Source: Eubacteriales bacterium
GTDB lineage: Bacteria > Bacillota > Clostridia > Oscillospirales > CAG-272
Reading direction: 5' to 3'
Assembly: GCA_045597265.1 (NCBI GenBank)
Contig: JAZODX010000210.1
Coordinates: forward strand, 1 to 57,606
DNA length: 57,606 bases
Position 1 is the first letter of the stretch, and the number at the start of each line of letters is the position of its first letter. Below, one piece after another: positions 1-57,606 of the stretch. The notes beneath the pieces are model-generated. The model was not told where the DNA came from. It saw only the letters and a list, made by a program, of their open reading frames with translations, and did not search any database. A program made the translations under genes and the position numbers.

Positions 1-75
1 AGCCTGACTGCCGGCATCGTTATCGATATCAGCTACGGTTTCATTGATCCTAGAATCAGAATGGGAGCAAAATGA
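1..75 (+). CDS. 3' end of ABC peptide-transporter permease (OppB/DppB-like), truncated by window edge
   Basis: Frame 1 reads ...SLTAGIVIDISYGFIDPRIRMGAK then TGA. This C-terminal ending is typical of OppB-type permeases. The OppC-like gene starts 1 nt downstream. Confidence 0.6.
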   Translation, partial: SLTAGIVIDISYGFIDPRIRMGAK

Positions 76-76
76 T

Positions 77-1648
77 ATGGATAATAATATAAATAACATC
101 CCCATAGAAAAATTTCAATTTGCGAAAAGAAACGATTTGTATCATGACAGCAAATTTGAAACCAAGCCCGTAAGCTATTTTCAAGGTGCCTTCCGCCGCT
201 TCAGCAAGAATAAGGGCGCGGTTGTCGGCGGCGTTGTAATTGCCGTTCTCGTGCTTTTTGCAATTCTCGCCCCCTTCTTCACTCCCTTCCAGCCGTCGTA
301 CTACGACATGGTGTACGCATACGTTACGCCGAAGAATAATTTCTTTGCCAATCACGATCTCGGATTCTGGGACGGATGCAGAAATAAGAACACCAACCAG
401 ATCGGCTATCTCAAGGACCTTGCGCTTGCTGCCGAAACGGGCAGAGAAGTCATTAAGGGCGACGTAGAGAAGGACGGCTCCAATTATTCTTACCGCTACG
501 ACACCTATTTCGGTGTAGGCTTCGGTAAGTATAAGATCATTTCTCCGGATGAGTTTAAGGACATCCAGAGATATCAGGATGAAACGGGCAGGCAGGTGCT
601 TTATCCTGTCGTCAAGTTCTCCGACAGACCTACGCTTGAGAAGAACAAGTACGACGCCAACATCTACTATAAAGTAGAAAACCCCAGTGTATCCATTCTT
701 CGCCCCAAGCTTGACAAAAACGGTGAGATTATTCCTAATTACTGGAAATACGAGGCAGGCGATGAAAATTCCCTGATCGCAGAGTATACCTCCCGCAGAA
801 TTGAAGGCGAGAACGGTATATCGGATGACGGCAAGCAGTACTTTTACGTTTACGGCCGAAAAGTAGACGGCGGTATTGAGGTCAGAGCTGAGTACTACGA
901 ATATTATATTTATCAGCATAACGTAGTGAAGAAAGACGGCATCAAGGAGCCGCTCTTCCTGTTCGGCACGACGCAGACGGGTAAGGATATCTTTGCCTGC
1001 CTTGCATACGGCGCAAGATTTTCGTTTATTTTCGCAACGATCGTTGCAATCGCAAACTTTATCGTCGGTGTGATCTGGGGCTCCATTTCGGGTTACTTCG
1101 GCGGTAAGATTGACCTGTTCATGGAAAGATTTTCCGAGATACTGGGATCCGTACCTTCCATGATCGTTATTACGCTTCTGAAATATCATATGGGCTCGTC
1201 CAGCCAGGCGCTCGTTTTGTTCATTGCATTCTTTGCAACGGGATGGATCGGCATGGCGGGAAGAACGCGTATGCAGTTCTACCGTTTCAAGAACCAGGAA
1301 TACGTTCTGGCGGCAAGAACGCTGGGCGCGAGAGACGCGAGAATCATGTTCAAGCATATTTTCCCGAACGGTCTCAGTACGAACGTAACCAGCTTTGCTC
1401 TGGTTATTCCTTCGATGATTTACTCGGAGACCAGCCTTTCTTACCTGGGAATCATCAATCTTGAAGCAGGAAACACGACCAGTGTCGGTACGCTTATCGC
1501 AGCGGGACAGCAGTCTATCATGGCAAACGCCGGATACGTGGCACTCTTCCCCTGTATGTTCTTAGTGCTTTTGATGCTCAGCTTCAACTTGTTCGGCAAC
1601 GGATTGCGCGATGCGTTTAATCCATCGCTCAGAGGAACGGAGGATTAA
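77..1648 (+). CDS. oppC: ABC oligopeptide/dipeptide transporter permease (OppC-like) with enlarged extracytoplasmic loop
   Basis: ATG at 77 (MDNNINN...) directly after the upstream stop. TM1 is GAVVGGVVIAVLVLFAILAPFF. Has the FGTTQTGKDIF (GTDxxGRD-like) OppC motif and a C-terminal ABC permease core ending LRDAFNPSLRG. Confidence 0.85.
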   Translation: MDNNINNIPIEKFQFAKRNDLYHDSKFETKPVSYFQGAFRRFSKNKGAVVGGVVIAVLVLFAILAPFFTPFQPSYYDMVYAYVTPKNNFFANHDLGFWDGCRNKNTNQIGYLKDLALAAETGREVIKGDVEKDGSNYSYRYDTYFGVGFGKYKIISPDEFKDIQRYQDETGRQVLYPVVKFSDRPTLEKNKYDANIYYKVENPSVSILRPKLDKNGEIIPNYWKYEAGDENSLIAEYTSRRIEGENGISDDGKQYFYVYGRKVDGGIEVRAEYYEYYIYQHNVVKKDGIKEPLFLFGTTQTGKDIFACLAYGARFSFIFATIVAIANFIVGVIWGSISGYFGGKIDLFMERFSEILGSVPSMIVITLLKYHMGSSSQALVLFIAFFATGWIGMAGRTRMQFYRFKNQEYVLAARTLGARDARIMFKHIFPNGLSTNVTSFALVIPSMIYSETSLSYLGIINLEAGNTTSVGTLIAAGQQSIMANAGYVALFPCMFLVLLMLSFNLFGNGLRDAFNPSLRGTED

Positions 1649-1650
1649 GC

Positions 1651-3873
1651 ATGAATAAAGAAATTAAATTATCGGTAAACGATCTTAAGGTTTCCTTCCG
1701 TACCGATGCCGGTAAGGTTCAGGCGGTACGCAATATTTCCTTCGACCTTTATAAGGGCGAGACGCTTGCCATCGTTGGAGAATCGGGCTCGGGAAAATCG
1801 GTTACCTCTAAGGCGATCATGGGTATTTCCGCGGTCAACGCGATTTACGAGGGCGGTGAAATCCTCTATGACGGCCAGGACCTCATGCGTATCCCCGAGG
1901 AGGAGATGCACAAGCTGCGCGGTGATAAGATTGCGATGATCTTCCAGGATCCGCTGTCCGCGCTCAACCCCATCATGCGCATAGGCCGCCAGATTACCGA
2001 GGCTATGCTGCTGAAAAATAAGGCAAACCGCAAGGAGGGGCGCGTAACCTTCAATAAGACCCTTGCGGAGCTGTCCGAGATGATGAAAAAGGCGCTTGCC
2101 GAGACGCCGAATGTCGGTGTTTCGACGTCGGATGTTGATCAGTATATCAAGACCTTTGACAACTTCAATATTCAGGCAATCAAGCTGGAGAACAGCTACA
2201 ATGCGGCACGTACTGCCGCCGAGGAAATGATCGCGCTCATCGAGGATCTGCTTTTTCTCACCGAGAAGAAGCAGAAGGTTGACGTGGTGTCCACGCTGAA
2301 GCTGATCAGACGCACCCTTCGGGATATTGACGATAAGTACTTTGCTTCCAAATATGCGGAGACGCTCAAGGAGCACACGGCAGCCTTTAAGGGAATTCTT
2401 CGTGCAGAGCGCAAAAAGGTATCCTTTGCCAAGAAGCTGGTACGCTCGGCTGCGTCCAAGCATGAGGCTTCTCCCGAGACCGTCGAGTTCCTTACGGCAC
2501 TCGAGAAGCTGGCAAAGGAGATGCTTGATCAGCCTCGATACAACTTCTTCCGAATCGGTTATTACGTTTATAAGCATCCCGATACCGATCTCAGCCAAAT
2601 GTCGGCTGACGAGGCGAATGAGATCGCCATAAAGTTCCTCAATGGGGATTTTATGGATTCCTTTATCGCGCTCATGAAGATTGCGGTGCAGTATTCCTTT
2701 GACAAGACTATGGAGAATAAGAAGGCTGCGATTGCGGCGCTTGAGAGCGCGATCGGTTTCTTCAGAGCGGGATCCTTTACCGCCCAAGAGGCGGACGCAG
2801 CCTGCAAGAGCGTCAACAAGAGCGTTCTCGCGGCAATTGATCCGCTTGCCGTTGTCAAGGATAACGTGGCCTACACCTTCGGCGGCGCACTCGAAAGAGA
2901 AGTCGAAAAGTACTTCTTCTACGTGAAAAACAACCCGAAGGAGGAGGCTCGCTTTGCGCGCCAGACCGCGCAGAGAGAGGCAATGCTGGCAAAGGGCAAG
3001 AAGGTCGACTGGAAGATCGTCCCCAAGTCGGTGGTTGAGCTTGACGTACAGATTGAGACGATCGTTTCGGTTCTCACCCGCGTCATGAACAAATTCAAGG
3101 CAGACGTTGCGCGTGCAGATGGCTTTGACGCTGATCAACGTTCTGTCGAAATTATCGATTATCTCAAGGAAAAGGCTTCGCAGGTCGTTTATACCCTGAC
3201 CAAGCGAATCGCCAAGGAAAAGGCGATCAAGCTCATGGAAGAGGTTGGTATTCCCGAGGCGAGAATGCGCTACAGACAGTATCCGTTTGAGTTCTCCGGC
3301 GGTATGCGTCAGCGTATCGTAATTGCGATCGCTCTGTCGGCTAACCCCGATATTCTGATTTGTGACGAGCCCACGACGGCACTTGACGTGACGATTCAGG
3401 CGCAGATTCTTGAGCTGATCAACCGACTCAAACGCGAGCACAACCTTTCGATTATCTTTATCACGCACGACCTCGGTGTCGTTGCCAATATGGCGGACAG
3501 AATTGCCGTTATGTATGCGGGTAAGATCGTCGAGTACGGCACGGCGGAGGAGGTTTTCTACGATCCCCAGCATCCCTATACCTGGGCTCTGCTTTCTTCC
3601 ATGCCTGATCTTGATACCAACGAGAAGCTGGATGCAATCCCCGGCACGCCGCCGAACATGATTTATCCCCCTGTCGGAGATGCGTTTGCCGAGAGAAATA
3701 AGTATGCCATGGAGATCGACTTTGAGATGCAGCCGCCCATGTATGAGGTTTCTCCCACGCACTATGCCGCAACGTGGCTGCTCCATCCCAGCGCACCCAA
3801 GGTGGAAATTCCCAAGATTATTACCGAGCGTATCCGTCGAATGAAGGAAAGAGGAGGCAACCATGGAGAATAA
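1651..3873 (+). CDS. oppD: ABC peptide transporter ATP-binding protein (OppD-like) with a ~385-aa insertion in the helical subdomain
   Basis: Walker A GESGSGKS, Q-loop MIFQDP, signature FSGGMRQR, Walker B ILICDEPTTALD, H-loop ITHDLG, and an Opp C-terminal extension (PQHPYTWALL). RBS GGAGGA upstream. Confidence 0.85.
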   Translation: MNKEIKLSVNDLKVSFRTDAGKVQAVRNISFDLYKGETLAIVGESGSGKSVTSKAIMGISAVNAIYEGGEILYDGQDLMRIPEEEMHKLRGDKIAMIFQDPLSALNPIMRIGRQITEAMLLKNKANRKEGRVTFNKTLAELSEMMKKALAETPNVGVSTSDVDQYIKTFDNFNIQAIKLENSYNAARTAAEEMIALIEDLLFLTEKKQKVDVVSTLKLIRRTLRDIDDKYFASKYAETLKEHTAAFKGILRAERKKVSFAKKLVRSAASKHEASPETVEFLTALEKLAKEMLDQPRYNFFRIGYYVYKHPDTDLSQMSADEANEIAIKFLNGDFMDSFIALMKIAVQYSFDKTMENKKAAIAALESAIGFFRAGSFTAQEADAACKSVNKSVLAAIDPLAVVKDNVAYTFGGALEREVEKYFFYVKNNPKEEARFARQTAQREAMLAKGKKVDWKIVPKSVVELDVQIETIVSVLTRVMNKFKADVARADGFDADQRSVEIIDYLKEKASQVVYTLTKRIAKEKAIKLMEEVGIPEARMRYRQYPFEFSGGMRQRIVIAIALSANPDILICDEPTTALDVTIQAQILELINRLKREHNLSIIFITHDLGVVANMADRIAVMYAGKIVEYGTAEEVFYDPQHPYTWALLSSMPDLDTNEKLDAIPGTPPNMIYPPVGDAFAERNKYAMEIDFEMQPPMYEVSPTHYAATWLLHPSAPKVEIPKIITERIRRMKERGGNHGE

Positions 3874-5122
3874 TTCCGAAGTATTATTGAAAGTGGACCA
3901 CCTTTGTCAGTATTTCCGTTTGGGACGCAAGGACCTTAAGGCTGTCGATGACGTCAGCTTTGAGGTGAGAAAGGGTGAATCCTTCGGTCTTGTTGGCGAG
4001 TCGGGCTGCGGAAAGACGACAACCGGCCGTTCTATCATCAAGCTGTATAACATTACCTCGGGTAACGTTTACTTTAAAGGGCAGAGAATCGGCGCCGGAA
4101 CGCGCTCCTATAAGGACGCGATTGCCGCTGCCCGTGCCGATGCCGCCGCGAAGATCAAGCTTCTCCGCGCCGAAAAGACCGCAGATCCTGCAAGAAAGGC
4201 CGAGATCAAGGAAGAAATTGCGAAGATCAATGCAGAGCTTGCTGCCCTCGTCGAGAAGAACCGGGCACTCATCAAGGATGCAAGGTCTGACGGTAAGGAA
4301 GTTGACCGGCAATACGTTGCTTCGCAGCTGGAGTCCCTGAAGGCAGAGTATGACGAAAAGTTCCGTGCGGCCGGAGGCGATGACAAGCAGCTCAAGGCGC
4401 TGCAGCGTGAATTCAAAAACCGTTGCCGTGTCGCAAAAAAGAGCAAGCTCATTACTCGGATCCAGATGATTTTCCAGGACCCGATTGCTTCTCTTGACCC
4501 CCGTATGACCGTACGGGATATTATCGCTGAGGGGCTTGTGATCAACGGCATCACCGATAAGGATTATATCAACGAGAAGGTTTACGAGATTCTTGAGATG
4601 GTGGGACTGGTGCGTGAGCACGCAGATCGTTATCCGCATGAGTTTTCGGGCGGTCAGCGCCAGCGTATCGGTATCGCGAGAGCGGTAATTATGCAGCCCG
4701 AGATGATCATCGCAGACGAGCCTATCTCTGCACTTGACGTATCGATTCAGGCACAGGTAATCAACCTGCTCAATGATCTCAGAGAGCGCCTGGGGCTTAC
4801 GATTATGTTTATCGCACACGATTTGTCGGTTGTAAAATACTTCTCCGACCGAATCGGCGTTATGTACTTTGGAAAGTTGGTTGAGCTTGCCGATTCGGAC
4901 GAGCTCTTCAAGAATCCCCTGCATCCGTATACGAGGTCGCTTCTTTCGGCAATCCCGTTGCCTGACCCCATCTATGAGAAGCAGCGCACGAGAATTCATT
5001 ACAATCCTCTGGCGGAGCACGACTATTCGGTAAATTCCCCCTCCTTCCGTGAGATTACCCCCGGACATTTCGTATATTGCAATGACGCTGAAGAGGAAAA
5101 ATACAAGCAGCAGGTCAAGTAA
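3863..5122 (+). CDS. oppF: ABC peptide transporter ATP-binding protein (OppF-like) with a ~110-aa charged helical insertion
   Basis: Walker [11 protein letters not shown]-loop MIFQDP, signature FSGGQRQR, Walker [13 protein letters not shown]-loop [13 protein letters not shown] tail. Start overlaps the oppD stop. Confidence 0.85.
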
Positions 5123-5144
5123 TAGGATGGATGGTTAAAGGAAA

Positions 5145-5564
5145 GTGAAACAGGAAACAAAAGCAACGATAATCAAATATGCGATTTGTTTTGGCGTTGA
5201 AGCACTGATTGCATTTCTTGTCATCTGGTCGAAGGGATTTTTCGCGCACAGCACGGCGGTCAATATTCAGATCCTGTCAGATGCGTTCTTCGTCGCGGGC
5301 GTATTGATGTCGCTTTTTGCCGGCATGCTGTACGTCAGTGGTGAGGGCGCGCTGATCGGTATCGGATTCGTTCTTCGAAACGTCGTGCTCTCCTTTCTCC
5401 CGATGGGCAGAGCAAAGCACGAGCGATATGCCGATTACCGCGAGCGTAAGCTCAGCGAGAACAAAAAGCAGAGTGATCACTGTATTCTCGTAACGGGACT
5501 GGTCTTCCTTGCCATCGGAATCGTCTTTACGGTTATCTGGTACGTAAAATATTATCAGGTATAA
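5145..5564 (+). CDS. small multi-pass membrane protein (DUF3899-like)
   Basis: GTG start. Four hydrophobic segments separated by a charged KHERYADYRERKLSENKK loop. Followed by a terminator. Confidence 0.5.
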   Translation: MKQETKATIIKYAICFGVEALIAFLVIWSKGFFAHSTAVNIQILSDAFFVAGVLMSLFAGMLYVSGEGALIGIGFVLRNVVLSFLPMGRAKHERYADYRERKLSENKKQSDHCILVTGLVFLAIGIVFTVIWYVKYYQV

Positions 5565-5570
5565 GAGTTT

Positions 5571-5612
5571 GGGGGTGTCGCGCAAATCAGCGCGGCACCC
5601 CCGTTTCTTTTT
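5571..5612 (+). terminator. rho-independent terminator
   Basis: Stem GGGGGTGTCGCGC / GCGCGGCACCCCC followed by GTTTCTTTTT. Confidence 0.6.
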
Positions 5613-5623
5613 GCTCGTATACG

Positions 5624-5666
5624 AAAAGATCACAGAACTCGGAATAGAGTTCTGTGATCTTTTTTT
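5624..5666. terminator. bidirectional hairpin terminator downstream of pfkA
   Basis: 13-bp perfect stem GATCACAGAACTC / GAGTTCTGTGATC, flanked by an A-run on one side and a T-run on the other. Confidence 0.6.
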
Positions 5667-5674
5667 CGGTTGAC

Positions 5675-6736
5675 TCAAGCCAACTCGTATGCAATCTGAT
5701 ACAGGCGCTTGATCTCGGACGAACGCTCGGCACACAGATCCTTCATCGACTGGATCTGCTCGGGCGTGAAGGCATCGAGATCGCCTTCCTTGAGCTTGTT
5801 TTTGTACATACGGTCGAGGATCAGCGCATAATTGATCTCAACGTCGACCAGCTGGCCCTTACGCTCAACGACGACGAGGTCACTCTTGCCCTCGAGCAGA
5901 AGCTCGGTTGCATAGGAGCCGACCTCGGCCGCAAAGAGGCGGTCGCGAAGGGTAGGTCTGCCGCCGCGCACAACGTGGGCGAGACGGGCGAATTTGGTTT
6001 CGATCTTGGTTTCGGCTTCGATCTTCTTGGCGAGCTCTTCCGAATAGGTGCCGAGTCCCTCGCTGACCATAACCAGGAAATTGCGCTTGCCCATGCCGCG
6101 GAGCATCCGCATTTTTTCGATTGCGGCTGCCTCGTCAAAGGGCATTTCGGGGATCGCAACCGCAACTGCGCCGGTGGCAATGGCCGTGTGCAGTGCAATT
6201 TCGCCGCAGTTTCTGCCCATGACTTCGATGACGTTGCAGCGTGCGTGAGATTCGCAGGTGTCGCGCAGACGGTCAACCATCTCGCAGACGGTATTCATTG
6301 CCGTATCAAAGCCGAGCGTGTAGTCGCTGGCGGTAATATCATTATCGATTGAGCCGGTCAGACCAATGGTGGGGACACCGCGTCTGGAGAGCTCGGTTGC
6401 GCCGCGGAAGGTGCCATCACCGCCGATGGCGATGATACCGTCGATTTCATTTTCGCGGCAGGTGGCAAGGGCTTTCTGCATACCCTCCTCGGTCTGGAAT
6501 TCCAGGCAGCGGTTCGAATACAGGAAGGTGCCGCCGAGATTGACGATGCCCGACACGTCGCGCGTGCCGAGGGGACGGATTTTATTTTCAAGCAGGCCGC
6601 TGTAGCCGCCCAGAATGCCGACGACTTCGATGCCGCGGGCAATTGCGGTACGGGTGACTGAGCGCACGCAGGCGTTCATACCGGGGGCGTCTCCACCCGA
6701 CGTCAGGATACCGATTTTACGGAATTTTGTGTTCAT
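5675..6736 (-). CDS. pfkA: ATP-dependent 6-phosphofructokinase
   Basis: MNTKFRKIGILTSGGDAPGMNA, GGDGT and MGR motifs. GGAGG lies 8 nt upstream of the ATG at 6736. Confidence 0.9.
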   Translation of the reverse strand: MNTKFRKIGILTSGGDAPGMNACVRSVTRTAIARGIEVVGILGGYSGLLENKIRPLGTRDVSGIVNLGGTFLYSNRCLEFQTEEGMQKALATCRENEIDGIIAIGGDGTFRGATELSRRGVPTIGLTGSIDNDITASDYTLGFDTAMNTVCEMVDRLRDTCESHARCNVIEVMGRNCGEIALHTAIATGAVAVAIPEMPFDEAAAIEKMRMLRGMGKRNFLVMVSEGLGTYSEELAKKIEAETKIETKFARLAHVVRGGRPTLRDRLFAAEVGSYATELLLEGKSDLVVVERKGQLVDVEINYALILDRMYKNKLKEGDLDAFTPEQIQSMKDLCAERSSEIKRLYQIAYELA

Positions 6737-6808
6737 CGTTGCAGTCCTCCAACTTTCCAATCTTCAAATCTCCGATTGTTTTTTCCTTTTGTAAACACTT
6801 GAGATTTC

Positions 6809-6837
6809 ATTATAATATAGTTTGCAAAAAAAATCAA
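6809..6837 (-). promoter_or_regulatory. sigma-A type promoter for pfkA
   Basis: Minus strand reads TTGATT, 17 nt, TATAAT. Confidence 0.5.
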
Positions 6838-6969
6838 GAGGTTATTCGAAAAATACGGATTTTTTTCGACAGAAGGGAAAATATGCAGAAAAAACAGGGC
6901 GGATTTCGTCAAACGAAACGGAATTAGGCCAAACGGAAATTTCACGTGCACGTGGAAAGATACGGAAAA

Positions 6970-7005
6970 TTTTGAGGACTGATGCCGGAGCATCAGTCCT
7001 CAAAA
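6970..7005 (-). terminator. hairpin terminator downstream of cinA
   Basis: Stem GAGGACTGATGC / GCATCAGTCCTC extended by A/T pairs. T-rich tract follows on the minus strand. Confidence 0.5.
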
Positions 7006-7037
7006 ACAGCCTATGCGGCGGGATATGACAGGGTTCG

Positions 7038-8291
7038 TCATCCGCGGATTGTTCGCAGTACGCGGTAGAGCGCGTGGCTTGCGGCACAGGTGCGGATATA
7101 GGCGCGGTCGGCAAGCGGGTCAAGCGAGAGCAGATGGGTTTGCTCTCCCTCGGAGGTAGAGATTCCGAGCCAAACGGTTCCGACAGGTTTTTCCGGTGTT
7201 CCTCCCCCCGGGCCGGCAATGCCGGTCGTACTGACGCCAATATCTGCTCCGGTTGCCAGACGCACGCCGCGTGCCATCTGTGCTGCTACCTCGGCGCTTA
7301 CTGCGCCGAGGTGGGCAAGCGTTTCGTGCGATACGCCAAGCAGCCCTTCTTTTACCTCGTTTGCATAGGATACGACGCTGCCGAGAAAGACGGCAGACGC
7401 GCCGGGGACGTCGGTGATGCGCTTGGCAATCAGCCCGCCCGTGCAGGATTCGGCACTTGCCAGCGTCAGGGCGCGCTCGGCCATCAGCGGAATCAGAGCG
7501 CCTTCAATCGAGCCTGCGTCAACGCCATAAATATAGGGTGCAATGGTCGTTCCGCGCAGATAAGCTTCCTCGGTATCGCACAGGGCGCAAGCTTCGGCCT
7601 CGCTCCCCGCCTTGGCCGTTATGCGCAGTCTGACCTCGCCGTCCGCGCAATAGGGAGCAAGCGTGGGATTGAGAGAAGATTCCATGTGTTCGCGCAGGAT
7701 TTCTTCAAGTGCAGATTCGCCGATGCCGAAAAGGTGCAGATTTCGGCTGAACAGAACGGCGTTCTGCCGTTCGGCGAGGAAGGGGCGAGCCGATTCTGCA
7801 AACATCGGGATCAGCTCGCGCGGCGGACCGGGTAGAAGAATGAGCGTTCCGCGCCCTTCTTCTTCGAGCGCAAGACCGGGGGCCGTTCCGTGTCGGTTGG
7901 TAAAGACGTGCGCGCCCTCGGGCATCATGGCCTGCTTGATATTATTATCGGTCATCTCCCGCCCGCGGCGGGCAAAAAATGTACGGATTTCGGCAAGAGA
8001 GGCTTCGTCGAGGACAAGGGGACGGTTAAAGCAGGCGGCCGCCGTCTCCCGCGTGATATCGTCACAGGTCGGCCCGAGGCCTCCGCTGGTAATCAGGAGA
8101 TCGGCGCGGCTCAGGGCTCTCTCCATCGCCTCGCGCAGTCGGGCGGGATTGTCGCCCACCACCGTCTGGTGATAGACCGAGATGCCGAGCGCTGCCAGCT
8201 CCCTTGCCAGGTACGCGGCATTGGTATTGACGATATCACCCAGCAGAAGCTCGGTGCCGATACAAAGTATTTCTGCGGTTTTGATCTGCAT
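7038..8291 (-). CDS. cinA: competence/damage-inducible protein CinA (MoCF-binding domain plus NMN deamidase domain)
   Basis: N-terminus MQIKTAEILCIGTELLLGDIVNTNAAYLA. C-terminal PncC-like AESCTGGL motif. GGAGGA RBS. Confidence 0.85.
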   Translation of the reverse strand: MQIKTAEILCIGTELLLGDIVNTNAAYLARELAALGISVYHQTVVGDNPARLREAMERALSRADLLITSGGLGPTCDDITRETAAACFNRPLVLDEASLAEIRTFFARRGREMTDNNIKQAMMPEGAHVFTNRHGTAPGLALEEEGRGTLILLPGPPRELIPMFAESARPFLAERQNAVLFSRNLHLFGIGESALEEILREHMESSLNPTLAPYCADGEVRLRITAKAGSEAEACALCDTEEAYLRGTTIAPYIYGVDAGSIEGALIPLMAERALTLASAESCTGGLIAKRITDVPGASAVFLGSVVSYANEVKEGLLGVSHETLAHLGAVSAEVAAQMARGVRLATGADIGVSTTGIAGPGGGTPEKPVGTVWLGISTSEGEQTHLLSLDPLADRAYIRTCAASHALYRVLRTIRG

Positions 8292-8327
8292 AGGAAATCC
8301 TCCGGAAATTTGATTTTCGCAGCGGGA

Positions 8328-8362
8328 TAAAGACCGCCGAATCCACGGGGGCTTCGGCGGTC
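8328..8362 (-). terminator. hairpin terminator downstream of the mscS-family gene
   Basis: Stem GACCGCCGAA / TTCGGCGGTC followed on the minus strand by TTTAT. Confidence 0.4.
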
Positions 8363-8374
8363 GGAGAGATGAAA

Positions 8375-9187
8375 TCAGGCGTCCTTACCGGTGAGGTGAA
8401 CGTCGAGCTGGGGGAAGGGAATTTCGATGCCTTCTGCCAGCAAGCGGTTATGCACCGCGAGGAGCAGATCGTGGTAAACATCCCAATACGCAGCCGATTC
8501 GACCCAGACGCGAAGAGTAAAGGCAAGGGAGGAGTCGTTTTGCGCCGTCAAGCGGGCAAAGGGAGCGGGCGTCTGCATCACACGGGTGTCTGCCGCCGCG
8601 TGCTCGAGAAGGATTGCCGTGACGCGATCGGGATCGGTGCCGTAGGCAACCGAGAAGGTCAGGTCGACGCGGCGCATTTCTTCGGAGGAGTAATCGACGA
8701 TGGTGGAGCCCATCAGTGCGCCGTTGGGAATCAGCACGCGCTTATTGTCACCGGTGTTGAGCACGGTATAGAAGATATTGATTTCCTTAACCGTTCCCGA
8801 TTGACCGGCGGCCTCGATGAAGTGGCCGATTTTGAAGGGCTTGAGGAAGACGAGCATGATTCCGCCCGCCAGGTTAGAGAGAGAGCCCTGAAGAGCCAGA
8901 CCGATGGCGGCACCTGCCGTTGCAAGAACGGTGATGATGGAGGCGATCTCAATGCCGAGAATTGGGACGATTGCCACGGCGAGAACAACGTAAAGTGCAA
9001 TCTTGATGAAGCTGCTGAGGAAGCTGCGCATTTCGGTATCGACACGGGCATATGCCTTCGATTTTTCGATGGTGCGGAGCAGAAGCTTGATGAGCAGCAT
9101 ACCGACGGCGAAAACGATCAGCGCAAAGAGGAGCTTCGTGCCGACGTTAATCACGACGCCGAGGATGGTAGAGAAAATTGCGGGCAT
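8375..9187 (-). CDS. mechanosensitive ion channel family protein (MscS-type)
   Basis: Three N-terminal TM helices followed by GTVKEINIFYTVLNTGDNKRVLIPNGALM, a beta-domain typical of MscS. Start chosen at MPAIFST, which has a GAAGGAAAA RBS. Confidence 0.8.
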   Translation of the reverse strand: MPAIFSTILGVVINVGTKLLFALIVFAVGMLLIKLLLRTIEKSKAYARVDTEMRSFLSSFIKIALYVVLAVAIVPILGIEIASIITVLATAGAAIGLALQGSLSNLAGGIMLVFLKPFKIGHFIEAAGQSGTVKEINIFYTVLNTGDNKRVLIPNGALMGSTIVDYSSEEMRRVDLTFSVAYGTDPDRVTAILLEHAAADTRVMQTPAPFARLTAQNDSSLAFTLRVWVESAAYWDVYHDLLLAVHNRLLAEGIEIPFPQLDVHLTGKDA

Positions 9188-9271
9188 AACGGTTTTCCTT
9201 CTTTCCTTTAGAATCTTTAGTTCTCTCAGTATACCACAAAATTCCAATGATTGCAAGCCGTTCTTCGCTTT

Positions 9272-9688
9272 TTATTCGATGAAGGTGTCCTTCATCAGAT
9301 CGCCCAGTGAAACGCCGTTGAAATATTCATTGATGACCCGCTCCAGATTCGTCCAAAGGGAATGCGTTCTGCATTGCTCGATGCGCGAGCAGGGGGAAGC
9401 ATTGCAGGAGAGGCAGGCAACGGGGGCAAGGTCTCCCTCGGTCAGCCGCAGAATATCCCCAACGCGGTATTCCTTGGGCGCGCGGGTAAGGCGGTAGCCC
9501 CCGCCCTTGCCGTGCACGCCTTCAATGAGGTTGTTTTGCGTGAGAATGGGCAGAATACGCTCCAGATATTTAAGCGATATCTCCTGACGTGCGGCAACGT
9601 CCTTCATGGGAATATATCCCTCGGTTTGATTTTCCGCAAGGTCAATCATGACTCGCAGGGCGTAGCGCCCTCTGGTTGAAATCAGCAT
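9272..9688 (-). CDS. Rrf2 family transcriptional regulator (IscR/CymR-like, with Cys ligands)
   Basis: MLISTRGRYALRVMIDLA wHTH domain. Cys cluster CLSCNASPCSRIEQC. AAGGAGA RBS. Confidence 0.85.
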   Translation of the reverse strand: MLISTRGRYALRVMIDLAENQTEGYIPMKDVAARQEISLKYLERILPILTQNNLIEGVHGKGGGYRLTRAPKEYRVGDILRLTEGDLAPVACLSCNASPCSRIEQCRTHSLWTNLERVINEYFNGVSLGDLMKDTFIE

Positions 9689-9709
9689 ATCGTTCTCCTT
9701 CGGAAAAGT

Positions 9710-10147
9710 TTATCCACAGTGTGCGCAGTGTCCGCAGCTTGCACAGTCGGGGAAGAGCGAGTGGTCGTATGCAATGCCGTTTCGGTCATAGTAATCCTTG
9801 AGTGCCGCTTTGATGGCTTCTTCTGCCAAGACCGAGCAATGCAGCTTGTGCGGCGGCAGGCCGTCAAGTGCTTCGGCGACGGCACGGTTGGTCAGCGCCA
9901 TAGCCTCGTCGATTGATTTTCCGCGGATCAGCTCGGTTGCCATTGAGCTTGATGCAATTGCACTCCCGCAGCCGAAGGTTTCAAATTTGACGTCGGCGAT
10001 GATCCCATCCTCAATTTTGAGATAGATCTTCATGATGTCGCCGCATTTGACGTTGCCGACCTCGCCGACCCCGTCCGCATCCTCAATCACACCGACGTTG
10101 CGGGGATTGCGGAAATGATCCATAACTTTTTCGCTGTAAAGTGCCAT
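9710..10147 (-). CDS. nifU: Fe-S cluster assembly scaffold NifU/IscU
   Basis: MALYSEKVMDHFRNPRNVG, GNVKCGD, FGCGSAIASS and LPPHKLHCS motifs. Confidence 0.9.
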   Translation of the reverse strand: MALYSEKVMDHFRNPRNVGVIEDADGVGEVGNVKCGDIMKIYLKIEDGIIADVKFETFGCGSAIASSSMATELIRGKSIDEAMALTNRAVAEALDGLPPHKLHCSVLAEEAIKAALKDYYDRNGIAYDHSLFPDCASCGHCAHCG

Positions 10148-10160
10148 AATATTCTTCCTT

Positions 10161-11348
10161 TCATGCAATAACAAAGCTTCGTTTTCCCGTCTCAAGATCG
10201 CGCCATACGGGAGAGATATTGCGCAGATAATTCACCGTTTCGGTGACGGCGCGAACGGTGTAGTCGATTTCTTCTTCGGTATTTTCGGCCGAGAGGGTCA
10301 GTCTGAGCGAGCCGTGGGCGATTTCGTGCGGTCTGCCGATGGCAAGCAGAACGTGGCTGGGGTCAAGCGAGCCGGAGGTGCAGGCCGAGCCGGAGGAGGC
10401 GCAGACGCCCTTGTCGTCAAGCATCAGCAGAAGCGATTCGCCTTCGATTCCCTCAAAGCAGAAGCTGACGTTGCCGGGCAGGCGGTGCTTGGCATCACCG
10501 TTGAGGGTACCGTGGGGAATACGGCGCAGACCGTCGATCAGACGGTCGCGCAGGGCAGTAATCCGCAGTGCGTCCTCGTCAACGTGCGCGCAAGCATCCG
10601 AGAAGGCTTGTGCCATGCCCACAATGGCGGGGATATTCTCGGTGCCGGCGCGTCGGCCGCGCTCCTGTGCTCCCCCCTCAATCAGCGCGGTCAAGCGGAT
10701 ACCGCGGCGGGCATAGAGAGCGCCGACGCCCTTGGGACCGTGGAATTTGTGCGCCGAGAGAGAGAGCAGGTCGATGTTCTGCTCCCGCACGTCAATACGG
10801 ATATGCCCCGCAGCCTGGACGGCGTCGGTATGGAAGAGAACTCCCTTTTCGCGGCAGATGCGACCGATTTCGGCAATCGGCTGTATCGTGCCGATTTCGT
10901 TATTGGCGTACATAACCGTAACGAGGCAGGTATCGGGACGAATGGCGGCGCCTACCTCCTCGGGGGAAACGACGCCGTTTTCGTGTACGTCGAGCAGGGT
11001 CACCGAAAAGCCTTCCTTTTGCAGCTTCTTAAGGGTGTGCAAAACGGCGTGGTGCTCAAAGGCCGTTGATACGATGTGCCGCTTCCCCTGCTTTTCGCCA
11101 AGGCGGGCGGCAGAGAGGATGGCCTGGTTGTCTGCCTCACTTCCGCCGGAGGTGAAGGTGATCTCGCGCGCCTCAGCCCCAAGCAGGACTGCAATTCTCT
11201 CTCTGGCTTCACTCAGCGCTTCTGCCGCACGCTGGCCGGCCGTGTGTAGGCTGGATGGATTTCCGTAGATTTCATTCATATAAGGAAGCATAGCTGCCAT
11301 GGCGGCTTCGCTCATTTTTGTGGTTGCGGCGTTGTCAAGATATATCAT
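10161..11348 (-). CDS. nifS: cysteine desulfurase NifS/IscS
   Basis: MIYLDNAATT, SAHKFHGPKG (PLP-binding Lys) and SSGSACTSG (active-site Cys). AAAGGAG RBS. Confidence 0.9.
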   Translation of the reverse strand: MIYLDNAATTKMSEAAMAAMLPYMNEIYGNPSSLHTAGQRAAEALSEARERIAVLLGAEAREITFTSGGSEADNQAILSAARLGEKQGKRHIVSTAFEHHAVLHTLKKLQKEGFSVTLLDVHENGVVSPEEVGAAIRPDTCLVTVMYANNEIGTIQPIAEIGRICREKGVLFHTDAVQAAGHIRIDVREQNIDLLSLSAHKFHGPKGVGALYARRGIRLTALIEGGAQERGRRAGTENIPAIVGMAQAFSDACAHVDEDALRITALRDRLIDGLRRIPHGTLNGDAKHRLPGNVSFCFEGIEGESLLLMLDDKGVCASSGSACTSGSLDPSHVLLAIGRPHEIAHGSLRLTLSAENTEEEIDYTVRAVTETVNYLRNISPVWRDLETGKRSFVIA

Positions 11349-11402
11349 GATGATCTCCTTTCGGATTCGACTCTTTTACCTACCTATTTGGTTGGTATAA
11401 AC

Positions 11403-11431
11403 AGTATACACTATTCAACCTACCTTGTCAA
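11403..11431 (-). promoter_or_regulatory. near-consensus sigma-A promoter of the nifS-nifU-rrf2 operon
   Basis: Minus strand reads TTGACA, 17 nt, TATACT. Confidence 0.6.
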
Positions 11432-11451
11432 TAGGTAAAACGAAAGTTTTT

Positions 11452-11488
11452 CAAAAAAATTCCGACGTGCAAAAAACACGTCGGAATT
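11452..11488 (-). terminator. rho-independent terminator downstream of the PHP-domain gene
   Basis: 12-bp perfect stem AATTCCGACGTG / CACGTCGGAATT followed on the minus strand by TTTTTTG. Confidence 0.6.
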
Positions 11489-11503
11489 GAGGAAAAGGCA
11501 ATT

Positions 11504-12595
11504 TTATTCGATCCAGATAGGATTGCCGATGGCAGCGGGAGAGCCGTCGCGCTCGCGGATCACCTCGGCGCGGTAGAAGCGGCGGGGCTGTGCTTCAATA
11601 GAGAGTGCAAAGGGAAGGGTGAGGGGGGCGGAGCAGGCAAGGCCGCGATCGGTGTGAATATCGACGCGGTAGGCCTCGTCGGGATCGAAGAGCAGGGGAT
11701 GAGCGTCATCAATTCGCAGATCAAGCGTCATGCCCTCGGTGTAGATGACCGTTGCACCGACCGGTGCACCGCCAAGGCACATCTTGATGCCGACGTAGCC
11801 TGCGTTGAGGTCGCCTGCGATCAGCTGACGGACGTAGGCAGGACCGTTCTTCTCCGCAGAGTAGACGGTATTGACACCGGTGTTCTCAGGGGTGTCGTGA
11901 TCATCGGAGGTGGAGGTATTGTAGACCTTTCTGCCTGCGTCAAGCAGCTCGATCCAGAGCTTGTAGTTGTCAATGGTGTGGGGATTGAGCTGATCCTTAT
12001 AGGAGGCGGTATAGATGGTTTCGATTGCCGTGCCGTTGCCGAAGAAATAGTCGTCGTTGTTCTCGCTTTCCATGCACTGCTTGGGGTGGGGATGGACGAA
12101 AGCGCCGCCCTCGGCGCGGATGGCCTCGACGACATCAAAGAAGCGTGCGCGCTCAACGCGGATATAGCCGAAGTGGCCTTCAACGCCGCCCTCAAATTCG
12201 AATACGTCGGGGAAAGCGTGCAGAATTTTCTCCAAGGATTCACGCTTCTGGAAAATCATCAGATAATGGAAGACCAGCTCGGGATCATGCCAGAGTCCTG
12301 CCGGCTCACTGCCGTAGAGGAAATACTCGGGGTCAAAGGAATCGAGGTACATATGGCGTACCTGACGGTGATCCATCAGCCCGATGAAGTCAATTTTCAG
12401 CTCCTTCATCGCGGTCAGCCATTCTTCGGGGGTGGTGTGGCCGTCGCTGGTACCGCCCGACTGGCTGTGGACGTGATAGTCGCCGTAATAGGCGGTTCGG
12501 CCGGCATACATCGCATCCAGCACCGTAAAATCGGGCGTGGATACGGTCTTGTGCGGATCGGCGGGGAATGTAAATTCGGGGATGATGTGTTTCAT
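11504..12595 (-). CDS. PHP-domain metal-dependent phosphoesterase-like protein
   Basis: YGDYHVHSQSGGTSDGHTTPEEW...IDFIGLMDHRQ, the HxH / DH metal-ligand pattern of PHP domains. Start set at MKHIIPEF; the RBS is weak. Confidence 0.55.
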   Translation of the reverse strand: MKHIIPEFTFPADPHKTVSTPDFTVLDAMYAGRTAYYGDYHVHSQSGGTSDGHTTPEEWLTAMKELKIDFIGLMDHRQVRHMYLDSFDPEYFLYGSEPAGLWHDPELVFHYLMIFQKRESLEKILHAFPDVFEFEGGVEGHFGYIRVERARFFDVVEAIRAEGGAFVHPHPKQCMESENNDDYFFGNGTAIETIYTASYKDQLNPHTIDNYKLWIELLDAGRKVYNTSTSDDHDTPENTGVNTVYSAEKNGPAYVRQLIAGDLNAGYVGIKMCLGGAPVGATVIYTEGMTLDLRIDDAHPLLFDPDEAYRVDIHTDRGLACSAPLTLPFALSIEAQPRRFYRAEVIRERDGSPAAIGNPIWIE

Positions 12596-12751
12596 AATCA
12601 GTACCGGGCACTCGGTTGGAGTGCGTCCTTTCTTTCCGCGGAAGGGAAGAGTATCGTTAAGGCTATTGTAGCACAACGAAAGAGAAAATGCAAGTCTCTG
12701 CGCGAAGGAAAGCGTGTTTTGCGCGGGCAATCTTTTTCAGAGTTCGTTTGC

Positions 12752-12780
12752 TTGACAGAGGGGACGAAGTGTAGTATAAT
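12752..12780 (+). promoter_or_regulatory. perfect consensus sigma-A promoter
   Basis: TTGACA, 17 nt, TATAAT. Confidence 0.65.
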
Positions 12781-12836
12781 GACATCGAATCTATCCGATT
12801 GGTATTGCTTCAATCGAACGGAAAGGATGCGTTTTG

Positions 12837-14573
12837 ATGCACTGTATACTTGATCATTGCAAATGGATTTCCGCAAACGACGGCACCCCCTGCCGTGTTT
12901 CGGTGACCGCCTCGGCCGGACGGACGTATGCACTCTATCTTGCCTGCACGGGCAGTTATGCCGTTTCGCTCGGCGGAGAGACGATTTGGTGCGGAGAGAT
13001 TTTTTCTCCGCAAAGCTTTCGGTATTATCATAAAATTGACCTGACCGACGTACTTGCGGAAGGGGAAAATGATCTTCTTATCTGTTCGGCGTCGGCGCTT
13101 TGCTTCGCCGTCACCGAGGACGGACGTACAGTTGCCGCAAGCGGCGAGGGAACGGCTGACGCGGCGGTGTGGCAGAAGCATCCCGCTTCGCCGCGGACGC
13201 TCGGCGTGCGCCTGCCGGCCCGTCTCTCGGCGTGGGGAACCTATCAGACGGACGGAAACGGAGGAGGGCGTGCATATTTCTCCGATCCCGCGGAAGCTGC
13301 GCCCATTCTGACGGCGGATGGAATTGTACTTTCGGCAGAGGAGGCGGATGGAGACGGTATCTGGTTTACCGTTTCGTTTGACGGGTATGCGGTCGGCTAT
13401 CCGGACGTTGAAATTGCGCTGCCTACTGCGTGCGATCTTCGCATCGGAGATGGTGTGTACAGCGCGCGTGCGGGAAAAAATCACGTTTTCGATCCCCTCA
13501 AGTGTGTTGAGTCGCGCGAGATGCGCATCCTGGTGCCGGCAAAATCGGTCACCGTCGGATACGTCGGCCTGCGTTCCGTCCGTTATCCCTTTGATCGCAC
13601 CTCGTATTTCACCTGCTCTGATCAGCTGCACAACCGTATTTATGCCGCCTGCGCCAAGCGCCTTGAGCAGGGGATGCTGATGGGGACGGACGAGTTTACC
13701 CCCGAACCGGCTCTGCGCAACCGTTTTCTCGGCGCCTATTGCACGGTTTACGAGCGTGCCATGCCCCGTGCCGCCCTGCGTGCAATGGCCGCACGTATCC
13801 GCGCAGAGGAGATCACCGATTCGATTTCCCTTGGCCGATTCGTGATTCTGCTCTACGAATACGGCTTTTATTCGGGCAATGTCGCCCTTGCCGCAGAACT
13901 GCTTGATCTGCCGAAGCGGATTATCGAGGTGCTTCTTGCCCGCCGTGATGCACGCGGTCTGCTTGATGCGGACGCTGCCGAGCCGAATCTTCTCCTCTCC
14001 TCGGCCCTTGCCGCAATGGCGGGAATCTGCCGTATGGTCAGCCAGGAAAAGGAGGCGACAGAGTATCTCACGCTTCGTTCCACGCTGAATCCGGTCATTG
14101 ATTCCGCTTTCCGACTCTGTGGAGCGGCCGACGGATATGCCGATGTGGGCGCATCGATGCCCGATCAGTATCTGAGCGCACTTGCCGTGCTCTGTGGGGT
14201 CTGCCCCGAGGAGAGGATCGATTCCGTTCTCGCATCAATCGCCGGAGAGGCGTGCACGGCGGCCGATCTTGTACACCGCATCTACGTGTACGACGCACTT
14301 ATGCTCCGTGCCGAAGCCTATGCGCAGACGGTTCTCGATGAAATCGCTGCCATCTGGGGTGAACGTATCTTCTCCGATAAGCTCTCGCCTGCCGACGCGG
14401 CCGTTCCGGTTTACGTATATTTCCGCTACGTTGCCGGTATTTGCCTTGTAGGCGACGGTCGGCTCAGATGTACGCGTAAGCCCGTTCCCTGCGGTATTCA
14501 CACCTTCGAGGCCGTGATGCAGACCGCACGCCGCAGTTACCGATCGGACAGCACGATGTTTGCCCGGACGTGA
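12837..14573 (+). CDS. hypothetical glycoside-hydrolase-like protein (alpha-L-rhamnosidase/GH78-like N-terminal region)
   Basis: RTYALYLACTGSYAVSLGGETIWCGEIFSPQSFRYYHKIDLTDVLAEGENDLLI resembles the N-terminal beta-sandwich of GH78 enzymes. The helical C-terminal half is compatible with an alpha/alpha barrel. GAAAGGA RBS. Confidence 0.4.
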   Translation: MHCILDHCKWISANDGTPCRVSVTASAGRTYALYLACTGSYAVSLGGETIWCGEIFSPQSFRYYHKIDLTDVLAEGENDLLICSASALCFAVTEDGRTVAASGEGTADAAVWQKHPASPRTLGVRLPARLSAWGTYQTDGNGGGRAYFSDPAEAAPILTADGIVLSAEEADGDGIWFTVSFDGYAVGYPDVEIALPTACDLRIGDGVYSARAGKNHVFDPLKCVESREMRILVPAKSVTVGYVGLRSVRYPFDRTSYFTCSDQLHNRIYAACAKRLEQGMLMGTDEFTPEPALRNRFLGAYCTVYERAMPRAALRAMAARIRAEEITDSISLGRFVILLYEYGFYSGNVALAAELLDLPKRIIEVLLARRDARGLLDADAAEPNLLLSSALAAMAGICRMVSQEKEATEYLTLRSTLNPVIDSAFRLCGAADGYADVGASMPDQYLSALAVLCGVCPEERIDSVLASIAGEACTAADLVHRIYVYDALMLRAEAYAQTVLDEIAAIWGERIFSDKLSPADAAVPVYVYFRYVAGICLVGDGRLRCTRKPVPCGIHTFEAVMQTARRSYRSDSTMFART

Positions 14574-14590
14574 GTCCTTTCCATATACTG

Positions 14591-14627
14591 AAAAGAAAAC
14601 CGCAGAGAAAATCTGCGGTTTTCTTTT
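14591..14627 (+). terminator. rho-independent terminator
   Basis: Stem GAAAACCGCAGA / TCTGCGGTTTTC followed by TTTTG. Confidence 0.7.
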
Positions 14628-14733
14628 GCGTGCGTCGACCGTCAAGAGAAAAACGGGAGGATTTTGGCGTATGCCTTGCGGCGGATCGGTCAAAACTAAT
14701 CCGGAAAATTCTCTCGATGATTTGGAGGAAACG

Positions 14734-15702
14734 ATGTGTACGGCAATTTTTGACGGTAACTTGTTCGGACGGACGCTTGATTTTGAATGCGGATTCGGGG
14801 AAAAGGTTGTTGCGATGCCGAGGGGCTATCGCTTTCCCTTTCCCGGAGGATATTCCCCGACGCGGCGGTATGCGCTGTTGGGAACTGCCCTTTCGATCGA
14901 AGGGGTTCCCCTATATTTCGATGCGGTAAATGAGGTCGGCCTTGCGATGGCGGGACTGCATTTTCCGGGATATGCGGTATACCGCCCGGGCGGGGAAGGG
15001 AAGTATGATATTCCCTCCTTTGCGCTGATTCCCTGGATTCTGGGGCAGTGCGGGACGGTGAAGGAAGCGGCGGCACTGCTTGAGAAAACCAACGTGACCG
15101 ACGATGCCTTTTCTCCCGATCTGCCGACGACGCCCCTGCACTGGATGATTGCCGGCAGACAGCGGGCTGTGACGGTGGAGGCAGTAAAGGAGGGGGTCAT
15201 GATCTATGAGAATCGATTCGGCGTTATGACGAATAATCCGCCCTTTCCTTATCATGAAACCCATCTTGCCGATTATCTCGGCCTGGATGCCGCCACGCCC
15301 GAGAATCGGCTTTGTGCGGCGCAGCCAATCACGCCCTATTCGAGAGGGCTCGGGGGAATGGGCCTGCCCGGCGATTATTCCTCCGCTTCGCGTTTCGTGC
15401 GTGCCGTTTTTGTCAAATCGCATACGGCAGGGGAGCGGACGGTCGACGGGGCAATCGGGCGATTCTTCCATCTTGCCGAAACGGTCTCGGTTCCGCGCGG
15501 CTGCGTCAGAGCTGAGAATGGGCGGGAGGTTTTTACGGTGTATACCTCCTGCGCGGATCTGGCGCGGCCGGCATATTATTTTACCACCTATGCGTGCAGA
15601 AGAATTGCCTGCGTATCTCTGCGGGCTGTGGATACCGATGCGGATACGCTCGCGGTTTTTCCGATGCGGGTGCGGGAGGATATTCTGGAGATGAACAGGT
15701 AA
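14734..15702 (+). CDS. choloylglycine hydrolase family protein (bile salt hydrolase / linear amide C-N hydrolase)
   Basis: Starts MCTAIF, giving the Cys2 Ntn nucleophile. GGAGGAA RBS ends 3 nt upstream of the ATG. Length of 322 aa is typical of BSH/PVA enzymes. Confidence 0.8.
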   Translation: MCTAIFDGNLFGRTLDFECGFGEKVVAMPRGYRFPFPGGYSPTRRYALLGTALSIEGVPLYFDAVNEVGLAMAGLHFPGYAVYRPGGEGKYDIPSFALIPWILGQCGTVKEAAALLEKTNVTDDAFSPDLPTTPLHWMIAGRQRAVTVEAVKEGVMIYENRFGVMTNNPPFPYHETHLADYLGLDAATPENRLCAAQPITPYSRGLGGMGLPGDYSSASRFVRAVFVKSHTAGERTVDGAIGRFFHLAETVSVPRGCVRAENGREVFTVYTSCADLARPAYYFTTYACRRIACVSLRAVDTDADTLAVFPMRVREDILEMNR

Positions 15703-15795
15703 GGCGGGGAATATCGGACAGGCAGACCTGACTATATATAGAATGTATACGGCCTCGCGCAAGGTGGTGTACAAATCAAGTCAGGAGGGATGAGG

Positions 15796-16284
15796 ATGTC
15801 TGCCGAAACCGGGCAAAAAATCAAAACTTATGCGATTGCGATTGCTATACCCGTGGCGGTCGGGCTTCTCTCGGCATGGCTGACCCGGGAGAGCATGGAC
15901 ATATATCGTGAGGTGGAAACACCGCCGCTGTCTCCGCCTTCCGTTCTTTTTCCCATTGTCTGGACTCTGCTTTACGTGCTGATGGGGATCAGCTCGGGCA
16001 TGGTTTGGCTGAATCGGCAAAGCGATCCGAGCGCGGCAGATGCGGGAATTGCTTATTATGCGGCAAGCCTTGCGTTCAATTTCGCATGGAGCATAATTTT
16101 CTTTAATTTCCGTCGGTTTCTCCTTGCCCTTCTGTGGTTACTCGTTCTGCTATGGCTTATTCTCCGCACCGTTTGGGCCTATCGGCGGGTTTCGGCGACG
16201 GCGGCCTATCTGCAGATTCCCTATGCCCTCTGGGTCGGGTTTGCGGGATATCTGAATTTGGGAATATGGTATTTGAACCGATAG
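15796..16284 (+). CDS. tspO: TspO/MBR tryptophan-rich sensory protein
   Basis: Five TM helices; PPLSPPSVLFPIVWTLLYVLMG and W-rich segments. AGGAGG lies 7 nt upstream of the ATG at 15796. Confidence 0.8.
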   Translation: MSAETGQKIKTYAIAIAIPVAVGLLSAWLTRESMDIYREVETPPLSPPSVLFPIVWTLLYVLMGISSGMVWLNRQSDPSAADAGIAYYAASLAFNFAWSIIFFNFRRFLLALLWLLVLLWLILRTVWAYRRVSATAAYLQIPYALWVGFAGYLNLGIWYLNR

Positions 16285-16287
16285 GTA

Positions 16288-16336
16288 AATACTCCCCAAC
16301 GGAATATCCGTTCGTTGGGGAGTATTTGCTTTTTTA
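16288..16336 (+). terminator. rho-independent terminator
   Basis: 14-bp stem AATACTCCCCAACG / CGTTGGGGAGTATT followed by TGCTTTTTT. Confidence 0.7.
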
Positions 16337-16362
16337 TATGGACAGAAAATTTTTTGCGGCGG

Positions 16363-16392
16363 TTGCATCGCGGGGGGAAACTGTGATATAAT
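16363..16392 (+). promoter_or_regulatory. sigma-A type promoter
   Basis: TTGCAT, 18 nt, TATAAT, with a TG-extended -10. Confidence 0.5.
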
Positions 16393-16409
16393 GATAGAAA
16401 AGGATGGCG

Positions 16410-16991
16410 ATGAAAATGAAAATATACGATATATCGCAGGAGGTGTTCGGCTGCGCCGTTTATCCCGGGGATCCCGCTCCCCGACGGGAGATCATTTCCG
16501 CAATGGATGAGGGTGCACCGTATAACCTGACTGCGTTCTCCATGTGTGCGCATAACGGAACGCATATCGATGCGCCGCGGCATTTTCTGTCGGATGGGAA
16601 AACAGTTGATGAGATTGCGCTGGAAAAGGTGACGGGAAGGGCCGTCGTCACGGCGTATGACGGCGTGCTGACGGCCGACGGTGCGAGAAGAGTCCTGCGC
16701 GAGACGGCAGCCGTGCGGATTCTCTTTCGGGGGAATACGGTTATTTCTCGGGAGGCGGCAGAGGTTTTTGCCGAGGCGGGCATTGACCTCATCGGCTGTG
16801 AATCGCAATCGGTAGGGCCCGAGAACGCACCGATGGAGGTGCATCGGATTCTGCTTGGTGCTGAGGTGGTTCTGCTTGAGGGAATCAGGCTTTCCGCCGT
16901 TGACGTCGGTGAATACTTTCTCTTTGCCGCACCGCTCGCCCTTGGCGGTGCCGATGGAGCACCGTGCAGAGCAATTCTGGTGAAAATGTAA
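16410..16991 (+). CDS. cyclase family protein (kynurenine formamidase-like)
   Basis: Has the HNGTHIDAPRHF metal-binding motif. Start is ambiguous among the ATGs at 16404, 16410 and 16416. Confidence 0.75.
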   Translation: MKMKIYDISQEVFGCAVYPGDPAPRREIISAMDEGAPYNLTAFSMCAHNGTHIDAPRHFLSDGKTVDEIALEKVTGRAVVTAYDGVLTADGARRVLRETAAVRILFRGNTVISREAAEVFAEAGIDLIGCESQSVGPENAPMEVHRILLGAEVVLLEGIRLSAVDVGEYFLFAAPLALGGADGAPCRAILVKM

Positions 16992-17019
16992 CGCATCCGG
17001 GAAGGAAAGGAAGAATTTT

Positions 17020-17475
17020 ATGCTGAAGGTTGGAGAAAAGGCGCCGTCATTTACGCTGTTCGATCAAAACGGACAAGCCGTGTCCCTGTCCGATTTTGCG
17101 GGAGAGAAGGTCGTGCTCTATTTTTATCCGAAGGATAACACGCCCGGATGTACGCGGCAGGCCTGTGCATTTGCGGATGCGTACGCGGCGTTCAGAGAGA
17201 GGGGGGTCAGGATAATCGGTATCAGCCGGGACAGCACTGCCTCGCACCGAAAATTTGCCGAAAAATATCAGCTTCCCTTTATTCTGCTCTCCGATCCCGA
17301 TCGGGAGGCCATCGAAGCGTACGGCGTATGGCAGGAGAAGAAGCTGTACGGTAAGGTCAGTATGGGCATTGTCCGCACGACCTTTGTCCTAGATGAAAAC
17401 GGGGTTGTCATTCGCGTGATGCCGAAGGTCAAGCCCGATACCAATGCGGCCGACATTCTGGCGGCACTTGCATGA
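17020..17475 (+). CDS. bcp: thioredoxin-dependent thiol peroxidase (peroxiredoxin Bcp)
   Basis: KVVLYFYPKDNTPGCTRQACAF, containing the PxxxTxxC peroxidatic Cys motif. Confidence 0.85.
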   Translation: MLKVGEKAPSFTLFDQNGQAVSLSDFAGEKVVLYFYPKDNTPGCTRQACAFADAYAAFRERGVRIIGISRDSTASHRKFAEKYQLPFILLSDPDREAIEAYGVWQEKKLYGKVSMGIVRTTFVLDENGVVIRVMPKVKPDTNAADILAALA

Positions 17476-17509
17476 CGCGATATGAACAGAACCGAGAGGA
17501 GAAATGACG

Positions 17510-18736
17510 ATGAAAGTTCTTATTTTACTGTTGGCACTTGTGGGAAGCCTTTATACGCTTATTCTTGAGGTCGTGCGGTACCGCTCGGCGAATAATCCGA
17601 CGCCGCAGAGTGTGGCGGACGTATATGATGCCGAAACCTATCAGACCTGGAAGAAATACAGCGCAGAGCATTGCCGCGCGGCAATTTTCTTTGCCTGTCT
17701 GAGCGGAGCGGTGACTCTTCTTCTGCTCTGCACCAACGTTTACGCCGCCTTTGCCTCGCTTTTCCCGACGGGGACCTTCTGGCAGCTGTTTGCGGTTGTT
17801 CTGCTTGAGACGGTAGTTGGCACGGTGATCGGTATTTTCCGGCATTACATCGAGACGATGGTTATCGAGCAGAAGTACGGCTTTAACCGCTCCACCGTGA
17901 AAACCTTCGTGCTTGATCAGGTGCGAGAGTTGATTCTCGGCTTCGCTCTCTCGCTCGGACTCACGTGGTTGATTGCGGTCTTCCATCGGATGATGGGGGC
18001 GTGGATGATTCTTTGCTTTGCCGCGGCCGTTTTTTGTGTTACGCTGCTGATTTCCTTCCTGTATCCGATTTTCAGTCGGATCGGCAATAAGTTCGTTCCG
18101 CTGGAGGAGGGAGAGCTGCGGGATCGGCTGATGAAGCTGCTGACCGATCATGGATATCGGGTCAAGGCAATTGAGGTGATGGATGCCTCCCGCCGCACCA
18201 CTAAGCTGAATGCGTATTTTACCGGCTTGGGCCGTATGAAGACCATCGTACTGTACGACAATCTCGTTGAGGCGATGGACACGGATGAAATCTGTGCGGT
18301 CTTTGCCCATGAGCTCGGCCACGGCTTACATAAGGACGTGCCGAAGATGCAGGTGATGAATGTCGGCAACCTCGTGCTGATGGCCGCGGCCGCTTGGCTT
18401 GCGGCGAGCTGTCCTGCCCTTCATACCGCATTCGGCTTTGCGGAGCTCAATTACGGCTTTGCCTACATTCTGACCGGGATCGGCATCGGGATTATTCAGC
18501 CGCTGACGGGGATGCTGACCAATGCCTACAGCCGTTCCGCCGAATACCGCGCCGACAGGCAGGCGGTGAAGGAGGGCTATGGCGAGGCCATGATAACGGC
18601 GCTGAAAAAGCTCGCACGGGATAATTTCGCGCATCTTGCGCCTTCTCCGATCAACGTGGTCATTGAATACAGCCACCCGCCGCTCGGCAACCGCATTGAG
18701 GCGGTTGCGCGCGCAATTGCACAGAGCGGAAAATAA
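17510..18736 (+). CDS. M48 family metallopeptidase (Ste24/HtpX-like CAAX protease fold)
   Basis: Multi-TM N-terminus and the HELGH zinc motif (FAHELGHGLH). Start at 17510 has better RBS spacing than 17504. Confidence 0.8.
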   Translation: MKVLILLLALVGSLYTLILEVVRYRSANNPTPQSVADVYDAETYQTWKKYSAEHCRAAIFFACLSGAVTLLLLCTNVYAAFASLFPTGTFWQLFAVVLLETVVGTVIGIFRHYIETMVIEQKYGFNRSTVKTFVLDQVRELILGFALSLGLTWLIAVFHRMMGAWMILCFAAAVFCVTLLISFLYPIFSRIGNKFVPLEEGELRDRLMKLLTDHGYRVKAIEVMDASRRTTKLNAYFTGLGRMKTIVLYDNLVEAMDTDEICAVFAHELGHGLHKDVPKMQVMNVGNLVLMAAAAWLAASCPALHTAFGFAELNYGFAYILTGIGIGIIQPLTGMLTNAYSRSAEYRADRQAVKEGYGEAMITALKKLARDNFAHLAPSPINVVIEYSHPPLGNRIEAVARAIAQSGK

Positions 18737-18755
18737 AATCAAAGGAGAGAACCCC

Positions 18756-19286
18756 GTGAATTTTACCGAAATTGCACAAGCAAGACAATCCTGCCGTCGG
18801 TACCGGGCCGGGATTGCCGTTGAGACCGAAAAGCTGGAGCGGATTCTGGCGTCTGCGCGGCTCGCGCCTTCTGCCTGTAACGGTCAGCCCTATCATATTA
18901 CCGTTTGCCGCGGAGAGGCGGCAGGGAAGGTTGCCCGTGCCGTACAGGGCATGGGGATGAACAAATTTGCCGAGCAGGTGCCCGTGATGCTGGTTATTTC
19001 AGAGATGCCCTACGTTGCGACGGCGGCACTGGGAGCAAAGGTCAAGGGCAACGATTACCGTTCGATTGATATCGGGATTCTGTCGGCGTATATCACGGCA
19101 GAGGCAACGGCACAAGGGCTCGGGAGCTGTATCCTCGGCTGGTTTGACGACGGTGAAATCCGTCGTATCTGCAGTCTTGACGGTGCGGTGCGTCTGGTGA
19201 TCACGCTTGGCTATGCGGCAGAGGATGATCCCCTGCGCCCCAAAAAGCGTAAGGATACAGACTTGCTCGTGCACACGGTCGAGTAA
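18756..19286 (+). CDS. nitroreductase family protein
   Basis: GTG start 6 nt after AAAGGAGAG. RQSCRRY...LAPSACNGQP is a nitroreductase N-terminal motif. Confidence 0.75.
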   Translation: MNFTEIAQARQSCRRYRAGIAVETEKLERILASARLAPSACNGQPYHITVCRGEAAGKVARAVQGMGMNKFAEQVPVMLVISEMPYVATAALGAKVKGNDYRSIDIGILSAYITAEATAQGLGSCILGWFDDGEIRRICSLDGAVRLVITLGYAAEDDPLRPKKRKDTDLLVHTVE

Positions 19287-19329
19287 AAACGCGCTTTCGC
19301 TGTTTCTTGCGGAAATGCCGGCCAAACAT

Positions 19330-19380
19330 AAAAAACTGTCGGCATACGCTCCGGATGGGGCGTATGCCGACAGTTTTTTA
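19330..19380. terminator. bidirectional rho-independent terminator between convergent genes
   Basis: 14-bp perfect stem CTGTCGGCATACGC / GCGTATGCCGACAG, flanked by AAAAAA and TTTTTT. Confidence 0.75.
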
Positions 19381-19425
19381 TGGATATTTAACCTTGCATA
19401 AAATATGCTTGTGCGGTATTGCGGA

Positions 19426-20796
19426 TCAGACCTTGATCTGCTTGGCAATCCATCCGCACTTGGTATAGTCGGTGAAGGAACAGACCTTGCGGGTGAGAGC
19501 TGCGGCGCTCGGGCTCAGTAAGGTCATAGACATCTTTTTGCCGGCAAGCTCGGGGCGCGCGTATTCGGCACCGGCGTAAAGCAGGGAAAGCCCGGTTTGG
19601 GTGTTGAGGGTATGCCAGGTTGTCACCATGTAGCCCAGCGTATTTTGTCCGCGTGCCGTATCAACGGCGGCGCGAATATTGTCAACTCTTTCCCATGGAC
19701 AGCTGAGGACATCAAAACCGAGGGAGGCAAAATAGGTCGTGGTGGCGAAGGGCGCTTCCACACGGCGGTAATGCCAGTCGGCAATGACAACGCGGCGATC
19801 AAGCTCGGAAAAAATCTTTTCGGCGATTTCGGGATATTTACAGTTGCAGCTGTAGTCCCCCGGGGTGGTGCCGACCAATTCGTTATTGAGCAGCATATCT
19901 CCCCAAATGATGGGTCGGCGGTGCTCTTCCTCGAGCACCTCGCGGGTCAGCGCACAGAGATAATTGCTGAAATTGTAGGCAAGGTCGGGATTGTGTCCGT
20001 AGATATATGCTTCATCGCAGCCGAGGTGGATGTATTCGCCGGGGCCGAAGATATCGTAAAGCTCGGCACGCACCTGACGGAGAAGATTGCGGACGCGGGG
20101 ATTATCGATTGCCCAGTTCCAGCCGTCCTCACTGAAATAAAGTGCTTTTGCCGGGTTTTGATCGAGCACGACGTGCTTGCCGCTCATCATGCGGCTATGC
20201 GAGGCGTGGCCGAGATGGTTGAGCATGGGGATCGGCTCCATACCGAGCAGACGCGCCTCTGCAATCAGTGCGCGCCATTGCTCGCGGTCGGGCGAACCCG
20301 GCCAGGCAAGCTCGGGCATACAGATGAAGGGAAGGGTGCCCCAGGGCTCAAGGATCACGTGCGTATAGTGCAGTGCGGCACAGACACGCAGGACTTTTTG
20401 CAGAAAATCAAGTTTAGTTTCGGGGAAGACGCAGATGTGTGCCATGCGCACGGCGACGTCGAATTTGTCGATATGCGTGCCGCAGGGAATGCCGAAACGG
20501 GGCTCATCCTCAAGCTCAAGCGGCTTGATTCGGCGCAGAAGTGCGAGAATGCCCTGCATCAGGCCGGCACCGTCATATGCACGAACCAAAACGCCGGATT
20601 CGCTGACGGCGATGGCGTACCGCGCTTCGGCCAGCTCGACCTCGGGGGCAGTACCGATGCTGAAGCAGAACTCGTCGGTCGGCTCTGCGACCAGCTCGCC
20701 GCGGGTACAGCAGAAGCCGCTCCACAATTCGCCGATCAGCGGCGTGCAAAGCGAGCGGTGCAGGCGAGCGATCGTTTTTTGGGTAAAGATGAACAT
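19426..20796 (-). CDS. glycoside hydrolase-like protein (GH20 beta-N-acetylhexosaminidase-like TIM barrel)
   Basis: IHLGCDEAY resembles the GH20 H-x-G-G-D-E catalytic motif. Start at MFIFTQK with GGAGG upstream. Confidence 0.45.
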   Translation of the reverse strand: MFIFTQKTIARLHRSLCTPLIGELWSGFCCTRGELVAEPTDEFCFSIGTAPEVELAEARYAIAVSESGVLVRAYDGAGLMQGILALLRRIKPLELEDEPRFGIPCGTHIDKFDVAVRMAHICVFPETKLDFLQKVLRVCAALHYTHVILEPWGTLPFICMPELAWPGSPDREQWRALIAEARLLGMEPIPMLNHLGHASHSRMMSGKHVVLDQNPAKALYFSEDGWNWAIDNPRVRNLLRQVRAELYDIFGPGEYIHLGCDEAYIYGHNPDLAYNFSNYLCALTREVLEEEHRRPIIWGDMLLNNELVGTTPGDYSCNCKYPEIAEKIFSELDRRVVIADWHYRRVEAPFATTTYFASLGFDVLSCPWERVDNIRAAVDTARGQNTLGYMVTTWHTLNTQTGLSLLYAGAEYARPELAGKKMSMTLLSPSAAALTRKVCSFTDYTKCGWIAKQIKV

Positions 20797-21146
20797 AAGG
20801 GGGATACCTCCATGTTTTCTGTGCCCGAATCGGTATGGTGCTGATGACGGATATTGGGCACTCCGCATCCGTCCTTTCCCTTTTTATTTTAGCGTGTTTA
20901 TTCTTTTTTTGCAAGAAGAGATCAAACCAAACTATAAGAAAACGAAACGCTTTGTCACTTATTCCTCCCCATCCGGACAAGCATCTGCAGGGCGCAGTCG
21001 GTATACCTACCGCATTCCTCGCAGGGACAGTATGCCTTGAATGGTTGTATTCGTTTTCCCCCTATGCAGGTCAACGCTTGAATTGCCTGTTTTTAACAGG
21101 TGCGAAAACAATTGTATATTGTTATGAAAATATCTTCTCCGGGTTT

Positions 21147-21180
21147 GATTTGTTGCATTTGGTTTTGATATCTTATAGAC
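21147..21180 (+). promoter_or_regulatory. 34-bp conserved element, copy A (putative AraC-type activator site)
   Basis: GATTTGTTGCATTTGGTTTTGATATCTTATAGAC. It matches copy B (23982-24015) at 31 of 34 positions and ends 19 nt upstream of an extended -10 (TGTATAAT, 21198-21205). Confidence 0.5.
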
Positions 21181-21325
21181 AATAATCAACAAAAGGCTGT
21201 ATAATATAATCGTCCCGATAATCGTCCCGAAAGCGGTTGTTCTTCGGAAAATAGTCTGTGTTTTCATCTGTTATTCCTTGCGGAGGGGATACTGTCGGGA
21301 GAATTTTTTGAGGAGGCGATATTTC

Positions 21326-23065
21326 ATGAAAAATTGGATAAAATTTGCTTTGCTCGGTCTGTTGTTGAGTCTTTTGCTGATTAGCTGCCAGGTGCCGCCT
21401 TCACCTCCGTCTGCTGATATAACAACGGAAGCTGTGACGACTGAAGCCGTGCCAACCGGACTTGAGGTAGTCAAGGATGGTGTTGCGAATTATCGTGTGG
21501 TTCGCGGTGAAATGGCAACCGAAGCGGTGATCAATGCGGCGCTCCGGGTGCGTAATCTCATCAGCGATGCGACTGATGTACAGCCCGATATTTCCAGCGA
21601 TTGGGTGAAACAGGGCAGCGAGCACGATCACGAGTCGCGGGAAATTCTGGTAGGTCCGACCGATTACAGCGAATCGATTGAGGCGCTGGAAAATGTTGCT
21701 TACGGTGATTATGTGATTGCGCAGGTAGGCAATAAATTAGTCATCAACGCATGGTGCGAGAAATCCTTGGATGCGGCCTGCGAAGCATTCCGCAATTTGG
21801 TTCGCAAGCACGTCCAAACGGGGAATCTGACTCTGCCGTCCGATCTTTTGATAACCGGTACCGGAAACAAGCTGATGAACCAGCTTCCGACTTTTGAAAA
21901 TGGAACGCTCGATGTGATCTACGATGGCGGCTGCGATACGGAGCTGGCTATCTTTCAGGAAACGACCCCGGATGCCTTTTCTGCATATCTGCGGAAGCTG
22001 GAGGCGGCGGGATATACGCTCTATGCCGAAAATGAGATCACGGACAATCGCTTTGCCACCTATATCAATGACAGTTATGTGATCAATGCGGGCTATTACG
22101 CTTATGAGCAGGCGGTTCGTGTAACGGTTGAGTCGCGCACGGCCCTGCCGCCGCGCGAGAGTGACAATGTCTATGAGAAAAAAATCCAGCCCAGTGTCGG
22201 ACAGCTTGGCTGTGAGTTTCCGGACAGCAACGGAAGCCTGGTTACCATTGGGCAGAGCCATATTCTCCAGCTATCGGATGGCAGCTATATTGTGATCGAC
22301 GGCGGCTACCAGCGCAATGTCGAAGCTAAAATGCTTTACGACTATATGTATAAATACGCCGTCGATCCCCAAAACATCACCATTGCCGCGTGGATCTTTA
22401 CACACGGACATAGCGACCATACCGGTGGATATGAGGTCTTTACGAAAAACTACGCCTCGAAGGTAAAGCTTGAACTGCTGATCGGTAATTTCCCGGATAG
22501 GGCTGTCCTGGTCGGCGGCGGGGCGCCCAGCGGAGACAGAATACCCAATTCGACCGTCTCTTACCCGGGATCGAAATGGATTCAGGCACATGTTGGCCAG
22601 GTCTTCCATCTGCGAGACGCGGAGGTGGAAATTCTCTACACGCTGGAAAGCTATGCGCCCGGTGATCTGGCCTATTACAATACCGCCTCACTGATCTTCA
22701 CGGTTAAGCTTGGCGGCCAGACCCTTAATTTCCTTGGCGATGCGTCGAACGATTCCTGCAAGATTGTGTATACCATGTTCGGCGACTACCTCAAGGCCGA
22801 CTTCGTTCAAGCAGCGCACCACGGAAGCGGAACCGGTTCTTCGGCCTATACCGGTGTTACCTCGGTCTATACTGCATCCGAAGCGCCTGTTGTTCTCTGG
22901 CCGGTGGGCGAGTCGGTCTATGAAGGTATAGCGAAGCGTGTTTACAGTGCCCACTTGGTCAATCTGGATTCAACCAAAGAGATTTTTGTCGCAGGCTCGA
23001 GAGTGATTCGGCTGCTGCTTCCATATACGGTGGGAACGAGCGGTTATGAGAGCATCCTGCAGTAA
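21326..23065 (+). CDS. MBL-fold metallo-hydrolase lipoprotein with an N-terminal accessory domain
   Basis: Lipoprotein signal MKNWIKFALLGLLLSLLLISC. HGHSDHTGG (HxHxDH) and AAHHGS motifs. AGGAGG RBS. Confidence 0.65.
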   Translation: MKNWIKFALLGLLLSLLLISCQVPPSPPSADITTEAVTTEAVPTGLEVVKDGVANYRVVRGEMATEAVINAALRVRNLISDATDVQPDISSDWVKQGSEHDHESREILVGPTDYSESIEALENVAYGDYVIAQVGNKLVINAWCEKSLDAACEAFRNLVRKHVQTGNLTLPSDLLITGTGNKLMNQLPTFENGTLDVIYDGGCDTELAIFQETTPDAFSAYLRKLEAAGYTLYAENEITDNRFATYINDSYVINAGYYAYEQAVRVTVESRTALPPRESDNVYEKKIQPSVGQLGCEFPDSNGSLVTIGQSHILQLSDGSYIVIDGGYQRNVEAKMLYDYMYKYAVDPQNITIAAWIFTHGHSDHTGGYEVFTKNYASKVKLELLIGNFPDRAVLVGGGAPSGDRIPNSTVSYPGSKWIQAHVGQVFHLRDAEVEILYTLESYAPGDLAYYNTASLIFTVKLGGQTLNFLGDASNDSCKIVYTMFGDYLKADFVQAAHHGSGTGSSAYTGVTSVYTASEAPVVLWPVGESVYEGIAKRVYSAHLVNLDSTKEIFVAGSRVIRLLLPYTVGTSGYESILQ

Positions 23066-23086
23066 ACGTAATCTTCAATATTTCGC

Positions 23087-23130
23087 AAAATGGGGTGTCA
23101 TGCTAATTAGCGTGACACCCCATTTTTTTT
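23087..23130. terminator. bidirectional rho-independent terminator between convergent genes
   Basis: Stem AAAATGGGGTGTCATGC / GCGTGACACCCCATTTT (one mismatch) followed by TTTT. Confidence 0.7.
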
Positions 23131-23176
23131 GCCTGAAAGCGATTATCAGGCCGGACGGTAAGCAATCGGAGAGCAA

Positions 23177-23953
23177 TTATTCGATTTGTTCCATTTTGGA
23201 AAAGGCCTGAGGGGAATAGCCGGTGTATTTGCGGAATTCTTTGGCAAAATAACTGGGACTGTCAAAGCCGACGCGGCCGGCGACCTCGGTGACGGAATAA
23301 TAGCCGGAATTGAGCAGGGTTTTTGCTCGATTAAGACGGTAATTTTTGACGTAAGTGCTGGTGGGAATACCGTATTCCTTGATAAAAAGTCTCCGTAGAT
23401 AGGCTGAAGTGAAGCCGGCCAGCGAAGCCAGGTATTCTACATCGGCGGCTTGTGCGGAGTCGTAATGATTATGCACGTATTCAATGACCGGCAAAAGACG
23501 GCGATCGAATTCGGATACCATGGTATGAAAATCAGACTCGTTGAGCAGTTTACTGAGAATCTGATAGAATCTGGACATGCAGACAAAGCGGTCGGCGGGG
23601 GTGGGGGATTCAAACAGCTCAAGCAGGCGAGTAAAATCGGACGCGATTGCACGGCCTTGGGAGGGGAAAATGATTTGCGGTTCTTCCGAGAGTGGGGAGG
23701 ATAAATGGAAATGGCAGGCAATGATTTCACGAGAGTCCTTGATGATGCTGGTATAACTGACTCCCTGCGGCATTAACAGGACGCTGCCGGGTGGAGAGGA
23801 AAGGGTAAGCTTATCCGTGCTGATCTCTCCGTTTCCCGACAAACAAAGTGAGAGTGAATGGAAATTCCGCTCACGAACTGCAAGACGTCCGCGCGGGGGG
23901 AAGCATTGCATTACATCAAGCTGAGTGACATAGAGCAGATCACTGGTAAACAT
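23177..23953 (-). CDS. AraC family transcriptional regulator (cupin sensor domain plus HTH)
   Basis: C-terminal YSVTEVAGRVGFDSPSYFAKEFRKYTGYSPQAF. GGGAGGA RBS lies 8 nt from the second ATG. Confidence 0.85.
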   Translation of the reverse strand: MFTSDLLYVTQLDVMQCFPPRGRLAVRERNFHSLSLCLSGNGEISTDKLTLSSPPGSVLLMPQGVSYTSIIKDSREIIACHFHLSSPLSEEPQIIFPSQGRAIASDFTRLLELFESPTPADRFVCMSRFYQILSKLLNESDFHTMVSEFDRRLLPVIEYVHNHYDSAQAADVEYLASLAGFTSAYLRRLFIKEYGIPTSTYVKNYRLNRAKTLLNSGYYSVTEVAGRVGFDSPSYFAKEFRKYTGYSPQAFSKMEQIE

Positions 23954-23981
23954 ACACATATCCTCCCTTAATCCTTGTTCC

Positions 23982-24015
23982 GATTTGTTGCATTTTGTAT
24001 TGATATCTTGTAGAC
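23982..24015 (+). promoter_or_regulatory. 34-bp conserved element, copy B (putative AraC-type activator/auto-regulatory site)
   Basis: GATTTGTTGCATTTTGTATTGATATCTTGTAGAC. It lies in the divergent araC / solute-binding-protein intergenic region and ends 18 nt upstream of TATAAT (24034-24039). Confidence 0.5.
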
Positions 24016-24223
24016 GGCTCTGATATGATGTTTTATAATAAAGATGTACCGTAGGATGAAGCTCCGTTTATATGTTAGCACACAATACAACTGCATGTCA
24101 AGTATCGGTGTGAAATATTTCGGACAACCGGCGCACCGCTTGGATCGCGTATTGCGTACGGCACAGCTGCTTCGCCTGCATAAAAAATCCTGCATAAAAA
24201 ATCAAGAAAGGAAAATCCCCATC

Positions 24224-25735
24224 ATGAAGAAGAAAATTCTCGCCGTATCTCTCTCCGTTTTGCTGTTGATGTCGATGGCAGTCGGGTGTGCGAATACACC
24301 GGGACAGACTGCAGACACCACGACCGATCCGACCAATGCAGATAATCCTCCTGCAAGCGGTGACGTGACTACGGTTGAATCGAACGACGCAGATCTTCTG
24401 GGCTTCCCCAAGGAAGATAACGGCAACAAGAAATTTGTCATCTACACCAATTCCACCAAAAGTGACGGCAGTGCACTCGGTGACTTCAATGTTGAATCAC
24501 AGACCGGAGATCTTGTTAACGATGCCGTCTTCAAAAAGGATGCTAAGGTTGAGGACTACCTCGGTATCGATATTGAGCTGATCTTAGAGAATGGTGTATG
24601 GTCGAAGCGCAGTGCTTTCAATAACAAGATCATTGCTGCATATGACGCCGGTGATCATGAGTTTGATGTGGTTAACAGCATGTTGGTCTGCACCATTCCG
24701 TTAGCCGGTCGGGGCCTGTTCGTCGACGTAAGTGATCTTCCGCACACCGGTTTTGATAAGCCCTGGTATATCAAGGACATGGTTGAGAATTATGGAATAG
24801 GCGGCAAATTCTATGGGATCATCAGCGACCACTCGCTTTCCCTCTACAAGGACCTGTCGGTTATTTTCTTCAATGCGGATATGATGGAGGACGTAAAGCC
24901 GGATGTAGACCTTTACGATCTTGTCCGCCGGGGAGAATGGACGCTGGACAAATTCCTTGAGGTTTCCTCGGATATGGCACGTGACCTCAATGGCGATGAT
25001 GCGTATACTGCAGGCGACGATATTTTCGCTTATTTCGGTGAGGGTGTACCGAACGGCACCTGGATCACTGCGTTGGATATTCATTCCTTTGAAATTAACG
25101 AAACGGGAAACTCCTTCACCTACTACGGCCTGACCGAACGCTTTTCCTCGGCATATGACCGTATGGGCGTTTTCTCGACCAGTCCCGGTGTCCGTAACGA
25201 GCAGGGTACCTTGGGGGCTCGGGATACCTTTGCAAATGGCCGTGTCGCCTTTATGACCAATTTCCTCTATACTACGGAAAGCCTTCGTGACATGGACGAC
25301 GACTACGGCATTCTCCCGATTCCGAAATACGATACGAATCAGGAAGACTACATTTCGCAGGTCGGCACCTCGACCTCGACCTTCTTTGTTCCGCAAACCC
25401 AGATGAATCTGGATCTGGTGTCCAAGTTCATCGAATGTGAGGCTTATTTCGGTTATACCGAGGTGTCGGACGTCTACTATGAGGTTGCTCTGAAAACCAA
25501 ATATATTGATGATCCGAACATGGTTGACATGCTGGATATTGTTCGTGAAAATGCAACCATAACCTTTATGATGGTTTATGGTGCGAACTACATGAAAAAC
25601 TCCCCCTATGAACGCTTCCGCTTCTCGGCATCGGGTGTTGCTTACACCGATATCGCGTCTTGGATGGCCTCTCGCGAGACGTCCTTCTGCACTTCGCTCC
25701 AGACCCTGCTCGATGCGTATGCCGCATTGGAATAA
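24224..25735 (+). CDS. ABC transporter extracellular solute-binding lipoprotein (large, sugar-type family 1)
   Basis: Lipoprotein signal MKKKILAVSLSVLLLMSMAVGC. T/D/P-rich tether. About 500 aa, as in large carbohydrate-binding SBPs. Confidence 0.7.
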   Translation: MKKKILAVSLSVLLLMSMAVGCANTPGQTADTTTDPTNADNPPASGDVTTVESNDADLLGFPKEDNGNKKFVIYTNSTKSDGSALGDFNVESQTGDLVNDAVFKKDAKVEDYLGIDIELILENGVWSKRSAFNNKIIAAYDAGDHEFDVVNSMLVCTIPLAGRGLFVDVSDLPHTGFDKPWYIKDMVENYGIGGKFYGIISDHSLSLYKDLSVIFFNADMMEDVKPDVDLYDLVRRGEWTLDKFLEVSSDMARDLNGDDAYTAGDDIFAYFGEGVPNGTWITALDIHSFEINETGNSFTYYGLTERFSSAYDRMGVFSTSPGVRNEQGTLGARDTFANGRVAFMTNFLYTTESLRDMDDDYGILPIPKYDTNQEDYISQVGTSTSTFFVPQTQMNLDLVSKFIECEAYFGYTEVSDVYYEVALKTKYIDDPNMVDMLDIVRENATITFMMVYGANYMKNSPYERFRFSASGVAYTDIASWMASRETSFCTSLQTLLDAYAALE

Positions 25736-25788
25736 GCTGATTCTTGCTTGATGCAGAACAGAAAATAATACATAAGGAGAAAAAGAAC

Positions 25789-26850
25789 ATGAAAAAAACT
25801 CTTGCGATGCTTTTGTGTGTAATGATGCTTTCCGCTCTGATTTTGTCGGCGTCCGCTGCTTCACCGGATCCCATTTGGATCGACTATTTCAGCGATGCAT
25901 CCGCACGTGATTATTCCAGTACATATTATGACACGTCGGTACAGAACGGTGTGCTCACCATTACGCCGAAAGAGCCCAAGACGCGTGCGCTTTATCAGTT
26001 CCCCGGGTTGGGCAGTGTTTCCGAGGATTCCTACACCTTTATTATCCGATTCCGCAATACGTTCCCTAAATATAACAGTAATACGTTATTTGGCGTTAGC
26101 TTTGGCGGTGCAAATGAAGAAAACTTTTTCTTCGCCACATTCGTTGAAGCTTATGGATTCCCCAGACCTTACTGGGGCATGGTAGAAAATGCAAAAACTA
26201 CGCGCACAACGAACCGTCAAAACATAGAGGGCAGCTTCAGAATTGCAACGAAAGCTGCTGACGGCAGCAGCATCGTCGGCGAAAGAACGATCACAATGGT
26301 GATTGAGATCAACGGTACCAATGAGCCGGTATTCAGCTACTACGATGAACAAGGTAACCTCTGTAATTATCAGGACAATGGGAGTTTGTATGGAAAAAAG
26401 GATCCTGACTACGGCGCTTGTGAAGGCTTTACGACCAAGGGTCTGATGGGTTTGATCCTCGGTAATGAATGCACACTTGAGATCGACGCAGCCGGTGTTT
26501 GGAATGGTGTAGGTCTTGATAATGCTGCACTGGTCAAGACGATGAGTACTGAGCCCGTGCCCGAAACCACAAAGGCGTCCGAAACCACGAAGGCACCCGA
26601 AACCACAAAGGCGTCCGAAACCACGAAGGCACCCGAAACCACGAAGGCACCCGAAACCACGAAGGCACCCGAAACCACGAAGGCGCCCGAAACCACGAAG
26701 GCGCCCGAAACCACGAAGGCGCCCGAAACCACGAAGGCACCCGAAACTACTCCCGCAACCGGAAGCAATATGGTTGTGATGTTTATCTGTGCAGCGACGG
26801 CCGCCGTGCTGATGAGTACATTGTGCATGCGTCGAAAACGCCAGCGCTGA
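25789..26850 (+). CDS. secreted cell-surface protein: beta-sandwich-like domain, (PETTKA)n linker, C-terminal sorting-signal-like anchor
   Basis: Signal peptide MKKTLAMLLCVMMLSALILSASA. Ten ETTKA[PS] repeats. C-terminus is TPATG plus a hydrophobic helix plus RRKRQR. AAGGAGA RBS. Confidence 0.6.
   Translation: MKKTLAMLLCVMMLSALILSASAASPDPIWIDYFSDASARDYSSTYYDTSVQNGVLTITPKEPKTRALYQFPGLGSVSEDSYTFIIRFRNTFPKYNSNTLFGVSFGGANEENFFFATFVEAYGFPRPYWGMVENAKTTRTTNRQNIEGSFRIATKAADGSSIVGERTITMVIEINGTNEPVFSYYDEQGNLCNYQDNGSLYGKKDPDYGACEGFTTKGLMGLILGNECTLEIDAAGVWNGVGLDNAALVKTMSTEPVPETTKASETTKAPETTKASETTKAPETTKAPETTKAPETTKAPETTKAPETTKAPETTKAPETTPATGSNMVVMFICAATAAVLMSTLCMRRKRQR
26560..26751 (+). repeat. 18-bp tandem coding repeat (about 10.5 copies) encoding PETTKA
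   Basis: CCCGAAACCACGAAGGCN is reiterated head-to-tail, with only wobble changes and A/G changes at Pro/Ser. Confidence 0.9.
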
Positions 26851-26942
26851 TCCATTACAATTAGAACGCAGGGGAAGAGAAAAATTTTGTTTATCTTCCT
26901 CTGCTTTCCAATTTGAATCTTTCCAAGCAAAGGAGACCCAAT

Positions 26943-27983
26943 ATGCCAATCAAACATACTGCCGTAAGCTATTACGGCCTCAATTACGTTGAGCATGCCC
27001 GCGCGGATTTCGAAGAAATGAAGGCGCACGGCTGTGATACCGTTATTCTTGCCATCACCGAGTTCGATATGGACTTTTGGTTCCCAAACATCAACAGCAT
27101 CGTCCGCTGTGCGCATGAGCTCGGCCTTCGCGTGCTTGCCGATCTGTGGGGAATCGGTAAATATTTTGGCGGCGAGCAGGTGAGCCTGTTCTTGCAGAAC
27201 AATATCCATCACCGTCAGGTTTCGGCCTTCACCGGTGAGGTGCTTAACGCTGCTTGCTTCAACACCAATTCCTTCCGCGATTATTTTACCCGCCTTTGCC
27301 TTAAGCTTGCGCGGGAGACCGAGGTTGACGGCTTCTTCTGGGATGAGCCGCACTATGCGATGCCCAAGTCCTATGCGTCGATCACCGGAGGCGCCGGTGA
27401 TGACTGGTCCTGCCGCTGTCCCGAGTGTATGAAAAAGTTCGAGGAATACTACGGCTATGAAATGCCGAAGATCATGAACGACGACGTCAAGCAGTTCCGC
27501 TGGCGCGAGGCACTCAAAACGCTTGCGGATGCATCCCGCGAGATCAAGGCAGTCAATCCCGCGCTTGAGATTACCTGCTGTGTACACGCTACGCTGAACA
27601 CCTATTACGTGACCGAGCTGCGCGGCTATGACAATTGGGATATGGTTGCTGCCTGCCCTTATTTCGACGTTTTCTCAACCACCATCATCAACTGGGAGTT
27701 GCCTGAGTCCTTCTTCGCGGATATTACCCGCCGCACGGTGGAGATGGCAAAGAAGTATGGCAAGCAGTCCGAGCGCTGGCTGATGGGTTACAACAAGCGC
27801 CCCGCCGATTTTGCGCAGATCGACCGCATCGTAGATCTCTACGAATCGATGGGGGTTGACCGACTGGCCACCTGGACCTACCGCGGCGGCTACGGCACCG
27901 TCGTTGCCGCGCCCGACGCACTGCAGCTTTGGGATTGTATCGGCGAAAATTACAACCGTGTTTTGGTGAAAGAGGAGAAATAA
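26943..27983 (+). CDS. hypothetical cytoplasmic protein, TIM-barrel glycosidase-like
   Basis: No signal peptide. Alternating beta/alpha pattern, FFWDEPHY acidic motif and CRCPEC cysteine cluster. AAGGAGA RBS. Confidence 0.4.
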   Translation: MPIKHTAVSYYGLNYVEHARADFEEMKAHGCDTVILAITEFDMDFWFPNINSIVRCAHELGLRVLADLWGIGKYFGGEQVSLFLQNNIHHRQVSAFTGEVLNAACFNTNSFRDYFTRLCLKLARETEVDGFFWDEPHYAMPKSYASITGGAGDDWSCRCPECMKKFEEYYGYEMPKIMNDDVKQFRWREALKTLADASREIKAVNPALEITCCVHATLNTYYVTELRGYDNWDMVAACPYFDVFSTTIINWELPESFFADITRRTVEMAKKYGKQSERWLMGYNKRPADFAQIDRIVDLYESMGVDRLATWTYRGGYGTVVAAPDALQLWDCIGENYNRVLVKEEK

Positions 27984-27984
27984 G

Positions 27985-28737
27985 ATGATTCAGGATTTTG
28001 GTTACTATCAGGCAATTATTCATAATCTGGAGCAGATTAACGAAACACAGGGCGAGAATATCCACCGCGCCGCATCGCTGATGCGTGACGCGATCGCAAA
28101 CGATCGCCTGATTCACGTTTACGGCGGCGGCGGACACACCACCCTGCCGGTCGGTGAGATGTTTTTCCGTGCAGGCGGTCTCTCCTGTATCAATCCCGTC
28201 ATGGAGACAGGCCTTTCGGTTTTCAATCAGGCGCTGAAATATCTCGAGCTTGAGCGCACCGTCAATTTCGGTACTGCCATCATCAAATATTACGATCTGC
28301 AGAAGGACGATCTCTTGATTATCTTCCACAATATTGGCATCAATCCCGCCACCATCGACGCGGCCATGGAGGCCAAGCGCCGCGGTGTGAAGATTATTGC
28401 CGTCTCGTCGGCCGCATGGCAGAACGAGATGCCGGCCGATCACTTTATCCGCCATCCGAACAAGACCAATCTCAACGATTATGCAGACGTCTGCATCGAG
28501 GACTTCAATCCCGTTGGGGATGCCGTCGTAACCGTCCCCGGCCTTGATACGCCGATTGCTCCCCTTTCCAATATTGCCGATTTCTATATTGCACATCTGT
28601 TGGAAATCGAAACGGTTCGCCTCTGTGTGGAGGCCGGCATCGTACCGCCCGTTTGGAGCAGTGCCAACACACCGGGCGGTGACGAAAAGAACGCGGCTTA
28701 CCTGGAAAAATACAGACCGCGCGTCAAGATGCTTTGA
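27985..28737 (+). CDS. SIS (sugar isomerase) domain protein, UPF0309-like
   Basis: IHVYGGGGHTTLPVGEMFFRAGGL and LIIFHNIGINP motifs. Starts 1 nt after the upstream stop. Confidence 0.7.
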   Translation: MIQDFGYYQAIIHNLEQINETQGENIHRAASLMRDAIANDRLIHVYGGGGHTTLPVGEMFFRAGGLSCINPVMETGLSVFNQALKYLELERTVNFGTAIIKYYDLQKDDLLIIFHNIGINPATIDAAMEAKRRGVKIIAVSSAAWQNEMPADHFIRHPNKTNLNDYADVCIEDFNPVGDAVVTVPGLDTPIAPLSNIADFYIAHLLEIETVRLCVEAGIVPPVWSSANTPGGDEKNAAYLEKYRPRVKML

Positions 28738-28757
28738 GAAAATGGAGGAAACACGCT

Positions 28758-29450
28758 TTGTATAACTGGACATTGATGCAGGAAAAGTTGGATTTTCTCT
28801 GTGCAAAATACGGCGGATCGGCAAAGGTTGTGCCCGGCGATGAGCAGCGGCTTCTGCCCTGGCGCAAGGAGCGTCGATTTGCAGAAATTGCCGGCATGGT
28901 GAAGGATGGCACGCTGGAGGGCGTCAGTGCACTCCGCTTCGGTCTGGTCGAGAACGATACCGTTTCGCTGATTTCGGCAACGCGCCGTGAGCTTGGTATT
29001 GCCATGATGCTCTACCCTCGGCCGATCACGCACATTACCGCTTTTACCGGCGGCGAGCGTGCCCTTTGCGCCATTGCACGTTTTGATGACGGTGTTCTTT
29101 TGACCCTGGAGATTTCGCTTCAGGCCGGTGCCGCACTTCACGCCGTGGATAAGCACGAGCTGACCTGCGCACGTGGTGTTGCCTGTGACCGCCCTGTCGA
29201 TACGCAGGTACCGCAGAGTTCGCTGTATCTTTATACGGCAGACGGCCGTGAGACGTATACCGATGTCGATTACGAGCTTTTGGGACTGAGCCAGGACGAA
29301 TGTGCCATTGTGCGCGCGGCTTATGCCGCAGCCACCGTCCCGGGCGAAGCTGATGCCATTGCGGCGGAGAGTGCCGTACTTGATACGGTTGTGAAGGCGC
29401 TTGAAAAATCCTGCGCAGGATACGGAACGGTGGAGGTGAACCGGGTATGA
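28758..29450 (+). CDS. hypothetical protein resembling the C-terminal (substrate/dimerisation) half of Gfo/Idh/MocA oxidoreductases
   Basis: Start is ambiguous. TTG at 28758 has GGAGG 9 nt upstream; alternatives are TTG at 28734 and ATG at 28776. No Rossmann GxGxxG motif. The stop overlaps the next start. Confidence 0.4.
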   Translation: MYNWTLMQEKLDFLCAKYGGSAKVVPGDEQRLLPWRKERRFAEIAGMVKDGTLEGVSALRFGLVENDTVSLISATRRELGIAMMLYPRPITHITAFTGGERALCAIARFDDGVLLTLEISLQAGAALHAVDKHELTCARGVACDRPVDTQVPQSSLYLYTADGRETYTDVDYELLGLSQDECAIVRAAYAAATVPGEADAIAAESAVLDTVVKALEKSCAGYGTVEVNRV

Positions 29451-30532
29451 CGGATAAGCCGATTAAAATTGCGATGATGTCCATGACGCACGGACATACG
29501 AGAAAATATTATCAGGTACTCAAGCAGAATCCCAAGCTTGAATGGATTGCCGTTTCTACGGCGAATGAGACGGTCAAGAAAAATTTTCTGAACGTTGTCG
29601 ACGGCATTCCATGCTATGACAGTGACGAGGAGATGCTCGACCGTCATCCCGAGATTGAGGCGGTCGTTATTGCAAGTGAGAACAGTGCGCATCTGCGCCA
29701 GGTGAAGCTTTGTGCTTCCCGCGGAATTCATATTCTTTCCATGAAAATTCCGACCTTTGACATGAAAGAGTATGACGAAATGATCAAGGCTGTTGACGAG
29801 GCAGGTGTTGTCTGTCAGGTTGAACTCGAGCTGCATCATAATCCGGTTGTCGTTCGAACCAAGCAGCTGCTGGCAGAGGGGCGTCTCGGTAAGCTTCTCT
29901 CCTTCCGCGCAACCAACGTTACCCTCTCTCCGGTTTACGCCTTCCCGTGGCAGGGAGTGCCCGAGCTGAGCTATGGCAAGCGTGTTCCGCTTGGGGACGG
30001 CTCTGACCGTTTCCGCGGCGGTGCACTCTGTGATCATCCGCATATCTTTGATTTGATCCGCATCGTCACCGGATCGGAATTTGCCGAGATTTACGCGCAG
30101 GCTGCGCCCAATATTCGTGATGATCTTGAGGTTGAAGATATGCTCAGCGTCGTCGGCCGCATGAAGAACGGTGTTGTCTTCTCGCTCGATCCCTCCTGGT
30201 CGAAGAAGGAGGAAAAGCTGCCCGTTCCCGGTCCCGGCTGGGAACTTTATCCCAAGCGCATGGAGGTCAACCTTGTGCTGCAGGGGGAGAATGGCACGAT
30301 GGCCGTCGATTGCTTCGGTCCCAACGTTTATCACAACGGCGCTCCGGACGATCGTTACACGGTTCGCTATACCTACTTTGACGAATGGGTTGGCTTGATC
30401 GATGAATTTGTGTCCTGTATTCGTGAAGGCAAGACGCCGCAGATCAATCTCCGTCATCATCGTGCGACCATTGAGGCGATGAATGCCTGCTACGAAAGTA
30501 TTCGCACCGGTAAGACCGTGCAGATGAACTGA
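29447..30532 (+). CDS. Gfo/Idh/MocA family oxidoreductase
   Basis: N-terminal IKIAMMSMTHGH Rossmann-like start, EAVVIASEN, and a conserved C-terminal alpha/beta domain. Confidence 0.8.
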   Translation: MTDKPIKIAMMSMTHGHTRKYYQVLKQNPKLEWIAVSTANETVKKNFLNVVDGIPCYDSDEEMLDRHPEIEAVVIASENSAHLRQVKLCASRGIHILSMKIPTFDMKEYDEMIKAVDEAGVVCQVELELHHNPVVVRTKQLLAEGRLGKLLSFRATNVTLSPVYAFPWQGVPELSYGKRVPLGDGSDRFRGGALCDHPHIFDLIRIVTGSEFAEIYAQAAPNIRDDLEVEDMLSVVGRMKNGVVFSLDPSWSKKEEKLPVPGPGWELYPKRMEVNLVLQGENGTMAVDCFGPNVYHNGAPDDRYTVRYTYFDEWVGLIDEFVSCIREGKTPQINLRHHRATIEAMNACYESIRTGKTVQMN

Positions 30533-30761
30533 TCGGCCTTGTGTGATTAACCGTGCTGCGCAACAGATCCTGCTTTTATCGGAAAACAGTTGATGACATC
30601 CCGTGCTTTTTTTCGATAAAATAAAGACAAATAAATACATTTTGCATTAGTGTGTTTTCACCTCCGTGTGCTTGTGCGCGATCTGCCCGACTGCAGTACG
30701 GGGGAATTACCCAACGAAAAAAAGAGAGATTATATGAAAAGGATGTTTCTGTCGATTTTGC

Positions 30762-32048
30762 TTGACGCTTGTCCTTCTTCCGGCGTGCAACCAAGCAGAG
30801 CCCCACGTTCCTATTGAGACGGATCCGGTGCCTGCCACCACGGCAGCACCCACAACCACGGCAACGCCCGCCACTACGGCAGCACCTACAACTACATCGG
30901 TGCCCGCCACCACGGCAGCGCCCACAACCACGGCAGCGCCCACTACCACAGCGGCACCGCAAACGACGGAGGCAATCATGACAACAGCAGCACCGGAAAC
31001 TACCGCGGCGCCCGTAACGCCGGATGTGCCCTCTGCAGGTGTTTTTACCGAAGCGGATTTTCAAAATGCAATCGCATATGTTGAAAAATGCCGTGATGAC
31101 CGTAAGCTCTCCTATGCTGCCTTTTCGATCGGCAACCGAGGCGGCGAGCTCTTCCACTGGTGCCTCGACGGTACAACAGAGGAAACCCTCTTTGACATGG
31201 CGTCGGTAACTAAAATTGTTTCAACGACGACTCTCTTTCTGATTGCACAGTCCGAGGGGAAAGTACACTGGGACGATACACTTTCCAAATATTTTGCAGC
31301 CGCACCCGCTGACAAGGCCAACATTCCCCTTTGGCGTTTGATGAGCCACTCGGCCGGCCTCAGCGCTTACACGGTTTCTAAATACACCAATGATCCCGGT
31401 AAGGTGTTCGACGAGATTCTCTCGCATAAGCTCGGATACACAACGGGGACCCAGGTCACCTATTCCTGCAACGGCATGAATCTGATCGGTCGTGTTCTTG
31501 AGCTGTCTTACGGCAAATCCCTTGACGTTCTGTTTAAGGAAAAGATCGCAGGGCCGTTGAACATGCCAAACTCCGGATATAAGCTCTACGAGACTGATGC
31601 GAAGATCACCGTTCATCAGAGCAATCGCAACCGTGTCAACGACAACAACGCCAATTTCCTCGGTGGTGTGGCAGGCAACGCCGGACTTTTCTCCAATATT
31701 ACGGACATGTCCACCTATGCAGTTGCGCTGGCGAATGGACTTTCCGCGTTGAACATTCCGCAGGACACGTTTGTCGAATCGATTCAGAACCGTACGCCCG
31801 GGATGTCATCGTCCCGTGCGACCGGCTGGGCGCTGGTTGGCCCTTCCGAGAGCGGTGCTGACCGTCTCTTCCCCACCGGAAGCTACGGACACACCGGATG
31901 GACCGGGCAGAGCATTTTCGTTGACCCGCAAACCGGCCTTTGGGTGGTCTTCCTGACCAATTCACAGTATCATGGCGCCAGTGCGGACGATAAAGATACG
32001 CTGCGCTATAACCTTTACTCTGCTCTTGCCGATGATCTTGGCCTTTAA
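30762..32048 (+). CDS. serine hydrolase (beta-lactamase / PBP4* family) lipoprotein; 5' end apparently frameshifted
   Basis: SVTK active-site motif (DMASVTKIVS) and HTGWTG near the C-terminus. The ORF begins at TTG inside a lipobox (LLPAC). The rest of the signal peptide (MKRMFLSILL, ATG 30734) is in the -1 frame relative to the ORF. Confidence 0.7.
   Translation: MTLVLLPACNQAEPHVPIETDPVPATTAAPTTTATPATTAAPTTTSVPATTAAPTTTAAPTTTAAPQTTEAIMTTAAPETTAAPVTPDVPSAGVFTEADFQNAIAYVEKCRDDRKLSYAAFSIGNRGGELFHWCLDGTTEETLFDMASVTKIVSTTTLFLIAQSEGKVHWDDTLSKYFAAAPADKANIPLWRLMSHSAGLSAYTVSKYTNDPGKVFDEILSHKLGYTTGTQVTYSCNGMNLIGRVLELSYGKSLDVLFKEKIAGPLNMPNSGYKLYETDAKITVHQSNRNRVNDNNANFLGGVAGNAGLFSNITDMSTYAVALANGLSALNIPQDTFVESIQNRTPGMSSSRATGWALVGPSESGADRLFPTGSYGHTGWTGQSIFVDPQTGLWVVFLTNSQYHGASADDKDTLRYNLYSALADDLGL
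30826..31023 (+). repeat. low-complexity coding repeat (Thr/Ala/Pro linker)
   Basis: Reiterated ACCACGGCAGC[AG]CCCAC units encoding (P)ATTAAPTTT. This also generates spurious Cys/Arg/Gly-rich antisense ORFs. Confidence 0.7.
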
Positions 32049-32101
32049 GTCCGATATTGATTATTCACATATCAATAAATACATTTTTGGAAAGGAACAA
32101 A

Positions 32102-33814
32102 ATGATGAAACGAATTATTTCTCTCGCGCTGATCTGTTTGATGCTGCTCTCGATGGTCCCGATTACCGTCGCGGCTGCTGAAACAACAGATGATTTCGAC
32201 ATCTCCGCGCTCTCCAAGCAGACCTACTACGAACAGAATTTTGATGCGTTGAATGACGGTACGATCGATCCCGCTGCACTCGGCTGGGACGCGGTCAACA
32301 GTACTGCAACCCTGGAAGTCAAGACAAACAGCAGCGGCAATAAGGAGCTGATCATTCGGGAAACCGTAGATAATGCCGCAAAAAAGTCCTTCTTTGTGCT
32401 TCTGCCGAACACGAAGAACTTTGATGCATCCAAGCACGCCGCAAACTCCGACGTTGTCACGAAGAAGAGCTACTACGTAGAGTTTGATTTTCGGTTTGCC
32501 GAAATCGGCGTGAATAATACCTTCGCACTCCTCCTCAACTACAACCGCGCGGCCACGACGGAGAGCTACTCACTGCTTTATTTAAAGTGCGGCACCGCAG
32601 TCAGCTCGTTTACCTACTTCCCGGATTCCCTCCTTGACTACACCACTCCGGTGAGCGCCATCGCGACGACCTTCCGCTATCCGGGCGGAGCCTTGGCAGA
32701 GAGAAAGATTCTCCAAAAAGATGCGTCGGTTCTGCCCCAGATTCTGAACAAGTCCAAGTCCGCGACGCTGCTTTATGATAACACCATCAACGTTCGTGTC
32801 GAGGTTGACAACGACGAGAAGGTTGCACGCGTCTTTGTCAACGATGTCTATTTAACGGCCACCAATCCCAACTACAAGACGGACAACGAGAGATGGACGA
32901 AGTTCCTCAGCTCCGGCGAAACCGAGCTTGGCTTCCGCATCCATCATGACAAGGGCGACGCCAATCCCACTGCCGTAGCGATCGATAACATCAAGGTAGG
33001 CTCGCTTGACTATCCCACCGTTACCTTTGATACCGACGGCGGCAGCGCAGTTGCTGCGATGAGCACCAACCGCCAGGGCAAGCTTACATCGGTTCCCACT
33101 GCGCCCACCAAGGCGGGCTTCACCTTTGCAGGCTGGTATAACGGCACCGCCCCGGTAGAGCTTAACGCGACTACCACCTTCTACACCAACACTACCCTCA
33201 CCGCAAAGTGGACGGAGAATACTTCTGCACCCACTGCCCACACCGTTACCTTTGACGCCGCAGGCGGTACGATTGCCCAGACGAGCATGACCACCAATGC
33301 TGAGGGTAAGCTTGCCGTATTGCCGACCGTTATCAGAACCGGCTACATCTTTGACGGCTGGTTTACGGCTGCAGGTGAAGAAGTGACGATTGAGACGGTC
33401 TTCACGGCAGACACCACCCTGACCGCAAAGTGGACTGTGGATCCTTCCTTGAGCGGCGGCGCGTTTTCTGCTGAATCGGCCAATCTTTGGCTTGCCGTTC
33501 TGGTAAGCCGCTACAGTCGCCGGTTTGACATTCAGGCAGCTGCCACCGATGGCGGTATGATTACCCCTGCCGGAACTACCCGGGTAAAGTACAACACCAG
33601 CCAGACCTACACGATTCTCCCGAACGCCGGTTATGCGATTGCCGATGTTGTCGTAGACGGTGTCAGCGTCGGTAAGGTGAACAGCTATACCTTTAAGAAG
33701 GTTACCAAGGCACACACGATTTCCGTTGTATTCGAGAAGCGCGAGGCGGAGAAGAGTGAGGTCCTCTATGAGGAGAATTTCGATGCACTGAAGTCGGCTG
33801 AAGACCTCGGCTGA
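32102..33814 (+). CDS. large secreted surface protein: N-terminal beta-sandwich-like domain, Listeria-Bacteroides (Flg_new) repeats, divergent InlB B-repeat; ends at an in-frame TGA
   Basis: Signal peptide MMKRIISLALICLMLLSMVPITVAAA. VTFDTDGGS...GFTFAGWY...TLTAKWT occurs twice. ADVVVDGVSVGKVNSYTFKKVTKAHTISVVF is the B-repeat. Confidence 0.7.
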   Translation: MMKRIISLALICLMLLSMVPITVAAAETTDDFDISALSKQTYYEQNFDALNDGTIDPAALGWDAVNSTATLEVKTNSSGNKELIIRETVDNAAKKSFFVLLPNTKNFDASKHAANSDVVTKKSYYVEFDFRFAEIGVNNTFALLLNYNRAATTESYSLLYLKCGTAVSSFTYFPDSLLDYTTPVSAIATTFRYPGGALAERKILQKDASVLPQILNKSKSATLLYDNTINVRVEVDNDEKVARVFVNDVYLTATNPNYKTDNERWTKFLSSGETELGFRIHHDKGDANPTAVAIDNIKVGSLDYPTVTFDTDGGSAVAAMSTNRQGKLTSVPTAPTKAGFTFAGWYNGTAPVELNATTTFYTNTTLTAKWTENTSAPTAHTVTFDAAGGTIAQTSMTTNAEGKLAVLPTVIRTGYIFDGWFTAAGEEVTIETVFTADTTLTAKWTVDPSLSGGAFSAESANLWLAVLVSRYSRRFDIQAAATDGGMITPAGTTRVKYNTSQTYTILPNAGYAIADVVVDGVSVGKVNSYTFKKVTKAHTISVVFEKREAEKSEVLYEENFDALKSAEDLG

Positions 33815-33835
33815 GAACCGATCTCGAGCCTGTAT

Positions 33836-34495
33836 GTGCCTACGGCGAAGCTTTCACCGGATGGCGGCAAGCTGATTATGGACAATATGGTCGATGGTGC
33901 AAAGACGTCCTACTATGTCTTTTTGCCCTCGGCGATCACCGATGAGATGGTCAAGGACAACTACACCGTACAGTTCGACATGACCTTCCTTGATGCAGCC
34001 GACCGGGAGAATTTCTTCTCGATTCTCTTTAATTACAACCGCAAAACCAGCCAAGACTATACCGTGCTCTTCTTGCGGATGCGCGGAGATTGGAACGGCT
34101 TCCAGAACCGCAACAAGAACTGGGCTGTCCTGGATAAGGGCGGCACCGAATATGTCGATGCCAACGGCAATCTGGTAACGAGAGGTACGGTCAACACGAA
34201 GGTAGCCGGACAGGGGTTGTCGGATTACATTTTCAACACGTCCCCGAGCGGCATGACCTTAAAGGACAAGCCCATGACAGTCCGCGTAGAGGTCGACACG
34301 CAGGATCAGGTCGCCCGTGTCTTTGTCAACGATATCTACCTCACCGGCTCGAACGGCAAGACCTCAGGCGGCTGGGCTGACTTCCGCAATACGGCCTCCG
34401 GCGGTACCGAGCTGGTCTTCCGCATCGGCCCCGGTGCCAAGGTCGCACTGGATAACGTGACCGTGGTCAGCGGTATTGGTATCCCGAAAAACTAA
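33836..34495 (+). CDS. second copy of the N-terminal beta-sandwich-like domain, in the same frame as 32102-33814 and separated from it only by a TGA
   Basis: YYVFLP...YTVQFDMTF...FSILFNYNR...MTVRVEVDTQDQVARVFVNDIYL parallels FFVLLP...YYVEFDFRF...FALLLNYNR...INVRVEVDNDEKVARVFVNDVYL of the upstream ORF. No independent signal peptide or RBS. Confidence 0.5.
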   Translation: MPTAKLSPDGGKLIMDNMVDGAKTSYYVFLPSAITDEMVKDNYTVQFDMTFLDAADRENFFSILFNYNRKTSQDYTVLFLRMRGDWNGFQNRNKNWAVLDKGGTEYVDANGNLVTRGTVNTKVAGQGLSDYIFNTSPSGMTLKDKPMTVRVEVDTQDQVARVFVNDIYLTGSNGKTSGGWADFRNTASGGTELVFRIGPGAKVALDNVTVVSGIGIPKN

Positions 34496-34503
34496 CGGAA
34501 CGC

Positions 34504-34541
34504 ATCACGGGGAAAATCGGTCGATTTTCCCCGTGATTTTC
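34504..34541 (+). terminator. rho-independent terminator
   Basis: 16-bp perfect stem ATCACGGGGAAAATCG / CGATTTTCCCCGTGAT followed by TTTT. Confidence 0.75.
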
Positions 34542-34719
34542 TGCGCCGCGGAGGCACGAGGAAATTATTGTGTCGGCAGAGTGGCTGTACGAGGATAATC
34601 AAATGGCCTTCTGCCAAATATGGAGGAAAAGAGAAAAGAACCTGCCGTGCAGTACGCACGGCGGGTTCTTTTACTGTGGAGATACCTTTTCAGATACATT
34701 TTTCTTTGGAAGATTATTC

Positions 34720-34748
34720 TTGCGGAACGAAGCAGACTGTGGTATAAT
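34720..34748 (+). promoter_or_regulatory. sigma-A type promoter
   Basis: TTGCGG, 17 nt, TATAAT, with a TG-extended -10. Confidence 0.55.
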
Positions 34749-34837
34749 ACAAGCAGAAATCCATCCGGAGCCCCGGCTGTCCCGGGGAATAAGATGGAAG
34801 AAAATATGGCGCAATGCCGCGGAAGAAGGAGAAACAG

Positions 34838-35395
34838 ATGCGCAAGAATTTTGGTGCCAAAACGTGGTTGTATCCGATGCCTGTGCTGATTATCGGCACC
34901 TATGATGAGAATGGTACGCCCGACGCAATGAATGCGGCGTGGGGCGGTATCTACGACACCAATCAGGTCATGGTTTGCTTGGCGGATGAGCATAAGACAA
35001 CCGAGAATATCAGAAAAAACGGTGCGTTCACGGTCAGCTTTGCCACGGCCGGGACGGTGGTTCCCTGCGATTACGTCGGCATCGTTTCGGCCAACGACGT
35101 TCCCGACAAATTTGCGCGTGCGGGCTTTCACGCTGTACGAAGTGCATATGTCAACGCCCCGCTCATCGAGGAACTGCCCATGGCACTGGAGTGCGAGCTG
35201 ATCGGCTTCAATGCAGACGGCATCTGCGTGGGGCGAATCGTGAACGTATCGGCCGATGAGTGCGTACTGGATGATACGGGATCGATTGATCTGACGAAGC
35301 TCGATCCGATTCTCTACGACAGCGTGACTCATGCGTATCGCCGCTTCGGCGAAAAGGTTGGGCAGGCCTTTTCGGATGGAAAGAAGCTTAAATAA
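34838..35395 (+). CDS. flavin reductase family protein (FMN-binding split barrel)
   Basis: NFGAKTWLYPMPVLIIGTYDENGTPDAMNAAWGG. AGGAGAA RBS. Confidence 0.8.
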   Translation: MRKNFGAKTWLYPMPVLIIGTYDENGTPDAMNAAWGGIYDTNQVMVCLADEHKTTENIRKNGAFTVSFATAGTVVPCDYVGIVSANDVPDKFARAGFHAVRSAYVNAPLIEELPMALECELIGFNADGICVGRIVNVSADECVLDDTGSIDLTKLDPILYDSVTHAYRRFGEKVGQAFSDGKKLK

Positions 35396-35457
35396 CGACT
35401 GCTTCCGTAGCGTTTTGCACCGCCCGACCAATCCTACATACAGAAAAGAGCAGAGAA

Positions 35458-36333
35458 ATGAAACTAACCGATTTTTTGAACAGAGAGGGTCTATCGCTTT
35501 CCTTTGAGGTATTCCCGCCCAAAACCGATACGGCGTTCGAGAGCGTCAGACACGCGACGGAGGAAATTGCCCGACTGCGTCCTTCCTTTATGAGTGTGAC
35601 CTACGGTGCAGGCGGAGGAACGAGCCGATATACGTTGGATATTGCCAAAAATATCAAAGCCAATTACGGCGTGCCTACGCTGGCACATCTGACCTGCGTT
35701 TCCTCCACGAAGGAAACCGTCCGTGCGCGTATTGCCGATATTCGTGCGGCAGGAATTCAGAACGTCATGGCGCTTCGCGGAGATATCCCGAAGGAGCTTG
35801 AGCAGAGCGACAGAAGCGGCTGGGATTACCGGCACGCGGTTGAGCTGGTCAGAGAACTGCGCGAGTCGGGCGAGGATTTCTGCATCGGTGGCGCCTGCTA
35901 TCCCGAAATTCATCCGGAGAGCCCCAATCAAAAGGCGGATATCCGCTATCTCAAGGAAAAGGTGGAGGCGGGCTGTGATTTTCTGACCACACAGATGTTT
36001 TTTGACAATAATCTCCTCTACACCTTCCTTTATAAAATTCGCGAGGCGGGAATTACCGTACCGGTGATTCCCGGCATCATGCCCATCACGAACGGTAATC
36101 AGGTTGAGCGTGCGGTTAAGCTTTCCGGCTCCTTTATGCCGCAGCGCTTCAAGGCTCTGGTGGATAAGTTCGGCCATACACCTGCCGCAATGAAGCAGGC
36201 GGGGATTGCATATGCGACCGACCAGATCATCGATCTGTTCGCCAACGGCATCACTAATGTACACGTCTACTCGATGAACAAGCCGGACGTTGCCGCGGCA
36301 ATTCTGCGGAATTTGTCGGATATTCTGGGATAA
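35458..36333 (+). CDS. metF: methylenetetrahydrofolate reductase
   Basis: LSFEVFPPKT, SVTYGAGG, LTCV, ALRGD and FLTTQMFFD motifs. Confidence 0.9.
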   Translation: MKLTDFLNREGLSLSFEVFPPKTDTAFESVRHATEEIARLRPSFMSVTYGAGGGTSRYTLDIAKNIKANYGVPTLAHLTCVSSTKETVRARIADIRAAGIQNVMALRGDIPKELEQSDRSGWDYRHAVELVRELRESGEDFCIGGACYPEIHPESPNQKADIRYLKEKVEAGCDFLTTQMFFDNNLLYTFLYKIREAGITVPVIPGIMPITNGNQVERAVKLSGSFMPQRFKALVDKFGHTPAAMKQAGIAYATDQIIDLFANGITNVHVYSMNKPDVAAAILRNLSDILG

Positions 36334-36383
36334 CCGCAGGGTGGTATTCTACCGGAGCTTGCGGGGAATGAAAGGGAGAAACA

Positions 36384-36938
36384 ATGATTTTCAAAACCGA
36401 ACGTCTTATTCTGCGTCCCTGGTATGAGGCGGATGCGGAGGATTTGTTCCGATATGCAAGCGATCCTCGGGTGGGACCGCCTGCCGGCTGGCCGCCGCAC
36501 ACGAGCGTGGAGAACAGTCGGGGAATTATCCGTGAGGTTCTCTCCTCTCCCGAAACCTACGCCGTTTGCCGCAAGGAAGACGGTCGGCCGATCGGCAGCG
36601 TCGGCCTGCACCGAAGGGATCTTGCCGAGCGGGAGGACGAATACGAGCTTGGCTATTGGATTGGCCGCCCCTTTTGGGGGCAGGGACTGATTCCCGAGGC
36701 CTCGCGCGAGCTGCTCCGTCATGCCTTCTGCGATCTCGGTATGGCGCGAATCTGGTGCGGATATTATGACGGCAATGATAAAAGCCGCCGTGTGCAGGAA
36801 AAGCTCGGTTTTATCTATCACCACACAACCGAGGGGCTGGAGATCCGCCTGCTTGGGGAAATCAGAACGGGACACGTTATGCTGATGACGAAGGAAAATT
36901 GGGAAAGATTGCATTCCGAACGAGGTGGACAATGTTAA
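36384..36938 (+). CDS. GNAT family N-acetyltransferase (RimJ/RimL-like)
   Basis: TERLILRPW start, and the [18 protein letters not shown] acetyl-CoA binding region. Confidence 0.8.
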
Positions 36939-37669
36939 AAAAGCTATACGACAAAAGTCGGCTTCTGTTTGCGGTAACGTGGATTATTGCGTATTGCGTG
37001 CTGATGTCCGCGGCAGACGCGCTCTCGGAGAAGCTTGGAACCGATAAGCTCATTACCTTCCCCGTTGCACTTCTGCTCTCTGTCACGCTGCTCGTTTTTT
37101 TGCGGCGAAACGGTCTTTTTACGGCCTACGGTCTTTGCCGTTCGGGTGCATCAGCGAAATCCATGCTGTATTATCTGCCCCTCTTTCTGATGCTGATCGC
37201 AAATTTGTGGTATGGCACTGCCCTCGGCTGCGGTATCCCGGAAGCCGCTCTGTATATCCTCACGATGCTCTGCGTCGGCTTTTTGGAGGAAGTTATTTTC
37301 CGCGGTCTGCTCTTTCATGCCATGCGCGGGGATAATGCAGTCCCGGCCGTGATCGTTTCAAGCGTAACCTTCGGTGTTGGTCATATCGTCAATCTTTTGA
37401 ATGGCTCGGGGGCGGAGCTTCTTCCGAATCTGCTTCAGGTTGTTTACGCCACTGCCGCCGGCTTCATGTTCGTGATGATCTACTTAAAGACGGGAAGCCT
37501 CTTCGGCTGTATTGCCGCACACGGGATTTTCAATGCGCTGAGCGTATTTGCCGACGAATCGGGGATGACGGCCGCGACGCGGATTCTGAGTGCTCTTCTG
37601 CTTACGCTGATTACGGGCGGCTACGCCCTCTGGCTCGCACTGTCGATGAGGAAAGAGCGGGGAAAATAG
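36932..37669 (+). CDS. CPBP family intramembrane glutamic endopeptidase
   Basis: EEVIFRG and FGVGH motifs. Start overlaps the upstream stop. Confidence 0.8.
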
Positions 37670-37699
37670 CCCCGATTTGCGCTTTTTTTGATACTATCT

Positions 37700-37740
37700 A
37701 AAATACCGCTGAGGAAGACAAGCGCCTCAGCGGTATTTTG
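37700..37740 (+). terminator. rho-independent terminator
   Basis: 15-bp perfect stem AAAATACCGCTGAGG / CCTCAGCGGTATTTT. Confidence 0.7.
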
Positions 37741-37996
37741 GATAGCGGAAATGCAGCAAATAAATCAGGGGAGCGATAAGCAAGCTCAAGGAAAGCCACG
37801 CCCAATGGGCGCGGGGCGGTGCAGCCAACGAAGAGAGAAAAACACGCAGAGAGAGACCTCTCACCCGCTTTCTCGGCAGCTCTCCCGAAGGGAGAGCCTT
37901 TGGGCGGCTACCTGTCTGCGGGGGCAGTGCGTGTGATGCGATAATATAGCGTGGTGTCCCTTTTCGGGGGGGGACGGGAAATCGTGCACGATACGA

Positions 37997-38025
37997 TTGA
38001 AAAGTATAAAAAAACATGATATAAT
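37997..38025 (+). promoter_or_regulatory. sigma-A type promoter
   Basis: TTGAAA, 17 nt, TATAAT. Confidence 0.6.
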
Positions 38026-38055
38026 GTTTTTAAACGGAAAAAGGAGGCGATATTC

Positions 38056-38721
38056 GTGAAGCTGTTATTCAGCGCAATTTCGAAATTCTTGACAGGAGTC
38101 CTTTTGGTCGGTCTTCTTTTATTTCTTCCTGCGGGCAGCTTCGGATATCTGCACGGCTGGCTCTTTTTGGGAATCCTTTTTCTCCCGATGCTGCTGCTCG
38201 GTGTGCTGATGTTCTGCAAGGCGCCCGCTCTGCTTGAAAAACGGCTCAACGCCCGGGAGAAGGAGAAGACGCAAAAGGGTGTCGTTGCCCTGACCGGACT
38301 TTTGTTCATCGGCGGTTTTGTCGTGGCGGGGCTTGATTTTCGCTTCGGTTGGTCGCAGGTTCCGTTGTGGGCAGTGATCACGGCTTCGGTTGTCCTTCTC
38401 CTTTCCTATGCACTGTACGCTGAGGTGATGCGGGAAAATACATATCTTTCCAGAACGGTTGAGGTGCAGGAAAATCAAAAGGTGATCGACAGCGGTCTTT
38501 ACGGCGTCGTCCGCCATCCGATGTATGCGGTAACGGTCTGGCTCTTCCTTTCCATTCCCGTGGTGCTCGGCTCGTGGTGGGCGCTCCTCTGCTTCCTGCC
38601 ATACGTTGCCGTGATTGCCGTGCGGATATGCGATGAGGAAAAGGTGCTTGAGGCCGGGCTTGAGGGATACACCGACTATAAGTCCCGTGTGAAATACAGA
38701 CTGTTTCCGTTTGTCTGGTAA
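38056..38721 (+). CDS. isoprenylcysteine carboxyl methyltransferase (ICMT)-family membrane methyltransferase
   Basis: GTG start 8 nt after AAGGAGG. Multi-TM protein with the GLYGVVRHPMY motif. Confidence 0.7.
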   Translation: MKLLFSAISKFLTGVLLVGLLLFLPAGSFGYLHGWLFLGILFLPMLLLGVLMFCKAPALLEKRLNAREKEKTQKGVVALTGLLFIGGFVVAGLDFRFGWSQVPLWAVITASVVLLLSYALYAEVMRENTYLSRTVEVQENQKVIDSGLYGVVRHPMYAVTVWLFLSIPVVLGSWWALLCFLPYVAVIAVRICDEEKVLEAGLEGYTDYKSRVKYRLFPFVW

Positions 38722-38735
38722 AAAAGGAGAATAGA

Positions 38736-39122
38736 ATGCACGATCACAATGAGGCCGAAGCTCGCGCACGCTGGGGGGATACGCCGGCCTATCACGAGCA
38801 TAAGGAGAGAACAAAGCATTATACGGAAGAAAAATGGGCGGAAGTGAACGGGGGACTTATGGCGATTTTTGCCGAGTTTGCCGCCTGTCGGGAAAATGGG
38901 AATGCCGCGGATTCCTCGGAGGCAAAAGCACTTGCCGCCGGACTGCAGGCGTACGTCAGCGCAAATTATTATACCTGTACCGACGAGATCCTTGCCGGAC
39001 TTGGGATGATGTATACCGCAGACGGGCGCTTCAAGGAGAGGATCGACCGATACGGCGCCGGTACGGCCGACTATGCAGCCGCCGCCATTGTCGCTTATAC
39101 CGAAGGGCGGAAGAGAAGATGA
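38736..39122 (+). CDS. TipAS antibiotic-recognition domain protein (stand-alone, no MerR HTH)
   Basis: EAEARARWGDTPAYHEHKERTKHYTEEKW...DRYGAGTADYAAAAI is typical of TipAS domains. Confidence 0.7.
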   Translation: MHDHNEAEARARWGDTPAYHEHKERTKHYTEEKWAEVNGGLMAIFAEFAACRENGNAADSSEAKALAAGLQAYVSANYYTCTDEILAGLGMMYTADGRFKERIDRYGAGTADYAAAAIVAYTEGRKRR

Positions 39123-39922
39123 AGCCGTCAATTCTGATTACCGGTGCGTACGGCGGTATGGGGAGAGCCACGGCGAATGCGCTCAGGGCAAGGGGATTTC
39201 GTATCTTTGCGCTGGACAAAACGGTTGGCGCGGAAGAAGAAAATATGATACCTGTTGAAGCAGATCTTACCGATGAGGAGAGCGTTAGACGGGCATTCGG
39301 TCTGGTCAGCGAACAGACCGATTCCCTATTTGCCATCCTTCATTTTGCGGGAATCTATCTGCTGGATTCTCTGGTTGAAATGGAAAGCGCCGATTTTGTG
39401 CGGATTTTTCGCGTCAATCTCGGCGGTGCGTTTCTGGTGAACAAGATCTTCCTGCCGCTTCTCTCCTCCGGCTCCCGCATCGTGATTACCACAAGCGAGC
39501 TGGCACCGCTTGATCCGCTTCCCTTTACGGGAATTTACGCCGTTACCAAGGGGGCGCTTGATAAGTATGCCTATGCCCTGCGGATGGAGCTTCAGCTGAA
39601 GGGGATTGGGGTCAGCGTTCTCCGTGCCGGTGCCGTTGCTACGGATATGCTTGGGGCTTCCACCGATGCGCTTGATCGGTTTTGCCGAAAAACCGCGCTT
39701 TATTCCTGCAATGCCGACCGATTCAAGCGAATCGTGGACGGCGTGGAGGCAAGACGCGTGGAGCCTTCCCGAATTGCAGAACGGGTGGTGCGGATTCTGG
39801 GCAAGCGAAAGCCGCGCTTTGCATACAGCATAAACCGCAATCCGCTTTTGCTGATGATGAACGCTCTGCCGAAGCGCCTGCAGTTTGGGGTGATTCGTTT
39901 GGTGCTCAAAAATACGAATTGA
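39119..39922 (+). CDS. SDR family oxidoreductase
   Basis: ILITGAYGGMGRA (TGxxxGxG) and YAVTK (YxxxK). ATGA overlap with the TipAS stop. Confidence 0.8.
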   Translation: MKPSILITGAYGGMGRATANALRARGFRIFALDKTVGAEEENMIPVEADLTDEESVRRAFGLVSEQTDSLFAILHFAGIYLLDSLVEMESADFVRIFRVNLGGAFLVNKIFLPLLSSGSRIVITTSELAPLDPLPFTGIYAVTKGALDKYAYALRMELQLKGIGVSVLRAGAVATDMLGASTDALDRFCRKTALYSCNADRFKRIVDGVEARRVEPSRIAERVVRILGKRKPRFAYSINRNPLLLMMNALPKRLQFGVIRLVLKNTN

Positions 39923-39938
39923 TTGCGTGGAAATGGCA

Positions 39939-40427
39939 ATGAAAAAAATAATTGTGATCGGCTGCCCGGGGGCGGGAAAGACCACCTTTGCGGAGAAACT
40001 GCAGGAGAGAATGGGGCTGCCGCTGTTTTACCTTGATGCGATTTGGCATAAGCCGGACAGAACGCATATTTCAAGGGAAGAATATGACGAACGGTTGGCC
40101 GGGATTCTGGCGCTTGATGCCTGGATCATTGACGGAAACTATAGCCGAACGGCAGAATGTCGGATCGCGGCGGCCGATACCGTTTTCCTTTTCGATCTCC
40201 CGGCCGAGGTCTGTCTTGCGGGTGCAATCGCCCGATTGGGCGAACCGCGATACGATATGCCGTGGATAGATACCGAGCTTGACCCGAAGCTGGAAAAAGA
40301 GATTATGGAATTCGGAGAAAAAAATCTGCCGAATCTTTATGGGCTGATCAACAAATATCGGGAAGGGAAAAGGGTGATTGTTTTTCGCAGCCGTGAGGAA
40401 GCGGATGCATTTTTGCGTCGGCTTTAA
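39939..40427 (+). CDS. P-loop NTPase, adenylate kinase-like / topology modulation protein family
   Basis: MKKIIVIGCPGAGKTTFA Walker A motif; short protein of about 160 aa. Confidence 0.7.
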   Translation: MKKIIVIGCPGAGKTTFAEKLQERMGLPLFYLDAIWHKPDRTHISREEYDERLAGILALDAWIIDGNYSRTAECRIAAADTVFLFDLPAEVCLAGAIARLGEPRYDMPWIDTELDPKLEKEIMEFGEKNLPNLYGLINKYREGKRVIVFRSREEADAFLRRL

Positions 40428-40470
40428 TCGCATGGGGCGACGACTGCCCTCGGGCTTAAAGGAAAAAAAG

Positions 40471-40896
40471 ATGATAAGGGAACTGATGCATGACCCGCTC
40501 TTTCTTGCGGGAAAGTCGGAATTGGCAGTGCGGGAGGATTTGCCGACCGCAGAAGATTTACTGGATACGCTGACGGCACACAGGGACGGCTGTGTCGGCA
40601 TGGCGGCGAATATGATCGGCGTGAGGAAGCGCATCATTGCATTCCTTGATGAGAGCGGAAAAGCACCTGCCTATACGGTGATGCTTAATCCCGAGATTAT
40701 CCGGAAGGAGGGCGCTTACGATACCGAAGAGGGATGCCTGTCGCTGCTCGGCGGTCCGCGTCCGTACAGGCGATATGCACGCATTAAGGTGCGCTATCAG
40801 AACGAAGCGCTTCAGATACGCATCAAGAGCTATACCGGATTTACCGCACAGATTATTCAGCATGAAATCGATCACTGCGACGGCGTGCTGATCTGA
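40471..40896 (+). CDS. def: peptide deformylase (short form)
   Basis: GMAANMIG, EGCLS and HEIDH motifs. Confidence 0.8.
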   Translation: MIRELMHDPLFLAGKSELAVREDLPTAEDLLDTLTAHRDGCVGMAANMIGVRKRIIAFLDESGKAPAYTVMLNPEIIRKEGAYDTEEGCLSLLGGPRPYRRYARIKVRYQNEALQIRIKSYTGFTAQIIQHEIDHCDGVLI

Positions 40897-40942
40897 AGTC
40901 GGAGCCGTGCGTGTGCCGCAGATCGGTGCACTCGTGAGAGCG

Positions 40943-40982
40943 CATGAAGGCCGCAAAGCATTTTTGCTTTGCGGCCTTCATG
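40943..40982. terminator. 18-bp perfect hairpin between convergent genes (terminator without a clear U-tract)
   Basis: CATGAAGGCCGCAAAGCA / TGCTTTGCGGCCTTCATG. Confidence 0.5.
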
Positions 40983-41008
40983 CAGTTTCGGCGGAGCAGG
41001 CCCCGGCC

Positions 41009-41809
41009 TCAAAGGCCGAGGAGCATTTTTACATAGGACAGATACTCCCTCACCCAGGCGGTGAACAGAAATACCTTCATGGGGGTTTCCGCCTTGATGT
41101 ACAGAGCGTCGACGTCGGCGCGTGCGCACATCAGCCGAATGCGCGGGATATGCGTCTCGGAAGAAATGCATATGATCTGTCGGTCGGTGAAGCCAAGCTG
41201 TTCGATCAGGCTGAGTGAGTAAAGAATGTTCTCTCTGGTATTGGAGGCTTTCTCCTCAAGAAAGATGCGATCGGGTGAAACACCGCGCTCGACCATATAG
41301 TCTCGCATACAGGATGCTTCGGTGAAGGGCTCGTCAGGCCCCTGACCGCCGCTGACGATGCAGAGAGCATGGCTGTCCTTCAGCATCGTGTCCACGGCTA
41401 CGTCGAGGCGCGAGGCAAGCGTCTTTGCCGGTCCGTCTGCCTTGACCTTTGCACCGAAAACAATGTAGATGTTTTCGGTGCCGTCCTCCTGTGTAGTCGG
41501 CTGTGCGCTCGGGGAGAGATGGATATAGCCGACGAGCATGACGAGGGTGAGTGCGTAAAACATCATCGCGCAGGACATGAGAATCTTGATGCCGAGATAT
41601 ACCTTCCCAAGCCGTGCTCTGAGAAATTTGCGCAAGAGATAGGGAAGGATTACACCAAGCATTACGGTCAGCGTCACGCAAAGGGCGAACAGGCCTTCGG
41701 GCGCAATGATCAGCTTCAGCAGATATGAGCCGAAGCAAATCAGGGTGAAGATACCGAATATGCGGTAAATGCGGGAAAAGATCTTGTCGGATTTGGAAAA
41801 ATATTTCAT
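41009..41809 (-). CDS. YdcF/DUF218 family membrane-anchored protein
   Basis: N-terminal TM helices followed by IVSGGQGPDEPFTEASCMRDYMVERGV...EEKASNTRENI. Confidence 0.7.
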   Translation of the reverse strand: MKYFSKSDKIFSRIYRIFGIFTLICFGSYLLKLIIAPEGLFALCVTLTVMLGVILPYLLRKFLRARLGKVYLGIKILMSCAMMFYALTLVMLVGYIHLSPSAQPTTQEDGTENIYIVFGAKVKADGPAKTLASRLDVAVDTMLKDSHALCIVSGGQGPDEPFTEASCMRDYMVERGVSPDRIFLEEKASNTRENILYSLSLIEQLGFTDRQIICISSETHIPRIRLMCARADVDALYIKAETPMKVFLFTAWVREYLSYVKMLLGL

Positions 41810-41931
41810 ATGTTTCTTCTTTTGGTGTCGTGTGTTCGTGGATGGGTGAGAAGAAGAGGAATTCTGATTATATTGTAGCATAGAGACGGCGTTTTGGCAA
41901 GAGGTTTGACGGTTGCCTGTTTTGAATTTTG

Positions 41932-41960
41932 TTGAAGTCGGGTGAAATTTATGGTATAAT
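41932..41960 (+). promoter_or_regulatory. sigma-A type promoter
   Basis: TTGAAG, 17 nt, TATAAT, with a TG-extended -10. Confidence 0.55.
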
Positions 41961-42029
41961 AGGTGTAATACCGCGGCAGCGACGGTAACAGTTTATGTCG
42001 GGCAGCAAATCCGCACGGGAGGGGAAAGC

Positions 42030-42962
42030 ATGTCAAAATACAGGATCAGCCGTGAATTCTTTCCGTTTTCGCATTTTACACCGCCCATCAGCGAGAAATT
42101 TCTTGCTGTGGCCGTGCCGAATATGAGAACGCCGAAGTTCATCGATCGGGACAAGGCTCTTGTCGTGCGCCGTTATGAAATCGAAAGCTTTGACGGCGTG
42201 ATGATTGAATGCTTTCTGATGTCGCCGAGGGCTTTGGATGGCCGAGCGCCTTGCCTGATGTATTTCCACGGCGGCGGATTCGTACTGCCGGCGGCGGGAT
42301 ATCACTATAAAAACGCCATGCAGTATGCCAAAGCGGTTGGCTGTAAGGTAATGTTTGTCAACTATCGTCTTGCCCCTACCCATCCGCATCCCGTATTCTT
42401 TTTGGATTGCTATGCCGCTATGTGTCGGACGTATGACGACGCAGAAGCGCTCGGCATAGATCCCGCACGTATCGGCATCGGCGGAGACAGCGCGGGTGCG
42501 ACCCTTGCGGTGGGTGTTTGTATGATGGCACGGGATCGGGGACATCCCGTGAAATTTGCCTTTCAGATGCTGCCGTATCCCTATTTGGATGCGCGCGGCA
42601 ACAGTGCGTCCTGCAAAAAATACACCGATACGCCGATGTGGAACTCCTCGCTGTCCGATCGGATCGGGCCCATGACGAAGGCGGACCGAAGCCGCCCCGA
42701 TTACGTTTACTATTCCCCCGTGGAAGCCGAAAGCTTTGCGGGGCTTCCGCCTGCCTATATCGAAACGGCAGAGTTTGATTGTCTGCACGATGACGGTATT
42801 CTGTACGCTGAACGGCTTTGCGCCGCCGGGATTCGGGTCACGCTGAACGAAACCTGCGGTACGATGCACGGGTTTGATATCGTTCGGGGTGCCAAAACGA
42901 CGAAAGCCGCACTGGCGGAGAGAATTCGGTTTATGAAAGAGCGGTTTTACGGAATAAAATAA
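42030..42962 (+). CDS. alpha/beta hydrolase (HSL-family esterase/lipase)
   Basis: HGGGF oxyanion motif and GDSAG nucleophile elbow. Confidence 0.8.
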   Translation: MSKYRISREFFPFSHFTPPISEKFLAVAVPNMRTPKFIDRDKALVVRRYEIESFDGVMIECFLMSPRALDGRAPCLMYFHGGGFVLPAAGYHYKNAMQYAKAVGCKVMFVNYRLAPTHPHPVFFLDCYAAMCRTYDDAEALGIDPARIGIGGDSAGATLAVGVCMMARDRGHPVKFAFQMLPYPYLDARGNSASCKKYTDTPMWNSSLSDRIGPMTKADRSRPDYVYYSPVEAESFAGLPPAYIETAEFDCLHDDGILYAERLCAAGIRVTLNETCGTMHGFDIVRGAKTTKAALAERIRFMKERFYGIK

Positions 42963-42970
42963 ACAGAGGG

Positions 42971-43246
42971 ATGGCAAGCGACGACTTATATCAGCTGGAA
43001 CGGTGCGTCGCTTTGCTCGCCCCCAACGGGAGGCGCGTACCCCGTGTCGGCGATAAGAAAACCTTCGCAAAAGAGGGCTTTACGTCGAACGATAACCCGG
43101 GCGTTCTGTATATCCATAACTGCACTTATGACGGGATAAGGAAAGTGATTCGTTTATTTAAGGAGAATAAAATGAAGTGTGTATATAGTTTTCGGGGCAA
43201 AGCAAGCGCAGATGGTCCGGTGACGAAGGAGGGGAAACAAACGTGA
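42971..43246 (+). CDS. hypothetical small protein
   Basis: Open frame only. The stop overlaps the GTG start of the next gene. No recognisable motif. Confidence 0.3.
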   Translation: MASDDLYQLERCVALLAPNGRRVPRVGDKKTFAKEGFTSNDNPGVLYIHNCTYDGIRKVIRLFKENKMKCVYSFRGKASADGPVTKEGKQT

Positions 43247-43620
43247 CGCGACAGGCTTTTCTTGCGTATTGCCGTGATATATACGGCACGACCGCAGATT
43301 ATCCCTTCGACGAGGATTTTGAGACAGCCGTGCTTCGGCATATCTCCAACCGCAAGTGGTATGCTGTCGTGATGCGCGTGTCCCGCCGAAAGTTCGGCTT
43401 TGCGTGCGATGAGATGATAGACGTGGTCAATCTGAAGCTGCCGCCCGAAATGTTCGGTTCATTCGGCGCGGCTGACGGCGTGTATCCTGCGTACCATATG
43501 AATAAGGTGCATTGGATCTCCGTTCTGCTGCCCGATGCGGCGGAGATTTTGGTGGAGCTTCTCGTCGCGGCAAGCTATACGGCAACGCAGGATAAGAGAA
43601 AACGGAGAAGAAGCGAATAA
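43243..43620 (+). CDS. MmcQ/YjbR family DNA-binding protein
   Basis: YPFDEDFETAVLRH..NRKWYAVVM...YHMNKVHWISVLL. Confidence 0.75.
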   Translation: MTRQAFLAYCRDIYGTTADYPFDEDFETAVLRHISNRKWYAVVMRVSRRKFGFACDEMIDVVNLKLPPEMFGSFGAADGVYPAYHMNKVHWISVLLPDAAEILVELLVAASYTATQDKRKRRRSE

Positions 43621-43742
43621 AGACGCCGTTTGGGCTTGACGATTGTTCTTTTCGCCCGGTTGTCCGAACCGGGAAGGCGTGCGTGCGGGCAGATGGGGAG
43701 ATGCGATTCGCCCCGCTAAACGGATAAATCCCTCGCACGTTC

Positions 43743-43771
43743 TTGATTTATTCGCGTTTTTGTGGTACAAT
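43743..43771 (+). promoter_or_regulatory. sigma-A type promoter
   Basis: TTGATT, 17 nt, TACAAT, with a TG-extended -10. Confidence 0.5.
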
Positions 43772-43815
43772 TAATTAAAAGCGCAGGCGGAGCGAATAGG
43801 AAAGGAGGCTTGTTT

Positions 43816-44739
43816 ATGAATTTGCTGCATATGAAATATGCGGTTGAGGTTGCAAGACTCGGTTCACTGAACAAAGCAGCGGAAGCACTGATGATAGCAC
43901 AACCGAATATCAGCCGTTCCATCAAAGAGCTTGAGGCAGATCTTGGAATTACGATATTCCAGCGAAGCGCGAAGGGCATGGTTTTGACGCCCGACGGTGA
44001 GGAGTTTATCGATTATGCGCGTGACATTCTTCACCGTATCGATAAGATCGAGCAGTCCTATCGGGATGGATCGCATAAGAAGCGTAGATTTTCGATCTCG
44101 GTTCCCCGCGCGTGCTATATCTCTGCCGCGCTGGCGGAATTTTCAAAAACCATCGGAGATGCTCCCATAGAAATATACTACAAGGAAACCAACGCCAAAA
44201 GGACCATAAAAAACCTTCTCGAAAACGAATACAGGCTTGGGATCATTCGTTACTCGGATAACTATGATAAATATTACAAGGATTTGCTTGAGGAAAAGGG
44301 ACTTTCCTACGAGCTTGTGGCGGAGTTCTCCTATGTTCTTCTGATGAGTAAGGACAATCCTCTTGCCGGGAAGGAAACGATTACTTACGACGATCTTTCC
44401 GATTATATTGAAATTGCGCACGCAGATCCTTACGTTCCTACGCTCTCTATGTCCAAGGTATTCCGCGAGGAGCTGCCCGACAAGGTGGATCAGAGAATAT
44501 TCGTCTTTGAACGAGCAAGTCAGTTCGATTTGATTTCCGAAAATCCCCAAACCTTTATGTGGGTATCCCCTGCCTCACAGCAGATCCTTGACAGATATGA
44601 TCTCGTTCAACGCGTGTGTGAGGGCAATAAAAAGGTATACAGGGATGTCCTTATCTATCGCAAAGGCTATAAGCTTACCGGACTTGACAAAGATTTTATT
44701 ACCGCGCTTTGCAACGCAAGGAGAAGGTTTATTCATTAA
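43816..44739 (+). CDS. LysR family transcriptional regulator
   Basis: MNLLHMKYAVEVARLGSLNKAAEALMIAQPNISRSIKELE HTH domain. AAAGGAGG RBS. Confidence 0.85.
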   Translation: MNLLHMKYAVEVARLGSLNKAAEALMIAQPNISRSIKELEADLGITIFQRSAKGMVLTPDGEEFIDYARDILHRIDKIEQSYRDGSHKKRRFSISVPRACYISAALAEFSKTIGDAPIEIYYKETNAKRTIKNLLENEYRLGIIRYSDNYDKYYKDLLEEKGLSYELVAEFSYVLLMSKDNPLAGKETITYDDLSDYIEIAHADPYVPTLSMSKVFREELPDKVDQRIFVFERASQFDLISENPQTFMWVSPASQQILDRYDLVQRVCEGNKKVYRDVLIYRKGYKLTGLDKDFITALCNARRRFIH

Positions 44740-44783
44740 ATGCCATATCCATGCAGTCAATACGTCTTATAACAAATCGGTAA

Positions 44784-44812
44784 TTCACAGGTAAACGGTA
44801 TCGTGATACAAT
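44784..44812 (+). promoter_or_regulatory. candidate orphan promoter
   Basis: TTCACA, 17 nt, TACAAT, with a TG-extended -10. No ORF with an RBS follows. Confidence 0.4.
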
Positions 44813-44818
44813 GATTAT

Positions 44819-44905
44819 GTCACCCCTCAACCGACGCTCCAAACAAAATAATTTTATAGAAAAGCATAAGCAGTTTCATCAAAGTGATGAAACTGCTTGT
44901 TTTTT
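44819..44905 (+). ncRNA. candidate small RNA (~85 nt) with a C-rich anti-Shine-Dalgarno-like motif
   Basis: Bounded by the promoter at 44784-44812 and the terminator at 44869-44906. The 5' region contains CACCCCUCAACC. Confidence 0.25.
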
Positions 44906-44906
44906 A
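44869..44906 (+). terminator. rho-independent terminator
   Basis: 12-bp perfect stem AGCAGTTTCATC / GATGAAACTGCT followed by TGTTTTTTATT. Confidence 0.7.
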
Positions 44907-44971
44907 TTGATAAGGTGATTATCGATTACAGTTATATCGATACGCATAATACCGATATAACATTTTAATTA

Positions 44972-45000
44972 TTCCCAGGGAGTCGATATCGTGTTAAAAT
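44972..45000 (+). promoter_or_regulatory. promoter of the rex-adhE unit
   Basis: TTCCCA, 17 nt, TAAAAT, with a TG-extended -10. Confidence 0.45.
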
Positions 45001-45008
45001 ATTAACAG
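44991..45008 (+). promoter_or_regulatory. Rex operator (clostridial type)
   Basis: GTGTTAAAATATTAACAG contains the palindrome TGTTAA-N4-TTAACA and overlaps the -10 element. Confidence 0.6.
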
Positions 45009-45027
45009 TACAACGAGGAGGTGGCAA

Positions 45028-45660
45028 ATGAACGGATATTCCATCCCCAAGGCAACACTCGGTCGGCTTCCGCAGTATCTTGAGATTTTGAGAAACTTAC
45101 CCGAAACGCGCCGCACAATATCAGCAACCGCAATTGCTAAGGCGTTATCGCTCGGCGATGTTCAGGTTCGCAAGGACCTTGCGGCTGTCAGCGGTGCAGG
45201 CAAGCCAAAGATCGGCTATGAAACCGATAAATTGATTGCCGACATTGAAAGTCATCTCGGGTACGAGAGGCTGACAAATGCAGTTCTCGTCGGTGCGGGA
45301 AAACTCGGAAGAGCGCTTCTCGATTATGACGGCTTCGAGAATTTCGGCGTGAGGATCGTTGCAGGCTTTGACTGTAACGAAACGGTATTGGGGAAAGGCA
45401 AAGAAGATATACTGCCAATCAGAGATATCGGTGCTTTCTGTCGTGAATACAACGTAAAGCTTGGTGTTATCACGGTAGGGCGAGGCTCGGCGCAGGCGGT
45501 TTGCGACAAGCTGGTGGAAAGCGGCATTGAAGCAATATGGAATTTCGCCCCCGTTGCCTTAAAAGTGCCAAGCGGCGTGCTTCTCAAGCAGGAAAATTTA
45601 GCGTTGTCTCTCGCATATCTCAATAATCAAATCAGTAAACCATATCAGGAGGACAGGTAA
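45028..45660 (+). CDS. rex: redox-sensing transcriptional repressor Rex
   Basis: IPKATLGRLPQYLEILRNL wHTH domain, and a VLVGAGKLGRAL Rossmann NADH-binding site. GAGGAGG RBS. Confidence 0.9.
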   Translation: MNGYSIPKATLGRLPQYLEILRNLPETRRTISATAIAKALSLGDVQVRKDLAAVSGAGKPKIGYETDKLIADIESHLGYERLTNAVLVGAGKLGRALLDYDGFENFGVRIVAGFDCNETVLGKGKEDILPIRDIGAFCREYNVKLGVITVGRGSAQAVCDKLVESGIEAIWNFAPVALKVPSGVLLKQENLALSLAYLNNQISKPYQEDR

Positions 45661-45661
45661 A

Positions 45662-48358
45662 ATGGAAAGCAAAACCTACGAAATTGTTGACAGTGTGGAA
45701 GCACTTCACGCTGCGATCGCTCGTGTAAGAGCGGCGCAGAAGATTTTTTCGACCTACACGCAAGAACAGGTTGACAAGATTTTCCTCAGCGCGGCCTCTG
45801 CTGCAGACAAGGCAAGAATCTCTCTTGCAAAGCTTGCGGTTGAGGAAACCGGAATGGGCATCGTAGAGGACAAAGTAATCAAGAACCACTACGCTGCTGA
45901 GTACATTTACAACGCTTACAAGGACACCAAGACCTGCGGTGTGATTGAAGAGGACAAGGCTTTCGGCATCAGAAAGATTGCAGAGCCTATCGGTGTTGTT
46001 GCTGCCGTTATCCCTACGACCAATCCCACCTCCACCGCAATCTTTAAGTGTCTGCTTGCCCTCAAGACGCGTAACGCCATGATAATCAGTCCTCACCCCA
46101 GAGCAAAGAATTCCACCATTGCGGCTGCAAAGCTCATTCTTGAAGCAGCGGTAGCAGCAGGTGCGCCCGAAGGTATCATCGATTGGATCGACGTGCCTTC
46201 TCTCGATATGACGGGGACTCTGATGCGGGAAGCGGATATCATTCTTGCGACGGGTGGTCCGGGAATGGTCAAGGCTGCATATTCCTCCGGCAAGCCCGCT
46301 CTCGGTGTCGGTGCAGGCAACACGCCTGCGATTATCGATGAAACCGCCGATATCCTCCTTGCCGTTAACTCGATTATTCACTCCAAGACCTTTGATAACG
46401 GAATGATCTGCGCTTCCGAGCAGTCTGTTATCGTTCTGGAAAGCATCTACGATATCGTTAAGGCGGAGTTTGCGGCACGCGGATGCTATTTTCTGAGTCC
46501 GATGGAAACAGAAAAGGTTCGTAAGACGATTATCATCAACGGTGCACTCAACGCAAAGATCGTCGGTCAGAAGGCAGTTAAGATTGCCGAGCTTGCAGGC
46601 GTAAGCGTTCCTGCCGGCACCAAGATTCTTATTGGCGAGGTTGAGAGCGTTGAACTTTCCGAGGAATTTGCACACGAGAAGCTTTCTCCCGTACTTGCCA
46701 TGTATAAGGCCGGAACCTTTGCAGAAGCGTTGGATAAGGCAGATACGCTTGTTGAGGACGGCGGCTTCGGTCACACTGCCTCTCTCTACATCAACGAGAT
46801 CACGGAAAAGGAAAAGCTTGCTGCTTATGAGGCAAGGATGAGAACTTGCCGCATTCTCGTTAACACGCCCTCCGCGCACGGCGGTATCGGTGATCTTTAC
46901 AACTTTAAGCTTGCTCCCTCGCTCACGCTCGGATGCGGCTCCTGGGGTGGAAATAGCGTATCTGAAAACGTAGGGGTAAAGCATCTTTTAAACATCAAAA
47001 CGGTCGCTGAGAGGAGAGAAAATATGCTTTGGTTCAGAACACCCGAGAAGGTTTATATAAAAAAGGGCTGCCTCCCCGTAGCGCTCGATGAGCTGAGAAG
47101 CGTCAGAGGCGCAAAGAAAGCGTTCATCGTAACCGATACCTTCTTGTATCAGAATGGATATACCAAGCCGATCGCCGACAAGCTTGACGAAATGGGCGTT
47201 CAGCACACCACGTTCTGGAACGTACAGCCCGATCCCACCCTTGCGAACGCGACTGAGGGAGCAGCGCAAATGCGCGCGTTCCAGCCCGATACCATTATTG
47301 CACTCGGCGGGGGTTCGGCAATGGACGCGGCAAAGATCATGTGGGTACTCTACGAGCATCCTGAAGCAGACTTTATGGATATGGCAATGCGCTTTATCGA
47401 TATTCGCAAGAGAATCTACACCTTCCCAAGGATGGGAGAGAAGGCATACTTCATCGCAATCCCCACCTCTGCAGGTACGGGGTCTGAGGTAACTCCTTTC
47501 GCGGTTATCACCGATGAAAAGACGGGTGTTAAATATCCTCTCGCCGACTATGCGCTTCTTCCCAACATGGCAATTATCGACACCGACTTCCATATGTCCG
47601 CGCCCCGCGGTCTGACGGCGGCTTCGGGTATTGACGCGGTTACGCACGCAATTGAAGCGTACGCCGCCATGCTTGCAACCGACTATACCGACGGCCTTGC
47701 CCTGCGCGCGCTCAAGATGATCTTCGAGTATCTCCCGCGTGCCTACGATAACGGCCAGACCGACGTTGAAGCGCGTGAGAAGATGGCAAACGCTGCGACG
47801 ATGGCGGGCATGGCATTCGCTAACGCATTCCTCGGCGTATGTCACTCTATGGCACATAAGCTGGGTGCATTCCACCATCTTCCCCACGGCGTTGCAAACG
47901 CCCTTATGATCGAGGAGGTTCTCCGCTTCAACGCTGCTGAGGCTCCTGCAAAGATGGGCACCTTCTCGCAGTACGACCATCCGCATACGCTTGCCCGTTA
48001 TGCTGAGATCGCTGATTATCTCGGTATTAAGGGGGCAAACGATGAGGAGAAGCTTGAGGGGCTTATCAAGGCAATCAACGACCTTAAGACTCGCGTTGGA
48101 ATCAAGGAGACTATCCGGGACTACGGCATCGATGAGGCCGACTTCCTTGCACGCCTTGACGATATGGTAGAGCAGGCGTTCGACGACCAGTGCACGGGTG
48201 CGAATCCTCGTTATCCTCTTATGCGCGAGATCAAGCAGATGTACCTCAACGCTTACTACGGCAATCACTTCGTTGAAGAGAGAATGCCTGCTGCCGACCT
48301 CGGTGATGCAAAGGCCGATCCCATCAAGGCACCCTATCGCAAGGGAAAAAAGGTGTAA
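45662..48358 (+). CDS. adhE: bifunctional acetaldehyde-CoA / alcohol dehydrogenase
   Basis: 898 aa. N-terminal ALDH domain (catalytic Cys in FDNGMICASEQ), C-terminal iron-ADH domain (GGGSAMDAAK, HSMAHKLG). Confidence 0.95.
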   Translation: MESKTYEIVDSVEALHAAIARVRAAQKIFSTYTQEQVDKIFLSAASAADKARISLAKLAVEETGMGIVEDKVIKNHYAAEYIYNAYKDTKTCGVIEEDKAFGIRKIAEPIGVVAAVIPTTNPTSTAIFKCLLALKTRNAMIISPHPRAKNSTIAAAKLILEAAVAAGAPEGIIDWIDVPSLDMTGTLMREADIILATGGPGMVKAAYSSGKPALGVGAGNTPAIIDETADILLAVNSIIHSKTFDNGMICASEQSVIVLESIYDIVKAEFAARGCYFLSPMETEKVRKTIIINGALNAKIVGQKAVKIAELAGVSVPAGTKILIGEVESVELSEEFAHEKLSPVLAMYKAGTFAEALDKADTLVEDGGFGHTASLYINEITEKEKLAAYEARMRTCRILVNTPSAHGGIGDLYNFKLAPSLTLGCGSWGGNSVSENVGVKHLLNIKTVAERRENMLWFRTPEKVYIKKGCLPVALDELRSVRGAKKAFIVTDTFLYQNGYTKPIADKLDEMGVQHTTFWNVQPDPTLANATEGAAQMRAFQPDTIIALGGGSAMDAAKIMWVLYEHPEADFMDMAMRFIDIRKRIYTFPRMGEKAYFIAIPTSAGTGSEVTPFAVITDEKTGVKYPLADYALLPNMAIIDTDFHMSAPRGLTAASGIDAVTHAIEAYAAMLATDYTDGLALRALKMIFEYLPRAYDNGQTDVEAREKMANAATMAGMAFANAFLGVCHSMAHKLGAFHHLPHGVANALMIEEVLRFNAAEAPAKMGTFSQYDHPHTLARYAEIADYLGIKGANDEEKLEGLIKAINDLKTRVGIKETIRDYGIDEADFLARLDDMVEQAFDDQCTGANPRYPLMREIKQMYLNAYYGNHFVEERMPAADLGDAKADPIKAPYRKGKKV

Positions 48359-48376
48359 TTTAAGGAGGAAAAACAG

Positions 48377-49126
48377 ATGAAACTTGATAGAGTAATTGCA
48401 GTAAGAAATAACAAGACGATCTACCGCGACGGCGACAGAGCAATCAAGGTTTTTCATACGGGGTATTCTAAGGCTGACGTGTTGAATGAAGCACTCAATC
48501 AGGCAAGGATCGAAGAAACCGGATTGAATATTCCCAAGGTGCTTGAGGTTACGGTGATTGACGGTAAGTGGGCAATCGTTTCCGAGTTCATTAAAGGAAA
48601 AACTTTAGCACAGCTTATGGAAGAAAATCCCGAGCAGAAAACGGAGTATATCGAGCTTCTCGTTGATCTTCAGATGGGGGTTCACCGGGAGACCTGTCCC
48701 CTCTTGAACAAGCTGAAGGACAAGATGAGCCGCAAGATCGCAGCAACCGAGCTTGACGCTACCACGCGCTACGATCTTCATACCCGTCTCGAGGGGATGC
48801 CTAAGCACAACAAGGTGTGCCATGGCGATTTCAATCCCTCCAATGTCATTATCGCCGAGAACGGTCTTCCTTACGTTCTTGACTGGTCTCACGCAACGCA
48901 GGGCAACGCTTCCGCTGACGTTGCACGTACCTATCTGCTCTTCTGGCTGAACGGAGATATTTCCGGTGCGGAGTATTATCTCGACACCTTCTGCCAAAAG
49001 AGCAATACCGCAAAGCAGTATGTGCAGAAGTGGATGCCCATCGTTGCTGCATCGCAGTCAGTTAAGGGGAACGAAAAGGAGCGCGAGTTCCTGATGAGTT
49101 GGGTCGGCGTTGTCGATTACCAATAA
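48377..49126 (+). CDS. APH/choline-kinase-fold phosphotransferase (putative protein kinase)
   Basis: HGDFNPSNVI catalytic loop and VLDWSHA (DxS/D metal loop). AAGGAGG RBS. Confidence 0.7.
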   Translation: MKLDRVIAVRNNKTIYRDGDRAIKVFHTGYSKADVLNEALNQARIEETGLNIPKVLEVTVIDGKWAIVSEFIKGKTLAQLMEENPEQKTEYIELLVDLQMGVHRETCPLLNKLKDKMSRKIAATELDATTRYDLHTRLEGMPKHNKVCHGDFNPSNVIIAENGLPYVLDWSHATQGNASADVARTYLLFWLNGDISGAEYYLDTFCQKSNTAKQYVQKWMPIVAASQSVKGNEKEREFLMSWVGVVDYQ

Positions 49127-49144
49127 TTCGATTTCAAAATTATC

Positions 49145-49171
49145 GCTTGATGCGGCAAGTCCGCATCAAGC
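49145..49171 (+). other. intra-cluster hairpin (attenuator or processing site candidate)
   Basis: 11-bp perfect stem GCTTGATGCGG / CCGCATCAAGC with no U-tract. Confidence 0.4.
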
Positions 49172-49204
49172 ACCCATATTTATACATTAAGAGAGGATAT
49201 AGTT

Positions 49205-49447
49205 ATGATTAAGATTACGGTTTGTATCGGCAGCTCCTGCCATATCAAGGGCTCTCGTCAGGTAGTGGAGCAGCTTCAGTATTTGATCGCTGAAAACAAT
49301 CTCGGTGATAAGGTAGAGCTTGGCGGAACCTTCTGCATGGGCAAGTGTCAGCAGGGTGTATGTGTCACGGTAAATGATTCCTTCCATTCGGTTACACCCG
49401 AGAGCGTAGGAGAGTTCTTCGCTGAAGAAGTGCTCGCAAGGGTGTAA
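49205..49447 (+). CDS. thioredoxin-like [2Fe-2S] ferredoxin (NuoE/HydC-like), copy 1
   Basis: Cys pattern C7-x4-C12 ... C44-x3-C48 (CIGSSCH ... CMGKC). GAGAGGA RBS. Confidence 0.7.
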   Translation: MIKITVCIGSSCHIKGSRQVVEQLQYLIAENNLGDKVELGGTFCMGKCQQGVCVTVNDSFHSVTPESVGEFFAEEVLARV

Positions 49448-49451
49448 AAAA

Positions 49452-49715
49452 ATGTTGTTCGTTCAGGTTTGTGTTGGTTCGTCCTGCCACCTCAAGGGCT
49501 CTCAGGAGATCGTAGCCCTTTTTGAAAAAGCCGTGGAGGAACATCATATCGAGGATGAGGTCGTGCTTTCCGGCAGCTTTTGTATCGGAAAGTGCAACCG
49601 GGTCGGGGTTACCGTACAGGTAAACGATGATGTGCACGTGGGTGTGACGAGAGAGAATTTCAGAGAATTTTTCAAGAAGAATATACTTGATACGATTGAA
49701 ACCGAAAGGAAGTGA
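49452..49715 (+). CDS. thioredoxin-like [2Fe-2S] ferredoxin (NuoE/HydC-like), copy 2
   Basis: CVGSSCH ... CIGKC. Colinear paralogue of the preceding gene. Confidence 0.7.
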   Translation: MLFVQVCVGSSCHLKGSQEIVALFEKAVEEHHIEDEVVLSGSFCIGKCNRVGVTVQVNDDVHVGVTRENFREFFKKNILDTIETERK

Positions 49716-49720
49716 CGATT

Positions 49721-51400
49721 ATGGCAAATTGCTTAACGCTGAAAAAATCCAACTGCAAAAACTGCTATAAATGTATCCGTCACTGTCCCGTAAAGGCGAT
49801 TCGCTTTTCGGGAAACCAAGCACATATCATCGGCAATGAGTGTATCTTGTGCGGTCATTGTTTCGTCGTCTGCCCGCAGAACGCAAAGGAAATCGTAGAC
49901 GGGACCGAGAAGGCGAGAGTCTTGCTGCAGAGCGGAGATCCCGTCGTTGTCAGTCTTGCGCCCTCGTTTATTGCGAACTATGAAGGCGTAGGAATAGAGT
50001 CTATGCGCCGAGCACTCTGCAGGCTTGGCTTTTTCGACGTTGAAGAGACGGCAATCGGTGCAACCATCGTTAAGACCGAATACGAGCGGATGCTGCGTGA
50101 GGAAGAAAGGGATATTATCATCAGCTCGTGCTGTCACTCCGTCAATTTACTCATACAAAAGCATTTTCCTTCGATGCTTGAATATCTTGCCGACGTGATG
50201 TCGCCTATGCAGGCGCACTGTGCGGACATCAAGAAAAGAATGCCGAACGCAAAGACGGTATTTATCGGGCCGTGCGTTGCCAAAAAGGATGAAGCTGAAC
50301 ACTACGAGGGAATCGTGGATGCCGTTCTTACGTTCGAAGAGCTTACGAATTGGTTGAAATCCGAGCACATTGAGCTTGAACAGAAAACGGACAAAACGCC
50401 CGAAAGTCGTGCACGCTTCTTCCCGACAACGGGAGGCGTACTGAAAACGATGGCGCAGAACGCACCCGGATATACGTACGTCGCACTTGATGGGGTTGAG
50501 AACTGTATCGCCGCACTTAAGGATATCGAGAGTGGGAAGATCCATAAATGCTTCATTGAAATGTCTGCCTGCGTTGGCAGCTGTATTGGCGGTCCCGTCA
50601 TGGAAAAATATCATAGTACATCGCCGATTAAGGATTACGTAACCGTGGCCGGTTATGCCGGTGAGCACGACTTTGCTGTCGAACAGCCTGCTCCGATGAA
50701 TCTGAAAAAGCATTTTTCCATGATTGAGAAAAGGCTGCAGACACCTTCGGAAAATGAGATTATGACCGTTCTTCGTCAGATGGGTAAGTTCAAGCCTGCC
50801 GACGAGCTTAACTGCGGATCCTGCGGATACAATTCCTGCCGTGAGAAAGCGATCGCGATTATTCAGAGCAAGGCTGAAATATCCATGTGTCTGCCCTTTC
50901 TCAAGGACAAGGCGGAAAGCTTCTCGGATACCATTGTCAAGAATACGCCCAACGGACTTATCGTGCTTAACGAGAATCTTGAGGTTCAGCAGATCAATAC
51001 TGCGGCAAGGAAAATTATGAATATCCGTGCAGCATCCGACGTGCTCGGCGAGAGTGTCGTCCGCATTCTCGATCCTGCCGTGTTTGTTCAGGTCAAAAAC
51101 AGCGGAAGAACGGTAAGAGATCTGCGTACTTATCTTGCCGAATATAAAAAATACGTGGAGCAAACCGTGGTTTACGATCCCGATTCCCGTATGCTGATCG
51201 GCATTATGCGTGATATTACCGACGAGGAAGCCGATAGAGAGAAGAAGGCAAGAATCAATAAGCAGACGGTTGAGGTTGCCGACAGCGTTGTCGAAAAGCA
51301 GATGAGAATCGTTCAGGAGATCGCATCCTTGCTCGGTGAAACCGCAGCAGAAACCAAGATTGCTCTGACGAAATTGAAGGAGTCGATCGGCGATGAATGA
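49721..51400 (+). CDS. hydS: HydS-type putative sensory [FeFe]-hydrogenase (2x[4Fe-4S] domain, H-cluster domain, Cys4 motif, PAS domain)
   Basis: CKNCYKCIRHCP and CILCGHCFVVCP. H-cluster motifs SSCCHS, GPCVAKK and EMSACVGSCIGGP. CGSCGYNSC...C motif. C-terminal PAS-like NGLIVLNENLEVQQINTAARKIMN. Confidence 0.8.
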   Translation: MANCLTLKKSNCKNCYKCIRHCPVKAIRFSGNQAHIIGNECILCGHCFVVCPQNAKEIVDGTEKARVLLQSGDPVVVSLAPSFIANYEGVGIESMRRALCRLGFFDVEETAIGATIVKTEYERMLREEERDIIISSCCHSVNLLIQKHFPSMLEYLADVMSPMQAHCADIKKRMPNAKTVFIGPCVAKKDEAEHYEGIVDAVLTFEELTNWLKSEHIELEQKTDKTPESRARFFPTTGGVLKTMAQNAPGYTYVALDGVENCIAALKDIESGKIHKCFIEMSACVGSCIGGPVMEKYHSTSPIKDYVTVAGYAGEHDFAVEQPAPMNLKKHFSMIEKRLQTPSENEIMTVLRQMGKFKPADELNCGSCGYNSCREKAIAIIQSKAEISMCLPFLKDKAESFSDTIVKNTPNGLIVLNENLEVQQINTAARKIMNIRAASDVLGESVVRILDPAVFVQVKNSGRTVRDLRTYLAEYKKYVEQTVVYDPDSRMLIGIMRDITDEEADREKKARINKQTVEVADSVVEKQMRIVQEIASLLGETAAETKIALTKLKESIGDE

Positions 51401-52565
51401 TTTGTGTGCAGACATCGGATATAAAAGCATCAATCACGTCGGCGAAGAGCTTTGCGGCGACCACGTGGACGTCGTAGAGGAAAATGAGAATTCTACCGTA
51501 ATCGTGCTTGCAGACGGCCTTGGGTCGGGTGTTAAGGCAAGTATTTTGTCTACATTGACCGCCAAGATCATCTCAACGATGATGGCGGCAGGGCTTCCCA
51601 TTGAGGAATGCGTGTCTACGATTGCCGCAACCCTGCCCGTATGCTCCGTGCGAGGTGTGGCATATTCTACGTTTACGATTATTCATTTGTTGAATAACCA
51701 GATCGCCGAGATCATTCAGTACGATAATCCTCACGTGATCGTGATAAGAGATTACGTTGTTTACGAGTATCCCAAAACAGAAATGAGCATCGGCGGCAAA
51801 AAAATATTCAAATCCACGATTAAGCTGCAAGAGGATGACGTATTCATCGCCATGAGCGACGGATGTCCTCATGCCGGTATGGGCGGGAAATACAACTTTG
51901 GTTGGAAACGAGAGGATATCGCCGAGTATATGCTGGCACTCGTTGCAGGCGGGTATACGGCAAAGAATCTGTCTACCATGCTGGTTGATGAATGTGATAA
52001 GCTGTACGATCATAAGCCCGGAGACGATACGACCGCCTGCGTCGTAAAGGTACGCAGGAGAGAGCCTATGAACATTCTGTTCGGTCCTCCTTCAAACCGT
52101 GACGACGCAAACCGAATGATGTCGCTGTTCTTCTCCAAGGAGGGCAAGCACATCATCTGCGGCGGTACGACCTCCTCGATTGCGGCAAAATATCTGGGCA
52201 AAAAGGTTGAGGTAAGCCTGAGCTTTGAGCGGAGCGATATTCCTCCCATCGCCCATATCGAAGGTGTGGATCTCGTGACTGAGGGCGTGATTACCATGAA
52301 TAAGGTTATTCAGTACGCCAAGGATTATCTTGGCGCTAACGCGTGTTATGAGGAGTGGAGCTTCAAGAAGGACGGAGCGTCCCTGATCAGCCGACTTCTC
52401 TTTGAGGAAGCAACCGACATCAACTTTTACGTTGGCAGAGCGGTGAATCCCGCTCACCAAAACCCGGATCTTCCGATCAATTTTAATATTAAAATGAATC
52501 TTGTGGAAGAGCTTTCCCTCTGCTTAAAGAAAATGGGAAAGCGAATTAAAGTAAGTTATTTTTGA
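51393..52565 (+). CDS. SpoIIE/PP2C family serine phosphatase
   Basis: GEELCGDHVDVVE...VIVLADGLGSGVKASILS and GDDTT motifs. Overlaps the hydS stop by 8 nt. Confidence 0.8.
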   Translation: MNDLCADIGYKSINHVGEELCGDHVDVVEENENSTVIVLADGLGSGVKASILSTLTAKIISTMMAAGLPIEECVSTIAATLPVCSVRGVAYSTFTIIHLLNNQIAEIIQYDNPHVIVIRDYVVYEYPKTEMSIGGKKIFKSTIKLQEDDVFIAMSDGCPHAGMGGKYNFGWKREDIAEYMLALVAGGYTAKNLSTMLVDECDKLYDHKPGDDTTACVVKVRRREPMNILFGPPSNRDDANRMMSLFFSKEGKHIICGGTTSSIAAKYLGKKVEVSLSFERSDIPPIAHIEGVDLVTEGVITMNKVIQYAKDYLGANACYEEWSFKKDGASLISRLLFEEATDINFYVGRAVNPAHQNPDLPINFNIKMNLVEELSLCLKKMGKRIKVSYF

Positions 52566-52578
52566 GGATTTAAAGGAT

Positions 52579-53526
52579 ATGAAAAAAAAGGTAACGATTA
52601 TTGGGGCCGGAGCGGTTGGCGCCACGACGGCATTTGCATTGCTGGCAAGAAACGCGGCTTCGGAGGTTGTGTTGATCGATATCAATACCGAAAAGGCGCT
52701 TGGCGAAGCGTTGGATATCAAGCAGGCGACCCCCTTTATTGACAACTGCGATATCTATGCGGGAAGCTACCGCGACGCCGTTGATTCGGACGTTGTTGTC
52801 ATTACGTCGGGCGTGGGAAGAAAACCCGGACAAACTCGATTGGAGCTGGTACAGACCAACGTAGGTATTGTGCGGAGTATATCCGAGGAGATCGTAAAAT
52901 ACGCACCGAACGCAATTTATATTCTCGTGGCAAATCCCGTCGATATCCTGACCTACGCATTCTTGAAATACACGGGACTCCCCAAAAATCAGGTCATGGG
53001 CACGGGTACCGTTCTCGATACCATCCGTCTGCGCACGCGGCTTGCGGAGATCTATAACGTCAATAAGCAGCAGGTTCATGCAAACATCCTTGGGGAGCAC
53101 GGAGATACGTCCTTTGTGGCCTGGTCCACAGCGACCATCGCGGGAATACCCGTAGATGAATATAATGCGTCCATTGCAACGCCCTACCATATTCCCACCG
53201 AATATCAGCGGGAGGATGTCGAAACCTACGTCAGGAAATCGGGGGGGAAGATCATCTCCCGCAAAGGCTGCACCGTTTACGGGATCGGAATGTCCACGAC
53301 GCATATTGTGAAGACGTTGGATGGAAACGCAGAAACGGCAATGACGGTTTCTTCCCTGCATGAAGGGGAATACGGTATTTCCGACGTATGCCTGAGCTCG
53401 CTGTCCCTGGTTGATTCTACGGGAGTCAGATCGATCATCACCCAAAAGCTGAGCGATGACGAAATACAAAAGCTTTATGCATCGGCAGAAGCGCTGAAGG
53501 CAGTGATTCGAACGGCGGGATTATAA
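52579..53526 (+). CDS. ldh: L-lactate dehydrogenase
   Basis: IIGAGAVG, GVGRKPGQTRLEL, GTGTVLDTIRLR and LGEHGD (catalytic His). Confidence 0.9.
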   Translation: MKKKVTIIGAGAVGATTAFALLARNAASEVVLIDINTEKALGEALDIKQATPFIDNCDIYAGSYRDAVDSDVVVITSGVGRKPGQTRLELVQTNVGIVRSISEEIVKYAPNAIYILVANPVDILTYAFLKYTGLPKNQVMGTGTVLDTIRLRTRLAEIYNVNKQQVHANILGEHGDTSFVAWSTATIAGIPVDEYNASIATPYHIPTEYQREDVETYVRKSGGKIISRKGCTVYGIGMSTTHIVKTLDGNAETAMTVSSLHEGEYGISDVCLSSLSLVDSTGVRSIITQKLSDDEIQKLYASAEALKAVIRTAGL

Positions 53527-53535
53527 GGAGAAGCC

Positions 53536-54963
53536 ATGAGAAGATTTGATACGAAGGTACAGCATTTGAAGTACAAGGTTCTCCGTGAGGTTGCTCGCCT
53601 TGCGTGGGAGGATAAGCTGCTTGAGAATATTATGGATATTCCCAAGAGCCTCGTTCCCGGGAATGAACCCACGATGCGTTGCTGTGTCTATAAGGAACGT
53701 GCAATTCTCGGTGAGCGTGTGAAGCTCGCTATGGGCGGGGATAAAAATAATCCCAATATCATCGAGGTTATTGAAATCGCTTGCGACGAGTGTCCCGTTG
53801 GCGGCTACGAGGTTACCAATGCCTGCCGCGGATGCCTTGCGCATCGATGTGAGGACGTTTGTAAGTTCGGTGCAATCTCTTTTGATCACAATCACGTTGC
53901 ACATATAGACAAATCCAAATGCAAAGAATGCGGTGCGTGCGCAAAGGTTTGTCCCTATACAGCAATCGTCAGCCGCAAGCGTCCGTGTCAGAACGCCTGT
54001 AAGGTCAAGGCAATTTCCATGAATGACGAAAAGGCGGCGTGTATCGACAACGCCAAATGCATTCAGTGCGGAGCGTGTGTCTATCAGTGTCCCTTCGGTG
54101 CAATCATGGACAAATCATATATGGTGAACGCCATTGATATTCTCAAAAAGAGTGAGAGAAACACGGGCGGCAGCTATAAGGTTTACGCCGCTGTTGCGCC
54201 CTCCATTTCGAGCCAATTCTCTTATGCCAAGCTCGGCCAGGTGGTAACGGGGCTTAAGAAGCTCGGTTTCCACGACGTGATTGAAGCAGCACTCGGCGCG
54301 GATATGGTTGCCATGGAAGAAGCAAAAGAGCTTTCCGAAAAAGGGCTTCTGACCAGCTCATGCTGCCCTGCATTCGTGCAGTACATCAGGTCGGCGTTCC
54401 CGAATCTCGCAGAGCATATTTCGCACAATATGTCACCGATGGCAGTCCTTGCGAAATACATCAAGGAAACGACGCCTAACGCAAAGGTGATCTTCATCGG
54501 CCCGTGCACCGCGAAAAAGGCGGAAGCACAGCTCGAGGCGGTTAAGCCTTATGTAGATACCGTCCTTACCTTCGAGGAGCTTCAGGCGCTCTTTGACAGC
54601 CGCGACATCGAGATCGAAACGCTTGAGGAAGGCGTTCTTGACAACGCTTCCTACTTCGGCCGAATCTTTGCCCGCAGCGGCGGCCTTACCGATGCGGCAA
54701 CACAGGCGATGAAGGAGCAGGGGCTTGACTTTGAAATCAAACCCGTGGTCTGCGATGGGATCGAGGCTTGCCGCATGGCGCTTCTTAAGCTGAACAAGGG
54801 CGTGCTTGACGGAAACTTTATCGAAGGAATGGCCTGCGTTGGCGGTTGTATTGGCGGAGCGGGCTGTCTGACGCACGGCGAAAAGAACAAAACCGACGTG
54901 GATAAGTATGGCCGCGAAGCGCTTGAAAAGACCATAGGAGATGCGATTTCCGTTTTGAAGTAA
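53536..54963 (+). CDS. hydA: [FeFe]-hydrogenase catalytic subunit (monomeric type with N-terminal Fe-S domains)
   Basis: Canonical H-cluster motifs TSSCCPAF, GPCTAKK and EGMACVGGCIGGAG, plus several CxxCxxCxxxC ferredoxin motifs. AAGGAGA RBS. Confidence 0.85.
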   Translation: MRRFDTKVQHLKYKVLREVARLAWEDKLLENIMDIPKSLVPGNEPTMRCCVYKERAILGERVKLAMGGDKNNPNIIEVIEIACDECPVGGYEVTNACRGCLAHRCEDVCKFGAISFDHNHVAHIDKSKCKECGACAKVCPYTAIVSRKRPCQNACKVKAISMNDEKAACIDNAKCIQCGACVYQCPFGAIMDKSYMVNAIDILKKSERNTGGSYKVYAAVAPSISSQFSYAKLGQVVTGLKKLGFHDVIEAALGADMVAMEEAKELSEKGLLTSSCCPAFVQYIRSAFPNLAEHISHNMSPMAVLAKYIKETTPNAKVIFIGPCTAKKAEAQLEAVKPYVDTVLTFEELQALFDSRDIEIETLEEGVLDNASYFGRIFARSGGLTDAATQAMKEQGLDFEIKPVVCDGIEACRMALLKLNKGVLDGNFIEGMACVGGCIGGAGCLTHGEKNKTDVDKYGREALEKTIGDAISVLK

Positions 54964-55013
54964 TGCAACAGCGCCGCACGCCGTTTTCTGCATTTCGATA
55001 GTCAAAAAACCAC

Positions 55014-55050
55014 CGGATGAACGAACCGGTGGTTTTGTTTATCCCTAATA
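55014..55050 (+). terminator. rho-independent terminator closing the rex...hydA unit
   Basis: 11-bp stem AAAACCACCGG / CCGGTGGTTTT followed by GTTT. Confidence 0.75.
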
Positions 55051-55190
55051 AAAGACGAGTGTGATTTTGATCAAAACAAACGAAATTGCAGAATTTACAT
55101 GAAAAATCAATCTGCGAATTCGTGCACCTGAATATATTCAATGAAGGTTTTCATGCTTTTGGACACCCATTTGTTTTTATGATAAATTGC

Positions 55191-55219
55191 TTGTGATTTG
55201 CGGCGAGATATGTTATAAT
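55191..55219 (+). promoter_or_regulatory. promoter of the GNAT-radical SAM operon (paralogue of the promoter at 56655)
   Basis: TTGTGA, 17 nt, TATAAT, with a TG-extended -10. Lies within a block shared with 56651-56704. Confidence 0.55.
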
Positions 55220-55337
55220 AAAAAACGAAATCAAAGGCAGCGACGGAAGGTCGAGCTTGTGGTCTGCCAATGACCTGGCCATAAAGTGAGAGGGCTTTTG
55301 TGGGTATTTGACGGCAGAAAATTATCGAGGTGCATCT

Positions 55338-55793
55338 ATGATTATTGAACTTGCCCACAACAAGGATAACTCCCAAATCGCGAGGCTGGACAGCCATATT
55401 CCGTCGTCGCGTTTGGGGGAGTGCATACGGAACGGTCAGGTTTACGTGCTGAAGGCGGATTCGATTAAGAACGCCGGAAAGGATCATCGTTTGATGGATC
55501 CCGTTGTCGGTGTTTTACGCTATAGCCTGTTTTGGCAGACGATACCTTTTCTTGATCTTCTGTATATTGATGAAGCATACAGGAATCTCGGGTTTGGTAC
55601 GAAAATGATACGCCAATGGGAAGAATCGATGTCAACAATGGGATATAAGTACGTTTTGACAAGTACCCAGGCCGATGAAGATGCGTGGGGATTTTATGAG
55701 AAGCTTGGTTATCACAAGGTCGGAGGCTTTTTTCCTCCCGAACAAGAGGCGGAAGAATGGCTTTATGCTAAAGCGTTGGAAAATAAAATATGA
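55338..55793 (+). CDS. GNAT family N-acetyltransferase
   Basis: LLYIDEAYRNLGFGTKMIRQWE acetyl-CoA binding motif. GAGGTG RBS. Confidence 0.7.
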   Translation: MIIELAHNKDNSQIARLDSHIPSSRLGECIRNGQVYVLKADSIKNAGKDHRLMDPVVGVLRYSLFWQTIPFLDLLYIDEAYRNLGFGTKMIRQWEESMSTMGYKYVLTSTQADEDAWGFYEKLGYHKVGGFFPPEQEAEEWLYAKALENKI

Positions 55794-56539
55794 ATCAATA
55801 TCTTAAAAATCTGAAAAAGATTGAGTTCGTCGTAACCTACGCCTGCACTGGGCGGTGTAAACACTGTTCCGAGGGAGTTCACACGTCCTGCGGTGAGCGG
55901 ATCGATCCGCAAATTGCTGCAGATGCGGTGCGAAAGATTGCGGCGGAGTATGATATACGAACGGTAATGACCTTTGGCGGCGAACCGCTTTTGTATCCCG
56001 ATGCCGTCTACGCGATTATGAAAACAGCCAAGGCACTGAATATCCCGGTGCGGCAGGTCATTACCAACGGCTATTTTTCCATGAGCACCGATAAAATCGG
56101 TGAGGTCACGGAGCAGCTTGCCTTGTGCGGCGTGAACGATCTGCTTTTGTCGGTGGATGCTTTCCATCAGGAAACGATACCGCTTGACATCGTGAAGCAG
56201 TTTGCTGCAGAAGCCAAACAGTGCGGTATACCGATTCGCCTTCAGCCTGCGTGGTTGGTGCGTGCGACGGATAACAATCCCTACAACCGAAAAACGAGAG
56301 CAATTCTCGATCGCTTTGCGGATATGGATATTCCCGTTAACTGCGGAAATATCATTTTCCCCGAAGGGAACGCCCTGAAATATCTCGCGGAGTATTTTGC
56401 AGACGGGACCCTCGGAAATCCATACGCAGTCGATCCGCGCGACGTTCGATGTGTTTCCTTCGAGCCGAACGGCAACGTTCTCGGCGGTAATGTGCGTGAG
56501 CGCGATATTATGGACATTATTGGCGATTACGTGCCGTAA
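55790..56539 (+). CDS. radical SAM protein (no SPASM extension)
   Basis: YACTGRCKHC (CxxxCxxC) and FGGEPLL motifs. ATGA overlap with the GNAT stop. Confidence 0.75.
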   Translation: MNQYLKNLKKIEFVVTYACTGRCKHCSEGVHTSCGERIDPQIAADAVRKIAAEYDIRTVMTFGGEPLLYPDAVYAIMKTAKALNIPVRQVITNGYFSMSTDKIGEVTEQLALCGVNDLLLSVDAFHQETIPLDIVKQFAAEAKQCGIPIRLQPAWLVRATDNNPYNRKTRAILDRFADMDIPVNCGNIIFPEGNALKYLAEYFADGTLGNPYAVDPRDVRCVSFEPNGNVLGGNVRERDIMDIIGDYVP

Positions 56540-56654
56540 AAATGGGAAAGAAACGACGTCCGACTTGTAAAATGTCGGTTAACGCAGATAAAAATTTCAA
56601 ATGCTTGTGTGTGTTGAATTCCAATATGTCGAACCGAGAGCAACAGCGCGTTGC

Positions 56655-56683
56655 TTGTGCTCGTTGTCGAGATATGCTATAAT
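56655..56683 (+). promoter_or_regulatory. promoter of the XRE-family regulator gene
   Basis: TTGTGC, 17 nt, TATAAT, with a TG-extended -10. Confidence 0.55.
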
Positions 56684-56713
56684 CAAAGTACAGAAATCAA
56701 AGGCGGTATTGGT

Positions 56714-57478
56714 ATGGAAACAAAGGACATTATTCGTGATCTCAGAACGAAAAACGGACTCTCCCAGGAGGAGCTTGCCGAAAAGGTATTCGTCACCCGT
56801 CAGGCGGTCAGCCGTTGGGAGAATGGTGAAACGGTACCCAACACCGAAACACTAAAGCTTCTCTCCAAGCTGTTTGATGTGTCTATCAATACGCTCCTCG
56901 GCTCTCCGAGAAAACTGATCTGTCAATGCTGCGGAATGCCGCTGGAGGATAGAAGTATCAGTAAAGAGAAGGACGGAATCTTCAACGAAGATTATTGCAA
57001 ATGGTGCTATGCCGACGGCGAATATATGTATCACGATATGGACGATCTGATCGAGGTTTGCGTAGCGAATATGGCAAGCGAAGCCTTCCCCTCGGAGCAG
57101 GCTCGCGCCTATTTGAAGGAAATGCTCCCCAAGCTCGACTATTGGAAGAAATATAAAAACCTCGACGACGGTGGTAAGTTTGAGGAGTTTAAGGCAGGGC
57201 TGATCGACGAGATCAACGCTCTTGGTGTAGAAGGGATGCCGAGGCTTGAAAATCTCAACGCTCTTGTGGGCGGCTACGTCAATCTTGAATACCGTCTCCC
57301 GGGCGGCAAGATCGTCAAATTTCTCGACGATAACGCCACCTATCTGGGGAATCAGCTCGAATGCGAATTCGGCGGGAACCGATGCTTCGGTGTCGTTGCC
57401 AATATGGACTTCATCCTCATTTGCACCTACGAGGAAAACGGCGAAAATCCCGAGCTTGTCATGTATAAGAAAAGATAA
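56714..57478 (+). CDS. XRE family transcriptional regulator with a C-terminal zinc-ribbon domain
   Basis: LRTKNGLSQEELAEKVFVTRQAVSRWENGETVPNTETL HTH_3 domain. CQCCG...CKWC zinc ribbon. Confidence 0.8.
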   Translation: METKDIIRDLRTKNGLSQEELAEKVFVTRQAVSRWENGETVPNTETLKLLSKLFDVSINTLLGSPRKLICQCCGMPLEDRSISKEKDGIFNEDYCKWCYADGEYMYHDMDDLIEVCVANMASEAFPSEQARAYLKEMLPKLDYWKKYKNLDDGGKFEEFKAGLIDEINALGVEGMPRLENLNALVGGYVNLEYRLPGGKIVKFLDDNATYLGNQLECEFGGNRCFGVVANMDFILICTYEENGENPELVMYKKR

Positions 57479-57480
57479 AA

Positions 57481-57522
57481 ATTGCCGCTGAGATGGATCT
57501 CTCCACCTCAGCGGCAATTTGC
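57481..57522 (+). terminator. hairpin terminator (weak U-tract)
   Basis: 12-bp stem ATTGCCGCTGAG / CTCAGCGGCAAT followed by TTGC. Confidence 0.5.
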
Positions 57523-57606
57523 ATTGGGATTCCCGGGAAAACAATGTTTTCTTGGGAGGTTATCTGACTACCGAGGAATGACTATAAATATAGAATTCCT
57601 CTTGGC

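Follow-up and report, generated by a model that had tools for sequence, protein, structure and literature searches.

The opp operon and the oppD gene

The window, a stretch of 57,606 nucleotides from the genome of an Eubacteriales bacterium (contig JAZODX010000210.1), begins with genes of an oligopeptide ABC importer, all on the forward strand. The permease gene oppC (44..1648, +) encodes an unusually long protein of 534 aa with the Pfam domains OppC_N (aa 44-89) and BPD_transp_1 (aa 342-530). About 200 extra residues lie between the OppC_N transmembrane helix and the BPD_transp_1 core, and the best NCBIfam match, Opp3C, covers aa 292-530 only. Two nucleotides separate the end of oppC from the start of oppD (1651..3873, +), whose stop is overlapped by the start of oppF (3863..5122, +; 419 aa) by 11 nt. 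A small membrane protein of 139 aa (5145..5564, +), assigned to Pfam DUF3899 with an E value of 2.9e-9, is encoded next. A homologue of it was found directly downstream of oppF in 71 of 82 loci and also in the distant relative L083. OppA and OppB are encoded upstream in the relatives L001, L002, L083 and L084. The operon, oppA-B-C-D-F with the DUF3899 gene, is conserved even in distant relatives, including the insert-bearing OppF. OppA, OppC, OppD and OppF are all enlarged; OppB is not.

The assignment of oppD was based on the list of open reading frames, on Pfam and on solved OppD/DppD structures. The gene is complete and forms a single unbroken ORF of 740 aa. All ABC motifs were found in canonical order: Walker A (GESGSGKS, aa 43-50, nt 1777-1800), Q-loop (MIFQDP, aa 96-101 with Q99, nt 1936-1953), signature (FSGGMRQR, aa 548-555, nt 3292-3315), Walker B (ILICDEP, aa 568-574, nt 3352-3372), D-loop (TALD, aa 576-579) and H-loop (ITHDL, aa 604-608 with H606, nt 3460-3474). 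The N-terminal ABC part (aa 1-121; 1651..2013, +), delimited by alignment to solved OppD and by the motif positions, closes with the post-Q-loop helix IGRQITEAMLL (1981-2013, +), which carries E117. The C-terminal part (aa 517-740; 3199..3873, +) contains the helix preceding the signature (3214-3249, +) and ends with an oligo_HPY domain. The scores for Pfam ABC_tran (101.4 bits, cut-off 25) and oligo_HPY (51.1 bits, cut-off 27.1) were clear, and solved OppD/DppD structures were matched with an E value of 7e-116. The E. coli-type OppD model PRK09473 reached 362 bits, under its cut-off of 575, and the best NCBIfam match of the whole protein, MMSYN1_0167, 468 bits, under its cut-off of 740. Such scores are expected, since the domain is split by an insert of 390 aa and the sequence has diverged. 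The C-terminal half scored 380 bits with the Mollicutes OppD model and 237 bits with the E. coli-type model. We conclude that the gene encodes a genuine OppD of an oligopeptide ABC importer, predicted from its motifs to be catalytically competent. The host is best described as an uncultured, Faecousia-like gut member of the Oscillospiraceae. An antisense ORF of 731 aa over oppD was dismissed as a codon-aligned shadow ORF, which is open because oppD has only one TTA/CTA/TCA codon.

With canonical OppD/DppD (E. coli OppBCDF, 8z21, and DppBCDF, 8z1v; M. tuberculosis OppABCD, 8j5q) the protein shares the ABC core, the catalytic motifs, the C-terminal oligo_HPY domain and the pairing with OppF and with OppB/OppC permeases. 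Also common to both is the post-Q-loop helix whose conserved Glu, E117 here, contacts the coupling helix. In contrast, the four [4Fe-4S] cysteines of the canonical proteins are all replaced: the ligands of M. tuberculosis OppD align to D677, N683, F691 and T708, and the only two Cys residues of this OppD are at positions 385 and 571. The OppD/OppF pair has lost the [4Fe-4S] domain found in other importers; the four-Cys site characterizes the members solved from E. coli and M. tuberculosis but is not strictly defining for OppD/DppD. In E. coli DppBCDF the C-terminal Fe-S clusters keep the complex together (PMC12136057).

OppF carries an insert of its own, about 125 aa long (aa 74-198; 4082-4456), rich in A, E and K and with a pI of 9.8. 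Unlike the OppD insert it is located between the strand after Walker A and the Q-loop. A common origin of the two inserts was rejected (hhalign probability 0.2%), and no obvious co-variation of their length variants was detected among the loci. Both are basic; the ATPase cores are acidic.

Site and predicted structure of the OppD insert

The two ATPase parts of OppD are separated by a domain of 395 aa (aa 122-516; 2014..3198, +; pI 8.9), predicted by AF2 to be all-alpha. Its boundaries were derived by alignment to M. tuberculosis OppD (8j5q_D), in which residues 7-121 of the query correspond to 5-118 of the chain and residues 517-708 to 124-317; 395 residues replace five. With PRK09473 (aa 7-130 to profile positions 2-124, aa 513-709 to 116-312) the size is about 382-390 residues, roughly aa 131-512. 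Canonical OppD/DppD have about five residues at this site of the helical subdomain, compared with some 390 extra ones here. The insert follows the helix after the Q-loop and precedes the helix before the signature motif; its junctions lie between LL and KNKAN on the N-terminal side and between VVYTL and TKRI on the C-terminal side. A previous sequence-only reading had described an insert of about 385 aa (aa 131-515) which roughly doubles OppD to 740 aa. This insert is real: the alignments give about 382-395 residues, and the 740-aa ORF, a single one here, is uninterrupted in 71 of 82 loci. Composition and AF2 prediction agree with the description as helical and rich in A, E, K and L. The placement within the helical subdomain was also borne out, since AF2 extends the E117-bearing helix straight into the insert (H111-151). 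The position given for MIFQDP, aa 97-102, has to be corrected by one residue.

Folded alone with AF2, the insert gave an all-alpha model (pLDDT 88.9, pTM 0.75), and inside the full-length model its pLDDT was about 90-97. The N-terminal core of the full-length model was of low confidence (pLDDT 34-57). Eleven insert helices of 10-54 residues are predicted. In the full-length model helix H111-151 is continuous from the ATPase core into the insert, and the chain returns to the ATPase via a helix of aa 494-513 and, after a short break, the helix before the signature. It is through the helical subdomain of the ATPase that ATP binding is communicated to the membrane domains in ABC importers. E117 corresponds to E114 of E. 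coli DppD, a residue engaged in a salt bridge with the coupling-helix region of DppB (PMC12136057), and the helical subdomain of DppBCDF rotates by about 20 degrees (PMC12136057). The insert continues the helix that contacts the coupling helix and returns to the pre-signature helix; thus, according to the model, it is mechanically attached to a subdomain which rotates by about 20 degrees per transport cycle.

Three stretches of the insert are conserved. The motif YNFFRIGYYVYKHP (aa 297-310; 2539..2580, +) contains the pattern FF.IG.Y...P, which is invariant in 15 diverse inserts. The segment AIDPLAVVKDNVAYTFG (aa 395-411; 2833..2883, +) is modelled by AF2 as a loop with lower pLDDT; its residues K403 and F410 are retained by nine or more of the ten sequences of an alignment that includes the most distant members. 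The most conserved stretch of the insert is KYFFYVKNNPKEEARFARQTAQREAMLAKGKKVDWKIVPKS (aa 420-460; 2908..3030, +). Since it is strongly basic (pI 10.2) and has many invariant polar residues, it is a candidate interaction surface. The pI is 8.9 for the whole insert and 9.4 for its N-terminal half, compared with 5.6-5.8 for the ATPase core. Internal duplication within the insert was rejected, as hhalign of the two halves gave a probability of 1%.

The sequence-only reading had recognized no motif in the insert and had proposed to search it for a known domain family. No match of the excised insert was found in Pfam, NCBIfam, PHROGs or PADLOC, in agreement with that reading. The insert profile gave nothing significant against PDB sequences (E >= 0.45). 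Foldseek with the full-length model returned ABC cores only, and the insert was therefore folded and searched alone; no match was obtained in the PDB (best E 0.1, TM <= 0.21) or in BFVD (best E 0.09). Searches for a phage, defence-system or plasmid origin were likewise without a match. In full-text literature searches nothing relevant was found on inserts in OppD/OppF or in the helical subdomains of importers. To our knowledge, judging from this literature and from the lack of a family model, no large folded domain in the helical subdomain of a transporter ATPase is known. By sequence and predicted fold, the insert is an all-alpha domain without detectable relatives.

Conservation, distribution and annotation

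An uninterrupted full-length ORF of 720-744 aa was found in 71 of the 82 loci fetched from other genomes. The carriers are uncultured gut Clostridia (Oscillospiraceae, Faecousia). About 404 matching stretches were detected in GTDB species-representative genomes, and the best 80 of these all belong to gut Clostridia or Oscillospiraceae MAGs. Among 1.84 billion proteins the insert profile matched 240 clusters only, and where the N-terminus is present the insert begins at residue ~120-124 of an OppD-like protein. One of the matching clusters bears a generic JGI label, oligopeptide ABC ATPase. Distant members, 46-53% identical overall, have the insert at the same site, with similar length and the same anchor motifs. 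RNA-derived contigs identical to parts of the insert were found as well; these are assembled metatranscriptome contigs, for which DNA carry-over can occur. The insert, a domain about 390 residues long, is specific to this lineage and has been inherited vertically.

Within this lineage, insert and core evolve at different rates. Over 72 sequences the insert is on average 75% identical to that of this OppD, and the core 96%; the N-terminal ABC part (aa 1-121) is likewise 96% conserved. The dN/dS ratio is 0.11 for the insert and 0.02 for the core. Non-synonymous change is about sevenfold more rapid in the insert (dN 0.198 compared with about 0.027 in the core), and variable loops with indels occur among relatives. 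Part of the insert may thus be mere spacer.

An artefact or a mobile element (assembly chimera, frameshift read-through, intein or foreign gene) can practically be dismissed as the source of the insert. Many public "proteins" of 406 aa do start in the middle of the insert, at an internal MDSF..., as a split gene or an internal start would produce. However, these entries of about 406 aa are start-site miscalls, and the DNA of L001 and L002 has full, unbroken ORFs of 743 aa. The relative L083 is called as two genes, but its change of frame is due to a stretch of N bridging a scaffold gap, and the gene is not really split. Some contigs from sequencing runs appear to skip the insert, which might suggest splicing; yet these joints are flanked by 20-36 nt only, within conserved ABC motifs, and represent cross-mapping from other ABC genes. 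Inteins have a beta-rich Hint fold, Cys or Ser at the N-junction and His-Asn followed by Cys, Ser or Thr at the C-junction; the insert is all-alpha, its junctions lack intein residues and it has no Hint/intein match in Pfam. The failed searches for phage, defence-system and plasmid relatives also speak against a foreign element. The frameshift or assembly artefact that the sequence-only reading had considered is countered by the intact ORFs of the other loci.

Automatic annotation is defeated by the insert. At least 15 NCBI MAG entries record only a C-terminal fragment of 399-407 aa, and about 1 kb including the Walker A half remains unannotated there. This truncated annotation partly explains the invisibility of the domain to family databases.

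Comparison with known systems and proposed role

The closest profile matches of both ATPases are Mollicutes OppD and OppF (NF043079, MMSYN1_0167, and NF043078, MMSYN1_0168), which are also enlarged by internal inserts. The OppF insert described here is located at the Mollicutes site. For OppD it is very unlikely that the insert is the one already known from the MMSYN1_0167 family, even though this Mollicutes model of 561 positions is the best NCBIfam match of the whole protein. The profile aligns aa 7-76 to positions 2-71, aa 101-132 to 315-346 and aa 515 onwards to 338 onwards. Thus the Mollicutes insert precedes the Q-loop, between it and the strand after Walker A, whereas the insert of this OppD follows the Q-loop helix. 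Furthermore, the excised insert has no match to the Mollicutes model, and the whole OppD scores below the cut-off of that model. Homology of the two OppD inserts was rejected, with different sites and sequences that do not match.

Insertions between the Q-loop and the signature motif are represented by the coiled coils of SMC/Rad50 and by the insertion domains of UvrA. Each SMC/Rad50 arm consists of one very long antiparallel coiled coil that bears a hinge or hook. Together with the ABCF arm these elements share the topological insertion point: a helical element leaves and re-enters the same lobe, and there it binds partners or transmits the ATPase cycle. The proteins are soluble and, unlike this OppD, not subunits of a membrane transporter. 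In ABCF proteins the arm is a hairpin made up of some 40 residues (MtbEttA residues 94-136; PMC8782954). In contrast to the arms of SMC/Rad50 and ABCF, the eleven helices of 10-54 residues predicted by AF2 for the insert form no two-stranded arm. The score of Pfam SMC_N with OppD was 24.7 bits, under the cut-off of 40; only the insertion topology is shared with SMC/Rad50.

Regulatory elements of other importers differ as well. MalK, MetN and ModC have C-terminal beta-rich regulatory domains, which respond to a signal by gating NBD closure. In OpuA a small NBD insertion acts as regulatory sensor (PMC7673798). This cationic helix-turn-helix is basic, lies near the membrane and gates NBD closure on a signal, but it consists of two short helices, unlike the insert of about 390 residues described here. 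No similarity in sequence or fold to the elements of MalK, MetN, ModC or OpuA was found.

We tentatively regard the OppD insert as an accessory or regulatory arm built into the transporter, a reading which may well be right but which we put at somewhat less than even. The sequence-only reading had suggested a regulatory or scaffolding module; this is plausible and agrees with purifying selection and with the place where the insert is attached. The arm would swing together with the helical subdomain, and the invariant polar loops of aa 395-460 would touch another part of the complex. The surface touched might be provided by the helical, basic OppF insert, by the permeases or the membrane on their cytoplasmic side, or by the DUF3899 protein. 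Such a loop contact would hold the complex together or control how the ATPase dimer closes, a task performed in other importers by C-terminal regulatory domains or by the [4Fe-4S] domain lost here. Indirectly, this mechanism is favoured by the E114 contact, the subdomain rotation and the Fe-S clusters of E. coli DppBCDF, by the replacement of all four cluster cysteines in this OppD, by the basic charge of both inserts next to acidic cores and by the regulatory NBD insertion of OpuA. Gating or stabilisation of the transporter by the domain would amount to a new mode of importer regulation.

Instead of acting in cis, the insert might be the platform on which a cytoplasmic partner docks in trans, for instance a peptidase that takes over the peptides after import, a kinase or a regulator. 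The loops of aa 395-460, invariant, polar and partly of low pLDDT, resemble a surface that becomes ordered on binding, and soluble ABC ATPases bind partners via insertions at the same topological position. The ABCF arm domain, for example, contacts the ribosomal L1 stalk (PMC8782954). On the other hand, the neighbourhood contains no conserved candidate partner gene except that of DUF3899, which is a membrane protein, and the insert has no similarity to known adaptor folds in the Foldseek searches of PDB and BFVD. We consider such a platform unlikely, though it deserves attention. Less probable still is a largely functionless spacer, tolerated within an Opp system that has become larger as a whole, all subunits but OppB being enlarged. 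The faster evolution of the insert and its variable loops with indels would agree with it, but a dN/dS of 0.11, invariant polar motifs that persist where inserts are only ~38% identical and the similar insert length in relatives with 46-53% overall identity argue against it. The basic charge of the insert (pI 8.9; 9.4 in the N-terminal half and 10.2 in aa 420-460) compared with the core (5.6-5.8), the likewise basic OppF insert (pI 9.8) and the position of the attachment helix at the membrane-facing coupling groove (PMC12136057) would suit a sensor of membrane surface or ionic strength, which binds anionic lipid head groups and locks or releases the transporter. A precedent was proposed for the cationic helix-turn-helix of the OpuA ATPase (PMC7673798). 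However, about 390 residues stand against two short helices in that motif, and no amphipathic or hydrophobic membrane-binding segment was identified in the insert, so that a sensor of this kind appears decidedly improbable.

A more far-reaching reading, to which we give little weight, concerns the OppD insert possibly together with the OppF insert and DUF3899. They might make up a cytoplasmic module of a kind hitherto not described for type I ABC importers, which links the ATPase cycle with a second process or gates peptide uptake by a cytoplasmic signal. If true, this would be a new principle of regulation or mechanotransmission among ABC importers. The carriers are abundant, uncultured gut anaerobes, which presumably depend on peptide uptake.

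Gene structure and authenticity of the OppD insert

In the window, oppD occupies one uninterrupted forward-strand ORF (1651-3873), encoding 740 aa. The long oppC (44-1648, forward strand, 534 aa) ends 2 nt ahead of it, and the start of oppF (3863-5122, forward strand, 419 aa) overlaps oppD by 11 nt. With Pfam, ABC_tran was detected in OppD in two separate stretches, together with a C-terminal oligo_HPY domain. The catalytic motif set is complete, comprising Walker A (aa 43-50), Q-loop (aa 96-101), signature (aa 548-555), Walker B (aa 568-574), D-loop (aa 576-579) and H-loop (H606). The Q-loop MIFQDP had been recognised in the sequence-only reading, with a numbering that was off by one; the remainder of that observation holds. 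OppF shows a complete motif set too; thus, judged by these motifs, both ATP sites of the pair look competent.

For the solved OppD of M. tuberculosis (8j5q_D), chain residues 5-118 were aligned to aa 7-121 and residues 124-317 to aa 517-708. Hence, 395 residues of the window protein stand for five in M. tuberculosis OppD. The flanks matching the E. coli-type model PRK09473 (aa 7-130 and 513-709) agree with the insert at aa 131-515 that had been proposed from the sequence alone.

An assembly or frameshift artefact was examined and rejected as an explanation of the insert. The complete oppD ORF (720-744 aa) was found uninterrupted in 71 of the 82 fetched loci, and most of the other loci are interrupted by a contig end. 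A real gene split in the distant relative L083, called there as two genes, was rejected, since the break stems from a stretch of N in a scaffold gap. Many insert matches on long contigs have only about 406 aa and start midway through the insert, at an internal Met. This short protein was discarded as the true product, since the DNA of both checked loci, L001 and L002, contains an unbroken 743-aa ORF (6990-9221 in each). At least 15 MAGs in NCBI list a C-terminal fragment of 399-407 aa (see also the matched proteins P0057-P0096); about 1 kb, the Walker A half included, is uncalled in those public annotations. Parts of the insert, 2818-3068 and 1995-2152, have identical counterparts (0 mismatches) among assembled metatranscriptome contigs; as assembled contigs, these are supportive only. 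Apparent joints across the insert in the metatranscriptome output have sides of 20-36 nt in conserved ABC motifs and were attributed to cross-mapping from other ABC genes.

Distribution and nature of the insert

With the excised insert as query, 182 proteins were matched, and all of them belong to uncultured Clostridia, Oscillospiraceae or Ruminococcaceae. When GTDB species were scanned at one genome each, insert relatives were encoded in 404 stretches, the best 80 of which are all from gut MAGs labelled Oscillospiraceae, Faecousia (a genus of Oscillospiraceae), Eubacteriales or Clostridia. Mean identity to the window was 75% for the insert versus 96% for the core (72 sequences), with a median dN/dS of 0.11 and 0.02, respectively. 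Thus, the insert is under clear purifying selection, yet less constrained than the ATPase.

Neither the entire insert nor pieces of it matched Pfam or NCBIfam at up to E = 10. PADLOC and plasmid records gave no match either, and PHROGs yielded two chance-level matches alone (E 0.035 and 0.067). A profile of 15 insert sequences found nothing below E = 0.45 among PDB sequences and, run by HMMER, only 240 clusters (E <= 0.001) among 1.84 billion representative proteins. All profile matches with an N-terminus begin at residue ~120-124, and the complete proteins have ~690-760 aa; hence, the insert domain is known only at this position of OppD. Distant members (46-53% overall identity) are interrupted at the identical point by an insert of 350-400 aa, with the common anchors FF..[AG]Y, IDPL...KD..A.TF, N.KEE.R and GK...P. 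Among these members, P0208 (897 aa) has an additional low-complexity C-terminal tail of ~150 aa. The N-terminus of the relative P0202 (707 aa) is not alignable to the ABC domain and appears lipoprotein- or binding-protein-like by eye; it may be a chimeric gene call.

The helical character noticed earlier was borne out by AlphaFold2, which predicts an all-alpha module of eleven helices with 10-54 residues each. In the full-length model, pLDDT is ~90-97 across most of aa 130-400; the insert alone reached a mean pLDDT of 88.9 and a pTM of 0.75. Foldseek, suggested in the same reading, returned generic long-helix matches alone for the insert, both in PDB (best E 0.1, TM <= 0.21) and in BFVD (best E 0.09), and no repeat was found within it. 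The failure to recognise any motif by eye is matched by the family libraries and fold searches. The insert is genuine and without explanation by any known domain. The OppD bearing it varies a well-known engine in a lineage-specific way and does not constitute a new type of system.

The top NCBIfam models were MMSYN1_0167 (OppD) and MMSYN1_0168 (OppF) of Mollicutes, themselves long profiles. On MMSYN1_0167, aa 7-76 map to profile positions 2-71, aa 101-132 to 315-346 and aa 515 onward to 338 onward, so the insert of Mollicutes OppD precedes the Q-loop. In contrast, the insert of the window OppD lies elsewhere, and alone it did not match the Mollicutes OppD model. The identity of both inserts was rejected; they are separate insertions. 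The site used by both Mollicutes models is that of the OppF insert of the window (4082-4456, forward strand, aa 74-198), which has ~125 aa and lies ahead of the Q-loop, past the strand that follows Walker A. This OppF insert is basic (pI 9.8) and A/E/K-rich, occurs in relatives mainly at two lengths (103 and 125 aa) and has a mean column conservation of 72% versus 95% for the OppF core. A common origin with the OppD insert was dismissed, as no relationship in sequence was found.

Attachment of the insert and possible function

In the AlphaFold2 model, the post-Q-loop helix with E117 runs on unbroken into the insert (111-151), and the chain leaves it through helix 494-513, directly before helix 518-531 preceding the signature. 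Other ABC ATPases with insertions at this topological position, and thereby general precedents, are SMC and Rad50 with their coiled coils and UvrA with its insertion domains. E117 is the equivalent of E114 of E. coli DppD, which is salt-bridged to the coupling-helix region of DppB; the helical subdomain of DppBCDF rotates by ~20 degrees between the inward- and outward-facing states (PMC12136057). The insert would thus most likely be a rigidly attached arm moving with this subdomain.

The four cluster cysteines of M. tuberculosis OppD and of E. coli DppD and DppF are all absent from the window OppD, where the [4Fe-4S] ligand positions (3676-3777, forward strand, aa 676-709) are occupied by D677, N683, F691 and T708. 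No equivalent cysteine set was found in OppF. In E. coli, the C-terminal [4Fe-4S] clusters are needed for DppBCDF to stay assembled (PMC12136057). Hence, the insert-bearing Opp family must keep its complex together otherwise than by an Fe-S cluster.

Model confidence is lower in the invariant polar loops (aa 395-460) than in the neighbouring helices, as is often the case for interface segments. These loops probably touch either the membrane surface or a different portion of the complex, and such contacts could keep the complex stable or gate the closure of the ATPase. With a pI of 8.9, the insert is basic; its most conserved stretch (aa 420-460) reaches pI 10.2, versus 5.6-5.8 for the ATPase core. 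Precedents are the OpuA ATPase with a cationic helix-turn-helix insertion (PMC7673798) and the arm domain of ABCF NBD1, inserted after the Q-loop region (PMC8782954). Alternatively, the module might serve to dock a partner that acts in trans, it might sense lipids or ionic strength, or it might be a mostly neutral spacer.

Enlarged Opp system and further features of the window

The Opp system is enlarged throughout; OppB alone is of usual size. OppC has 525-538 aa, with ~200 additional residues outside every model. OppA of relatives comprises 811-903 aa (L001 1387-4038, L002 1242-3776, L083 102-2537 and L084 688-3399), while ~550 aa are typical. Directly 3' of oppF, a gene for a small DUF3899 membrane protein (5145-5564, forward strand, 139 aa) keeps this place in L083 as well as in 71 of the 82 loci; its product may be an extra transporter subunit.

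Long ORFs run antisense on the reverse strand over oppC (56-1357, 433 aa), oppD (1669-3864, 731 aa) and oppF (3884-5068, 394 aa). The 731-aa ORF was rejected as a gene; it is a codon-aligned shadow ORF, with only one TTA, CTA or TCA codon in oppD (codon 7). These codons are scarce in oppC (3) and oppF (1) too.

Between 23177 and 27983, GC is lowered to 0.48. This region encodes an AraC-type regulator, a 563-aa lipoprotein and a 356-aa protein, both without Pfam match, and a 368-aa surface protein with a (ETTKAP)n repeat run and C-terminal anchor; it looks like a carbohydrate-utilisation cluster. At 49712-54963, a PAS-domain [FeFe]-hydrogenase-like protein of the sensory type adjoins a SpoIIE-family phosphatase, accompanied by a lactate/malate dehydrogenase and a second [FeFe] hydrogenase. 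Together with the AdhE gene at 45662-48358, these genes represent ordinary anaerobe metabolism.

Follow-up and report, generated by a model that had tools for sequence, protein, structure and literature searches.

The closest described counterpart of the locus analysed here is found on the megaplasmid pRUMAL01 of the cultured strain Ruminococcus albus 7, in which Rumal_3400–3407 code for rex, aad (adhE), a phosphotransferase, two ferredoxins (fdx), hydS, a phosphatase (SpoIIE) and hydA2. In the work of Zheng et al. (2014, J Bacteriol 196:3840), as cited in PMC5707799 and PMC10838669, this cluster is treated as one transcription unit and credited with a putative H2 sensor. All eight genes fall 109–130-fold in co-culture with an H2 consumer, the phosphotransferase Rumal_3402 by 114-fold (Greening et al., 2019, ISME J; PMC6776011 and supplement). 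A second described system is hfsABCD of Thermoanaerobacterium saccharolyticum and T. thermosaccharolyticum, with homologues in C. thermocellum (Shaw, 2009; PMC5707799; PMC11837493), which is likened here by description only. Deletion of hfsB, the hydS homologue, raised the adhE transcript 2–3-fold along with the ethanol yield, and hfsA, hfsC and hfsD have also been deleted (PMC5707799). Two of the experiments proposed in the preliminary description of this DNA, a comparison of mono- and co-culture and a deletion of hydS, thus already exist for homologous genes. Its statement that the signalling route of HydS and the phosphatase is unresolved agrees with the literature up to 2026, where the mechanism is "still not known" (PMC13277313, 2026).

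The window, i.e., the whole 57.6-kb contig that was analysed, comes from an uncultured member of the gut Clostridia. The nearest relatives of the locus were MAGs from the ruminant and human gut that carry the labels Clostridia, Eubacteriales, Acutalibacteraceae or Ruminococcus. The eight genes of R. albus were found in the window in the same order and on the same strand, with protein identities of 49% for Rex, 54% for the second ferredoxin and 71–78% for the remainder. A LysR gene upstream (62% identity) and a dyad block before rex are also shared. The system had been put forward as the best candidate in the window for an undescribed regulatory system, a claim that finds no support in view of the R. 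albus cluster and its description in 2014. Judged from its sequence, the locus is real and mostly known, and is an ldh-bearing counterpart of the R. albus H2-responsive ethanol/hydrogenase operon. It differs from the R. albus cluster in having ldh between the phosphatase and the hydrogenase, a clear rather than degenerate Rex box, a longer gap between the phosphotransferase and the first ferredoxin (78 nt and containing a hairpin, as compared with about 20 nt), and a location on a contig of an uncultured organism instead of a megaplasmid of a cultured strain. The best explanation, with a probability of roughly 0.65, is an orthologue of the R. albus "high-H2" fermentation operon that has ldh in addition, is placed under Rex/LysR control and carries HydS and the phosphatase as a second layer.

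Organization of the nine-gene unit

The unit rex-adhE-phosphotransferase-fdx-fdx-hydS-PP2C-ldh-hydrogenase extends from 45028 to 54963 on the forward strand, as do all features described below. The intergenic gaps are 1, 18, 78, 4, 5, -8, 13 and 9 nt, the fifth being 5 nt if hydS starts at ATG (49721) and -4 if it starts at GTG (49712). A sigma-70-type promoter (44972–45000) consists of the -35 hexamer TTCCCA, a 17-nt spacer and the TG-extended -10 hexamer TAAAAT, and both hexamers are kept in register across related loci. The unit is closed by an intrinsic terminator (55006–55044) with an 11-bp stem, AAAACCACCGG...CCGGUGGUUUU (hairpin 55006–55036), followed by GUUUAU. All nine genes and their gaps were as given in the preliminary description, as were the Rex operator at the promoter and the closing terminator, and the ORFs, the gaps and the conserved Rex box bear out its view of a coherent, closely packed redox/H2 fermentation cluster behind a Rex-type promoter. 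Three features had escaped that description: the upstream lysR gene, a 31-bp dyad block and an internal hairpin.

Another intrinsic terminator (44866–44900), with a 13–16 bp stem and a T run, lies 3' of lysR (folding energy -24 kcal/mol, z -6.2) and sets this gene apart from the nine-gene unit. The internal, GC-rich hairpin (49144–49172; 11–12 bp, without a U tract) is placed in the 78-nt gap between the phosphotransferase gene and fdx1, with a folding energy of -20.1 kcal/mol and a z of -3.8. Hairpins whose stems are unrelated in sequence occupy this position at L005, L007, L008, L016, L017, L026, L027, L029 and L056, and in most other related loci the gap measures 10–20 nt. The predicted hairpin divides the unit into an adhE-kinase segment and an fdx-hydS segment.

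Rex operator and the upstream LysR regulator

The rex gene (45028–45660) encodes the redox-sensing repressor (NF003994, 234 bits against a cut-off of 130), which is the least conserved protein of the cluster. The Rex operator GTGTTAAAATATTAACAG (44991–45008) overlaps the -10 element, an overlap conserved among related loci. It was the single Rex-box match in the window, where 1.46 would be expected by chance. A survey of 83 related loci (1.23 Mb, at most two mismatches) yielded 36 Rex boxes, 26 of them no more than 300 nt ahead of the gene that opens the cluster, including loci without rex in the cluster. This clustering at first-gene promoters marks it as a real, conserved site. The promoter of the orthologous unit in R. 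albus has no good Rex box, only a degenerate one, despite its strong H2 regulation; hence Rex may not be the main switch of the unit. Simple Rex repression is at odds with T. saccharolyticum, where higher ethanol production goes with higher rex expression (PMC5707799).

The LysR-type regulator (43817–44739; Pfam HTH_1 and LysR_substrate) is encoded outside the region previously described. Its ORF opens with GTG at 43762, and ATG at 43817, preceded by AGGAGG, is the probable start. In about 30 related loci, an orthologue with 55–87% identity immediately precedes the cluster in the same orientation, and all 24 loci that contain adhE have the gene upstream. In an NCBIfam search, every match of this protein fell below its cut-off, the best being CidR, GltC and AlsR. 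The R. albus lysR is absent from the differentially expressed genes of the co-culture data (PMC6776011 supplement), which speaks neither for nor against a role. Just upstream of the -35 hexamer lies a 31-bp dyad block (44932–44962), TTATATCGATACGCATAATACCGATATAACA, with the structure TTATATCG-N13-CGATATAA, whose register is conserved in 23 promoters. When the window was left out of the training of a PWM, the matrix matched the whole window at one position only (score 19.2), and 20 shuffles reached at most 14.6. The matrix also found the block in loci outside the training set (L001, L009 twice, L013, L016, L021 and L030), where L009 and L016 have a duplicate ahead of a second sink unit, and gave no strong match in loci lacking lysR. 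From this co-occurrence and its position, the dyad block is a candidate LysR-binding site.

adhE, phosphotransferase and ldh

The adhE gene (45662–48358) encodes a bifunctional acetaldehyde-CoA/alcohol dehydrogenase (NF010378, 1382 bits against a cut-off of 951), 75% identical to its R. albus counterpart. The next gene (48377–49126) codes for a phosphotransferase of the APH/ChoK fold (PF01636, with weaker RIO1 similarity). Its catalytic residues, K24, HGDxxxxN (149–156) and D169, are intact and invariant in the alignment. Choline kinase and hygromycin kinase were its best sequence matches in the PDB, and the AF2 model (pLDDT 75) gave APH(3') enzymes as top Foldseek matches, with a TM of about 0.5. 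The protein is not a Hanks-type kinase; no Pkinase match was obtained, and the fold is that of APH.

These data bear on the model of the preliminary description, in which H2 sensed by HydS determines, by way of the unit's own kinase/phosphatase pair, how far a regulator is phosphorylated, so that electrons are shared among ethanol, lactate and H2. Both genes are indeed there, the catalytic residues of the kinase fold are intact and highly conserved, the R. albus kinase is co-regulated with its unit, and, as cited in PMC5707799, Zheng et al. (2014) suggested that the PAS domain signals to the Ser/Thr kinase next to it. The pairing is weakened by the fold, by the presence of the phosphotransferase in 24/24 loci carrying adhE, and by its absence from 16 of the 44 hydS-PP2C loci with enough upstream sequence as well as from Monoglobus and the four-gene hfsABCD. 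The hairpin further separates the kinase from the hydS module in the lineage of the window. By its distribution, the phosphotransferase accompanies adhE rather than hydS-PP2C, and the kinase/phosphatase model is considered improbable.

The ldh gene (52579–53526) encodes L-lactate dehydrogenase (NF000824, 350 bits against 339; TIGR01771, 334 against 304). The embedding of ldh in the unit had been pointed out in the preliminary description and is valid and new. It was found between the PP2C and hydrogenase genes in 7/54 related loci, none of which combines the insertion with adhE and the kinase; among the loci compared, the embedded ldh is a recurring but minority variant.

The HydS-PP2C-hydrogenase module

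Two thioredoxin-like [2Fe-2S] proteins (PF01257) are encoded at 49205–49447 and 49452–49715. The first, of the HydC/NuoE C-terminal type with CX4C...CX3C, belongs to the invariant core, and the second is present in most related loci and lost from a few. HydS (49712 or 49721 to 51400) is a group C3 putative sensory [FeFe] hydrogenase. Its domains (Pfam) comprise, from the amino-terminus, 2x[4Fe-4S], the H-domain (Fe_hyd_lg_C), a Cys-rich FeS domain, PAS and a helical tail. It shares 71% identity with Rumal_3405, a member of FeFe group C3 in HydDB. Compared with PMC10055695, its H-cluster cysteines are present, CpI M353 and M497 are replaced by G and S, and C299 is kept.

The hydS gene overlaps the following gene by 8 nt in 78/78 loci. 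The latter (51393–52565) encodes a SpoIIE/RsbU-type PP2C phosphatase (PF07228) with its catalytic domain at residues 1–223. In the PDB, the profile matched SpoIIE and RsbX (1e-19), SpoIIE was the top Foldseek match of the AF2 model (pLDDT 91), and the catalytic aspartates are invariant over 61 diverse homologues. The C-terminal α/β domain (residues 225–390, about 165 residues) matched no Pfam family, and a Pfam search for genes of PP2C substrates (STAS, anti-sigma, Hanks-kinase) in the locus was negative.

The last gene (53536–54963) codes for a group B monomeric [FeFe] hydrogenase (TIGR04105, 581 bits against a cut-off of 450). It had been taken for a canonical HydA; this group A assignment was rejected, as TIGR02512 scored 169 bits against a cut-off of 406. 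The protein is 75% identical to Rumal_3407 (HydA2; HydDB group B), and HydA2 of R. albus and HfsD of Thermoanaerobacterium are its orthologues. Published models pair group B hydrogenases with a HydC-type partner (PMC11216029).

The invariant core among related loci is fdx-(fdx)-hydS-PP2C-hydrogenase B; the upstream lysR, rex, adhE and kinase genes vary, as do insertions of ldh, or of Fe-ADH with NfnAB. In 12/44 loci, the core stands by itself beside unrelated housekeeping genes. This would suit an alternative in which Rex alone explains the H2 response (H2 acting through NADH/NAD+ on Rex), HydS is not a transcriptional sensor, and a single enzyme module is made up of HydS, the [2Fe-2S] proteins, PP2C and the group B hydrogenase; HydS/PP2C would then tune post-translationally how active the hydrogenase is or in which direction it runs, e.g., in H2 cycling as proposed for Hfs. 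The invariant overlap of hydS and PP2C and the tight spacing of PP2C and hydrogenase suggest one complex, and the Rex box is conserved in 26 loci. In T. thermosaccharolyticum lacking hfsABCD, putting back hfsD alone gave the hfsB-deletion phenotype (PMC11837493). The cysteine at the CpI C299 position is kept in only 17% of sensory enzymes, so HydS of the window could turn over H2. Against this stand the rise of the adhE transcript on hfsB deletion, which indicates some transcriptional output, the strong regulation in R. albus in spite of its degenerate Rex box, and the PAS and PP2C domains, which are typical of signalling rather than of catalytic subunits. This alternative is possible, with about one chance in four, and is more plausible than the kinase/phosphatase model.

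Proposed mechanism

In the preferred reading, the "high-H2" operon with Rex/LysR control and a second layer, a build-up of H2 would leave the bifurcating hydrogenase unable to reoxidise NADH. The rising NADH/NAD+ ratio would release Rex from its operator and, helped by the LysR activator at the dyad block, the unit would be transcribed. Ethanol formation by AdhE and lactate formation by LDH would then consume NADH, and reduced ferredoxin would be spent on H2 by the group B hydrogenase, which probably has a small 2Fe-2S protein as its partner. HydS and PP2C, made in a fixed ratio, could form a complex in which HydS reports H2 or the redox state of ferredoxin through the FeS relay, PAS and the C-terminal helix to the phosphatase. 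PP2C would then adjust some phosphoprotein as a second control layer, which is probably post-translational or may act on the hydrogenase module itself. The internal hairpin may keep the highly expressed adhE segment apart from the sensor/hydrogenase segment.

Comparison with known systems

The hfsABCD operon has the same core, with the PAS-bearing [FeFe] hydrogenase HfsB, the PP2C-type serine phosphatase HfsC and the ferredoxin-linked hydrogenase HfsD, and there is a genetic link to adhE expression and lactate flux. However, adhE, rex and ldh are located elsewhere in the Thermoanaerobacterium and C. thermocellum genomes, and no kinase or LysR gene is described for hfs. The spectroscopically characterised HydS of Thermotoga maritima (Chongdar, 2018; PMC10055695) shares the H-domain and PAS as well as Gly and Ser at CpI M353 and M497 (TmHydS G177 and S267). 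It has Ala131 where HydS of the window has the cysteine of CpI C299, and the partner in the window is PP2C, hence HydDB group C3.

The HoxBC-HoxJ-HoxA system of Cupriavidus necator (Ralstonia eutropha) follows the same concept of a low-activity hydrogenase as H2 sensor with phospho-signalling to hydrogenase genes. Its sensor is an unrelated [NiFe] hydrogenase, its signalling proteins are a histidine kinase and a response regulator whose DNA-binding output is known, and there is no homology (PMC5707799). The partner-switching phosphatases SpoIIE, RsbU and RsbP share the SpoIIE-subfamily PP2C domain with its conserved metal-binding aspartates. In the window, no gene for a STAS-domain substrate or an anti-sigma kinase is nearby, the regulatory input would be a separate protein, HydS, and the C-terminal α/β domain of PP2C is unique.

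In the Rex regulons of Clostridia (C. acetobutylicum, Thermoanaerobacter), as cited in PMC5707799, operators of the same TTGTTAA-N4-TTAACAA type are found at adhE, ldh and hydrogenase promoters, and NADH relieves the repression. The present locus differs in that rex heads the unit under its own control, and one operator serves three sinks together with a hydrogenase sensor module.

Gene Content and Protein Families of the Cluster

The cluster rex-adhE-kinase-fdx1-fdx2-hydS-PP2C-ldh-hydrogenase was recovered as nine plus-strand ORFs between 45028 and 54963, separated by 1, 18, 78, 4, 5, -8, 13, and 9 nt, exactly as proposed in the preliminary description made from the sequence alone. Its assignments of Rex, AdhE, and L-LDH were upheld by Pfam and NCBIfam models, and the family assignments of the nine products are firm; Rex, for example, matched NF003994 (winged helix and Rossmann fold family) with 234 bits against a cut-off of 130. 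The remaining products include two thioredoxin-like [2Fe-2S] proteins of 80 and 87 residues (Fdx1 and Fdx2), a HydS homologue of 562 residues, a PP2C phosphatase of 390 residues, and a terminal [FeFe] hydrogenase of 475 residues. The terminator expected at the end of the unit was found as an 11-bp GC-rich hairpin followed by a U-rich tail (55006–55044). Beyond it follow genes for a GNAT acetyltransferase and a radical SAM protein; in front of them, at 55160–55330, are two sites resembling promoters and an approximately 100-nt leader without an Rfam match. A search of the whole window against Rfam at gathering thresholds gave no match, and hence neither the leader nor the intercistronic hairpin can be placed in a known RNA family.

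The intercistronic hairpin (49144–49172), a strong, GC-rich structure devoid of a U tract, occupies the 78-nt gap between the kinase gene and fdx1. In the nearest relatives of the window a hairpin is found at this position as well, but with stems of unrelated sequence, so that the structure is kept and the sequence is not; in most other loci this gap is only 10–20 nt. The hairpin is a putative lineage-specific divider that sets the adhE segment apart from the segment with sensor and hydrogenase, and likely acts as a partial terminator or a transcript-stabilising end. Co-transcription with strong induction at high H2 is known only from R. albus; for the cluster in the window, the only indications are the tight spacing, the single promoter and terminator, and the internal hairpin.

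Some of the initial assignments required revision. The last hydrogenase had been taken for a canonical HydA; membership of the prototypical group A1 is contradicted by a score of 169 bits with the group A model TIGR02512, below the cut-off of 406. It belongs to the group B1 monomeric type (TIGR04105, 581 bits against a cut-off of 450), and HydDB likewise puts the Ruminococcus albus orthologue in group B. Fdx1 and Fdx2 are HydC/NuoE-type half-domains that form part of the invariant core, and a published model pairs a group B hydrogenase with a HydC-type protein in a heterodimer (PMC11216029). Rather than serving as free carriers, Fdx1 and Fdx2 more likely belong to the two hydrogenase homologues as subunits. 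Similarly, the product of the kinase gene (48377–49126) is not a Hanks-type Ser/Thr kinase, as it lacked a PF00069 match. Its best Pfam family was APH (PF01636), with weaker similarity to RIO1, and its best sequence matches in the PDB were choline kinase and hygromycin kinase. Structure prediction from an alignment without the R. albus sequence gave an AlphaFold model with a pLDDT of 75, for which the best Foldseek matches were APH(3') aminoglycoside phosphotransferases (TM about 0.5). The catalytic Lys, the HGDxxxxN loop, and the Mg-binding Asp were invariant in the alignment, and the phosphotransferase is therefore predicted to be an active kinase-fold enzyme.

HydS and the Overlapping Phosphatase Gene

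HydS consists of an N-terminal 2x[4Fe-4S] region, an H-domain (PF02906, 9e-51), a small Cys-rich FeS domain (PF04060), and a PAS domain (PF00989; residues 406–502, 28.6 bits against a cut-off of 22.6). With an H-domain, a C-terminal PAS domain, and an adjacent PP2C/SpoIIE gene, it shows three features of the phosphatase-linked group C3 of putative sensory [FeFe] hydrogenases. All four H-cluster cysteines are present, in the motifs SSCCH (residues 135–139; window 50114–50128), GPCVAKKDE, and EMSACVGSC, whose counterparts in solved enzymes are L1, L2, and L3. Of the second-sphere positions that are typically altered in sensory enzymes (C299, M353, and M497 of CpI), M353 is replaced by Gly and M497 by Ser, two substitutions shared with Thermotoga maritima HydS. 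In contrast to the T. maritima protein, HydS of the window keeps Cys where CpI has the proton-relay Cys299, a residue retained in only 17% of sensory sequences (PMC10055695). Owing to this cysteine, HydS may keep more catalytic turnover than the studied T. maritima enzyme.

In 78/78 loci, hydS and the PP2C gene share exactly 8 nt, at the stop codon of the former and the start codon of the latter. Such invariance argues for translational coupling and for a HydS-PP2C complex of probably fixed ratio. The phosphatase matched PF07228, and SpoIIE was retrieved at 2.5e-19 by profile search and at 5.6e-14 by Foldseek. Its N-terminal domain is of the SpoIIE/RsbX type (SpoIIE subfamily of the PPM fold) with conserved metal-binding aspartates; among 61 homologues D23, D41, D149, and D212 were invariant and D156 and D211 nearly so. 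The phosphatase is a member of a large two-domain family, with 519 representative clusters at E <1e-30, nearly all of about 390 residues. Its C-terminal α/β domain of about 165 residues (residues 225–390; window 52065–52565) was confidently modelled (pLDDT 91). A scan of the 61 homologues assigned no Pfam family to the C-terminal domain, with two members matching NBD_C at 9e-4; sequence and profile searches of the PDB returned only a faint SIS match (3trj, E 0.25–0.4), and Foldseek hits to the full model were dominated by the PP2C domain. A complete partner-switching module of PP2C, STAS protein, and anti-sigma kinase is not encoded at this locus, as no STAS or HATPase_c domain was found in the nine cluster genes or the flanking genes.

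Promoter Architecture: Rex Box, LysR Regulator, and Dyad Block

A promoter-like site, TTCCCA-17-TAAAAT (44972–45000), is present upstream of rex, and a Rex-type palindrome, GTGTTAAAATATTAACAG (44991–45008), with two mismatches from TTGTTAA-N4-TTAACAA, lies over its -10 element. Within the window, the scan for Rex boxes was not significant, giving one match against 1.46 expected. Across related loci, boxes with at most two mismatches stood at most 300 nt upstream of the first cluster gene in 26/36 cases (83 loci, 1.23 Mb). The box keeps its register relative to the -35 and -10 hexamers, which are likewise conserved. The operator is thus considered real because of its conservation, the window statistics alone being at chance level, and the promoter with a Rex operator suggested earlier is borne out by these 26 loci and by the overlap with the -10 element. 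Of all cluster genes, rex itself was the least conserved and the one most frequently lacking (present in 10/44 loci), yet the box was kept even in loci with no rex in the cluster; hence, a Rex encoded elsewhere probably serves those promoters. Two observations count against a simple Rex model: the Rex box of the R. albus promoter is degenerate, and rex expression in Thermoanaerobacterium saccharolyticum runs contrary to expectation (PMC5707799).

Directly upstream of the unit, a gene for a LysR-type regulator with HTH_1 and LysR_substrate domains was identified at 43817–44739, followed by a terminator of its own (44866–44900). In R. albus and about 30 related loci, an orthologue is found at this site. 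The interval from lysR to the promoter contains a 31-bp block, TTATATCGATACGCATAATACCGATATAACA (44932–44962), with ends that form an inverted repeat. The block stops 9 nt short of the -35 hexamer and keeps its register from locus to locus. With a weight matrix trained without the window, the block was the single match in the whole window, scoring 19.2 as compared to 14.6 for the best of 20 shuffles. It was also detected in R. albus and in five other loci outside the training set, and the same matrix gave no strong match in related loci without lysR. The block thus stands immediately 5' of a weak -35 element, the usual binding position of LysR-type activators, whose dyad sites lie near -65 to -35 of the target promoter. 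The dyad block could therefore, by its position and its co-occurrence with lysR, be regarded as a candidate LysR site. The lysR gene and the block, both conserved in R. albus and about 30 related loci, lie outside or at the edge of the coordinates covered by the preliminary description.

Two loci carry an additional unit between lysR and rex (L009 at 2987–7488; L016 at 973–4598) encoding an Fe-only alcohol dehydrogenase together with NfnA/NfnB-like proteins; that of L009 includes an SDR as well, and adhE is absent from this locus. In both loci the dyad block occurs twice, once ahead of each unit. As it is duplicated with each unit, the block marks reductant-sink promoters rather than the 3' end of lysR.

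Distribution of the Modules Across Related Loci

Window proteins were mapped onto 80 loci with close HydS relatives (76–94% identity), drawn from at least 582 relatives detected; all 80 derive from gut and rumen metagenome-assembled genomes, and the nearest HydS match in the species-representative genome collection showed 94% identity. Downstream of hydS, 54 loci had enough sequence for comparison. The order hydS-PP2C-hydrogenase was found in 45/54 and hydS-PP2C-ldh-hydrogenase, as in the window, in 7/54, with the hydrogenase missing from the remaining 2/54. In three further loci ldh is placed directly 3' of the hydrogenase, and in two it is divergent upstream.

The upstream side was surveyed in the 44 loci that extended 5.6 kb or more in that direction. 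The most frequent arrangement was lysR with adhE and the kinase (17/44), and seven of the 44 carried rex in addition to these three. Smaller groups had lysR with the kinase (3/44), lysR with rex and the kinase (1/44), lysR only (2/44), or rex only (2/44), and 12/44 contained none of the four genes. In loci without lysR, rex, and adhE, the search for an alternative regulator revealed only unrelated housekeeping genes as upstream neighbours. The kinase gene accompanied adhE in 24/24 loci and was missing from 16/44 hydS-PP2C loci as well as from Monoglobus. The kinase thus behaves as a part of the adhE module and not as an obligate partner of PP2C.

The combination of adhE, kinase, and ldh was found in no compared locus besides the window. 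Among 34 loci with room on both sides, 23 had the kinase without ldh, three had ldh without the kinase, and none had both. The ldh loci with room were mostly of the rex-fdx-fdx-hydS-PP2C-ldh-hydrogenase type (L034, L040, L062, and L068). Since the adhE/kinase type and the ldh type are seen apart elsewhere, the window appears to unite the two common types. Of its nearest relatives, L003 (94%) is without ldh whereas L004, second in rank (92%), contains it, suggesting that the ldh insertion is readily gained and lost. A literature search on ldh inside hydS clusters returned nothing relevant.

Proposed Mechanism and Its Implications

The mechanism considered here draws on the gene content, promoter anatomy, and conservation patterns observed in this study, and on two properties of orthologues, namely strong induction at high H2 and the genetic link of a hydS homologue to adhE expression. 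At high H2, the bifurcating hydrogenase would be blocked in NADH reoxidation and the NADH/NAD+ ratio would rise. Rex would then leave the operator over the -10 element, and LysR bound at the adjacent dyad would help initiation. From the resulting transcript, AdhE and LDH would be made to drain NADH, and the group B hydrogenase to drain ferredoxin. The HydS-PP2C complex would provide a second input, reporting H2 or the redox state of ferredoxin.

Where this second input acts may be read in different ways. The fdx-hydS-PP2C-hydrogenase B core could be a modular sink platform for which the adjacent LysR is the DNA-binding output of HydS/PP2C, a speculative reading to which we assign a probability of about 0.15. 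Different lineages may attach different sinks to it (adhE, ldh, or the Fe-only alcohol dehydrogenase with NfnAB), all of which would be driven from promoters with one LysR-type dyad block and a Rex box. Perhaps together with the APH-fold kinase, LysR would take in the signal from HydS/PP2C beside the sensing of NADH by Rex. A serious alternative is that HydS/PP2C acts on the hydrogenase module itself instead of on transcription. The modular distribution of the fdx-hydS-PP2C-hydrogenase core favours such direct action, and so does the finding that in T. thermosaccharolyticum hfsD alone, re-introduced into a strain lacking hfsABCD, mimics the deletion of hfsB (PMC11837493). If, on the other hand, LysR is the output of the platform, the long-sought H2 signalling route would end at a regulator encoded next door.

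The window locus by itself adds little; it is the 80-locus comparison that yields testable leads. The sensor and the phosphatase appear to be always translationally coupled, the supposed kinase partner falls to the adhE module, LysR and a conserved dyad site go with the regulated promoter, and one control region can take on ldh or the Fe-only alcohol dehydrogenase with NfnAB. These comparative results, all read from sequence (LysR with the dyad block, the invariant hydS/PP2C overlap, the kinase with adhE, and the interchangeable sink genes), exceed what was found in the searchable literature. They narrow the search for the signalling output, make the signalling question somewhat more testable, and bear on the engineering of ethanol yield in hfs-bearing thermophiles.

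Comparison With Known Systems

Interspecies H2 transfer shapes the fermentation products and methane output of rumen and gut, and the textbook case of an organism that makes either acetate plus H2 or ethanol, depending on the H2 level, is the R. albus cluster. A tblastn search of plasmid records with HydS matched pRUMAL01 of R. albus 7 at 71% identity. The genes for a LysR regulator, Rex, AdhE, a phosphotransferase, two (2Fe-2S) ferredoxin-domain proteins, an [Fe-Fe] hydrogenase domain protein, a SpoIIE phosphatase, and a 4Fe-4S dicluster (hydrogenase) protein follow one another there on one strand. The annotation of this locus and tblastn of the window proteins showed the same eight cluster genes in the same order and strand, ldh being the sole extra gene of the window. 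Identity to the R. albus proteins was 49% for Rex, 54% for Fdx2, 62% for LysR, and 71–78% for the others.

According to PMC5707799 and PMC10838669, Zheng et al. (2014) proposed R. albus HydS as an H2 sensor that signals to an adjacent Ser/Thr kinase. The locus was termed a "putative eight-gene cluster" by Greening et al. (2019), who found it to be the largest change in co-culture with the H2 consumer Wolinella succinogenes (PMC6776011). The fold changes were -130 for Rumal_3400 (Rex), -121 for Rumal_3401 (AdhE), -114 for Rumal_3402 (aminoglycoside phosphotransferase), and -109 for Rumal_3403 (PMC6776011 supplement), and the supplementary table of that paper classes Rumal_3405 as group C3 and Rumal_3407 as group B. 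The comparison of mono- and co-culture advocated for the window has thus already been made on the R. albus orthologue, with 109–130-fold changes. As this orthologue is already described, the view of the cluster as an undescribed system does not hold; the signalling mechanism of HydS was stated as not known in a 2026 paper (PMC13277313).

The hydS-PP2C-hydrogenase core of the window also corresponds to hfsBCD within hfsABCD of Thermoanaerobacterium, an operon in which deletion of hfsA or hfsB raised the adhE transcript and the ethanol yield, and deletion of hfsC or hfsD moved flux to lactate (PMC5707799; PMC11837493). The cluster would be recognised at once by a specialist. Systems of this kind are known, and measurements of the H2 response already exist for the R. 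albus orthologue. What the window adds is a modest architectural variation, the embedding of ldh together with adhE and the kinase.
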